Positions 1-64,000 of a stretch of 64,000 nt of DNA are shown here, in pieces. The notes beneath the pieces were generated by a model. It ran no database searches. It saw nothing but the letters and a program-made list of their open reading frames with translations, and was not told the DNA's origin. The DNA is from Mobula hypostoma (lineage: Eukaryota). The DNA is taken from NCBI RefSeq assembly GCF_963921235.1, contig NC_086108.1, forward strand, positions 91,514,001 to 91,578,000. The letters are read 5' to 3'. The position numbers and the translations under genes were made by a program. Position 1 is the stretch's first letter. Every line of letters starts with the position of its first letter.

Positions 1-2155
1 TGAATTTTTAGTAAAAAGTGGATACTTAATTTGCTGTTAAGTGGAGAAAAAAATGTACATTTTTTTCTGCTTCAAAAGAACGACGTCTGATCAACATAGT
101 CATTTGGTGACTGGCTTATTATTTTTCCCAAATTGATGCCTCAGTACAATTGTGCTTTCTCTCATTTCCAGTCTGAACTCTGAATTTTAATTACTCTTGC
201 AGTTCTTTGATTTCAAGTACTAATTACCAAAATTAGAATGAACCAAAGTCAGTAGTTGGGAACATGAGGAAGACAATGCAGGTTACTTAAGAAGAAATTA
301 AATGAGATAAAGAAATAAAGAGAGAGATAAAGAATATAGTAATTTTAAAATTGATATATGACCACATCAGGTGAAAGTTACTCCAGGGCACTGGAAGGAT
401 CAAGAGAGGAAACAAAGCTCTCAAAATTATTTTCCAATCTTCTCCATCTCCAATTACAATTCTGTGTGATTGGAAGAGTTCTAACTAAATTAAGCTGGTT
501 ATCAAACTTTTAGTCAACACATGTCAAATATCTAATTGTATGCAGTTCATCCTAACTGCAAGCAATTAAATTGTCCATTGACCTTCTGCATTAAAAGGAA
601 TATAAGCCCATGGAAAATCTGTGCTGTATCTCCCTTCTGAAAACATATAGAACTGAAGAATACTTGAGAGATAGTTTGCTAATTACTGCACTTTTGGGTT
701 GATAAACCTAAAAACAACAAGAATAAAACTCCAAAACAGACTGGCTTAATTCTACTCAATACCAAAATCACAAGCAACCTGACAGCATCCACGACAAATT
801 AACCAACTCAACTAGCACTCCATTCTGCATGCTAAACATTTAATCTAAGCACTATTTCACCAAGATAGTAGGTAAGTTTAACAGTCATTGTAACAACTTG
901 CCAATTCATCTTTGATACCCACAGACTGATGGCCTTCAAGCTGCACACCGTAACATCACTCTTCCTTTTGTGTTGGATCAAAATCCTGGAATTCTTAACA
1001 TAACAGAACAGGCAGTTGGCCTATAAAGATATATTCAAGGGCAATATAAATTTCAAGGATTAGGCAATTAATGTCATATTTTCCAGAGATGTCCACGTGC
1101 CATGAAATACTAAAACTTGCTCAGTTATCACTTGACCTCAACTCTAATCCCATTTTGAATGGCTCGCGATATTTTGTAACTGAGCTACATTAAAGCACTA
1201 CCCATTCTTACATGAAAAGGGAAAGCAGAAACCATGAAAGAACTGAATGAACAGCCAAAAGATAGAAGCAAACTATACAGAAGCAAGGAGATGAAAAGTT
1301 AAGGGAGGTGGGGAAAGGCAGAAAGAGTGACTTCTCCCTTCCCCAGACTGTGCTATTCAGTTATTTTACTTCTGGTAAGATAGCAGCAGGTTCAATTGCA
1401 GCAGCTTCTGCAAGGTCAATCAAATGTGTTATTTTCCTTTTTAAATGTGCTTTTTATTATCATAAGACCCTACTAAATATTAAGAACTTAAAATACCGCA
1501 GATCTACCCCATCAGCCAGTTGCTTGTTGGTGGAAAAAGTGAAGGAGCTGGACGATGAGGATCGTGCTGATGCCTGTGTCAGACAGATGTGTGGGAGGAG
1601 TCCGTACATGAAGGAGGAGTGCAGTGAAACAGTGATTGATTGGCTTAGTCACTTTGCTTGTGATCACAAGACCTTGCTGGACATTGTTCATGTGGAATGC
1701 TGCAAGTCCGTTTCACTGATGGTGGATGGCAGGGCGAGCTATGTGACCTCAGTCGGTAGTAAGGATGAGGCCTCAAGCTGTGGTGTGACCCGTTTACAGT
1801 CACCCAGGAGAGAGGCATCGAAGTCCATGTGCTCCACCAGAGGCACTGTGGTACAGCGTCAAGCTGGAGACTGTGCCCCCCCCCCGCCACCGTGTTCACT
1901 ATGAAGACAAGCTGTATTGTGTTCAGCTGCAACCCTCCTCCAACATTCATGGACTTGGACTATATATTTTTTTGTGAGACTGTATTTTACTGATGTATGT
2001 GCAGTATATGCCTTGTGCGGTATGTGACTGTTGATATTGGGTTTTGCACCTTGGCCCTGAGTAACTCTGTTCATCATAAAGTATGGTCTTATCTTCATCT
2101 AAGACACAATAGTAGATAAACACAAACTGCCTCAACTAATAACACATAAATAATT

Positions 2156-4190
2156 AGACCACAAGACATAGTAGTAAAATTAGGCCATTTGGGCTTATCG
2201 AGTCTGTTCTGCCATTCAATCATGGCTGAGCCTTTTTTTCCCACCTCAGCCCCACTCTCTGGCGTTCTCCCCATAACCTTTGATACCGTGTCCAATCAAG
2301 AACTGATCAAGCTCTGCCTTAAATACACTCAATGACTTGGCCTCTACAGCTGCCTGTGGTAATAAATTCCATAAATTCACCACCCTCTGGCTAAAGAAAT
2401 TTCTCCGCATCTCTGTTTTAATGGACGCCTCTCTATACTGAGGCTATGCACTCTTGTCCTAGACCTCCCCACCATGGGAAACATCTACTCCGTCTAGGCC
2501 TGTCAACATTTGAAAGATTTCAATGAGATTCCCCACTCTCCCCCACCATCCTTCTAAACTCCAGCAAGTACAGACCCAGATTTATCAAACGTTCCTCTTA
2601 TGATAACTCTTTCATTCCTGGAATCATCCTTGTGAACATCCTCTGAAACCTCTCCAATGCCAGCATATCCTTTCTTAGAAGAGGAGCCCAAAACTGCTCA
2701 CAATACTCTAGGTGAGGTCTCACCAGTGCCTCATGAAGCCTCAGCATCATATCCCTGCTCTTGAATTCTACACCTCTTGAAATAAATGCTAACATTACAT
2801 TTACCTTCTCACCACTGACTCTACCTTTAGGGTGTTCTGCACAAGTACTCCCAAGTCCCTTTGCAGTTCAGATTTTTGGCTTTTCTCCCCATTTAGAAAA
2901 TAATCTGCATATTTATTTCTATTACTAAAGTGCATAACCATGCATTTTCCAACACTGCATTTCATTTGCCACTCTCTTGTCCATTCCCCTAACCTAAGTC
3001 CTTCTGCAGCCTCCCGGTTTCCTCAACAATACCTGCCCCTTCACCAATCTTTGTATAATCTGCAAACCTGGAAACAAAGCCATCCATTCCATCATCTAAA
3101 TCATTGATATACAGCATATGAAGAAGTGGTCCCAACTCTGAAACCTGTGGAACAACACTACTCACTGGCAGCCAACCAGAAAAGGATCCTTTTATTCCCA
3201 CTCACTGCCTCCTACCAATCCGCCAATGCTCTAATCATACCTGTGACTTTCCTGTAATACCATGTGCTCTTATCTTGGTAAGTAGCCTCATGTGTGGCAC
3301 CTTGTGAAAGGCCTTCTGAAAATCCAAATATACAACATCCACTGCATTCTCTTTATCTATCCTACGTGTAATCTCCTCAAAGAATTCCAACAGGTTCGTC
3401 AGGCAAGATTTTCCCTTAAGGAAACCATGCTGACTTTGCCCCATCTTGTCCTCTGTCACCAAGTACTCCATCACCTCACCCTTAACAAGTGACTCCAACA
3501 TCTTCCCAACTACTGAGGGTAGGCTAAACGGTCTATAATTTCCTTTCTGCTGCTAGAGTGGAGTGACATTTGCAATTTTCCAGTCTGCTAGCACCATGCC
3601 AGAGTCCAATGATTCTTGAAAGATCATTACTAATGCCTTCACAATTTCTACTGCTGCCTCTTTCAGAACCCTAGGGTGCAGTTCATCTGGTCCTGGTGAC
3701 TGATATACCCATAAGTCTTTCAGCTTTTTGAGCACCTTCTCCTTTGTAATAGTAACTGCACTTATTTCTCTTCCCTCACACCCTTCAACATCTGGCACAC
3801 TGCTAGTGTCATCCACAGTGAAGACTGATGCAAAATTATTCATTTAATTCATCTGCCATCTCCTTTATTATTATTTCTCTGGCCTCATTTCCTAGCGGCC
3901 CACATATCCACTACTATCAATCTTATTTTTATTTTGCCATTTGAGTGTTTCTTCATTCTTGGAATACATCTATCCTGCATTTCCTCATTTTTCTCAGAAA
4001 CTCACACTACTGCTGCTGGGCTGTCATCCCTGCCAGCATCCCCTTCCAGTTTGCTTTGGCTAACTCCTCTCTCATACTACTGTAATTCCCTTTATTCCTC
4101 TGAAATATTGCTATGTCAGACTTCACTTTCTCCCTATCAAACTTCAAGTTGATCTCAATAATACTGAGTTCAATTGTACTTCTTGTCAAT
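2156..4190 (-). mobile_element. CR1 LINE, decayed 3' part of ORF2 plus 3' UTR
   Basis: ORF fragments QSPGPDELHPRVLKE, SQHGFLKGKSCLTNLLEFFE, VYLDFQKAF, LVRPHLEYCEQFWAP; tail near 2156. Confidence 0.9.
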
Positions 4191-4199
4191 ACTGAGTAC

Positions 4200-5620
4200 A
4201 TCAATTAAACAATCACAGTCTAGGTTCAAACAAGCATGTGAACCTCTGGTGTAGTACCTTCTACAAAAGCTACTTGGGAGTTAGGTATTCCAATTGATGA
4301 GATTGGAGGTGTGGTGTAAAGGTGCCCTGCCTTATAAAAAAGACACACAAAGTCAGGTTACTAACAGACCCTGCTCTTCTCAAGAAAGGTCTGTTTATCT
4401 GTACCCTGCCTCAATCAAAACAACTTTCAGAGGACCTTAGAAGAACTGCAGAGATGTATAGAGTTGGAAAAGGCTACAAAAGCATTTCTAAAGACCTAAG
4501 TGTTCATTGGTCCATAGCAAGAGAAATTGTCTACAAATGGAGGGAATTCAGTACTGCTGCTACTCTCCCTAGGAGTGGGCGTCCTGCAAACATCACACCA
4601 AGAACACAATGTGAAATGCTGGAGGAGAAAAAGAACCTATGGGTAACAGCAAAAGCCCCATAGAAATCTCTACAACTTGCTAAAGTCGCTGATCATGTGT
4701 CCACCATAAGAGAATCACTGCACAAGACTGGTGTTCATGGACATCACAAGGAAACCTCTGCTCTCCAAAAAAAATCCTTGCTGCACATCTGAAGTTTGCA
4801 AAAGACCACCTGGATTTTCCACAATGCTTCTGAGACAGTGTTCTGTGGACACATGAGACAAAAGTTGAACTTTTTGGCAGAAATGCATACCGCCATATTT
4901 GCAAGAAGAAGGTCTTTGCACATCAACACCAAAACCTCATCCCAATTGTGAAGCATGGTGGAAGGAACATCATGGCTTGGGGCGGCTTTGCTGCCTCAGG
5001 GCCTGGACAGCTTGCAATCATTGAGGGAACAATGAATTCAAAATTGTATCAGGACATTTTACAGGAGAACGTCAGGGTAACAGTCTGTCACCTGAAGCTT
5101 AATAGAAGTTGGATAATGCAACAAGACAATAATCCGAAACACAAGAGTTAATCAATAACAGAATGGTTAAAAAGAAGAAAATTCGTGTTTTGGAAAAGCC
5201 AAGTCATAGTCCAGACCTTAACCCAATTGAAGTGCTGTGGCATGATCTGAAGACAGCTGGTCATGCAAGGTATCCCAGAAATACTGATGAACTGAAACAG
5301 TTTTGTATGGTGGAATGGTCTTAAATTACTCATTGGCACTGTGCAAATCAGCTACAGGAAACAATTGGTGATTATTGCTGTTAAAAGAGGTTCTACCAGT
5401 TACTAAATACAAGGGTTCACACACTTTTTCCAGCCTGGACTGTGAATGATCAAATAACGCATTCAATAAAGACAAGTACAACTGTTTGTATGTTATTCAT
5501 TTAGGCAGATTGTGTTTGTTTATTATTGTGACTTAGATGAAGATCAGACCACATTTTGAGTAATTAATGCAGAAAACCAGGTAATCGCAAAGGGTTCACA
5601 AACTTTTTTCATGCAGATGT
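4200..5620 (+). mobile_element. Tc1-family DNA transposon with decayed DD34E transposase; left end not resolved
   Basis: HTH region GKGYKSISK...LPRSGRP; WTHETKVELFG (first D mutated); VKHGG..IMAWG; QQDNNPKH; SPDLNPIE. AAGGGTTCACA.ACTTTT occurs at about 5410 and 5589, suggesting an IR/DR-type right end followed by TA. Confidence 0.88.
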
Positions 5621-5849
5621 ATATCCTTTGTTTCCCTGCACCATGCAAATATCCATTTACTGTATTCTTCTGCCTTGATGCACCTCTCCAAATGATTACC
5701 TCACTTCTCAGACCAAATGCCAACTACCTTCTTTTTGCCTAACTGGGTAGGGCACCTTTATCTGTAATGTATAGCTTTCCTCCTATTAATAGTACAGATA
5801 ATTTTTGATTGATCAACATCATACTTTCAGGATTCATTTTTCTCTAGCC

Positions 5850-6078
5850 CTTAAACTTTCCCATCCATTTGGCTTCACCTATTATCTTCTAGTTATTATC
5901 TTCCCTTTCCTCCACCTTTTTATTCTGGTATCTTCCCCCTTCTTCAGTCCTGAAGAAGGGTCTCAGCTCAAAATGTCAACTGCTTATTTATTTCCATAGA
6001 TGCTGCCTGACCGAGTTCCTCCAGCATTTTGTACCTATTGCTCTGGACTTCCAGTATCTGCAGACTTTGTCGTGTTTA
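5850..6078 (+). mobile_element. Penelope-like element terminal (pLTR) fragment with degenerate hammerhead motif
   Basis: cagtcctgaagaagggtctcagctcaaaatgtcaactg...atagatgctgcctgacc; same family as 60072-61268. Confidence 0.7.
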
Positions 6079-6261
6079 TAGGAACATTTATAGCATAACT
6101 AAAGGTTGCAGCCATAGTTACAGAAATGATTGCCTTATTTCGAAAGACTTGGATGCAGATTTAGAATTGGTAATTCTCCTGCTATCTAATGGGAAATGCT
6201 TCTAAACCTGGTTTAGTTTCAAATATATTTTACAAGGAGTGATCAGCTGTCAACAAACTTA

Positions 6262-6688
6262 AATGGATGTCCTCTTGGACTAGCCATCTCAGCCCTGGGA
6301 AAAAGGTGCTGGCTGTCTACTCTATCTATGCCTCTCATCATCTTATGCAATTCTATCAAGTTGCCTCTCATTCCCTTCATTCCAAAGAGAAAAGCCGTTG
6401 CTTGCTCAACACCTCTAAATAGAATCCAGGCAGCATCCTACTAAATCTTAACTGTATCCTCTCTAATGCTTCCAACATCCTTTCTATCATCAGGCAACCA
6501 AAACTGAACTGTGGTCTAAGCAGAGCTTTATACCGCGTGGCTCTTGAACACAATCCCTTGATTAATGAAGGGCAACATACCACGTGCATTCTTTCCCACT
6601 CTATCGACTTGCACAGCAATGTTGAGGGACTTGGATTCCAAGATCCTTCTGTTTCTCCACACTGCTAAGAATTCTGCCATTGACCTTG
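6262..6688 (-). mobile_element. CR1 LINE 3' fragment, interrupted by the RTE element; resumes about 8821-9000 and 9460-9575
   Basis: ALERIQLRFSRMLPG-type ORF2 end; CR1 sequence resumes after the RTE tail. Confidence 0.75.
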
Positions 6689-8779
6689 GAAGGCATTCTC
6701 CTCACAACCTATTCTTCAAGCCCAGTACACAGTGGAGGTGAGAAATCACTTCGGCCCACTGGAAAGGGGGGAGGAAGAGACTGCCACCGACCGCTATCAA
6801 CGGCTCATAGACGCACACACAGATGCAACAAAGAGTTTGCCTACTGTGAAGTGAATCAAGAGTTGGATCTCGAAACATCCTGACGTCATCATAGCAAGAA
6901 GTGTGGTCAATGCTTGTCATGCCGAACTTAAAAGGAGCGAAACAGAAGAGCTAAGAGACGAGTTCAAGACAGCAAGGAACAATCTCTTTGCCACCTACGA
7001 CCGACTGAAGGAAGAGGAACTAGCTGAGAGAGATAGAGGCTGCTAATGAAGACATGCAGCATGGAGAAGCATGGCGCCTAGTCAATGAGATCAGTAGACG
7101 GAAGAAGGCCCCATCGAGTCAAATAAGTGGTAAAACAGCAGAGGACCGTGTCCAGACATGGTTTATCCACTTTAAGAACCTGCTGGGAAGTCCTCCAACG
7201 ATCACAGAAGAAGAAGAGGACACACCGGCAATACTAATGCAAGTCGACATCGATGATGGCCCATTCACCATTGAGGAAGTAAAGGGCAAATATGCACTCA
7301 AACAGGACAGGAGCGCTGGACCAGATGGGATACCACCAGATGTCCTGAAGAACTGCGACCTGGACGACATCTTGCGTATGTAACACAGCACTGATGAAAG
7401 GCAACAAACCAGAACAGTGGTCACTCTCAAACATTATCCCAGTCCCCAAGTCTGGATCCCTCATAAAGACAGATAACTTCCATGGTATTAGCTTGACCTG
7501 CACCTTAGCAAAGTTATACTATCGGATGATCTTGAACAGGATTCGCACTGCCATTGACCCTAAGCTAAGATTCAATCAGAATGGTTTTCGGCAGAAGTGC
7601 ACAAGAGTAATGCAAATACCTGCTCTCCGTAGGATCATTGAGGAAATCAAGAAGAACAACCTACCAACTGTGCTTACTTACATCGATTTTCGCAAAGCTT
7701 TTGACTCTGTTCACCGAGGTAAAATGCTGAAGATCCTGAAAGCTTACGGAGTGTCAGACCATCTACTGAGAGCAATAGAGTCCAGCTATACCAAAACCAA
7801 GGCGGAAGTTGTATCACCAGATGGAGAAACAGCAGTGTTCGAACTCCTAGCTGGTGTGCTGCAAGGAGACACTCTGGCACCCTACCTCTTTATAATCGTC
7901 CTTGATTACGCTCTGCGACAGGCTACCAAAGATCATGACAAGCTTGGTTTTACCATAAAACCAGGATGAACAAAAGGGTCAAACCAGTTACGCTCACAGA
8001 TCTCGATTTTGCAGATGACATAGTCCTGCTCTCTGACCAGATGGAGGAAGCACAGCAGCTACTGACAAAAGTGGAAATTGAGTGCAATAAAGTTGGACTT
8101 CACCTAAATGCTAAAAAGACAGAGTACATGGCATTTAACTGCGACAAAGGTACTCTCAAGACTGTAAAGAATGATACCATCAAGGAAGTCTTTGACTACG
8201 AGTACCTTGGGTCAAGAATGATGAGTTCGGAGGACATAAGATACGGAAGACACTGGTGTGGAGAGTTATGAACGACATGAAGGAAATCTGGAAGTCATAC
8301 CTGACCAGAGGACTTAAAAAGACAATTTTCATAGCAGTCATAGAGTCCATTCTCACGTACGGATGTGAGATGTGGACACTCACCAAAACTATGCAAAAGT
8401 CTCTAGATGGTTGCTATACACGAATGCTCTGGATGGCTCTTGACATGTTGGCAACAGCACATGACGAACGCCGAGCTCTGTAACAACCTACTGATGCTCA
8501 CCACCAAAATCGAGGCGAGATTACTGCAACTAGCAGGGCACTGTCTACACCACCCCAAGCTACCTGCCAGCCTAGTCATCATATGGGAGCCCAAGCACGG
8601 GAGGATGAACCCTGGGCGCCCTCCCAAGACTACAGTGAACATGCTCCTTGGAGACAGCGGCACAGCTAATTTAGATGAACTGAACACACTGATGAGGGAG
8701 AGGGAGAACTGGAGAGCCCGTCATCGTGCCCGATGCCGGCCCCCTAGGCCTGAGTCGTCGTCGCCGCCATCACGGTGGC

Positions 8780-8820
<41 letters not shown>
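6689..8820 (+). mobile_element. RTE-clade LINE, 5'-truncated, frameshifted RT, (TAG)n tail
   Basis: RT motifs IDFRKAFDSVHR, GVLQGDTLAPYLF, DLDFADDIVLL, LTYGCEMWTL. TAG repeats at 8788-8820. GACCTTG at 6682-6688 and 8820-8826 is a probable TSD. Confidence 0.9.
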
Positions 8821-9000
8821 ACCTTGTACTCCGCCTTCAAGGTTATTCTTCCAAAATGTATCACTTCACATTTTTCTGGGAGGAACTCCATTTGCTCTTC
8901 TCAGCCCAGCTCTGCGTCCTGTATCACTTTATAACCTACACTATTCATACCACCATCATCAGCAAACTTATTAACCACCCTTTCACTTCATTATCCAAGT

Positions 9001-9455
9001 CCATAAGACCATAAGATATAGGAGCAGAAGTAGGCCATTCGGTCCATCGAGTCTGCTCCACCATTCAATCATAGGCTGATCCAATTCTTCCAGTCATTCC
9101 CACTCCCCTGCCTTCGCACCATACCCTTTGATATTGTCTAATCAATAACCTACGTATCTCTGCCTTACACCCAATGACTTAGCCTCCACAGGCACTCGTG
9201 GCTACAAATTCCACAGATTTACCACTCTCTGACTAAAGTAATTTCTCCGCATCTCTGTTCTAAATGGATGTCATTCAATCCTGAAGTCATGCCCTCTTGT
9301 CCTAGACGCCCCTACCAAGGGAAATAACTTTGCCATACCTAATCTGTTCAGGCCTTTTAACATTTGGAATGTTTCTATGAGATCCCCCCTCATTCTCCTG
9401 AACTCCAGGGAATACAGTCCAAGAGCACCCTTTCAATCCTGGAATCATTCTCATA
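9001..9455 (-). mobile_element. CR1 3' end, separate insertion
   Basis: ccataagaccataagatatagg tail and 3' UTR similar to 2156-2620 and 25400-25800. Confidence 0.8.
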
Positions 9456-9814
9456 ATTACACACCTCCAGTCATTTATAAAACTCAAAGAACAGGGGTTC
9501 CAGAACAGATCCCCGTGGATCAACGCTACTTCACTGACTTCCAGGAAGAATACGCTCCATCTACTACCACTTCTGTGGAATGAATGCAAGCATAATGAAA
9601 AGTTTTGACTGTGCTCTCTTACCAATTTTGCTTGTTGTGCATTCACTGGATCTGAGTATTGCAGCAGTGCTTGGAATTGATTATTCTTCGTAAAAGTGAT
9701 TATTTTCAGTACTGGACCAAACTTGGAAAAGATCTTTTAAAAATAAAATTCCATTAGCAACTATCAAAAGTCAAGTGTAAATCCATACAGAAACAAGATG
9801 AGGCACAAACTTAC

Positions 9815-9979
9815 CTGATAAAGCACATCCAGAGTCACTGGATAGTACATATTGTCAATAATCACTCGAAGTACTGGACTCTGGGTTGGGGTCACTGCAC
9901 TTTCACTCGCCGTAGTTCCAGTAAGGGGTGTACTTGCAGTTTGTACAGCAGTTACAGCCTGAAGAACTGCTTGAGCACG
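9815..9979 (-). CDS. PTBP2: PTBP2 coding exon 6 (165 nt), linker and start of RRM2: [55 protein letters not shown]
   Basis: tgtttatag|CGTGCT...TATCAG|gtaagt. The linker sequence and [14 protein letters not shown] match PTBP2 rather than PTBP1 or PTBP3. Confidence 0.97.
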
Positions 9980-11019
9980 CTATAAACAGTAAGACACAAA
10001 TCACGATTTACTTCTTACAACCAATTTTTTTCCACAGAAAAAAACATTTCAGATACTTGTATTAATATTTATTTTAGCATTCAAAATTGCAAGTAGTACA
10101 ACAAAACGTTAAGGTAATTCATGATTGGTCACTCAATATAGATTAAGTTACATACCAAGTCTATAGCTGCACAATAAATCATGTCTCCGAAGATAAATTA
10201 TAAACAGTAATATTAGATGACAAATGTAGTTCAACCAATAGTGAGAAGAAAATTAATACAGTTTCTTTACCAATTGTGTGCATAAAACTTTGTTAAAATT
10301 TCAGTCCAGACTTGTGTAACATCATGTACCAGCATTTGTGCAAATTGGAGCACAATTCCAAAATACAAGTCCTTTTATCTTTTCCACGTTCTCATCTGTA
10401 TTTCTTTCATTCCTGTTTTTCTGCTTTCCCTCAAGTATTTCAAGTAAATTCAAAATGACTTAGTAATAATATATTGTAATAAATTTAAATAAATTCCACT
10501 TTTTTGAGCTAATCCAACATTTATAATCATCAATGACTTACAAACCAGAATATTTTTTTCAGTATTTACCTTCAAGTGACATATCGTGAACACTTCAATG
10601 CATTGGCCCATAGCATTCAATTAATTATCCTTCTGTTCATTTTTTAATACAATTCTATTTCATTAACAGTTGCCTTATGGACCCTTAAGACATCCATGAT
10701 AATATTCCATTTTGTGTTAAAGTGCTTTCCTATTTTCACTTTCAAAAGGGGGATTCAAACTGCATATAAACAGTACAGCATACAAAGAGGCCACAATGTA
10801 GCATGTCTGTGCTGACAGTGATGCTAATCAAAAATAATTCAAGCTGCTCATATGGCCCATATCCTTCTATTCGATACCTGATCATGTCTCTGACCTGTAT
10901 ACCTCCTAAACATTGTCATATCCATTTCAAACACCTCCCCTGACAACATATTCCAGGGACCCACCGCTTTCTGTGCAAAAAAAAATCTCCTTAAAACCTT
11001 TCCCTTACCTAAACCCATG

Positions 11020-13154
11020 CCCCGCCATCCGAAGGTAGAATGTTCCTATGAAATGGTTCGTAAGCCAGAATGTCGTAAAGCAAAGAAGCAATTACCATTA
11101 ATTTATATGGGAAAAATTTGTGAGCATTCGCAGACCCAAAAATAAACTACCAAATCATGCCAAATAACACATAAAACCTAAAATAGCAGTAACATATACA
11201 GGTGTCCCCCGCTTTTCGAACGTTCGCTTTACAAAACCTCCCTGTTACGAAAGACCTACATTAGTTACCTGTTTTCGCTAACAGAAGGTGTTTTCACTAT
11301 TACGAAAAGAGCAGCGCACCGCGAGCAGCCGCTCTGCCCCGGATTCGGAATGGCATTCTCGCCGGCATTGCTTAAACACGTGCCTGTGAGCAGCCGTTAG
11401 CAAGATGAGTTCTAAGGTATCAGAAAAGCCTAAAAGAACTCGTAAGGGTGCTGCACTTTGTGTAAAACTGGACATAATTAAGCGTTTCGATCGTGGTGAA
11501 CAAAGTACCAAGTGAGTTTAGCTTGTGGAAATTGACGAAGATGATGTTGAAGAGGTTTTGGCATCCCATGACCAAGAACTGATAGATGAAGAACTGATGC
11601 AATTGGAAGAGGAAAGGATAACAATCAAAACCGAATGTAGTAGCGAACGGACCGAAAGTGAAATCATCCAGGAACTGAACGTGAAACAACTGCGTGAGAT
11701 TTTCGCTGCAATGATAAAGTACGACTTTAATTCTGAAAGGGTACGTCGGTTTAGGGCATATTTGCAAGATGGTTTGAGTGCTTACAAAGAACTGTATAAT
11801 AGAAAAATACGTGAGGCTAAGCAATCAAGCACAATGTCGTTTTTCAAACCTTCCACATCAGCCACAGCAGACGACGAACCTCAACCTTCGACATGGAGGC
11901 AGGCAGACACAGAAGATGATGATCTGCCTGCTCTGATCGACGATGAGATAACACCCACCGTGTCCCACCACCCCAGTGGTCCCAACCCCCAGGCCACGGA
12001 CAGATACCGATTCGCGGAGAATGCAGCAGTAGCCGGGAGGCATCCAGTACATCTTTAAGAAAAAAGCCGAAATAAACAAGCTAATGAATTAGGTGCCGCC
12101 CAGCACGTAAATGTCGGCCCAGATCAGAGGCGATTGCCGATTGCTTGTTTATTTTGGCTTTTTTCTTAAAGATGTGCTGGGTGCATCCTGGCTACCGCTG
12201 GACCACTGCATTCTTCATGGATCGGTATCAGCTCGCTGCCCAGAGGGTGGGGGCCACTGCACCGCCCCAATTTCCGATGACTCAGCCTAACACAACATCA
12301 TCAGTGTAATCGGCGCTGTCTTCCTGATTCCCGTAAGTGATATTTCTACTTTATATCGGCTGTGTATCTTTACGTATTATTTGGTATGATTTGGCAGCTT
12401 CATAGCTTAAAGGTTACTGGAGAGCGCTTGTGCCGTGTTTCTGCCGAGAGCGCTTGCGTGAGATTTTTGCAGCGAAAATCTCACGCGGTTGCTTCACGTT
12501 CAGTTCCTGGACTACTTCACTTTCGGTCCGTTCGCTACTGCATTCGGTTTTGACTGTTATCCTTTCCTCTTCCAATTGCATCAGCACTATATCTATCAGT
12601 TCTTAGTCATGGGATGCCAAAACCTCTTCAACATCATCTTCCTCAACTTCCACAAGCCAAACTCACTTTGTCCTTACTTTCAAACAACAGGAATTCTGCA
12701 GATGCTGGAAATTCAAGCAACACACATCAAAGTTGCTGGTGAACGCAGCAGGCCAAGCAGCATCTATAGGAAGAGGCGCAGTCGACGTTTCAGGCCGAGA
12801 CGCCTCTTCCTATAGATGCTGCTTGGCCTGCTGCTTTGTCCTTACTTTGTTCACCACGATCGAAACGCTTAATTATGTCTAGTTTTACGCTAAGTGTAAC
12901 ACCCTTACGAGCTCTTTCAGGCTTTTCCGATACCTTAGAACTCATCTTGCTAATGGCTGCTCACAGGCACGTGTTTAAGCAATGCCGGCTAGAATGCCGT
13001 TCCGAATCCGGGACAGAGCGGCTGCTCGGGGCCCGCGCTGCCTTTTTTCGTAACAGCGAAAACACCTTCTGTTAGTGAAAACAGGTAACTAATGTAGGTC
13101 TTTCGTAACAGTGACGTTTCGTAAAGCGAACATTCGAAAAGCGGGGGACACCTG
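11020..13154. mobile_element. Composite of internally deleted Tigger/pogo-like elements: right-end fragment 11020-11198, + copy 11199-~12466, inverted copy ~12467-13154
   Basis: TA|CAGGTGTCCCCCGCTTTTCGAA at 11199 and its reverse complement ending at 13154|TA. Carries a CENP-B-type N-terminus (MSSKVSEKPKR.RKG..L.VKLDIIKRFDRGE) joined to an acidic Tigger C-terminus, with no DDE core. Same family as 54301-55818. Confidence 0.85.
12681..12833. mobile_element. Short palindromic Penelope-derived insertion with 15-bp TSD
   Basis: CTTTGTCCTTACTTT at 12666-12680 and 12834-12848; internal inverted arms. Confidence 0.85.
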
Positions 13155-13639
13155 TACTGGGAAATTACACCATTAGTAAAATAATCTGACCATATACACC
13201 ATCTCTACCTCTCCTAACTTTATAAAGTAACAGGTCACCTTTCTGCCTCCACAGAAAACAATCCAAGTTTGTCCATAGTCTCTTTATAGCTTTCTTGTTC
13301 CAAACCAGGCAACATCTTGGTGAAGCTCTGCTGCACTCTCCTCAAAGCCTCAACATCTTTCCTATAGTATGGCAACAAGAATTATACGTTTTGTAAAGCT
13401 GCAACATATCCTCCCAAATTTTATTTAAAAAAACACCCTGATGAAAGGTGGCATTTACTACCATATTCACTTGCGTTGCCACTTCAGGGAACTATGAACT
13501 TGTACCCCAAGATCGCTCCAAATTAACACATGTAAAATACCAGAGGAACTCAGCAGGCCGGGCAGCATCGATTGAAAAGTGTACTGTCGATGTTTTGGGC
13601 CAAAGGGTTTCAGCTTGAAACGTCGACTATACTTTTTTT

Positions 13640-14200
13640 CAACAGACCTACATGGACGACCTCTGGCTGATCACCCTCTCACTTTAAGGATGCTGAGGAC
13701 TCAACCAGAGATGTCCCAGGCCCAGCCACCAGGAGGCAAAACACCATCTGGTAATCTCGTTCTCACCCACAGAACTTCCTGTCCATTCCCCGAATAAGGC
13801 CCCTATCACCACAGCATTGCTCTTATCCCCCCTTCCCTTCTGAGTCACAACCACCCCCCCAACAGTATCCAAAGTGATAAACCTGTTGTTGAGGAGGAAT
13901 CGTCACAAGGGTACTCTGCAAACACCTTTCCTCTTCCTGTGACTGTCACTCAGTTTGCTGTGTCCTGCACCTTGCTATAACTACCTCTCCACATGTCCTA
14001 TCTGTCACCCCTTCAGCCTCCCTAATGATCCGGAGTTCATCCAGTTCCAGCTCCGACTCTTTAATGCAATTCCTTAGAGGATGCAGCTGGATGCACCTCA
14101 CAGTTGTAGTCGTCAGGGACACTGGATGTCTCACTGCCTTCCCACATCATGCAAGAGGAGCACTGCACTATCCTGCCTGGCATCTCTACAGTCCTAACTG
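13640..14200 (-). mobile_element. CR1 ORF1 5' fragment (Cys motif plus leucine zipper)
   Basis: VQCSSCMMWE.SETSSVPDDYNC...ELELDELRIIREAEGV. Confidence 0.75.
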
Positions 14201-14969
14201 CACAGATAAAAAGGGAAGGAAAGAAAAAACTAGAGCTTTCCTTTTGCTTTTTGAAATTTCTTGTCTTGTTCGGCTTTTCTATAAATGAAAAATACTGATC
14301 ATAGTATTTTTTTCCTCTCGGAGACACTAAAGACCTGCCACCATGGAGGTCTCGTCACTGGGACAGTGAGTTGTTTACGTACTGCGCACTCCAAGCATCT
14401 TAACAGTTATATTTTATTAACCTATTTATCATAATATTTTGGTTTATGTGCTGTGTGACATATAGTCTGTAGGTGCATAGGTGCACCATGGTACAGAGGA
14501 ATGCTGCTTTGTTTGGTTGTCGATATGTAAAATCAGATGACAATAAACTTGAACTAAACCAGTTCTGTACCCTTCCACTTTCCTCATATTCATGTGCCTA
14601 TTTAAACATTCTTGAAAAATCCTTTATGTATCTGCCTCTACCACTACCGCAGGCAGAACAGCATCATCATCCACCAATCTATGTCAAACATTTGCCCCTC
14701 ATATCGCCTTTCAAATTACTCCCTCCCACCTTAAATGTATGCCTTTGTATTAAACATCCTTTCCACATCTTCGCTTTTATAAAAGACATAAAAAATTATG
14801 GGTAGGAAGATATACATTTTTCAGCATCAATGCTGAAATATTAGAATTTACCATGATTTCAAAAGTTAAGAATGTAGGAGCTGCCAAAACATATGATACA
14901 TATCAATGCAAATGTCCAGGGAAAATTATAAAGTGTAGGTACAGATTTGGTATTTTCATGAAAACAAAC

Positions 14970-15113
14970 CTGATTTAAAGCATTATCTGTCTTCAACTCT
15001 TTATGATTAGAGTACTGAATGTAGATAGGTTGGTTCCGAACATGAGGAGTTACGGCAGTATAATAATTCACCATAGTGATAGCTGCCTCTTCAGAAGCCA
15101 TTTCCAAAAAAGC
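14970..15113 (-). CDS. PTBP2: PTBP2 coding exon 5 (144 nt), rest of RRM1: [48 protein letters not shown]
   Basis: cttccag|GCTTTT...AATCAG|gtttgt; 48 codons; lies inside ORF 14859..15152. Confidence 0.97.
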
Positions 15114-15361
15114 CTGGAAGACCAGAAAAAGCACCTTAATAAGGATGAGCAAATTTTAAGAAAAACTAGTAAGCTCTAACAGTACAATTGGGCATATTCC
15201 TAGAACATATTACAACCATAATTTATACATTCTGTGAGAGACAATGGTTACTAGCTCTATTGACCTCACATGCAGAACACAAATTACATTTCATTATTTT
15301 TATATCCATAACAGTCTCAATATTACATAAGTTTTCAAAATAAATGGGGTCATTAAATCAA

Positions 15362-15566
15362 CCAACACACACAAAATGCTGGTAGAACGCAGCATCTATA
15401 GGAAGAAGCAGTGTCGACGTTTCGGGCCAAGACCCTTCGTCAGGAAGGGTCTCGGCCTGAAACGTCGACTGTGCTTCTTTCTAAAGATGCTGCCTGGCCT
15501 GCCACGTTCCACTAGCATTCTGTGTGTTGCTTGAATTTCCAGCATCTGCAGATTTCCTCGTGTTTG
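15362..15566. mobile_element. Short palindromic Penelope-derived insertion with two opposed hammerhead-like motifs
   Basis: gtcgacgtttcgggccaagacccttcgtcagg-aagggtctcggcctgaaacgtcgactg; degenerate flanking repeat GGGTCATTAAATCA / GGATCATTTAACCA. Confidence 0.8.
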
Positions 15567-15879
15567 GGATCATTTAACCATTTCTGCAATTCACTTAAAC
15601 ATATGATCACAAGTTAAGCTCCATTTACTATTCCTTCTTTTTACTTTATTTTCTCCCATTTTTTCCTGCCATTGCACCAGGAAAAGTAACAACTTGAGTG
15701 TAGATATGATTGTTAGAAGTAGAAACACAAGGGTTTCTGCTGTGATTTCATGCTCTTTCAGATGAATTACCATTTTCAAATTATCTTCACTATAAATTAT
15801 CAGATAAAAATTACTGTTATATAATGTATGCATTTACTAAGCATGATTTGCAATTTTTAAAAAAATGACCTCTAGGCAG

Positions 15880-16070
15880 CATGCCAGGGTCATCATTATA
15901 TGTCGCGTCTTATGACATGGATGATCATGATCTTCTTCATGAGCATGATTGTTTCTACAGAAGTGGTTTGCCATTACCTTCTTCTGGGCAGTGTCTTTAC
16001 AAGACGGAAGACCCCATACATTATCAATACTCTTCAGAGAAGTCAATGGTCGCATAACCAGGACTTGTGA
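15880..16070 (-). repeat. SINE or LINE tail fragment with RTE/BovB-type motif
   Basis: Minus strand AGAAGAAGGTAATGGCAAACCACTTCTG resembles the motif of BovB/Sauria-SINE-type tails. Confidence 0.5.
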
Positions 16071-17017
16071 CAGGGTAGATGTCAAGATATTTCTATTAAT
16101 GAGGAAGTGTCGAATGTGTAGAGATCGTTACAGGTGACTCTTGCATTACAGAGTGATGGGTGTGTTTTCCAAGAAAATGGTCCATACACAGTTTTCCATA
16201 TTGTGAAGACACATCATTTGTACTTCAGTTCTTGTGGTAAGATCGCAACATGTTTGGACACAGTGGCCTCTCAGTGGCCCACCCAAGGTTGATAATTAAA
16301 CTTGAACTTGTATATATCAACATATACACATTGAAAAAAAATGAACCTTTTATTTACTTTTTATTTCCACATGTATTCTGAGGGACCAAATTCTTATCCC
16401 TATCTCAGATTCTTGGGTAGTGATTTTTCAATTCTGTGAGGATGAATTACCATTACCCAAATAGCTGTAACATGGGGATTGCCTGTAGAAGATGATTATG
16501 GAGCAGTGATTTTAAACTGAGGAATATCGGAGAGGGTTGAACATGTAGAACTCTCTACCTTGGAGGACTGTGGAGGTTAGATTGCGAGGTAGATAAAGCT
16601 TTGAAATACCACTGAATTCTGTGCTGCTGGAGCAAGCGCACAAAAGATGAGACATGGTGCAGATCAGCCGTGATCAGATGACATAGGCTTGAGAATAAAG
16701 CCAACTCCAACAATTTTGTACATATCAAAATAAATTGTTTGATATAATTAGTAACTTTTGCACGATGTTGAAACTATTGACTAAAGGGTATGTATTTGAC
16801 CTTCTAGCTTACAGAGAGAATTCTTCAATATTACTGGCTATTAAGCCTACCTAACAACAATGCTATTGGACACCAAGAAAACCCCTGGGATTGACACCAA
16901 TCAGCAAGGAATGGCAAAAGAGAAATGTACAACAAATCAATTGATCTTTGTAAGCAACCATCTTCAAGATCTTTTGTGTTGCTTTGCCCTTGACAGTAGG
17001 CCACATATTTAAAACAC

Positions 17018-20000
17018 AGAACATAGAATAATAGTACAGCACAGTACAGTACAAGTCCTTCGGCCCTCATTGTTGTGCCGACCCTCAAACCTGCCTCCCG
17101 TATAACCCCCCACCTTTAATTCCTCCATATACCTGTCTAGTAATCTCTTAAATTTCACTACTGTATCTGCCTCCACCACTGACTCAGGCAGGGTATTCCA
17201 TGCACCAACCACTCTGAGTAAAAAATCTTCCTCTAATATCCCCCTTGTACTTCCCACCCATTACCTTAAAGCCATGTCCCCTTGTATTGAGCAGTGGCGC
17301 TCTGGGGAAGAAGCGCAGGCTGTCCACTCTATCTATTCCTCTTAATATCTTGTATATCTCTATCATGTCTCCTCTCATCCTCCTTCTCTCCAAAGCGTAA
17401 AGCCCTAGCTCTCTTAATCTCTGATCATAATCCATACTCTCTAAACCAGGCAGCATCGTGGTAAATCTCCTCTGTACCCTTTCCAGTGCTTCCACATCCT
17501 TCCTATAGTGAGGTGACCAGAACTAGACACAGTACTCCAAGTGCCTAACCAGAATTTTATAGAGCTGCATCATTACCTCGCGACTCTTAAACTCCATCCC
17601 TCGACTTATGAAAGCTAACACCCCATAAGCTTTCTAAACTACTCTATCTACCTGTGAGGCAACTTTCAGAGATCTATGGACTTGTACCCCCAGATCCTTC
17701 TACTCCTCCACACTATCAAGTATCCCACCGTTTGCTTTGTACTCTGCCTTGGAGTCTGTCCTTCCAAAGTGTACCACTTCACACTTCTCTGGGGTGAACT
17801 CCATCTGCCACTTCTCAGCCCACTTCTGCAACCTATCAATGTCTCTCTGCAATCTTTGACAATCCTCTACACTATCTACAACACCACCAACCTTTGTGTC
17901 GTCTGCAAACTTGCCAACCCACCCTTCTACCCCCACATCTAGGTCGCTAATAAAAATCACGAAAAGTAGAGGTCCCAAAACCGATCCTTGTGGAAAACCA
18001 CTAGTCACAACCCTCCAATCCAAATGTTCTCCCTCCACCATGACCCACTGCCTTCTGCAGGCAAGCCAATTCTGAATCCACCTGGCCAAACTTCCCTGGA
18101 TCCCATGCCTTCCGACTTTCTGAATAAGCCTACGGTGTGGAACCTTGTCAAATGCCTTACTAAAATCCATATAGATCACATCCACTGCACTACCCTCATC
18201 TATATGCCTGGTCACCTCCTCAAAGAACTCTATCAGACCACGATTCTCTAAATGCCCACAGATCCTATCTCTAAGAATCTTCTCCAACAGCTTTCCCACT
18301 ACAGACATAAGACTCACTGGTCTATAATCACCCGGACTATCCCTACTACCTCTTTTGAACAAGGGGACAACATTCGCCTCACTCCAATCCTCCGGTACCA
18401 TTCCCGTAGACAACGAGGACATAAAAATCCTAGCCAGAGGCTCAGCAACCTCTTCCCTCACCTCGTGGAGCAGCCTGGGGAATATTCCATCAGGCCCCGG
18501 GGACTTATCCGTCCTAATGTATTTTAACAACTCCAACACCTCCGCTCCCTTAATATCAACATGCTCCAGAACATCAACGTCATTCATATTGTCCTCATCA
18601 TCATCAAGTTCCCTCTCATTGGTGAATACCGAAGAGAAGTATTCATTGAGGACCTCGCTCACTTCCACAGCCTCCAGGCACATCTTCCCACCTTTATCTC
18701 TAATCGGTCCTACCTTCACTCCTGTCATTCTTTTGTTCTTCACATAATTGAAGAATGCCTTGGGGTTTTCCTTTACTCTAGTCGCCAAGGCCTTCTCATG
18801 ACCCCTTCTTGCTCTTCTCAGCCTCTTAAGCTCCTTTCTTGCTACCCTATATTCCTCAACAGACCCATCTGATCCTTGCTTCCTAAACCTCATGTATGTT
18901 GCCTTCTTCCACCTGACTAGATTTTCCACCTCACTTGTCACCCATGATTCCTTCACCCTACCATTCTTTATCTTCCTCACTGGGACAAATTTATCCCTAA
19001 CATCCTGCAAGAGATCTCTAAACATCGACCACATGTCCATAGTACATTTCCCTACAAAAACATCATCCCAATTCACACCTGCAAGTTCTAGCCTTGCAGC
19101 CTCATAATCTGCCCTTCCCCAGTAAAAAATTTTCCTGTCCTCTCTGATTCTATCCTTTTCCATGATAATGCTGAAGGCCAGGGAGCGGTGGTCACTGATC
19201 CCCAGATGCTTACCCACTGAGAGCTCTGTAACCTAACCCGGTTCGTTTCCTAATACTAGATCTAGTATGGCATTCCCCCTAGCCAGCCTGTCAACATACT
19301 GTGACAGGAATCCATCCTGGACACACTTAAACTTGCCCCTTCCAAACCCTTGGGACTAATCAGGTGCCAATCAATATTAGGGAAGTTAAAGTCACCCATT
19401 ATAACAACCCTGTTATTTTTGCACCCTTCCAAAATCTGCCTCCCAATCTGCTCCTCGGTATCTCTGCTGCTATCAGGGGGCCTATAGAATACTCCCAATA
19501 GATTAAGTGCTCCCTTCCTGTTCCTGACTTCTACCCATACTGACTCAAAAGAAGATCCTGCTACATTACCCACCCTTTCTGTAGCTGTAATAGTATCCCT
19601 GACCAGTAATGCCACCCCTCCTCCCCTTTTAACCCCCCCCCCCTTTTAAAGCACTGAAATCCAGGAATATTGAGAATCCATTCCTGCCCTGGTGCCCGTC
19701 AAGTCTCTGTAATGGCCACTACATCATAATTCCATGTATGTATCCAAGCTCTCAGTTCATCACCTTTGTTCCTGATGCTTCTTGCATTGAAGTATACGCA
19801 CTTTAGCCCTTCTGCCTTCCTACTTTTACACCCTTTATTCTGCATCTTTCCTCAAAGCCTCTCTCTATATGTTAGATCTGGCTTTACTCCATGCACTTCT
19901 TTCACTACCCTATCGCTCTGGATCCCATCCCCCTTGCAAACCCTCTCAAACCATACTCGCAAACCTACCTGCAAGAATATTGCTCCCCCTCAAGTTCAGG

Positions 20001-20255
20001 TGCAACCATCCAATCTGTACAGGTCCCACATTCCCCAGAAGAGATCCCAATGATCCAAAAATCTAAAACCCTGCCCCCTGCACCAACTCCTCAGCCACGC
20101 ATTCAACTGCCATCTCCTCCAAATTCTTACCATCACTATCACGTAGCACTGACAGTAATCCTGAGAACGCCACCCTTGAGGTCCTGTTCCTCAGTCTTCT
20201 GCCTAGTTCCCAAAACTCACACTTCAGGACCTCCTCCCTCTTCCTGCTTATGTCG
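17018..20255 (-). mobile_element. CR1 LINE, long copy: end of ORF1, APE endonuclease, RT (505-aa ORF 17700-19217), 3' UTR
   Basis: GVFYRPP, MGDFNFPNIDW, SDH, KSPGPDGIFPR, YRPVSL, MDFSKAFDKVPH, PQGSVLGP, KFADDTK; a few frameshifts. Confidence 0.95.
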
Positions 20256-21208
20256 TATACTTACAATGTTATTTTTATAGAGGAACTGAATTATACTCAC
20301 ATACATATACATACATATATAGGAATGATTGCAAATCTTGAGGAATTATAATTTACCTATTTTTATTTCATCATTCCTTGTTAATGTTTGTTAATAAAAA
20401 GGTATCTCTGTCATGAGCAAACCCTTGGGAATACATGTATTAACAAGGAATAAGGAAATACAAACGAATAAATTACATTTCTTCAAGATTATGAATCATT
20501 CATGATTTTTAATATAAATATAAGCACAATAATTGTGCTGATTTCTGTAGACATACCAGAACTGCTTTCAACTGTGTACAGTAATGCCACAATTTTACAG
20601 GAAGACAGAACAGAATATTGAAATACAGGAAAGCTCCAATAATTGGTGTCTGAAAGCTCAAAACTTGAAAGTTTAACACTTGGCTATCTCACTTGGAGTT
20701 CTTATTGCAAGCTTTTCTATAGCAATCGTCCAAACGGAGAGACAAATGTGCGGCCAAGGCTAGAAAGACATCTGAAGATCAGGAAGATGTGGCTTTAAGG
20801 GAGGTCCAGATTGGTTTGTATGCTTCAGCTTATTTTTGTTCAACTGAAACAGACAAGATGAAATTTACCATGTTCTATTTTCCACTCACTTTAAAGTCAA
20901 TGAATTCATTGAAAAATGAATACTGCTGTGTATTGTGTGAAAAAAGAGGAGATAATGTTAACTGAGTAACATCTAATTGTCAAGAAGATCTGCTACTCAC
21001 AGAAAAAAAGTTAAGTATGCTTGATTTTTAAGAGTTTAGTATATTAAAAACACACTTTAATAAATTTAAATTGTTAAAAAGATTTTTTGAATCTAATGGA
21101 ATACTTTAGTAGTAGCTAGGCATTACAGCTTACTAAAGCAGCCACTGCTGTGGAACTGTATTTGTTTTTAATTAAGCATATGCAGAAATCAGTCTAAGAT
21201 GTACACAC

Positions 21209-21381
21209 CTGGTTTTTCCCTTTCAGCATCAGAATGTTGGTAACTTTTCCAAATGGCAAACCCAAAGCTATGACCTCAGTTTCCATCACTTCAGTGGGCA
21301 GCTTCCTTATATGGAGAACACGGGATGGAGTTCCGAGCATCTTATCATCAACTTTAAATTTCTTGCTGTCATTCCCATTTG
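21209..21381 (-). CDS. PTBP2: PTBP2 coding exon 4 (173 nt), start of RRM1: (A)[57 protein letters not shown]
   Basis: gtttcacag|CAAATGGG...AAAAACCAG|gtgtgt. Contains the KKFK NLS half and the [14 protein letters not shown]1 motif. Confidence 0.97.
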
Positions 21382-23164
21382 CTGTGAAACATTAATGCAC
21401 ATCAAGTATAAAAAACAAATGAAAACCTTGTTCTGCGTAAAAAATAATGGTGTCTAGTTTCTATAAGAAATTCTCATAATTACATTTACAGTTAATGGTC
21501 TATTCTAATAAATTTTCTACACTTCAAAAGTTTAGAGTCCAATCAAAATTCGTTCCATAATAGCATAGCCCTGGGGGAAAAAATTATTGCAAACCATATT
21601 TTTTGGGGAAGGCACCAACTTAGAAGCGAAATTTTCAATTATTTTCCTAAAAACACTTACAAAATGTTGGCCAGATTGTAATAATGAGGTAAACACCATA
21701 GATAATAGTTTGAATTCATGTAAAATATGTCAAACAGAAAATCAACAAGTACAGACTATTGTTTATAAAGTCCTCAAACTGGACAAAATCTCTCAAAAAT
21801 ATCATAACCAACAACATGGTAGCCTACATTAAATTTTAATAAGATTCATTACTTTACTCAGATTGCTTAAAGCTGATGAGCAGAAAATACTCAAACAATA
21901 ATTAAACAAATTTTGCAACCCTAGGTAACTGTAAGTTACAATGTTTGTTTCTTTATGTTAAAGATGCAAGCTGGGTTAAATTATCCAACATCAGGCATAC
22001 TACTTTCAAATATAAATATCAATATACCTAGAAAAGTAATTCACCAATGAAGTAAGGGATTAAAGAGAAACTCAGGGAGAGAAGTGATTCCAAGAAGAAA
22101 TGATTAAACAAAAGCAAAGCTTGCATAGAACAAGGTTTTTGTACAGACACTGTACCACAAGGGAAATCACTGATCTGCAAATCAACAAGCAATTTGCTCA
22201 GGGTATGCACTTTGAACTGTTCATAAAGGGATAGAAATAACATGTCAAATAATTTCAAATGCTCATGATTAAAGAACAGAGAAGCTAGTACGCATACTAC
22301 AATATGGTATAAATTTTCACTATTAAAAAGTCGAAAATTTGTGGCGCAAGAGAACAAATTTAAACTGTTTTATTTCCAACATACTGGGCATGAGGATATA
22401 AAAGTACAAGGTCTGTTCACAAAGAGTAAGAATGCACTCTTGCAAAGAGTTCTTATTCAGGGGAGGAAGGGTAAACAAAAGCATGAAGAGGAAGACAATT
22501 CCAAATTCCACTGAGAATACTATTCAGCTGGTAGACAAATATACTCAGTGGGCTGATCTCAGAAAAGAACTAACAGCTCAAAATTGACCATCCACAAGGT
22601 AAGCTGGACAACCAACATTATAAGGCACGTGCACTCTCATAATCCATAACCTAATGGCTTGGCATATTCCTCACTCTATCGTGACTATCAAGCCAGGGAT
22701 CATCTCCAGTTCAATTAAATGTACGGAAGGTCATGTCATGAGCAGTTATACATTTTAGTTATATCTAAAAGGAGCCAGCCTAGTAAAAAGCAAAATAGAA
22801 GGCTACTTGCCTGTTAATCAACAGTATGCAAAAGACAGAGCATAGCAAATTGACTGCAAGCTAACTGAAATAATGAACAAAACTATCTTGTCATGTGGTA
22901 GACAAATAAACAGAACAAGAGAAGGATCTATCAACATCCCAACCTCAATGAAACTGGATCCAACATTTGAGTGTTAAAGTCTAAAGCATTTCCATCTATG
23001 TTCAGCCAGCATACAAAAAGATAATCCTCCTCGCCTTCCTCTTCATCATAGAATCCATTTTCCAGCAAATCTGATTCACACATCATGGGAAAAGCTGAGA
23101 GATGTGGTTAGCTAATACTAGAAGTGAGACAAGAGCATCTGCCCTTGTCATCAAGGCAGCATTT

Positions 23165-24055
23165 GATACTTTATACTTTATTGTCAGCAAACAATTGATA
23201 CTAGAACCTACAATCATCACAGCGATATTTGATTCTGCGCTTCCCGCTCCCTGGATTACAAATATATATATTAAATATTAAAAATTTAAATTATAAATCA
23301 TAAATAGAAAATAGAAAATGCAAAGTAAGGTAGTGCAAAATAACCAAGAGGCAGGTCCGGATATTTGGAGGGGATGGCCCGGATCCGGGTCAGGATCCGT
23401 TCAGCAGGCTTATCACAGTTGGAAAGAAGCTGTTCCCAAATCTGGCAGTATGAGTCTTCAAGCTCCTGAGCCTTCTCCTGGAGGGAAGAGGGACGAAAAG
23501 TGTATTGGCTGGGTGGGTTGTGTCCTTGATTATCCTGGCAGCACTGCTCCGACAGCATGTGGTATAAAGTGAGTCCAAGGACAGGAGATTGGTTTATGTA
23601 ATGTGCTGCGCCGTGTTCATGATCTTCTGCAGCTTCTTCTGGTCCTGGACATGACAACTTCCATACCAGGTTGTGTTGCACCCTAGAAGAATGCTTTCTA
23701 CGGTGCATCTATAAAAATTAGTGAGGGTTTTAGGGGACAAGCCAAATTTCTTTAGTTTTCTCAGGAAGTAAAGGCGCTGGTGGGCCCTTTTGGCAGTGGA
23801 CTCTGCTTGGTTGGACGAAGTCAGGTCATTTGTGATATTGACCCCAAGGAACTTAAAGCTTTTGACCTGTTCCACTTGCGCACCACCATGTAAATTGGGT
23901 ATTGCGGTTCGCTATTCCCTCTGAAGTCAACAACCAATTCCTTCATCTTGCTGACATTGAGGGATAGGTTATTGTCTTCGCACCATGCCACCAGGTTCCT
24001 AATTTCCCCTCTGTACTCAAACTCATCATTACCCGAGATGCGGCCTACAATTGAT
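23165..24055 (-). mobile_element. Rex1/Babar-like LINE 3' fragment
   Basis: VKSFKFLGVNI, AHQRLYFLRKLKKF, FYRCTVESIL, IIKDTTHP; ATACTTT tandem tail. Confidence 0.8.
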
Positions 24056-24177
24056 TGAGCGCATCATCAACACTCCCTGGCAAAATTGCAGTCAATGGCT
24101 ATTAAAAAGAAAATATTCCATTAGCCAGACCTTAACCTAATGCAAAGGAAGATGGTTGTGACTTCTGTAGATCAATG

Positions 24178-24555
24178 GTCATAGTCATAGTAGTCATAGT
24201 CATATTTTATTGATCCCGGGGGAAATTGGTTTTCCTTACAGTTGCACCATAAATGATTAAATAGTAATAAAACCATAAATAGTTAAATAGTAATATGTAA
24301 ATTATGCCAGGAAATAAGTCCAGGACCAGCCTATTGGCTCAGGGTGTCTGACTCTCCAAGGGAGGAGTTGTAAAGTTTGATGGCCACAGGCAGGAATGAC
24401 CTCCTATGACACTCTCTGTTGCATCTCGGTGGAATGAGTCTCTGGCTGAATGTACCCATGCCCAACTAGTACATTATGTAGTGGATGGGAGACATTGTCC
24501 AAGATGGCATGCAACTTGGACAGCATCCTCTTTTCAGACACCACCGTCAGAGTCC
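24178..24555 (-). mobile_element. Rex1/Babar-like LINE 3' end, second subfamily
   Basis: LSKLHAILDNVSHPLH; (GTCATA)n tail. Confidence 0.65.
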
Positions 24556-25397
24556 AGAAACCTAGCATCCAAAACCTAGCATCCCAATCATTCCTTCCAT
24601 TATAGGTGCCATCTACAAACTGCAGAGCAGTTATCCATCTGAGCCCCTCCCACTGCATAATCTCCCAAGCCCATGATTCCTACCATGAGGTACTAGGTAC
24701 ATGGAAGAGCTACCATATATAGGATCTATTCCATCTTCACTTGGAAATAGAATTTTGGTCCGTTGTTGCTGCTGGGTCTAAATCCTGGTATTCCTTGTCC
24801 ACCAGCAGTGTGAGAATAATTTCACCAGGATTGCAGCAATATAAGGCAGCAGCTCACCACCATCTTCTCTAGAGCAATTTGGTACAGGTAATAAATGTTC
24901 ACCTTGACAGCAATGCTTGAAGATTAAAAAATTACAAGGTAGGTAGACCAAGACACAAAACCACTACTGTATCCATCAGGGGCTGTAGTTCTGGCATAAA
25001 TGTTTGGCTCTGCATTGTACCAGATTTCCCAACACTAAGACTAAGCAACCTAGTGCTAACACTGCAATCCACAATGAATCAAAGGGATCAACTGTTGGGA
25101 GCAAACTAAGTGGTCTTATCATCATTTCTACTTATGTCAATTTTAAGGTTAAATAGCTTCAAAACCATTCTGTTAATTACAGGCCTTAAGAGCTGTTGAC
25201 TCTGAACATCAGAAAATAACTCTAAAATTATTAATAGCCAGTGAACTGAGAGGGAAGATGTTCAGGGCCTATCATCTTTGGAAGTTGCTTAAGTGTATTC
25301 AGCTGCCTGCTCTACAGCACAATTAGCCATACACCAAGGCTGCACCAGATTACATGCATTTGGGGTAACAGAAAAATCTACAACATGCAAGTACATT

Positions 25398-26460
25398 AAG
25401 ACCATAAGACATAGGAGCAGAATTGGGCGATACAGTCCATCGAGTCTGCTCCGCCATTCTGTCATGGCTGGTATCAGATCCCATTCAACCCCATACACTG
25501 CCCTCTCGCGATATCCTTTGATGCCCAGGAAACTATCAACTTTTGCCTTAAATATACCCACAGACTTAGCCTCCACTGCAGTCTATGGCAGAGCATTCCA
25601 TAGATTCACCACTCTGGCTAAAAAAAATCCTCCTTACCTCCTTTCTAGAAGGTTGCCACTTACCACAGGAAACACCTCTCTACATCCACCCTATCTAGAC
25701 CTTTCAACATTCAATAGGTTTCAATGAGACCCCCCCGCCCCCACTTTCTTCTAAATTCTAGTAAGTACAAGCCCAAAGCTGCCAAATGCTCCTCAGATGT
25801 TAATTCTTTCATTCCCGGAATCATCCATGTGAACCTCCTCTCGACTCTCTCCAATGACAACACATCCTTTCTGAGATGAGGCCCAAAACTGTTGACAATA
25901 CTCCAAGTGCTGCCGAACTAGTGTCTTATAAAAGCTCAGCATTATCTCCTTGTGTTTATATTCTATTCCCCTTGAAATAAATGCCAACATTGCATTTGCC
26001 TTCTTTACCACAGACTCAACCTGTGAATTAGCCTTCTAGTCTTGCATGAGGATTCCTAAGTCCCGCTGCACCGCTGATGTTTGAACCTTACCCCCCCATT
26101 TAGATAATAGTCCACACTATTGTTCCTTTAACCAAAATGCATTATTGTACAATTCCCAACACTGTATTCCATTTGTCACTTTTTTGCCCATTCTTCCAAT
26201 TTGTCCATGTCCTGCTGCAATTGCATTGCTTCCTCAGCACGACTTACCCCTCCACCTACCTTTGTGTCATCTACCACCTTCGCCGCAAAGCCATCAAATC
26301 TGTTATCCAAATCAGTGACAAACATTGTGAAAAGTAGCAATCCCAATACTGACCCCTGAGGAACACCACAAGTCACTGACAGCCAAGCAGAAAAGGGCCC
26401 TTTTATTTCTACTCGCTGCCTCCTGCCCATCAGCCATTCCTCTGTCCATGCCAGTATCCT
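25398..26460 (-). mobile_element. CR1 LINE 3' fragment
   Basis: GVPQGSVLG, DDTKVGG, KKANAMLAFISRGIEYK, LVRQHLEYC. Confidence 0.85.
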
Positions 26461-27259
26461 GCTTTATATTATTCGCTAGTTTGCCAATTATGTGGACTTA
26501 GAAATTATATATTTAGATTAGCGCAAATTTCTGACTATTGGATAGCCCACTAAATTTCTGACAATCACATTAAAAACTCATCAAATCCATGACTCCTGCA
26601 AGATATGAAAAAATTAAATCCTTAAAATACATGTTCAATATTTCAATGCTCACATAAATCCCTTCAGATAATGCTTTAAAAATAAATGAGTTATAAGTGT
26701 CCTAGTAGGCCAACTCATTTATTAATTTTGATTCTTAAACAGGTCCTTTAAATTCAGAACACAAGCTCTAAATAGATGGATGGATTATGTAGTAAATACA
26801 CCGAAATCAAAATTAAATGCTTTCTCCATTCATCTTCCAAACAAATGCATAGCAAACATGAACATCCAAACAGAAAACATTAAGATCGACCTATTAAAAG
26901 GATTATCATGAACACTCAAACTGAATTTACTAAATATTGCTAGCATTTGCAAGGCAGCTTTTAATCTTTTTAATACTAAATGCACCTCAAACATTTACTT
27001 GGCTTTCTGTGTCTTGGTCATTGTGCCTCAAACTAATTTATTGTTACAGGAAATTGAGTAAATGATAATATCGCCAATATTCCTTTATATAAATCAAGAC
27101 TAAGAGGATCCACAGGAAAATTGTTGACCATATGATTCTGGCAATGGAAATTAAAACAGGATTATATTGTAATTCCTTGGCTCAACTAAATTGGAAAGCA
27201 CTTGCTCCAGACGAGTTCTAAAGTCATAAAGCCCTACAAGCTAGCGTAAAATAGTATAG

Positions 27260-27544
27260 TGTAGCGGTGTGCTACACACAGCGCTAGAATAACCACACAG
27301 AGTCGGTGAGTTAGAGTTGCGATGAAAGAGATTTTTTCAAACTTCGCGGCCTGCTTTAAAGCCTTCCCGTTCCCGTCCTCCCTGGGCGGGATTGCTGTGG
27401 GGAATGCATAATCCCAGACCCTTTCTGCGTGCGGGATTTTCCCCCTGCTGGTGAAGATGGCCTGGCGCCCTTTTTGGGGCCGGCCCTCTGCCTGCGCGCG
27501 CTGTTGTGAACCGGTTCGTGTGTGCCAGAAAGTGGGTCGCCACA
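27260..27544 (-). repeat. Gypsy 3' LTR
   Basis: Direct repeat of 31353-31637, about 11 mismatches by eye; AATAAA mutated to AAAAAA in this copy. Confidence 0.95.
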
Positions 27545-27549
27545 TAACC

Positions 27550-30500
27550 CCCCCCCCCCACCCAGAACCGGCGATACCTCCCCCAATGTCCACAGTCTGG
27601 ATCGGCCTCAGTTTGGGAGGTCTGCCCCTGCGCCGCGGTGCCTGAGCCTGGACCAGTTGCGCCAAGTCCACATGGGCCGGTTTGAGTCGGTCCACCGTGA
27701 ATACCTCCTCTCTCCCCCCAATGTCCAGCACGAATGTGGACCCGTTGTTCCTGATCACCTTAAACGGTCCCTCGTAGGGCCGCTGTAGCGGTGCCCGGTG
27801 TCCGCCCCGTCGTACAAAAAGAAACTTTGGAAACTGCAGGTCTTTGGGTACGTAGGTCGGGCTCTGTCTGTGCTGTGAAGTGGGTATGGGGGCCAGGTTA
27901 CCGAGCCTCTCCCGTAGTCTGTCCAGGACTGCTGTGGGTTCTTCCTCTTGCCCCCTTGGGGCTGGTATGAACTCTCCTGGGACGACCAGGGGCGCGCCAT
28001 ACACCAACTCGGCCGACGAGGTGTGCAGATCCTCCTTGGGCGCCGTGCGGATTCCGAGCAGGACCCAGGGAAGTTCGTCCACCCAGTTAGGCCCCTCCAG
28101 GCGGGCCATGAGAGCCAATTTCAGGTGATGGTGGAAGCGCTCCACTAGTCCGTTCGACTGTGGGTGGTAGGCAGTTGTGTGGTGTAACTGTGTTCCTAAA
28201 AGGCTGGCCATAGCCGACCACAGGCTGGAGGTGAACTGGGCGCCCCTGTCGGAGGTAATGTGGGCCGGTACCCCAAAGCATGCTACCCAGGTTGCGATCA
28301 GTGCTCGGGCGCAGGATTCGGAGGTGGTGTCGGTGAGCGGGACTGCCTCTGGCCATCTGGTGAACCGGTCTATCATAGTTAGGAGGTACCGCGCTCCTCA
28401 CGACACTGGCAGGGGCCCCACGATATCCACATGGATGTGGTCGAACCTCCGGTGGGTGGGTTCGAACCACTGTGGCGGAGCCTTGGTGTGCTGCTGCACC
28501 TTGGCCGTTTGGTACTGCATGCACGTTTTGGCCCATTCACTGACCTGCTTACCAAGTCCATACCACACGAATCTGTTGGCGACCAGCCGGACGGTTGTCC
28601 TGATGGAGGGGTGCGCTAAGTTGTGAATGGACTCGAAAACCCGCCGGCGCCAGGCTGCTGGGACGACGGGGTGGGGTTGGCCGGTAGCTACGTCACATAG
28701 TAGGGTCCTCTCACCTGGGCCTACAGGGAGGTCTTGAAGCTGTAAACCGGAGATTGCAGTCCTGTAACTGGGGATCTCAGTGTCTGCCTGCTGTGCCTCT
28801 GCCAGCGCTGCATAGTCCACCCCCTGGGACAGGGCCTGTATGGTAGGTCTGGAAAGTGCGTCCGCCACGACCTTGTTCTTTCCAGAGACATGCCGGATGT
28901 CCGTCATGTACTCGGAGATGTAGGACAGATGTCGCTGCTGGCGGGACGACCAGGGGTCGGACACCTTAGTGAACGCAAAGGTAAGCGGTTTGTGGTCTGT
29001 GGTCTGTGAACGCGGTGAAGGGCCTACCTTCTAAGAAGTACCTGAAATGCCAGATTGCCAGGTATAGTGCCAATAGCTCCCAGTCGAAAGCACTGTATTT
29101 GAGTTCGGGTGGTCGTAGGTGTTTGCTGAAGAACGCCAGGGGTTGCCAGCGATCCTCGATGAGTTGTTCCAGCACTCCACCGGCCGCTGTGTTGGATGCG
29201 TCCACCGTGAGGGCAGTAGGAACGTCCGTTCTGGGGTGCACTAGCATCACAGCGTTTGCTAAGGCTTCTTTGGTTTTAACGAAAGCAGTTGCGGCCTCTT
29301 CGTCCCAGGTAATGTCCTTGCCCTTACCCGACATCAGGGTGAACAGGGGGCGCATGGTTCGGGCTGCTGAGGGGAGGAAACGGTGGTAAAAATTCACCAT
29401 ACCCACGAATTCCTGCAAGCCTTTGATTGTGTTGGGTCGGGGGAAGTGGCGGACCGCATCTACCTTGGCGGGCAGCGGGGTTGCCCCGTCTTTAGTAATC
29501 CTGTGGCCCAGGAAGTCGATGGTGTCGAGTCCGAACTGGCATTTGGCTGGATTGATTGTAAGGCCGAATTCGCTCAGGCGGGAGTAGAGCTGGCAGAGGT
29601 GGGACAGATGCTCCTGCCGACTACTGCTGGCTATGAGGATGTCATCCAAATAGATGAATGCAAAGTCCAGGTCGCGTCCCACTGCGTCCATTAGCCACTG
29701 GGAAGTCTGTGCAGCATTCTTTAGACCAAACGGCATTCGGAGGAATTCGAAAAGTCCGAACGGGGTGATAAGTGCTGGTTTGGGGATGTCGTCCGGATGT
29801 ACAGGGGTTTGATGGTATCCCCGGACGAGGTCTACCTTGGAAAAGATCCTTGCGCCGTGTAGGTTTGCTGCGAAGTCTTGAATGTGCGGCACAGGGTAGC
29901 GGTCTGGTGTTGTAGCCTCGTTCAGTCTGCAGTAATCACCGCATGGTCTCCAGCCCCCGTTGCCTTGGACACCATGTGGAGGGAGGAGGCCCATGGGCTG
30001 TCGGACCGTCGTATGATCCCTAATTCCTCCATCTTCTTGAACTCCTCCTTCGCCAGTTGGAGCTTGTCCGGGGGAAGCCTTCGTGCACGGGCGTGGAGGG
30101 GTGGTCCCTGGGTCGGGATGTGGTGCTGTACTCCGTGTCTGGGCATGGTTGCCGTGAACTGCGGTGTCAGTACTGATGGGAAATCCGCCAGGACCCTGGT
30201 GAATTCATCGTCAGACAGCGTGATGGAGTCCAGGTGTGGGGCTGGCAACTGTGCTTCACCCAGGGAGAACGTTTGAAAAGTCTTGGCGTGGACTAATCGC
30301 TTCCCTTGCAGGTCGACCAGCAGGCTGTGGGCTCGTAGAAAATCTGCCCCCAGCAGTGGTTGGGCCACGGTGGCCAGTGTGAAGTCCCACGTGAACCGGC
30401 TGGAGCTGAACTGTAGCTGCACCGTGCGAGTGCCGTAGGTTCGTATTGTGCTGCCATTAGCGGCCCTCAGGGTGTGTCCTAGTTCTCTGTTGCGGGTGTC

Positions 30501-31312
30501 GTAACTCGTTGGGAGTTAGGACGCTGATCTCCGCTCCGGTGTCGACCAAAAAGCGGCGTCCCGACTGCTTGTCCCAGACGTACAGGAGGCTGTCCTGATG
30601 GCCAGCCGCCATAGCCATCAGCGGCGGCTGGCCCTGGCGTTTCCCGGGAATTTGCAGGGTGGTCTGCAGTGGCAGGCCTCCGCTGGTGGTAGAAACACCA
30701 TTGTTCGTTGGGCTCCTCGCTCCCGTCGCCGGGTTTTGTAGGCTCTGCTGTCGGGCCTGGTCTGGTCTGTCGTTGGGCACGCGGCTTGGTGATCTGTGCG
30801 ACGGATGCCCCTCTCTCTTTCCTAGCATTCCACAGCACATCTGCTCGGGCCGCCACCTCCCGGGGGTTGCTGAAATCTGCGTCGGACAGCAGCAGGCATA
30901 TGTCCTCGGGCAGTTGCTCTAGGAATGCCTGCTCAAACATGAGGCAGGGTTTGTGTCCTTCAGCCAGGGCCAGCATCTCGTTCATTAATGCTGACGGTGG
31001 CCTGTCTCCCAAACCATCCAGATGCATTAAGCGGCGTGCTCGTTCACACCGTGAGAGTCCGAAAGTCCTTATGAGCAGGGCTTTGAATGCTGTGTATTTG
31101 CCGTCCTCCGGGGGCGACTGTATAAACTCCTCAACCTGTGCAGCAGTCTCCTGGTTGAGTGAGCTCAGCACGTAGTAGTAGCGAGTGGACTCCGAGGTTA
31201 TCTGCCGAATGTGGAATTGTGCTTCTGCTTGTTCGAACCATAATTGGGGTCGCAGTGTCCAGAAGCTTGGCAGTTTTAACGAAACTGCGTGAACAAACGC
31301 AGTGTCGGTCAT
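27550..31312 (-). pseudogene. Gypsy gag-pol, several frameshifts
   Basis: Gag VSLKLPSFW...WFEQAEAQF...WCFYHQR. Pol is split over ORFs 30457-30840, 29922-30422, 28966-29994, 28398-28964 and 27234-28376. A 7-nt duplication near 28991-29004 shifts the frame in RNase H. Confidence 0.92.
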
Positions 31313-31336
31313 CTCTGGTCCAAATATCGTTTGGGC

Positions 31337-31350
31337 CGTCGGGGTCACCA
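31337..31350 (-). promoter_or_regulatory. Primer binding site, tRNA-Trp
   Basis: TGGTGACCCCGACG is complementary to the vertebrate tRNA-Trp 3' end (CGTCGGGGTCACCA); 2 nt from the LTR. Confidence 0.88.
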
Positions 31351-31352
31351 AT

Positions 31353-31637
31353 TGTAGCGGTGTGCTACACACAGCGCTAGAATAACCACACGGAGTTGGT
31401 GAGTTAGAGTTGCGATGAAAGAGATTTATTCAAACTTCGCGGCCTGCTTTAAAGCCTTCCCGTTCCCGCCCTCCTTGGGCGGGATTGCTGTGGGGAATGC
31501 ATATTCCCAGACCCTTTCTGCGCATGGGATTTTCCCCCTGCTGGTGAAGATGGCCTGGCGCCCTTTTTGGGGCCGGCCCTCTGCCTGCGCGTGCTGTTGT
31601 GAGCCGGTTCGTGTGTGCCAGAAAGTGGGTCGCCACA
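31353..31637 (-). repeat. Gypsy 5' LTR
   Basis: Direct repeat of 27260-27544; immediately followed by the PBS. Confidence 0.95.
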
Positions 31638-34600
31638 ATAGTACATTTGGAGATGAAACTGAAACTAAAACTAAATATTCAGTTGGCCACACAACAAAAA
31701 ATACACACTCAAAAGGCTTAAATAGCTTCATACTTAGGATTGTAATAGTCTGACGAGAGCCGGTAAAAATTGAGAATTGCCAAATTGTAAAATGAGGTTA
31801 TCAATAGGTATTCTTTCAACCAACTATATAAGCACAAGAACAAAGAAACCAGAATAAATGTAGGCTATCCAGCTGATTCACTGTACTTCAACCATGCATT
31901 CAGATCACAGTCAACCCCTTAGTGCCATCCAGACCATCCACACCATCCAGATCCTTCCTTCCCCTAATATCCAGAAATCTATTTGAATGAGCTCAATGAT
32001 CTACAATCCTCTTGGTTAGAGAATTTCAAAAATTCACCCGCCTCTGCATGAAGAAATCTCTTAGCTCAGCCCAACCAACCTTCTTCTCAAGATATGCCTT
32101 CTGGTCCAAGACTTTCTATACCAGGGGAAACATCTGCCATGCATCAAGCATGTCAAACCTCTTACTAATTTTCAATGTGATTTCTTCTATTCCTCTAAAC
32201 TTTTAAGGCTTCCATTAAGATGCTGGCATGCCTCTCCAGGTCCAATAAATGATGCAAATGTGTTTCTTAAACATTTTTATTGTGATCACCACACCCTGAT
32301 AACATTGGTAATTTAAAATACTGCAAGTCAGGTTCATTGGCAAAACCGACAGCAGGCGATTTGCATGTCCTCCGTTGTTGCCTGGACCAGTCCTGTATGC
32401 TACAGCACCACCTGTTACAGCCAACCAAGGGAAAAGATGCCAGAGGAGGTCTGGGAGAGAACAGGTGTACTGAAATCCAAACTGGTTTGGGGCTGGCCCC
32501 TCCTGTCAGTGCTACACCCCAGCATTCTCTCCCTGGAAATCGAGCTGGATTGTCTTTGTTGCAGCTGAATGAGCACGTGATGAGGAACTGCTGCGTAATT
32601 CTTCTTGCAGAAACATGGCTCCAGGACAACAAGCCATACACCATCAATCCTCAGAGCATGCCGCTCAGGGACATGTGCTAATAGTTTTTTTGACTTGTAT
32701 CTGCTATCATACTCTGTGTGCTGTGTGTGACTGTATGTACACTTTTGCACCTTGGCCCCAGAGGAGCACTGTTTCGTTTTGTTGTATATATGTGTATGGT
32801 TGCATGACAATAAACTTGAACCTGATCATAAATTCCAGAGAATAGAGAACCAATCTACTCAAACTCTCCTCATACAAATTTCACCAACCTGCAATCTGAC
32901 CAGCAATTTCCCTATGGCAAGTACATCCTTTACTTTGGCAAGGAGACAAAAATTGTGCACAATGCTCTAGACATTACCTCACAATGCCTTATAACAATTG
33001 TAAATTAGATTTCATTAGTCCAGTATTCAACCTGCTCATAATGAAGTGTAACATACTATTTTCCATCTTTATTGTTGTTGCATTTACACGTTGGCCTTCA
33101 GTGCTTTGTTTACAAGCACACCCAGGTTCCAATGAACAGAGGTACCACCCAATCTATGACTAATACACTGCTTTTCTTTTTTTGTGTATAGAAATGGATT
33201 AACTAATGTTCTCACATTATTTTCACCTGCCATGTTATCCCCTACTTATTCAGTTTGCTTACATTCCTTTGAGCCTCTCTGCATTCTCTTCTGTAATTAC
33301 ACTCTTACCCAGTTCAGTATCATTAGCAAACTTGTAAATATGACATCTGCAACCCTCAGCCTGACTGTTATATATTACGAACAGTTTGGGCCGTGATCAC
33401 CAAACTCTGTGGTTTCCATCAGTCTCAGCCCGTCAATCTTAAGATGATCCATTTATAGCCACTGTTCGATTTCTGTCTGATAACCGCTTTTCCACCCATT
33501 TCCATTCCATGTGCTTTATTATTCTTCACTAATCTCGTGTGGAACCTTACTGAAAGACTCACACAAACGCAATGCATTACAGCCAGTTCGCCTCTTACCT
33601 ATTCCACTAGTCACATTCAACAACTCCAGCACATTAAATAAACATGATTTTCCTTTCATAACTCCATGTTGACTCTATTAAGCAGCTTGTGTAATTGATT
33701 TGCCATTTCATTACTCTCTACTCTATAAACTTTCCTGTGTTTGTAGAGGATCTATATTGCACTGGTGTCTTCCTTTTATGTACCTACCTGTTTGAGTTTC
33801 CTTTGTTTGGGTTTAAGTCCCTAGTTTTGTATTGAGTTTGAAATGATGTAGTTTAATGTCAAGAAATAATACTAATGGTCACTCTTCCCCAAAGACTCTT
33901 GAAAACATGACCATCACTTAACCCTTTCTAAATTGCATTAAGTGAGAGCGTTTGCCCCCAGATGGCTTCTTCATATATTGATCAAGAAAAGTATCTAATA
34001 TACATTCATGATTTTCCACCTTATTGGAGCACAATTTCATTCAGTCCATAATGCTGAAACCTATGATAACCATATTACCCATTACAACTACCTCTAATTT
34101 CATGATTTATGCCACACAGAGGCCTATAAACAAGTCCTACCAATGTTTCCGCCCTGTACTATTTATTATCTCAACTCAAGTTGATTCTAGTTCTACATCA
34201 TAATCTGTCAAGCTAATTTTTCATCACTGAATTGATCTTGAACCTGACTGATAATACTATAAGTTATCATTGCTTCTCACCCTTCCTGTGGGGCATATAT
34301 CCAACAATGTTTTGACACATTGCAGCTATGTTTCCACAATATTGATTAGATTGCTACTATTTACCTCTGTTTCTAATTTATCATGTTGCAAATGCTATAA
34401 GCATTCAGATGCAATTAAAGATACCTTTAACTTATATTGTCTTACACGTTGACCCCCGCCCCCCCCCCCAACATTGCTTGACTTTCTTTATATCATCTAT
34501 TTACTTTGCAGGATTAGATTGAAGGCTCAGTGCACCGGGAATTCTGTTCCCAAAAGCCACTGGAAACCCAATTTACACATCATGATGTAGAACTAGAATC

Positions 34601-35319
34601 AATTTGTGTTAAGAATAGGAAAGGTCAGAAAACATTAATAGGAGCTATTTCTAAGCAACCAAATAGTAGTTGTAAGGTGCAGCATAAATCAAGAAATTAG
34701 AGATGGTTGTGATGGGGGAACATGGTAATCAATGCAATGGTTACAGCAGAATACATACTTAATCATATGTAGTTAATCTCAGTTGCACAGGTTTAGAAAA
34801 CCAGACTCAAAATTAAGGTCATTTCTGTCTTTACACAACCTCAAAGGCTCATTGAAGGTAATAGCAAATTGACCGCCCATGACATCAGCAATGGAGAAGC
34901 ACACAAATCTAGTTTGGGGAGAAAAAAATCAGAAAAGGTTCTATTTAAAAACAGCATTCAGAATACAAAGAAAGAAATATAATTTTCATATTTCTGACAA
35001 TTCCCCAACAAGGATAGGGAGCTTAAAGTATTTTTCTCCTGAGAAGATAAATTCTGCAATTCTCCCTTGTTTCAAGTCAAACACATTAGCATCATTCAGT
35101 ATAAACAATCCCATTTAAGACATTTTAAATTTTTACAACATTGGAATAATATCCAAACAAGCCACTGTGCCCAAGACTTGAAGGGGTGTACATCAATCTG
35201 TGGCATGTACTTAATATAATGCATACTTAAACTTATGACTTAAACTGTAACTCAGCAACATAGGAACATTAAAGCATGTAACAGTTAAGAACATTGCCGT
35301 AAGATGAAAGAAAACCTAC

Positions 35320-35392
35320 CAGTAACCACCACACTGCTCATTGTAGAGTTTGGACTGCTGAGAATGGTGCCAGAAAGTTCGTCAGATCCTCT
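35320..35392 (-). CDS. PTBP2: PTBP2 coding exon 3 (73 nt), RGSDELSGTILSSPNSTMSSVVVT
   Basis: attcacag|AGAGGATCTGAC...GTGGTTACTG|gtaggt. The peptide resembles PTBP2 [25 protein letters not shown], and the phase-1 end fits exon 4. Confidence 0.95.
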
Positions 35393-35669
35393 CTGTGAAT
35401 AAATTTTTTTAAAAAATCACAATTTCATTACAATGTTAAATATTATGAACAGATTATCCAAATCAGCTAATGCAGGCACTATAATTGATATACTCCCTTA
35501 TAATACTGAAGTCTGCTGATGTCAACCAAAAACAATACCACAGAACAAGACCAAGATAAATTCAACCATGATTTCTCAAGCTCTGCCATCAGTTAGGACT
35601 GAATTACACAAATAGGCAAGGTTGAAAATCAGAAGAATTTTCATATCAAGGCATAACTTAATTGGGAGC

Positions 35670-35856
35670 TGTTGTAAGTGAGGAAACAAATTCGATAAGT
35701 CTCATGGACAAGGATTCTGGACACGCAGCCTTGGTAGTAAAGGATTTTATTTACAGAAGGCAAATGTGGGAAAATGGCAAAAGAAGCAACACACACACGC
35801 ACACAATTTACAGCAGTCGGACCAGCAATAAAACATACGCGGACAATTAATAAAAT
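35670..35856 (-). repeat. ERV 3' LTR remnant (distal R and U5 only) with intact AATAAA
   Basis: Homologous to 41168-41347; CTGTAAATAAAATCC near 35742-35756; joined directly to the env stub. Confidence 0.88.
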
Positions 35857-35987
35857 CACATGCAGATCCAGCAGTCCGATCTGTTGATGCTGCTGGTGAT
35901 CTCGTAAGCGACCCTGAGGAAGGTGTTGGCAGCTGTCCTGAAGCCAATCATTGCGGTGACCAGGAGGGATGACTGGAGTAATGCCAT
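35856..35987 (-). pseudogene. ERV env 5' stub: MALLQSSLLVTAMIGFRTAANTFLRVAYEITSSINRSDCWICM
   Basis: Hydrophobic signal-peptide-like start, NRS sequon and CWIC (CXXC) motif typical of gamma-type SU; positioned directly after IN; cut off by the deletion. Confidence 0.8.
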
Positions 35988-36029
35988 TGTCTTGTAAGGG
36001 GTGGGGGGGGGGGGGAGAAAGCAGGTGAG

Positions 36030-38908
36030 GACCAGGCTCATTCTCGTCAGGTTTGGTGGGTCGTGTATTTAACTGGTCAACGGCCTGCTGCAGCACACTC
36101 AACCACCCCTGCAGTGTGTGAGAGGGCGTTAACGTGTGTATTTTTTCTTTAAGCAGGCCATTCATCCTCTCAAATAATCCCGATGTCTGTAGGTGATAGG
36201 GGATACGGAACAGCCATGAGATCCCCACCTCAACGGCCCAGCTCTGAACTTTGGCCCCAGCAAAGTGCGAGCCCTGATCAGATTGTACCTCCCACGGGAC
36301 TCTATATATGGAAGAGAGGTACTGTAACCCTTTGATGGCGTTGTTCTGGTCAGCCCTCTCACAGGACACCGCCACCAGGACACCAGAGTACGTGTCCACC
36401 ATCGTCAGGGTGTACTGCTTTTTACTTTGACGTGGGAGAGTTCCAATATAGTCAATCTGCCATACGCGACCCGCTCTCGTCCTGCAATGAATGTGATCCT
36501 GCAGCCCTGTTGTCTAGCCCCATGGTTTCACCTGTTGGCAGATGGGGCAGATGGCAACAGAGGTCTTACACTGATCTAGCGTGAGGGTGAGCCAAAATTG
36601 CTCTGCCCAATGTGTGTACTGTTGGCCCCTAGATGGGTATTTTTGTGGTGTGCCCACACAGCTAGCGCACGGAGGTCAGTTTCTGGTAGGGAAGTGGTGG
36701 CACGACACATTTGGGCAGCCTGGTTCACAGCAGCGTTATGTATTGCTTCGTCAGTGTTTCTCTGGGTATGGGCATCCACATGATGGACTGAAATTTTCTG
36801 TGGGCAGCCTGGTCCCAAATGAACCACCAGTGCTGCTGTCCCCAGAGGGGATGTCCATGAATTTCCCACCTCATCTCATGCCATTGGGCCATCCACACAG
36901 CCATAACGATAGCCGCTGCCCAAGAGTTGGTGTAAATGTGGACTGGGCCGGTGGTATCCCGCAGGGTAAGAGCTATTGCTGCCAGCTCAACAAGTTGGCT
37001 GGACCCACTTGCTCCCTCTGTGGCTAAAATTTTGCCTGTGACGGGATGACGTGCCGCCGCCTTCCAATGCTGCTTTTCAGCAGCTAGATCTGTCTGTGAA
37101 CCAGGCATGCAATTTATGATCAGGCTCGAGGGAGTCGAATGGTTGGCCCCAGGACACAGGGGAGGGCCGGATTTCGGATGTGTCTGGGGCTGGGTCCTGG
37201 GACTGCGGGAATGACAAATCTGTTCGTGGAGGTGGCTGACCCCTTCTGGACTGGGTTCAGCCCGGTCTGCAATATACCACTTCCACTTTACTATGGAGGA
37301 CCTCTGGGCACGACCCTCTTTGTGGGTGGAATCGGGGGACTTGACCCACCGCATTATGAGCAGGTGGGGGCGAAGGACGACAGGGTCGGTGCCTGTTTGG
37401 TGTTCGGTGGCGAGCAGCGCTAGGTAACAGGCCAGCAGCTAGCACTTGAATGGGCTGTAGCGTGTGGCAGCTTCAGGAAGAGACTCGACCCAGAAACCAA
37501 ACGGGACTCTGCGCCCTTGGGTCTTCTGCCAGAGGCTCCATTCGGCGACCGTCTCACTGGCCGAAACCTGCAATTCAAAAGGGACACTTGCTTGGTGGGG
37601 AGAAAGTGGCAGTGCTTGTTCCACAGCTTGCTTAGCTGTATCGAAAGCAGCCTGTTGCTTGGATCCCCATAGGAATGTGGCTTTCTTGCAGGAGATCCTA
37701 TAGAGTGGTCTGAGAAGCATGGTAAGGTGAGGTATATGCTGCTGCCAGTAGCCTAGGAGGCCGACGAATCTCTGGGTGTCCGTTTTATTTGAGGGGACAG
37801 CAAAGTATAAAATTTTGATTTTGGCAGTCTCAGGAATGTCTCTTTGGCCTGAGTGCCATTGAATCCCGAGGAACAGAACACTCTGGCTGGGACCCTGTAC
37901 TTTTTCAAGGTTAATTGCCCAGCCACGTCCCTTGAGGGATGAGATTAACATATTAAGTGCCTCTGAGACAACGGTCTCAGACGGACCTTGCAGGAGGATA
38001 TCATCCATATAATGGGCAAGTGACACCTCTGGGGGAAATTGAATTTGATGTAAATCATGGGAGATTAGGCCGTGGCAAGTTGTTGGGCTGTGGACATAGC
38101 CCTGGGATAAGTGACAGAAAGTGTATTGTCTCCCATCCCACGTAAATGCAAATTGCTCGTGGCAATCTTGATGGAGGGGAATGGAGAAAAATGCGTTAGC
38201 CAAGTCCACCACTGCATACCAGGGCTTCCCACAATGTCTTCTACAAGGGTGACTATGTCGGGTACTGCGGTAGCAAGGGAGGAGGCTGCTATGTTTAAGT
38301 GTCCGTAGTCCACCGTCATGCGCCATGACCCATCCTTTTTGTGGATGGGCCAGACGGGACTGTTGAAGGGGGAGGCTGTGGGTCTAATGACACCTTCCCC
38401 CGCAATAGGGCTTGGATGGCCTCAGTGATGTCTTGATGTCTTGTGTACTGACGGTTACAGATGATTTGGGGGATGGGGGGGAACAAAGATAGGTTCCCAC
38501 TTGGCCGCTCCAACTACAATAGTGGCCCGTGCAACCCCGAAGGTAAACCTGCTTCTGTTGGTGTCAAGGGACCGTCCCTTTAAGACATTAATGCCGAGGA
38601 TGCACTCAGGCAAAGTGGTTATAAGGACTTTTACAGGTCAGGGAGGTTGGTTCTCAATGGCTAGATGGAGTGTGACCTCCTTCACGGGTAAAAGGGGAAC
38701 CCCCTAAGCCCTCTACCTGCATCTCGGTGCCCTTCCATCCAGCGGGATTGCCCGGGATGATGGTGTGTTGGGTACCCGTGTCGATGAGTGCCATCCACCT
38801 CTGTGGATTTCCCTTTCCCCAATATACAGCAACGGGTATTTGTGGCCTCTGATCACCCGTGCGGGACAGGGCGATGGAGTAAATGCACCTGGGGCCCTGG
38901 CCTTCATC
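36030..38908 (-). pseudogene. ERV pro-pol (PR, RT, RNase H, IN), frameshifted; no dUTPase seen
   Basis: ORFs 37439-38326, 36725-37354, 36576-36869 and 35641-36402, plus the protease frame DEGQGPRC...QRPQIPVAVYWGKGNPQRWMALIDTGTQHTIIPG. Confidence 0.92.
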
Positions 38909-41112
38909 CTATTGGGGGGGGGGGGTGCAGGTCTGCCACCTTCATTGCCCTGCTGGTGAAGATGGGACACTTCCTATCTCAGCAGCTCTCTGAACTCTGT
39001 CTTGACAGTAGGAGAAACAGTTTCAAGTGGGGGAGGGGCAGAGGGCGAGTTAGTGCCGGTGTGGGCTGGCTGCATGGTCTGGAGGTTGGGGGCGCCCCCT
39101 GTGTCGGGCTTGATCCCAGGGTGGGCGTTGTTTTTTCCCTGGCCTGTTTTCCCCCCACAAAGCTCCTCCCACAGGGTGTAGAGGTCAGGGTTGGGGATCC
39201 CATCTATGCTGTTGCTATCCACCCCTGCGTGCACCAGGCCCAGGTACTGCTCTCTGCACGTAAAGAGGGGAGGGATTGTGTTTCCAGCCCTCGCCTCTGC
39301 CCTACGGACCTGGGGGAGTGCCCCCCACTGCATATATTCAAGACCTTCCAGGAGGGTGATGGCATCCCACATGATCTTCCCGTTAGCTGGTGCCATGAGG
39401 GGCAGGGTCACTGACTTTAAATCAGGGGGGGCGGAGATGACCAGGTATCCTGTTAGGGCACCGGTCACCCGGGTATTTTCCAAAAAAATACAGTTGCTGG
39501 CTCCCTGGTAGATGCTGTTGACCAGTGCCCACTCTCTAACAACCCAGGTGCCCTCACTAACCGTACCCCATTGTAGGCATCCATGTAGATCCCACTCCAG
39601 GTGGGTAAGGTATCGGACCCTCACAGCGATCACTACTAGGCTTGCCAACTGTCCCATATTGGCCGGGACATCCCGTATATTGGGCTAAATTGGTTTGCCC
39701 CATACGGGACCGCCCTTGTCCCGTATTTTCCCCGCTAAGGTAGAGCGTTCCTATGAAACATTGTGTGCCGAATAGGTGTAAAGCGAAGAAGCAATTACCA
39801 TTAATTTATATGGGAAAAATTTTTCAGCATTCCCAGACCCCAAAAAATAACCTACCAAATCGTACCAAATAACACATAAAACCTAAAAATAACACTAACA
39901 TATAGTAAAAGCAGGAATGATATAATAAACAGCCTACATAAAGTAGAAGAAATGTATGTACAGTGTCATTTCACTGAACAGAATTGCCAAAACCTATTTG
40001 TACAAAAAAATTGGCACGTACACGCATGGACCCGTCATGTATGTACACACAGGTACCCAGGCAAGGCTTCAAGGTCATGGTAGTCCTTCCTGGGGTAAAC
40101 ACAAGCGTCCCGTATTTGACTGCTACTTTTGTCCCTTATTTGGGAGTGAGAAAGTTGGCAACCCTAGTCATCACCCGATCCCACAGGGAAGTGCCTTCCC
40201 GGATTTCTGGCTGTGGTGCCCGTAGGGCATTGTTGATGCTTTGTTGGTCAGAGAGGCTCCTCAGCGCGCTCGCCTCTTGATGAGAGAGGCTCAAGTTGGG
40301 GGCCCCCTCATCCCACAGCCGGAGCAGCCACGCGGCCAGGTGCTCGCCCGGCCGTTGGCGGTACTGATCCGCCAGCTGGGTCAGCTCCTTTGGGGAGCAA
40401 TCCCGGGTTTCAGAGGGACAACCGGCATGCCTCTCTGCGGCTTAGTCATCCTCATTCCCCCCCCTCTCTGCGGTGGACCTGGGACCGCGTGGTGACGGGT
40501 CGAGCGTGCAGGGCTTCGGGTGGATAGGGGGAGGGCGGTGTGGGACCTAGGCTCCTCGGGCACCCCCTCCTCGTTTAGCCATATATACCCATACCCCAGC
40601 CACGCATCCAGCTTGTCACCACGCTGGACCAGGGCTCGAATTTTTAGTGGGTGCGGCTGCCAGCCAGACCGGCGGGCTGCCCACGCCTGCTGCAGCTCTA
40701 TTAACCTGTAGGCGACTTCAGTCCCTCTGACCGAGATTGTTGGCTCGAGTCTGGGCAGCTTGTACTGCCTCCTGCAACGTGGAGCAGCGGTGCCAGAGCC
40801 CTTCTAACTCTGGTTGCATAACAGCTGGATCTGGCCAGAAACCCTAACCTGGCGTCTCAGGAGGGATGCCAGCAGCCAAAAGGCACCCCTTTGATTCCCT
40901 TTGGCTTTGGGGAACCCCGACTTCTTAAGGAGGGAGACCACGTGGTGCCCTAGTTTCTCGCCACGTGGGTCCAACTGCTCAGACCAGTCCACCAGTTCAC
41001 CATGGTCCGCCAGCAGGCTGGCCAAGCGCTCAAATCCCTCTATCTCGTCGGTCCACCCAGGAATCCTATCCTCGGTGCCTGCACTGGCTTTTTTGCCCTT
41101 GTTCCAGAACAT
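38909..41112 (-). pseudogene. ERV gag, decayed and interrupted by a hAT MITE
   Basis: Starts MFWNKGKK about 35 nt after the PBS. C-terminal LVHAGVDSNSIDGIPNPDLYTLW resembles class III Gag. No CCHC knuckle seen. The TAG at 38911-38909 directly precedes the protease frame. Confidence 0.75.
39637..40166. mobile_element. Non-autonomous hAT (Ac-type) element inserted in ERV gag, carrying a Tigger terminal segment
   Basis: TIRs TAGGCTTGCCAACT / AGTTGGCAACCCTA; subterminal TCCCGTA-like repeats; degenerate 8-bp flanks ATCACTAC / GTCATCAC. Confidence 0.8.
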
Positions 41113-41146
41113 TTTTCCACGCATGTGTCCAGCCAAGACCCCTGAG

Positions 41147-41165
41147 ACCCTGCTGAGCAGCGCCA
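41147..41165 (-). promoter_or_regulatory. ERV primer binding site, tRNA-Ser-like
   Basis: TGGCGCTGCTCAGCAGGGT, 2 nt after the LTR; an imperfect match to the tRNA-Ser complements TGGCGCAGCGAGCAGGGT and TGGCGCTGTGAGCAGGAT. Confidence 0.7.
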
Positions 41166-41167
41166 AT

Positions 41168-41361
41168 TGTTGTAAGTGAGGAAACAGATTCGATAAGTCT
41201 CACGAACAAGGACACTGGACACGCAGCCTTGGTAGTAATGGATTTTTTTTTACAGAAGGCAAATATGGGAAAATGGCAACAGAAGCAACGCGCACACAAT
41301 TTACAGTAGTTGAATCAGCAATAAAACACGCAAACAATTAATAAAATTGTGTGGGAACAAA

Positions 41362-41409
<48 letters not shown>

Positions 41410-41817
41410 CCAAGGGAAAAGTCAATACGATACTCGACACCCCTGACTCTTCTGCTTAGGGACAATACCCACACCCCTAACCCTATTCAATGCACAACTC
41501 ACCAACAGCAGTGTGGTCCCTCGGAGGTAGCAAAAAAGAGAGCGGGTCAAGCACACGAGGCTTCCTTTATAGTGCAGCAGGGCTGATGAGTCCAGCCCAG
41601 GTGATTCACAGGGAAACCAATGGCTCGGTGCCAGCAGGGTTAATCTGATTACAAAGGCCAATTGCCCGAGGTCAAATACAAGGCTAATTAAAGGGGCCAA
41701 TGGTTAGGTGCGGATTGATGGGTGAGGAGGGGTCAAATATTGATCGGCAGGTGGCGTGTCTTTCGACCAGGTAAATGGGCAGTGCTGTCACATGACAGTC
41801 ACGACCCCTCCAATACA
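41168..41817 (-). repeat. ERV 5' LTR (650 bp): TATAAA at 41571-41566, splice-donor-like TTG|GTGAGT at 41503/41502, (TG)n tract
   Basis: 41168-41347 matches 35670-35856 at roughly 90% by eye; starts TGTATTGG next to the TSD and ends ACAACA next to the PBS. Confidence 0.88.
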
Positions 41818-43069
41818 GGAGCCAATGCGACTCATTGAGTGCAGGGAGGGGGAAGGTGGGCAGTCAAACAAAACGGAGCAAATCAGGACATGGGCTCTGT
41901 TTAGAATGATCTCGGGTTGTCAAGAGACCAAAATAAGAAATTACGTAAGAGTGCACTGGGAAACTCCAAGGATGAAACAAATATCATGAATTTCTGCAGA
42001 CACAAGTAGATGCAATCGAATGACATTATAGAAATCAGAAACCTTAAGTGACACAAACATGCAGTCCATGGCTCACCTTGAGATCAAGTATTCTGTGACT
42101 TAATACAGAAGCTGGTTTGGCTTCTGGCAGAAAGAATGGGATGTTCAAAGTGTCTCAAAAGTTGGCTTAGTACTCCTAACTGTTAGCCAAAGGGAACTCA
42201 GCAGCAGATGTCAAACAAAGAATCTGGTACATTTTATTTTTTTTTAAAAGGCCTAACCAATTTATTACTGTAATAGACTGCAGCAACAAGATATCAGGTA
42301 AAAAGACACTGCCTGGACAAGTTAAACAACCACCCAGATGTCCAAAGCTCGATGACACAATGACAAACAATTAATCTGACAAAATACAGAGCAGTCAGCT
42401 CCTACCACAATGGTAACTCAGCTTCTATGTGTAGTCATTCTATATCTGGATCAGACCTCATATATGTACAAGAAAATATCAACACTTTTGTTTCACTGAC
42501 AAATAAATCCCAATCAACAGCCTGAAGATACCAATTAAGCTCTATGGCAATATACAAAAGAAATCAAAGGAAATCCAAAAATGAAGCATGAAAACAACAA
42601 GCAACAGACAAAGGTAATTTAGTACCAATACTGTCAGTTATATTTTCATTATTTTGTCAAAGGTCTTGTTCAATCACAGTACAATTAGTGATGCTGTCCA
42701 CATGCTTTCAGCAGAACAAGTTTTTAGAAGCTGCTTCCCATATAAGAATGGATAAGGACTTCCAGTTCAAAAGTTCAGGTTTGTTAACGTGGGAGAAATA
42801 TTCAGGATTGAAGCAATTGCAGGAAACATTTGTACCAATTAGTTTGACAGCCTGTATTCCACTATTTTTATTATAGCCCACATGGCTCAAATTTATCTCT
42901 ACACTTCGTACCCGTATCAAATGCATTCGGTTTGGAACAAACAATAAAAGAACAACCTTAGGTTTCAAAGTAAATGATAGCAAGCCACAAATACAATCCA
43001 TTTAGTACGGAAAAAGTGAGAGATGAATAAGAGCTGAACCAAAAATATTGAGTATAAAATTATGGTTTC

Positions 43070-43149
43070 ATATTAAAAAAGTCACCCACTATCCTTCAAG
43101 GAAAGAAGGATATATTAAAAAAGTCACCTACTATCCTTCAAGGAAAGAA
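43070..43149. repeat. Tandem duplication, period 42 bp
   Basis: ATATTAAAAAAGTCACC(C/T)ACTATCCTTCAAGGAAAGAA occurs twice. Confidence 0.9.
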
Positions 43150-43399
43150 TCTCTAGCCATGTGCGACACCAGATCACCAACATGCCTTGTTAATTAACCT
43201 ACCAATTGGGGATGGCAATAAATGCCAGCCTTATAAGACATATCCACATACAGGAAGCAAATAAAATTTCTGTTTGTAGCAAATAACCACTGCCCATCTC
43301 ATAAAGTTTTGAATACACAGATCTTCCACTCCCAAGTATTGTGACGGAGCTGTAGCCTCTGTGACACCGTTTCACTCTTCTATTTCCAGTATCATTCCC

Positions 43400-43700
43400 T
43401 ATGTAATAGCTATCTTTTCACCTTTTCCCACCATCGAGTCCCAAAGAACCTTTCCAGCTTACAAAGAAATTCAGTCACATTTCTTCCAAAATGGTAGGTT
43501 ACACCTAGCACTTAAAATTAGTACAAATTGAGTGATCATTGTGCAAGAATGACCTTGAGCATCTGGTTACATGCAATTTTAATTCTCCACTTCCACTCTG
43601 AGCACCAACTTTGGCCCAAATTGGGAATACATCGCCTTCCATCTGGGCACTTCACATCCCTCAAAACTTAACATTGAATTTAACAATTTTAGGTAATTTT
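43400..43700 (+). mobile_element. Old Penelope GIY-YIG C-terminal remnant
   Basis: cttccatctgggcacttcacatccc...aacattgaatttaacaattttaggtaa parallels 60790-60856. Confidence 0.5.
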
Positions 43701-44056
43701 TCCCCTCTTCACTGATGGGCTTGTACCCTTCTGTTTCGCTTTGTATCTGATCTGCCTCTGTTAACTTTCTTTTAAATAGTTATCTCCTCAAAATCTTGTA
43801 AATCTCATAAAATCTTATTATCCGTTTGAATACAGGTCTCCTCAATTAATGAAAAGATTATGTTCCTAAAGAATCCTCTCTATGCAAAATAAGTCTGAGA
43901 ATTTCCTATAGAAAAACTTGTCAGTTAAGAGTTTTAGTCAACAGCAGTCAAAAATACAAAATATTAAGATATAGGTTTTAATTACATAAGCATACTCTTA
44001 GGATGCATGGGAGTTGCAAAGGTTTCTGCAGTTTGGTGAGAGCTGGCCAGACTTTA

Positions 44057-45597
44057 CAGTACTGAGCAAAAATCTTAAGACACATGTAAAAGAAATTCTG
44101 TAAAGTAAAAATGCTTTCAAAAATAATGAAGTGAAAAGTTTCTAAATATCAAAAAATTTACTATAAAGAATAGTAAAAAATTCAAAATCCATATATGGTC
44201 TGACTATTCTTTGCCTTTAAAACTGCAGCAATTCCTTAGATACACTGTCTTGCAGTTCTATAAGAAAATCAGCTGGTAGGTTGGCCAAGTATCTTGGAGA
44301 ACTTGACACAGCTCTTCTGCAGACCTTGGTTGTCTAGTTTGCTTCTGTCTCTCCAGGTAGCCCCAGACAGCTTTGATGTTGTTGAGACCAAAGCCCTGTG
44401 GAGGCCATGCCATCTGGTGCAGGACTCCTTGTTCTTCTTTCTGCTGAAGATAGTTCTTTATGACCTTAGCTGTGTGCTTGGGGCCATTGTCCTGCTACAG
44501 AATGAAGTTGGCACCAGCCAGACGCCTTTCTGATGGTATTGCGTGATGGTTGAGAATCTGCTTGTACTTCTCAACATTGAGGATTCCATTATTTCTGACC
44601 AAACCACTAACTCAGAAATGCGGCCCCAAACCTGCATGGAACCTCTGCTATGCTTCACTGTTGACTGCAGACACTCATCTAAGGTGACAAACTGCTACCT
44701 GTTTGAGCTAAAAATTTCAAATTTTGACTCTTCAGTCCAGAACACTTCTGTCATTGTTCAGCACTCCAGTCTTTGTGTTTTTGTGTGTAGTTAAGACCCT
44801 AGGTTTTATTTCCACTTCAGAGCAATGGCTTTTTGGCGACAACTCTTCCATGAAGACATTTCTGACAAGACTTCCCCAGATTGTAGAGTAGTGTACTTGT
44901 GTTCCTGTGGTTTCTGAGTTCAGAGCTGAGAGCAATGCCAGACTTCTTGCAATTTGGAAAGGCCATCAGTTTTGATTTCTCTCTTGTCTATTGAACTTAG
45001 TTTCTGTGCTGACCCCTGCATTTCTGAACCTCAACCGTGCCAGTTGCTTTGTGCTTCTTCACAAGAGCTTAGACATCACATCTTGAAACTCTTGTCTGTC
45101 GCAAAATTTCTGCTTGGGAGACACTTTGCTGATGGAGGATGACTACCTTGTGTCTTGCTAATATGCTCACTCTTGCCATGGTATAAGAATTGATTATTTC
45201 AAGGTTAAACTGTCACATCTGTCATACCCTCACCAAGTTTGATTGTCCTTCACCCAGTTTGATTCCTTCTACACCCATTTCTGTTTCAGTTAATCGGTTT
45301 AGCTCATTCAGCTCATGTTCATTAGCAGCTTTTTGTTATCTTAGTTTAATCATGCACTGGGCTATATGCCTAAAAAGTAATCAAGTTTTATTTGAAAGCT
45401 GGTCTATTACTTAGTATGTCACTTTCTTTAATGAAGTACAAAAGTTCTATGGAACATTTTAGTTCTTTAGAAAACTAGTGTTTGGAAATCTAAAATTTAC
45501 TCTTTTCTACTAACACTAATGCAGTAGACAAAAAAGAACATTTAAAACAAAATTTATATAAAAAATTCAGAATGCCTAAAACTTTTGTACAGTACTG
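44057..45597 (-). mobile_element. Tc1-family DNA transposon, both ends present, decayed transposase
   Basis: TA|CAGTACTGAGCAAAAATCTTAAG ... CCTAAAACTTTTGTACAGTACTG|TA; minus-strand remnants KHSRGSMQVWG, QDNGPKHT, DESKFE. Confidence 0.87.
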
Positions 45598-46339
45598 TAT
45601 AATGTTGTAGAAGAGACAAGCAGACCAGTTGAACAACATGGTAGTTGATTCTGGTTTGGACTTGTAGGATAGTGAGGTGATAATGACTTCACTAGAGGCG
45701 AAGCATTTAAGGAAAGTATCGAGAGGGTTACAATAATTTTGTCAGCTTTTTGGCATTTGACTCAATGCCATGGACAACACTGATGCTTCACTCTATTTGT
45801 GAACGTTATGCAAAAAAAAGTAGAATCAGAACTAGGTCACCAGGCTGCTCAACACCACCCATCTTTTAGTATGACCATGACCGATGTGCCCTACGCCTCA
45901 ATCCCTCTTCTGAGCCAGTTCCTCACAACCCCCAATTCCATGATTTTTCAAAAAAATTATCTACCTCCTCTTTAACTACATTTAATATTCTAGTTTCCAC
46001 AGTCATTTAGGCGAGAGAATTCAATACAGTAAATCAAGGTACATTCTAGTAGCCTCTTCCAATAGGTCTCATCTCTTCAAAATTAAACACTTGTTCAGAC
46101 AAGTAAATGCCATCCTTTACATCCTCTGCAACTCCTTGTACTACTACTGGTAGCAGTAATACCTGCAATGGCAACTTCTTCAGCATCAAAACTTATTGCA
46201 AATTATTATCTGCAAAATCGAGCCAGCTCCAATCAATGGCAAATATTTCAGCTGGCAACTTTTGTCTAATGGATGTGGATGCTCAGTCTTAGCAATGTGC
46301 AGCTTATTTAGGTCTTCCCATATGGTGCTTAACAGGGGG

Positions 46340-47565
46340 CAACATAGAACACAGCACTGCAGAGGAACAGGCCCTTCAGCTCATTAACATCTATACCTAA
46401 CATAATGCCAATTTAAACTGCACATCTGCCTGCATATGGGCTATATCCCTCAATTCTCTGCTCGCTCAGGAGTCTGTCTAAATGCCTCATAAATGTTGCT
46501 ATCACATTTGTTTCCACCACTTCCGAGGCAGCCTGCTCCAGGCACCTATCACTCAGTGCAAAAAAACTTGCCATGTAAATCCCTTTAAAATACTGTATTC
46601 TCCTTCTAATCTTAAAGCTATACCCTCTAGCATTTTAGATTTCCACCCTGAGGGAAAAGAAAGTGCTGATCATCTACCCTACTCATGCCTCTAATCATTT
46701 TATATAATTCTATCGGGTCAACTTCAGCCTCCGATGTCTCAGAGAATACGATTCAAATTTGCTCAGCACACGTAAGAAATACTCTATAACCTAGACAACA
46801 TCCTAGTGAACCTTTTCTGCATGGTTTACAAAGCCTCTATGTCCGTCCTGTAATGTGGCAACCAAAACTGCACATAGTACTCCAAATATAGTACTGTATT
46901 ATAGTACTGTAAATATGGCCTACCTGTAGTCTTAGGCAACTACCCAACTTCAACATCCTAACCAAAGAAACCAAGCATGTTAGTTGGCCTCTTTACCACC
47001 TAACCATATGAGTTGCACTTTCAGGAGCAATACACTTGCACCTCAAGACTACTCTGTATATCAATGCTTTTAAGGGACCTGTCACTTACCAAATTGTTTA
47101 CTTAAATTTGACTTCCCAAAGTGCAACACTTCACACTTGTCTAGATTAAACTCGTTAGGTCATTTCCACATTTTCAATTGGTCTATCTCCTGCTTCATCT
47201 TTTGACAACCCACCTCACTACCTGCAACCTTACTGTTTTTCTGTCATCTCCAAACCTAATGAGCCACCTTACATTTTCACCCAAAACATACATATACATA
47301 TATCAAAAAAAAGTAAGGTCATAGCACCAGTTCTTGTGGAACACTGCTGTTCACCAAACTCCAGTCAGAACAACACCTCACCCGTCTTTTACTGTCAGGT
47401 CAATTTTGAAACCAACGTCACAAGAATCTATGGATCTCATACTACCTTAATCTTCTGGATCATGAGGGGAGATGGGAAAGATGGGCAAAAAGGGCCTGCA
47501 GATCATCCTAGCTACCTCCTCAAAGAAAAACTCAAATAAGTTTGTAAGACATGACCTTCCCTGCA
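46340..47565 (-). mobile_element. Old CR1 LINE 3' fragment
   Basis: aacatagaacacagcac tail and degenerate ORF2 sequence similar to 17018-18100. Confidence 0.7.
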
Positions 47566-48094
47566 CTTCAGCCTCTGATGTCCCAGAGAATACGATTCAA
47601 ATTTGCTCAGCACACCCTATAAGAAATACTATAAGAAGGCTGATCCGATTCCTAAATGGACATTGAGCCCTTGAACACTATCTCACTTTTTTAATATATA
47701 TTATTTGTTTTTTGCATTATTTTTAATCTATTCAATATATGTATACTGTAATTGATATACTTGTTTATTATTATTATTTTATTATCTTCTATATTATGTA
47801 TTGTATTGAACTGCTGCTGCTAAGTTAACAAATTTCATGACACATGCCGGTGATAATAAACCTGATTCTGATTCTGAATAAGTCTCTGTGAACAGTGAAC
47901 ATTTTCATCCTTTAATCATACATTCAATATCACCCTCAAGTCTCTTAACATGTTACAGGAAGAACCTCCTATCACTGAAGTTTATGCAACCTCCTTGATT
48001 CACTCTATTTTCTAATCTATGAGTAATGGTTGACTGCAATAACCAATGCCCTCTCTCGCCTTTTCTTCCTTCTTACACCAAGCTTCGTCTTTAG

Positions 48095-48990
48095 TGTTAA
48101 GGCTCATTCCTTTCCCAACATGGATGTTGAGGTATACGCAAGGCAGTGGACAGTGAGGAAGGCTATCGTAGTCTGCAGAGGGATTTGCTTCAGATGGAAT
48201 TTAATGCAGACTAGTGTGAAGTTTTGCTCTTGGTAGGACCAACCAGGGTAGGTCTTACACAGTGGTCGGTAGGGCACTGAAGAGAGTGGTAGCACAAAGG
48301 GATCTGGGAATACAGGTCCATAATTCATTGCAAGTGGTATCACAGGTAGATAGGGTCATAAAGAGAGCTTTTGGCACATTGCCTTCATTAATCAATGTAT
48401 GGAGTACAGGAGATGGAACGTTATGTTGAAGTTGTATAAGACGTTGGTGAGGCCTAATTTGGGGTATTGTGTGCAGTTCTGGTCGCCTACCTACAGGAAA
48501 GATGTAAACAAAGTTGAAAGAGTACAGAGAAAATTCACAAGGATGTTACTGGGTCTGGGGGATCTAACTTATAAGGCAAGGTTCAATAGGTTAGAACCGT
48601 ACTCTTTAGAACTCAAAAGATTGAGAGGGGATTTGATAGAGGTATAAAATATTATTAGGGGCTTAGATAAGGTAAATGCAAGCAAACTATTTCCACTGAG
48701 GTTGGTTGGGACTACAACAGGAGGTCATGTCTTGAGGGTGAAACGTGAGAAGTTTGAGGAGAACTTCTTCACTCCGAGGGTCGTGAGAGTATGGACTGAG
48801 CTGCAGCATAAGTGATGCATGTGAGCTCAATTTCAACATTTAAAGTAGCTTCGATAGGTACATGGATAGTGGGAAAATGAAGGGCAATGGCCCCAGTGCA
48901 GTTCGATGGGAGTAGGCTGTTTAAATGGTTTTGGCATGGACTAGATGGGCTGAAGGGCCTGTTTCTGTGTTGTACTTCGCTGTGATTCTA
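48095..48990 (+). mobile_element. CR1 LINE 3' fragment
   Basis: MLKLYKTLVRPNLGYCVQFWSP...ERVQRKFTRML...RLRGDLIEV. Confidence 0.85.
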
Positions 48991-49019
48991 TTTAGTATTA
49001 GCAGTATCATTAGTATTTG

Positions 49020-50435
49020 ATCAAGTGTAGTAGTGATGTCGTGGACTGCATCCTGATGACAGAAGAGGAGGTGCTACGTGACTTGAGGCAAATTAAGGTG
49101 GATAGTGTTAAACAAGCTGTCCCCAGTGTTAAACAAGCTGTCCCCAGTGTTAAACCAGCTGTCCCATGGACCTTATGGGAGGCTCATACAGAAAATGCAA
49201 AGGCCCTGCCAGAGATATTTAAAATGTTCTTAGCCCCAGGTGAGGTGCTTCAGCTGGAAGTTAGCCAATATTATTGTTCAAAAAAAAAGGCTCTAAGAAT
49301 TAGCAGGGAAATTATAGAGTGGTGCGCCTGAATTTAGTCATGGATAAATTACTACAATGTATTCTAAGTACCTGGATAGATAGGGCCTGATTAGAGATAG
49401 TCAACATAGCTTTTAGTGTGGTAGGTCACATCAAACCAAGCTTACAGTTTTTCATGAAGGTTACCATGAAGGCTGATAAAGGACAAACAGTAGACGTTGT
49501 TTGCATGGACTTTTACAAGGCCTTTGACAAAGTCCCACAAGGAAGCTTGTCCAGAAGGTTAAATCACTTGGCAGTCAAGATGAAATAATCAATATTGGCT
49601 TAGCAGAAGCCAGACAGTGGGAGCAGATGAGTGTTTCTCTGACTGGAAGCCTGTGACAAGTGATGTGCTTGAGTCCATTGTTGTTTATTTTGAATTAGAT
49701 AATAATTTAGGAGACGAGATTAGCAAATTTGCGATGACACCGCGATTGGCAGGTGCAGTGGACATTGAGGCAGGCTCTCAAAACTTGCAGCTGGAAAAAT
49801 GGGCTGAAAAATCACAGATGGAATTTAACGGGAAGACAAACCAAGGAAATACTTACACTTTGAATTGTAGGGTTCTGAGGTACCTGGTAACGTACAAATC
49901 CATAATTCTTTGAAAGTTGCATCAGAGGTAGATAGGGTCACAGAGTAAGGTTTTGTCATGATGACCTTCATAAAACATCTTACTAAATGTCAACAAGAGC
50001 AAGGAGCTGATTATTGACTTGAGGAGGAAACCAGAGATTCAAGATCCAGTCCTCATTGAGGGATCAGAGGTTGAGAGGGTCAGTAACTTTAAATTCCTCG
50101 ATAGGGTGCAGGCTTTTGACTCCCTCAGGTTGGGTGAGACTAGAACTAGAACTCAAAGGTTTAACATAAATGGTGAAATATTTAAGAGGAACCTTAGTGG
50201 AAGTTTCTTCACTCAGAGGGTGGTTCAAGGGTAGAATGAACTGCCAGCACAGGTCATAGATGCAGGTTCAAATGCAAGATTTAAGAAAACTTTGGATAGG
50301 GTACATGGATGAGAGGGGCTTGATGGGATACAGTCTGCGTGCAAGTTCATGGAACTAGGCAGAAGTTGAAGTCCACATGGACTCAATGGATTGAAAAGGC
50401 CCATTTTTAATGCTGTGGTACTCTATGACTCTATA
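49020..50435 (+). mobile_element. Old CR1 fragment with an embedded short Rex-like piece and a 3 x 21-bp tandem repeat (about 49104-49166)
   Basis: MDFYKAFDKVP-like DNA at 49505-49540; VERVSNFKFL at about 50070-50100; AGTGTTAAACAAGCTGTCCCC repeats. Confidence 0.65.
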
Positions 50436-51189
50436 ACCATTATTCTCACCATTTGTTGAAGCAGACATCTTCATTAAAGAGCAAATCAAATTAAATCGAA
50501 CACCTCATTATTACAAAAATATGTTAAGCAAATGTTCCTTAACGAGGGGAGACCTGTACTTCCCAATGATCTGCAGAGCCCCCTCATGTATTTTTGATTT
50601 TCATTAAAAGATTAAAATTGCTTTATAAAACACTAAAAATATTCAACTCAAATTATGGAAAAGGCTGCATTGTGCAATAGGTTTACTAACATCACTATAA
50701 AGGAGTTATTGATCTATTGCACATCAGTGTATACAAGAAAACTCATGCTATCTTTGAAAAGAACTAGGCTGTATAACAAATCAAGGCTGCACAGTTATGT
50801 ATCATCAGGACAATTTAAAAGGATAAATCCAAAAGCAAATATACTTGGATGCTGAAAATCAAGAATAGAAACAGAAAATACTGGAAACACTCAGCATGAG
50901 AAGCAACTTCTGTGGAGAAATGCAGTTAACATTTAGGTCAGTGATTTTCTCTCAGAAATGAGAACAGTTAGGAATCAATGTTTGTAAATTACAAAGAAAA
51001 GGACAAGGGTGATGGGGTACTTAGATAAGAAATAGGAAGATCTGTGATATACTGAAAGCCTGGAGATAAAAATTAAACATAATCATGTTTAATATCACTG
51101 GCATATGTCATAAATTTTATTGTTTAGCAGCAGCAGTAAATTACAATACATTGAATTTTTTAAAAACTAAATTACAATAAAAATATACC

Positions 51190-52520
51190 CATGAAATCTG
51201 AAATATAGCCACCGTCATTCCTTCTTTGTAATTGCATAAATATGTTAGGCTTGAGAGATCGTCAGAGATGTTAACACCCAGGAACTTGAAACTGCTCACC
51301 CTTTTCACTGCTGAACACTCAATGAGGACTGGAGTGAGTTCCCTCAACTTCCCCTTCCTGGAGTCCACAATCAATACCTTGGTCTTACTGATGTTGACTG
51401 CAAAAGTGTTGTTGCAACCAACTGATCTATCTCACTCCCGTACACCTCCTCAACACCATCCGAAATTCTGCAAAGAATAGTTATCGCAATTTGAGTAGTG
51501 CCTAGCCACTCAGTCATGGATGTAGAGACAGTAGAGCAATGGGCTTAGCATGCATCCTTGTGGTTCGCAGTACTGACTGTCAGTGAGGAGGAAATGTTAT
51601 GGTCTGCTGACGGTGAGAAAATCCATGAGGAAGTCAAGAATCCAGTTGCAGAGGGAGATGCAGAGGCCCAGGTTTTGGAGCTTGTTGATAGAATTGATGG
51701 TATGATTGTGTTGAACATTGAGTTATAATCAATAAACAGTAGCCTGATTGTATTGTCCAGGTGATCCAAGGCCTAGTAGAAAGCCAGTGAGATTGTATCA
51801 CCTGTTAACCTATTGTGGCGATAGGCATATTGCAGCAGGCTCCAGTCCTTGCTTAGGCAGGAGTTGATTTTGGCTGTGACCAACATCCAAAACATTTCAT
51901 CATAGTAGATATGAGTGCAACTAGGTGATAGTTGTTGAGACAGCTCACACTGCTCTTCTTTGGCACTGATATGATTGTCACCCTTTGAAGCAGGTCGGAA
52001 CCTCTGCCTGATTGAAGATGTCCTTGACGCTCTCGCTGGCACAATTTTTCAGTGTCCTACCAGCTACACTACCAGAATTTCATTCCTTGCAAGGGTTCAC
52101 CCTCATCTGGAAGTGAAGCATTGCAGCCATTCATGATGTTATGTTTTTTTCTTATAGAAAGCAATGGGCTGCAAATACTGCCAGAGCTGACATGCATCCG
52201 ATTCCATCAGAATTTGTTTGTCTCACTCTTAAAATAATCTTCTGTAGGTCATACGTGGATATCTTGTAAAGTTCTGGATCACTGGTCTTGAATGCGACAG
52301 ATCTAGCCCTCAGCAGACCCCAAATCTCTTGGTGCATCCACAGCTTTTGGTTTGCGTATGTCTGGTATGTTCTCAAAGGCACGCACTCATCCACACAGAA
52401 GTCAGTGACAACTGTGGCACATTCACTTAAATCCGAAGATAAATTCCTGAATATTGTCCAGTCCACCAATTCAAAGCAGTCTGTCAGTGCTCCTCTGCCT
52501 CCACTGACTATATCTTCTTC
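51190..52520 (-). mobile_element. Rex1/Babar-like LINE fragment
   Basis: VDWTIFR, CVDECVP, IRLLFIDYNSMFNTIIP, VKRVSSFKFLGVNIS. Confidence 0.8.
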
Positions 52521-53792
52521 ATAAATAATAAGTGGTTGCAGTAATGGTTGTAAGAGGTGTCAAAGAGCAAACTGAGAGATCTATATGGAATCTGAAATAC
52601 TAAAGGAAGGGAGAAAACACTGAAATTGGAGATAATAGATTCAAATGGCTGATTACATGAAATGGTTCAAATTAATGCTGAGCCCCAAACACTGCAATGT
52701 GCTAAGTTGCCAGATGAGTAACTGTGCCTTTTGCTTGAACAAAAGAGCTTTTTTGTAAATTGTAGGTGAACAATAGAGGTTGAACTTAGAATAGGATGGA
52801 AAATTAAGATGACATGACATGAAGGGTCAATATCAGCTTCCAATTATGCTGCAAAAGTGACCTTGAGCTACCAGTTCATGTCAAAAGACAATAATCTGAA
52901 ATGTTAACTGTTTCCCTCCATAAAGGCTACCTGACCTACAAAATATTCACAATAGTTACAACATTGTTTTTCAAAACAAAACACACTATCTTAGTTCATG
53001 CAAAGTAGAAGCTAAGTTACTTTCAGTTATAAAAGGAAAATCCAAGTGAGAATCTAAGCACCTTGAAGAGGTTCCGCAAAATGAATAACCAAAAGCCAGT
53101 ATTTTACTGAAATCAGACACGAAACACTTTAATAAAAACATTATTGGACTTGAAAATTCTTTATTAAAATTTCCATTTGTTTAATCCAATTATAAAATTA
53201 TAAAGAAAATGGAGTTCTAAAATATAGGCTTTAGCGTCACGATAAAAAGATGGTGCAATAAGACATTTAACCAAATGTTCAATTGTAGCTTTGTAATGGT
53301 CAGAAAAGAGGAAACCAAAACATGAAAGATGTTGAAGATAATCATCTACACACTGGAGCTGGAAAATAAAAATTTCCAGAGCTGAATTTTGATCCAAGTT
53401 TAAAAAAAAATCTTCAGGCAAAAATCAAGTTTTTTTTGCTAAATGTAGGCATGGGCTTATCAACCCTTATGAATGATACTCCCTAATCATTGCAGAATAT
53501 ACCTCAAAAAAACAAGAATGCATCTTCAAATAAATGTTGCATTAAACATTATTCTCGCCGAATGAGAAGCATGACAGCATTTCATTAATACAGTAGCATA
53601 CCTTTAAATCCTCAACTTAAACCCAGCGTTATAATTTTAAATTTCTAACCTCAGTCATCTAAAGCTTCATTTCATTGCATAGGCACAACATAAAAGTGAA
53701 AATAGAACTGAAAAGCTTAACTAAGGAGTATGCAAAGAAAATTTGAGTGAAAAATACAGGAATTTCAAGAAACTACATCTACAATCTAATAA

Positions 53793-53991
53793 CAACAGGA
53801 ATTCTGCAGATGCTGGAAATTCAAGCAACACACATCAAAGTTGCTGGTGAACACAGCTGGCCAGGCAGCATCTGTAGGAAGAGGTGCAGTCGAAGGTGCT
53901 GACGAAGGGTCTCGGCCTGAAACGTCGACTGCACCTCTTCCTACAGATGCTGCCTGGCCTGCTGCGTTCACCAGCAACTTTGATGTGTGTT
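53793..53991. mobile_element. Short palindromic Penelope-derived insertion with 15-bp TSD and hammerhead core
   Basis: TCTACAATCTAATAA at 53778-53792 and 53992-54006; near-perfect inverted arms; CTGACGA-AGGGTCTCGGCCT-GAAACGTC at 53899-53926. Confidence 0.88.
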
Positions 53992-54300
53992 TCTACAATC
54001 TAATAAATGTTTTATATCACAAGGCCTTAATCTATTTATTTCAGAACAAAACTACATCCTTTACACATTAGATATTGATACTACTTTGTCAATTTCTTAG
54101 TATTTTGATTAATATGGAAGCTCCAATTGTGTTGTCTTGATAACACATTTATGCACTCCTCAAAGGTCTTTTCTTTCCAATGTTCTGCAATGCTCAGTTT
54201 CGTTGGTTACATGGTGCACAGCTAGTCAAGACAGTGTTAATATACTGCTTGGACATTTGACTGTCTGTCCTTTCCTCTTCCATAGGCTGGATACTCATTA

Positions 54301-55818
54301 CAGGTGTCCCCCGCTTTTCGAACGTTCGCTTTACGAAACCTCACTGTTATGAAAGACCTACATTAGTTACTTGTTTTCGCTAACAGAAGATGTTTTCACT
54401 GTTACGAGAAAAGGCAGCGCGCCCTGAGCAGCCAAACTCCTCCCTCAGAACTGCATTCTAGCTGGCATTGCTTAAACAGGTGCCTGTGAGCAGCCGTTAG
54501 CAAAGTTCTAAGGGATCGGAAAAGCCTAAAAGAGCTTGTAAGGGTGTTACACTTGGCATAAATCTAGACATAATTAAGCGTTTCGATTGTGGTGAACTAA
54601 GTAAGGACAAAGTGAGTTTGGCTTGTGGAAGTTGACGAAGATGATGTTGAAGAGGTTTTGGTATCCAATGACCAAGAACTGATGGGTGAAGAGCTGATGC
54701 AATTGGAAGAGGAAAGGATAACAACTGAAACCGAATGCAGTAGCAAACGGACCAAAAGTGAAGTCGTCCAGGAACTGAACGTGAAGCAACTGCATGAGAT
54801 TTTCGCTGCAATTGACAACAATGATTGCAGAAAAGTACGACTTTAATTTTGAAAGGGTACGTCGGTTTAGGGCATATTTGCAAGATAGTTTAAGTGCTTA
54901 CAAAGAACTGTATGATAGAAAAATGCACGAGGCTAAGCAGTCAAGCATACTGTTGTTTTTCAAGCCTTCTACATCAGCCACAGCAGACGACAAACCTCAA
55001 CCTTCGACATCGAGGCAGGCAGACATAGAAGAAGATGACCTGCCTGCCCTGATGGAAACAGACGACAATGAGATGACACCCCAGTGTCCCACCACCCCAA
55101 TCCCCGGACTGATACACTGCCGCGGAGAATGCGCGGTAGCCAGGACGCACCCAACGCATCTTTAAGATAAAAGCCAAAATAAACAAGCTAAATAATTAGG
55201 TGCCGCCCATAATTAATTAGCTTATTTCAGCTTTTTTCTTAAAGATGTGCTGGGTGCATCCCAGTTACCGCTGCATTCTCCGCGGATCGGTATCAGTTCG
55301 TTGTCCGGAGGTTGGGGACCACTGCACCACCCCAACCTCCGACGACTTAGCCTAACACACCATCAACAGTGTGCTCGGCACTGTCTTCCCGATTCCAGTA
55401 AGTGATACTACACTGTACATACATTATTTCTACTTTATATAGGCTGTGTATTTTTGTGTGTTATTTGGTATGATTTGGCAGCTTCACAGCTTAAAGGTTA
55501 CTGGAGAGAGTGTTTCTGCCAAGAGAGCTTGCGTGAGGTTTTCATTACGGAGAACAGTGCAGCAATGATTGTAGCAAAGTATTTCTACTTTATATAGGCT
55601 GTGTATTGATCATATCATTCCTGCTTTTACTATATGTTACTGTTATTTTAGGTTTTATGTGTTATTTGGCATGATTTGGTAGGTTATTTTTTGGGACTGC
55701 GAACGCTCACAAATTTTTCCCATATAAATAAATGGTAATTGCTTCTTCACTTTACAACATTCTGGCTTACGAACCATTTGATAGGAAAGCTCTACCTTCG
55801 GATGGCAGGGGAAACCTG
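54301..55818 (+). mobile_element. Internally deleted Tigger/pogo-like DNA transposon with both ends
   Basis: TA|CAGGTGTCCCC ... GGGGAAACCTG|TA; N-terminal HTH stub and acidic C-terminus ending KQSSILLFF; internal inverted repeat at about 55090-55335. Confidence 0.88.
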
Positions 55819-57564
55819 TACAACCAAACAGATTCCAAGTTCCTTTCCCTTAGTTTAAAGGCAACAAGGCCAACAACAGTATCTAAACCAAACTTTTAAG
55901 TTCAGAATATCATGATAAAGATTTTTTTTTTAACAATGAGTCATCATAGTGCTACTATTTTCTCATCCTGTCACAGCAATGCTATTTTTCTAATTAACAT
56001 TTTAGGATAGCATTAATTATCCAGTATGTTAAACACACAAATATTCAATATAGTACCCCACAAATAGCTCAATTCAATAGCCTGAGGAAAACTGTCTTTC
56101 TTTAAACACCAGAATACAGCTGAGAATGAACTAGACAAGTAACATAATTGGATTCACTTTCTGAGACTTGAAAAGTTATGCACAATCATCCAAAGAGCAT
56201 ATCGTTGTTTCAAAGAATTATCCAAAACAATCTGCTTTGACATCAATATAAAACAACGCTCTTATGATCAGCACCTAGGTAAACAATCTTGATGAAAAAT
56301 CTTGACATTTCAAAATATATTCTATGTAAATAAAGAAGCAAAATCTGCAGTGAAGTGAATCTGAAATGAAGCACTGTTATTTCCAAGCAGATAATTAATC
56401 ATCTGCTTTCAAACACTACCTTTCATATCTTCAGGATATTCCACGACACTGCATGGCCTATGACTTCATTTTTAAGTGTGGTAATTTTCATACAAATAGC
56501 AATGTTATGACCGATTTCTTTAAGAAGCAAATCTAATTGAGATTGACAAAAGCCAGCATAATGAAAGAAAAGCTCTTTTAATGTAAAACTAGTATCAATC
56601 TCAATTAATAGGAAGGAGCTTTTGCACGAGGCAAGACCTGAATACCTCATCTAAAATACCAACACCAAAGTACAGCACTGAAATTGTGCTCTTCTCCCCA
56701 CCAGCTTAGAAGTCATATCAAACAATGTTAAAGATGATGAGATCTACCCTATGCAATTTGAGAAATTAATCCATGAGAATTTAAAATTCTCTGTAAAAGC
56801 TGAATAAAAGGAAATAATTGTATATTTAAAACTTGTACTAGTGAATACCAAAAATAAATACTAAATCACAAAAGCCCATTTGAAGTGCTGAAAAGATCTG
56901 CAAATTGCACACAATATTCTACACAGATATAATAAATTCTTAAAATTAAAGCAAAACAGTGATAAGTTTATCACATTTTAATCCTGAAAACAAAACCACA
57001 AACTATCCAAATAAAATAAGGAATCTTTTAATGTATTAGATAGCATTGTCAATGTGTCATTCACTATACCAAATTCCCCTGCATATTGACTAGCATTCTA
57101 CTGCAACACAACTGGAATCAAAGTTTGGTCCAGTTCCCACTAACTGATCAAGTAGGAAGAAAAAATTATGGAGCATTGAAGAGTGTTTACCATTCTGTTC
57201 TCACACAGCTCTAACTTACAATCCAATATGGTAAATAAGGTAGTTTAGTTTTGTGCACAAAAACAAATAGTTCTCATAGGAGTTTTGCTTGTTGGCACAA
57301 CAGAATAAGATAAAGTACAGAATCAGATGTTAATTACATTCCTGGAATTCTAAATTTCACTGAAAGGCCACAAAGCAAATAACCCCAAGATCATTTGTTT
57401 CTATATTTAAAAAATCAATTTATCAATTATTTATTTTGTAAATTCACAGCAGATCTAAACATTTGGCCTATAGACTTAGGCAGGTGTTTTTCTTTCACAT
57501 GTAATTTTAAGATTGCCCCAATTTTGCCTTTGACAATACAGTTTTATCTCATCACCATCTTTTT

Positions 57565-58190
57565 AAGGATTCTTAGTAATGTGGAGGAACAGAGAGATTG
57601 TGGGGTACACATCCATAGACCCCTCGAAGTTCAAGAGCCATGAAATAATGTTGCAGCCCTATAAAACCCTGGTTAGACTACACTTGCAATACTGTATTCA
57701 GTTCTGGCCACCTCATTATAGGAAGAATGTGATAGCTTTAGAGAGGGTGCAGAGGAGACTTACCAGGATGCTGCCTGGACTGGAAGGCATGTTTTATGAA
57801 AATAAGTTAAGCAACTAGGGCTCTTCTCTTTGGAGAGAAGAATGAGAGGTGACTTTATAGAGATATACAAAATGATAAGTGGATAGCCAGAGACTTTCCC
57901 AGGGTGGAAATGGCTAATATAAGGGGCATAATTTTAGGGTGACTGGAGGAAAGTCAGAGCTAAGTTCTTTACACAGAGAGTGGTGGATGTGTGGAATGCT
58001 CTACCAGCGTAGTCATAGAGGCTGAAACATTAGAGGTATTTAAGAAACTCTTAGATAGGCACGTGGATGATCAAAAAATGGAGTTACATAGGAGAGAAGG
58101 GTTAGATTGATCTTAGAGTAGGTTAAAAGGCTGGCACAACCTTTAAATTATGGATCAAAGGCCCTGTCTGAGCTGTAATGTTCAATGTTT
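57565..58190 (+). mobile_element. CR1 LINE 3' fragment
   Basis: YKTLVRLHLQYCIQFWPPHYRK...ALERVQRRLTRMLPG. Confidence 0.85.
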
Positions 58191-59855
58191 TGACTACAAT
58201 ACTTGGTAGATCTCCAGGATCTATCCAAGGCACACCATACTTTGAAGTCTAAGTCACAAATAAGCTTACTTATATCTATTTTATTGCTCCATCTATTTGC
58301 TCCATTTCTTTGCGCCCATTATCACATATGACATTTCCATTTTTTTTAGTATTCTGCAGGGAGTGCTCATGGAGTGAGGTCGCTTTTGGCTTCGCTCCAT
58401 TCCCGTTATCTTTTTTTAACCTATGATCTCCCTTACTTGACCAATTTTTACCTACACTAGAAGATTTATTTTATTTTACTGAGTTTTTCTTGAACTGCAA
58501 CTGTGAAATCTAAAGAAATGAGTACAAGATCCAAAACAAAAGATGGGAAAGATTCCGATAGGAATGGAGGGGGGAAAAGGTGACTCTAAACAAATGGAGC
58601 TATCCTATGAGACTATGCTAAAGTTTTTAGAGGAAAAATTCGATGAACAACGTTGAAACTTACCTGATAAATTTGAAAAACAATGTCAAAGTCTCAATGA
58701 AATGGAAACAAAATGTTTTACAATAATGCTTTAAAGTAGCATTAGAAATGGATAAAGTAAGGCTTTTTGATACAAAGTTCTATATTGTATTCAGTTGCAC
58801 TACTCCCTCAAAGCTGACTACAATTTTAAAAGGATAATTAGCCAGGGTAGAGGGTTGCACAGCCATGATCTCTGAAACTGACAAAAAACTGAGAATCCTG
58901 GTTAAAAGTTTTGTGAGGCATGGCTTCACTGATGAAGAATAAAAAAACAAAGGAGTTTGAAACCTTTCTTAAACAGGGATTATCCATTGCTCAACTACGG
59001 AAAATCTATAAGGACATCAAGGCCCTGAAGAGGGTGATAAGATTCACTGGTTTTACAGGATATAGGACCATCGCTAATATTAGCAAAATGTTGAAAGATT
59101 TGATAGGTGATTAAAAGTTTTGAATATTTCTACTGGAGGAAACAGCACAACTGATCAAACTGGCAATGGATACAAGAACCAAAATTTAAAGTGAAAAATA
59201 TCCTGAGGAAACTAATCTAATAATCTAAGGATTTCTGTTTCAAAAAGTTTTGATGCCTCAGAAAAGAGGAGAATTGGCAGCTTATTTAATAAACTAGGGC
59301 AATTGTTATAATTCCAAGATTCAATTCACATTTATTAACAAAAATGTATAAATTATACTCCTTGAAACTTATAGGCAGCCACAAAGAAAGTAACCTAATT
59401 AAATTATACCATATAGCCTCTTATTATAAATGTAACAAAAATAATTGTGGCTAATAATACATTAAATTGGACATGATATATAAAGCATCTAGAAATAGAT
59501 ATTAATTTGAATTGCAAGTTCAAATGGTTTCACATCTGTATGTCCTCAGCTCAAGCAAAAATATTGAGTTCACCCACTTAAACACAAAGCTTACTGTAAG
59601 ATGGTATATTAAATTAGCCAATGTAAGCACTTTGATTTAACAGAACAATGCATTGTTTTAACATCTTCACTAACCCAAAACTCTGCAGAGAAGTGAACTT
59701 GAAGGTTGGGTCCTCAGGGCCACTACAGGTGAGCTAGTCTAAATGTGAATGTATGCATACATCAATGTACAAAACAGAACTAGCAAGCCAACTTGGTTTT
59801 CTATCATTTTTCTTCTTGTGATGAGAGTAAGGCAAACAAAAACAGCCACACCTAC

Positions 59856-59886
59856 CTTTATGCCAACTGCAACATCAGTGAGAATG
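59856..59886 (-). CDS. PTBP2: PTBP2 coding exon 2 (31 nt), (G)ILTDVAVGIK
   Basis: Minus strand reads ctttttttttgtag|CATTCTCACTGATGTTGCAGTTGGCATAAAG|gtaggt, with canonical AG/GT. It resembles the PTBP2 N-terminus (IVTEVAVGVK) and joins exon 3 in frame to give K-RGSDEL. Confidence 0.93.
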
Positions 59887-60071
59887 CTACAAAAAAAAAG
59901 ATAAGAAAGCTATCATCTAAAGTACTTGAACCTGTTGCCAACACATAAATCACCAGCTGCAACAACTATATGGTTCATTTAAACAGGCATGACATGAATT
60001 TTCAACATGTTACATTTGCTAAACACAAACTTTGTCCTAATACCACTGCTGAAGTGACTATTTATTTGTTC

Positions 60072-61268
60072 GCAGACACGAGGAAATCTGCATTTGCTGG
60101 AAATTCAAGCAACACACACAAAAAATGCTGGTGAACGCAGCAGGCCAGGCAGCATCTATAGGAAGAGGTACAGTCGACGTTTCGGGCCGGGACCCTTCGT
60201 CAGGACTAACTGAAAGAAGAGATAGTAAGAGATTTGAAAGGGGGAGGGGGAGATCCGAAATGATAGAAGACAGGAGGGGAGGGGTAGATCTAAGAGCTGG
60301 AAAGTTGATTGGCAAAAGGGATAGCAGGCTGGAGAACGGGGAGGATCATGGGACGGGAACCAAGCGCATCTTTCCCTCCCCACTCTGTCTGCTTTCCGCA
60401 GGGATCGCTCCCTACGCGACTCCCTTGTCCATTCGTCCCCTCCATCCCTTCCCACCAATCTCCCTCCTTGTAAGCAGAACAAGTGCTACATATGCCCTTA
60501 CACTTCTTCCCTCACCACCATTCAGAGCCCCAGACAGTCCTTCCAGGTGAAGCGGCACTTCACCTGAGTCGGCTGGGGTGATATACTGCGTCCTGTGAAG
60601 TCTTTTATATATTGGCAAGACCCGACACAGGTTGGGAGACCGTTTCGCTGAACACCCTTGCTCTGTCTGCCAGAGAAAGCAAGATCTCCCAGTGGCCACA
60701 CATTTTAATTCCACATCCCATTCTGATATGTCTATCCACCGCCTCCTCTACTGTCAAGATGAAGCCACACTCAAGTTGGAGGAACACCACCTTATATTTT
60801 ATCGGGGTAGCCTCCAACCTGATGGCATGAATATTGACTTCTCTAACTTCCGTTAATGCCCCTCCTCCGCTTCACACCCCATCCCTTATTTGTTCATTTA
60901 ATTTTTCAAAATATTTTTTCCTTTTTTTCTCTCTCTCTCTCTGTCCCTCTCACTATAACTCCTTACCTGCTCTCCACCCTCAGGGCTCCCCTCCCCCCCT
61001 TCTCTTTCTCCCCAGGCTTCCTGTCACATGATCCCCTCCCTTCTCCAGCTTGGTATCCCTTTTGCCAACCAACTTTCCAGCTCTTAGGTCCACCCTCCCA
61101 CCTCCTGTCTTCTCCTATCATTTCAGATCTCCCCCTCCCACTTTCAAATCTCTTACTATCTCTTCTTTCAGTTAGTCCTGACAAAGGGTCCCAGCCCGAA
61201 ACATCGACTGTACCTCTTACTATAGATGCTGACTGGCCTGCTGCGTTCACCAGCATTTTTTGTGTGTG
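60072..61268 (+). mobile_element. Penelope-like element: inverted pLTR (about 60072-60357), GIY-YIG endonuclease C-terminus (about 60360-60856), direct pLTR
   Basis: YIGKTRHRLGDRFAEH...PVATHFNS..H...EEHHLIFYRGSLQPDGMNIDFSNFR*. 60115-60355 is the reverse complement of 61020-61268. Degenerate TSD TATTTATTTGTT / TATCTATCTGTT. Confidence 0.9.
60171..60208 (-). ncRNA. Minimal type I hammerhead ribozyme motif (Penelope pLTR)
   Basis: UAGUC-CUGACGA-A-GGGU(CCCG)GCCC-GAAA-CG-UC^-GACUG: stem I 5 bp, stem II 4 bp, palindromic ACGU in place of stem III. Confidence 0.75.
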
Positions 61269-61519
61269 TATCTATCTGTTTGCCATTCTCCACCTATCTC
61301 ATTCTAGTACTTTATTTTACATTGCTACAAAGAGAAGCAGTAAAGGATCAAATCAGAGAAGCATAACTTTATTGGGACATAGTAGAAGGATCTTAGGGGT
61401 AAAAGACAGCCAGAGCAGAAAGCAACTGAGTAGGTTGGGTGAAAATAACATCCAGCAAGGGCAGACTGAATAATGGTTTGAGAAGAGGTACAGAGACAGC
61501 AAGTGTATTTGAGGCCGTG

Positions 61520-62140
61520 GAGGGGGGAGAAGGAATGGGAGACGGGACGTTACAGGGGAGGTGGAAACAGAGATGAGCCAAGGATTGGATGGAGGGGGTA
61601 CGCAGGATTGGATGGGACAGGGAGGAGAGGGGAGACGGGGATGTTGGGGAGGCAGCGCGGGGGGGATGGGATCGGGGCGCATGGGTCAGGCTGGGTGAGG
61701 GAGGCAGGGAGTTCGAACAGGGGGTGGAGACAGGACAGGGCGGAGTGCGGGAGTGACGGTGTGATGGAAGGAGGGAGAGTGCAAGGGTGTGATGGAAGGA
61801 GGAAGGGAGCTGGCAAGGGAGGAATGGTAGGGAGGAAGGGTTCGGGGCACTGATGGAAGGAGAGAAGGAGCGGGGGTGAGCTGGGGGAGGGGAGGGAGGG
61901 AGGGAGGGAGGGATGGAAGCAGGAATGGAGGAATGGGTGGGGTGCAGTGGAGGGGAGTGACAGGAGATGGGGAATGGATGACAGGAGGGAGGGAAGGAGA
62001 ATGGAGTGAGGGGAAGGTGTGAGGGAGGGGGCGGAGTTGGAGGGAGGGAGGAGAGGGGGAGGAGAGGGAGGGGGAGAGGGGAAGGAGGAGAGGGGAAGGA
62101 GGAGAGGGGGGGGGAGGAGAGGGGGGGGAGGAGAGGGGGG

Positions 62141-62224
<84 letters not shown>

Positions 62225-64000
62225 GAGGGGGGGAGAGGGGGGGAGAGGGGGGGGGGGGGGGGAGGGGGGAGGAGAGGGGGGGGAGAGGGGGGAGGAGAGG
62301 GGGGAGGAGAGGGGGGAGGAGAGGGGGGAGGAGAGGGGGAGGAGGGGGGAGGGGGGGAGGAGGGGGGGAGGAGGAGGAGGGGGGGAGGGGGAGGAGAGGG
62401 GGGAGGGGGAGGAGAGGGGAGGGGGAGGAAGGGGAGGGGGAGGAAGGGGAGGGGGAGGAAGGGGAGGGGGAGGAAGGGGAGGGGGGGGGAGGGGGAGGAA
62501 GGGGGAGGGGGAGGAAGGGGGAGGGGGAGGGAGGGGGAAGGGGGAGGGGGAGGGAGGGGGAGGGGGAGGGAGGGGGGAGGGGGAGGGGGGAGGGGGAGGG
62601 GGGAGGGGGAGGGGGGAGGGGGAGGGGGAGGGGGGGGGGGAGGGGGGGAGGGGGAGGGAGGGGGGAGGGAGGGAGGGGGAGGGGGAGGGAGGGGGAGGGA
62701 GGGAGGGGGGAGGGAGGGGGAGGGAGGGAGGAGGGAGAGAGGGAGGAGGGAGAGAGGGGGGAGGGAGAGGGAGAGAGGGAGGAGGGGGGAGGGAGGGGGA
62801 GAGAGTGGGAGAGAGGGAGGGGGAGAGAGTGGGAGAGAGGGAGGGGGAGGGAGTGGGAGAGAGGGAGGGGGAGGGAGTGGGAGAGAGGGAGGGGGAGGGA
62901 GTGGGAGAGGGGGAGGGAGTGTGAGGGAGAGAGGGAGGAGGAGAGGGAAGGGAGGGGGAGAGAGGGAGGGAGGGGGAGGGGGAGGGGGAGGGGGAGGGAG
63001 GGAGGGAGGGGGAGGGGGGGGGGGGGGGAGGGGGGGGAGGGGGGAGAGGGGGGGAGAGGGGGGAGAGGGAGGGGGGAGGGGGGGAGAGGGGGGAGAGGGG
63101 GAGAGGGGGGGGGAGGGGGAGAGGGGGGAGGAGGGGGAGGGGGAGAGAGGGGGGAGGAGGGGGAGGGAGGGGAGGGAGGGAGGGGGGAGGGAGGGGAGGG
63201 AGGGAGGGGGGAGGGAGGGGAGGGAGGGAAGGGAGGGAGGGGAGGGAGAGGGGGGGAGGGAGAGGGGGGAGGGAGCAGGGCAAGGATGGAAGGGAGGGAG
63301 GGAGGGTGCGAGCGGGGCAGGGATGGGAGGGAGGTGGGAGGGGTGGAGGAGGGAGGGATGGATGGAGGAGGGATGGAGAGGGAGGGGGGAGAGGGGGGGG
63401 AGGTGGGGAGGGAGGGATGGGGAGGGGGGAGGGAGGGATGGGGATAGAGGGGGGAGGGAGGGGGGAGGGGTGAGGGAGCGGGAGGGGGGATGGGGGAGGG
63501 GGGAGGGGAGGGGGGAGGGGAGGAGGAGGGGAAGGAGGGGGAGGGGAGGGAGGGGAAGGAGGGGGAGGGGAGGGAGGGGGAGGGGGGAGGGAAGGAGGGA
63601 GGGAGGGGGAGGGGGGAGGGGGAGGGGGGGGGGGGGGAGGGGGAGGGGGAGGGGGGAGGGGGGGGGAGGAGGGGGGGGAGGGGGAGGGGGGAGGGAGGGA
63701 GGGGAGGGAGGGGGGAGGGAGGGGGGAGGGAGGGGGGAGGGAGGGGGAGGGAGGGGGGGGGGAGGGAGGGGAGGGAGGGGGGAGGGGGGGGGAGGGGGGA
63801 GGGGGAGGGAGGGGGAGGGGGGAGGGAGGGGGGGGGAGGGGGGGGGGAGGGAGGGGGAGGGAGGGAGGGAGGGGGAGGGGGAGGGAGGGGGGAGGGGGGG
63901 GGGGGGAGGGGGGAGGGGGGAGGGGGGGAGGGGGGAGGGAGGGGGGAGGGAGGGGAGGGGGGGGAGGGGAGAGGGGAGGGGGGAGGGGGAGGGGGAGGGG
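61520..64000. repeat. G/A-rich low-complexity tract, including a poly-G run of about 80 nt near 62144-62223
   Basis: Almost exclusively G and A from about 62040 to the window end; GGGA, GGAGAGGG and GGGAGAGAGGGAGGGGGA-type units. Confidence 0.9.

Follow-up and report, generated by a model that had tools for sequence, protein, structure and literature searches.

Structure of the provirus

The window analysed here, a stretch of 64,000 nucleotides from Mobula hypostoma (G000:C50:91514001-91578000), carries a provirus on its minus strand at positions 35670-41817. Both ends are exact, and the element is flanked on either side by a copy of the target-site duplication GGAGC (41818..41822 on the 5' side and 35665..35669 on the 3' side of the provirus, no strand), just as a preceding sequence-only reading of this DNA had described. 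The 5' LTR (41168..41817, minus strand) comprises 650 bases, ends in TGT...ACA, and contains a TATA-like box at 41571 and a (TG)21 run at 41367-41408. The 3' LTR is reduced to a remnant of about 187 bases (35670..35856, minus strand), which aligns only to the final ~180 bases of the 5' LTR (87%). The K2P distance between the two LTRs is 0.096, based on 179 sites.

Two bases separate the 5' LTR from a primer binding site (41147..41165, minus strand) that matches the host tRNA-Ser (CGA or TGA genes). The match of the window site is imperfect, with a single substitution and an additional base, and the site of a sister copy (L046) agrees in 18 of 18 positions with the site predicted from the 3' end of the host tRNA-Ser. 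With a second tRNA search pattern, ARAGORN called CGA or TGA tRNA-Ser genes at nine of ten loci; the first pattern had yielded a tRNA gene at none of eight loci. The start codon of gag is located 55 bases past the 5' LTR, so that the leader is short. Both the Ser-like primer site and the very short leader had been proposed before, and both hold. An Rfam search of positions 35000-42600 gave no match.

The gag region (38909..41112, minus strand) is ERV-L/Fv1-like and interrupted by stops, frameshifts and an insert; the Gag part of a related Hemitrygon protein carries an Fv1-like annotation. A CCHC motif is absent from every frame of the window gag and of the sister stretches scanned, in agreement with the earlier description of a Gag without this knuckle. 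The insert is non-viral, 530 bases long (39637..40166, no strand), has terminal inverted repeats and is flanked by a decayed 8-bp duplication (39629-39636 and 40167-40174). It is missing from five sister copies, and in four other runs it occurs as a repeat of very high depth. Based on its terminal repeats and the 8-bp duplication, we take it to be a non-autonomous DNA transposon of the hAT type. Pieces akin to this insert are also found at positions 11032-11198 and 55401-55798 of the window.

The protease region (38420..38908, minus strand) contains the DTG motif, is frameshifted and includes stops. It is followed by the reverse transcriptase (RT), tether and RNase H (36730..38419, minus strand), with a frameshift near 38225 and a stop near 37440, and by the zinc finger and core of the integrase (36052..36729, minus strand), the tail of which was removed by a deletion of ~210 bases near 36056. 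Pfam recognized RVT_1, RT_RNaseH_2 and rve above the cut-off, with RNase_H and RVP staying below it. Beyond the protease and RT motifs that had been noticed initially, those of RNase H and integrase were also found, and the RT active site reads YMDD. Aligned to P0065, an intact relative from a stingray, gag and pol of the window copy fall into eight pieces and show frame changes and stops. No gene of the window copy is intact, and most likely this copy has no present function.

The envelope gene

The start of an env gene behind the integrase was confirmed as a stub of 43 codons (35856..35987, minus strand), which consists of a signal-peptide-like start and a CWIC motif and is fused to the LTR remnant by a deletion. 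Compared to the sister copies, about 1.7-1.9 kb are gone from the window copy, including most of env, the polypurine tract and U3. In the sister copies, env has a length of about 1.14-1.24 kb (five copies measured), corresponding to about 400-415 codons, and encodes CWIC, a furin-type basic site, an ISD motif and CX6CC besides a hydrophobic start and a membrane span. The recovery of copies with a full env, which had been suggested as a check, thus succeeded with respect to the layout, but env is broken in all copies examined, and in several of them much of env or pol is gone. An open env stretch of 177 residues matches Pfam TLV_coat (1.4e-10), has syncytins as its best PDB matches and is 82% identical to an env-like model of Hypanus sabinus. 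The env of this ray family is gamma-type. A piece of the same env (78%) also terminates an NLR-like gene model of Hemitrygon akajei (P0035), which is probably an annotation join.

Integrase tail and dUTPase

The sequence-only reading had also noted that no dUTPase follows the integrase. The window copy alone cannot show this, because about 200-230 bases of the integrase tail that are present in sister copies are missing exactly where a dUTPase would be located. In the sister copies, the integrase core leads via a short linker directly to the C-terminal domain. We searched 10 stretches of the family by tblastn with dUTPase queries from three relatives and obtained a best E value of 0.69, while the integrase tail was recovered in seven of these stretches. 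Hence, the claim stands for the family but not as a reading of the window copy, and the absence of a dUTPase is a trait of the ray family. Many neighbours in the RT clade described below have a dUTPase, and both this and a related ray family are without it. This difference may stem from either gain or loss of the dUTPase. Behind the core motif, the integrase of the related ray family continues for 121 residues, compared to 234 in P0079, a Pol protein of X. tropicalis.

Phylogenetic placement of the reverse transcriptase

Among named proteins, those of Hemitrygon akajei (75%) and Hypanus sabinus (72%) are nearest, followed by Pol proteins of amphibians, birds, teleosts, bichir and lungfish (45-55%). 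This order points to a ray of the stingray type as the likely host, in line with the cartilaginous fish proposed initially. Trees were calculated with FastTree from about 200 RT stretches and with IQ-TREE from 54 rows picked from these, a selection without named HERV-S, SnRV or foamy RTs. Two reference rows carry names that we inferred: P0080, a cluster that has 753 members, mouse sequences among them, and a dUTPase behind the integrase, was taken as mouse ERV-L, and P0079, the motif spacing of which fits the published XtERV-S table with a 3-residue deletion, was taken as a copy of XtERV-S. In both trees, the window RT grouped with Hemitrygon P0001 (73% identical; support 100/99) and both with the second Hemitrygon family represented by P0065 (100/95). 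This ray group is nested in a clade of 38 rows (98/96) that includes P0080 and P0079, to which the window RT is 52.5% and 51.6% identical, respectively. The assignment to class III (ERV-L/ERV-S-like) was thereby supported.

Identities amount to 47-61% for class III rows, 28-34% for class I rows and 24% for the Gypsy element of the window. A grouping with Gypsy or class I elements, named beforehand as the outcome that would speak against class III, did not occur, and AU tests on 26 rows rejected a union of the ray sequences with class I (p 1.4e-4) as well as with Gypsy (p 1.7e-5). A union with P0079 was likewise rejected (p 0.003), although the large drop in likelihood may partly come from the constrained search, whereas a union with P0080 was not rejected (p 0.28); the 26 rows did not resolve the order inside the clade. 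Scans of IMG/VR returned no close relative and one distant class I-like virus. We also considered and rejected membership in the foamy viruses: the env is gamma-type, and the Pr125Pol and PR-RT chains of the structure library, which we take to be foamy RTs, scored only 62-75 bits.

The second class III family of Hemitrygon akajei (P0017, P0065-P0067 and P0070) consists of young-looking, near-identical long Gag-Pol models without a dUTPase.

Copies in the genome, selection and age

By RT DNA matches of at least 75%, we located nine further loci, giving about ten internal copies in all. A search with the LTR produced 271 candidates, 40 of which were scored at 86-93%. Among 29 other LTR loci that were fetched, 23 have a 5-bp duplication of their own (at most one mismatch), and these loci are therefore mostly solo LTRs. 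The SU part of env is kept at 10 loci (at least 79%, counting the query and the window stub), and the RT likewise at 10 loci.

Variants shared between copies were found at third codon positions in 43 of 59 cases for RT, 35 of 68 for RNase H and 6 of 9 for integrase. For the TM part of env, the ratio is 10 of 17 (p 0.027; four regions tested, no correction), a signal from only 17 sites in copies that are related and hence not independent. Private variants fall on third positions at a frequency near one third (70/189 and 40/100), with those of the integrase also being skewed (48/103, p 0.004). The third-position bias fits selection on pol and, weakly, on env during the spread of the family, as would be expected for reinfection. 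Together with the complete env layout of sister copies, it makes the earlier view that the virus was infectious a reasonable one.

The LTR distance of the copy on C36 is 0.080, and the LTRs of the copy on C91 differ at 29 of 663 aligned columns. A value of 0.235 for the copy on C5 was dropped, since an internal duplication had misaligned its LTRs. At a rate of 0.5e-9, as assumed for catshark in the part of PMC10699275 used here, these distances and that of the window copy would roughly correspond to an age of 45-100 million years, and to about twice that at the rate of 2.2e-10 given in PMC4422223; both rates are assumptions.

The insertion itself could be traced in other data. A contig of organism B, which derives from another study and bears another species label, spans the flank and the 3' LTR and differs at 13 of 858 bases; a second contig spans the boundary of the 530-base insert. 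Therefore, both the provirus and its insert are older than the split from organism B. In organism C, one contig connects position 35624 of the flank to about 39061, and in organism D a piece ends at 35624, which gives a weak hint that both represent this insertion after a deletion of larger size.

One sister locus has a compound structure (L034/L035, G000:C36:59103500-59119200): behind the 3' LTR of a provirus lie another primer site, a short piece of gag and a further LTR end, the whole being enclosed by a single ACCTT duplication. Near-identical repeats with env and LTR of the family (~80%) occur at L102-L104 and L120-L122 on the small contigs C122, C123, C140, C148, C162 and C178. Contigs similar to these carry RT sequences (57-60%) that belong to a different class III family, and the repeats probably form a repeated array.

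The gag/pro junction

In the window copy, a TAG in the pro-pol frame (38909..38911, minus strand) marks the junction, with a pyrimidine-rich tract upstream. An in-frame gag/pol stop of the XtERV-S type was seen at none of eight junctions; all of these copies are decayed, and their C runs slip. In five of the eight, pro-pol lies in the -1 frame behind the stop. We sought a canonical -1 slippery heptamer common to the copies at these junctions and found none. Pro-pol has no nearby ATG, and the frames upstream of the junction vary as well. The pyrimidine tract together with YAG|G directly at the pro-pol start resembles a splice acceptor. The genome holds a third class III family (L111, L112 and L114; RT 55-58% identical), which has gag and pro-pol in the same frame with a stop between them. 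Because a C-rich tract precedes this in-frame stop at the corresponding position, the pyrimidine tract gives no independent sign of splicing. Readthrough of a stop that has been obscured by decay is possible. We consider it distinctly unlikely that the family represents a ray-specific, dUTPase-less and enveloped branch of the ERV-L clade that would have made Pol from a spliced message, as foamy viruses do, or by an unusual frameshift. If Pol was spliced, this would link the expression strategies of foamy viruses and ERV-L.

Comparison to known retroviruses

Mouse ERV-L (P0080, name inferred) is the nearest named mammalian relative by RT and has the Gag type, the lack of a zinc knuckle and the 5-bp duplication in common with the ray family. 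In contrast, ERV-L has a dUTPase after the integrase and no env, and the ray family is the opposite in both respects. ERV-L is primed by tRNA-Leu, the ray family by tRNA-Ser. The primer of HERV-S is presumably also tRNA-Ser. Mammalian ERV-S/HERV-S shares class III membership, env and the absence of a dUTPase with the ray family, a likeness drawn from the published description, in which ERV-S has an env and no identifiable dUTPase (PMC8278194).

The closest layout is that of XtERV-S from Xenopus and of related ERVs from African frogs, with class III gag-pol, a gamma-type env and a Ser primer (Yedavalli et al. 2021; PMC8278194). According to the parts of that report used here, XtERV-S and the ray family have in common CWIC near the SU start, a furin site, CX6CC, ISD, a short leader, no Cys-His box, TGT...ACA ends, a 5-bp duplication, many solo LTRs and a similar env size (441 amino acids versus about 400-415 codons). 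The primer genes are AGA/TGA in the former and CGA/TGA in the latter, and XtERV-S is intact and recent whereas all ray copies are decayed. Moreover, XtERV-S has a dUTPase-like segment after the integrase, for which the searched stretches of the ray family gave no match, and an in-frame gag/pol stop, which none of the eight decayed ray junctions shows. Between the ray RT and the likely XtERV-S Pol (P0079), identity is only ~52%. The frog elements AnERV6 and AnERV8 have an ERV-L-like Pol with a dUTPase at its 3' end, unlike the ray family, and AnERV8 is said to be classified like XtERV-S (10.1101/2024.07.05.601823).

Env-bearing class III elements are also described from cartilaginous fish. Lineage I of the elephant shark CmiERVs groups with snakehead retrovirus (SnRV; Han 2015; PMC4422223), and the SnRV-related clade is recognized apart from HERVS/L-like elements (PMC4977317). 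By these descriptions, their grouping with SnRV would set them apart from the ray family with its ERV-L relatives; in addition, SnRV has one zinc finger (PMC1224870) while none was found in the ray family. ERVs with a gamma-type Env are reported from six cartilaginous fish, and class III Pol occurs among such anamniote ERVs (10.1101/2021.11.23.469661). A survey of six chondrichthyan genomes lists 2843 clade III RT loci, with class III making up the majority of the ERV RTs there (PMC11089739). The ray family itself is represented by gene models of Hemitrygon akajei (P0001) and of Hypanus sabinus (P0020 and P0034) with 66-82% amino-acid identity in pol and env; these are automatic annotations only and carry no description as an ERV family. 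No ERV-L-like ray family is named in the parts of the literature searched, including PMC4422223, PMC4977317, PMC6001957, PMC1224870, PMC8672886 and PMC10699275; supplements of the surveys, Dfam and Repbase lay outside this search. The proposal of a poorly described fish lineage was therefore correct in so far as no description of the ray family was found, but overstated the surprise, since its layout is published for XtERV-S and ERV-S (PMC8278194). This layout is one known from frogs and humans, found here in a ray family for which we saw no description.

Origin and fate of the ray family

Taken together, we are confident that the locus harbours a dead provirus of a simple, ERV-L-related class III retrovirus with a gamma-type env and no dUTPase. 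The virus likely invaded the germ line of an ancestral ray some tens of millions of years ago, likely spread by reinfection and subsequently decayed. Because sister copies contain an env, the family was likely once infectious. In the corresponding life cycle, tRNA-Ser would prime reverse transcription and env would be expressed from a spliced message; SU and TM may have been disulfide-linked via CWIC and CX6CC, and Env would have mediated entry into germ cells. Solo LTRs would have arisen through recombination between LTRs. The decay of the window copy, in turn, is directly visible as stops, frameshifts, two deletions and the transposon insert.

Alternatively, the same element might have multiplied within germ cells, either in the manner of a retrotransposon, as for mammalian ERV-L, or through complementation, with env as a passenger after a single founding infection. 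The broken state of all examined copies, several with large parts of env or pol missing, agrees with such a history, as do the small number of env sites behind the shared-variant signal and the skew that private integrase variants show as well. But SU has been retained at about as many loci as RT, and shared env variants favour third positions; overall, we regard a passenger env as unlikely. The Ser primer, the env and the lack of a dUTPase are ERV-S traits (PMC8278194), and CWIC, the short leader, the 5-bp duplication and the TGT...ACA ends agree with XtERV-S, so the family could truly belong to XtERV-S or to the ERV-S (HERV-S) lineage of mammals instead of forming a ray lineage of its own that shares their layout. 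This is very unlikely in our judgement: the AU test rejected the union with P0079, with the reservation on the constrained search made above, but not that with mouse ERV-L, the integrase tails of P0079 and the related ray family differ markedly in length, and the primer type is labile, as a bullfrog relative uses a Leu primer (PMC8278194).

That the element belongs to the class I (gamma/epsilon) ERVs or to Gypsy is extremely improbable. The gamma-type env would fit class I, and the best solved-structure matches of the RT are gammaretroviral-type Gag-Pol and p80 RT chains (104-106 bits), from a library that returned no ERV-L chain. However, the AU tests, the RT identities of 24-34% compared to 47-61% for class III, and the missing CCHC knuckle all argue against it.

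A dead class III retrovirus of this kind adds a cartilaginous-fish case to the view that members of the ERV-L clade were originally ordinary enveloped viruses, which lost env in mammals and in which gain or loss of the dUTPase varies by lineage. The XtERV-S layout now extends from frogs to rays, and the family offers dated, orthologous insertions for ray phylogeny. The classification of ERVs is unchanged, and the locus itself can be regarded as inert.

Other elements

The window also contains a Gypsy-type LTR retrotransposon (27234-31430, minus strand) with long frames for gag, protease/RT and integrase, which served as outgroup in the trees; its RT is 60% identical to an Entelurus protein. 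RT frames of non-LTR retrotransposons are located at 17700-19232 (minus strand) and 7349-7969 (plus strand) and presumably belong to a CR1-like element and another LINE. A low-complexity, G/A-rich run extends from 61885 to the end of the window at 64000. Among the database proteins, P0030 is a Gypsy-type polyprotein that carries, as a fusion, a domain of deoxynucleoside kinases (Pfam dNK, 1e-46).
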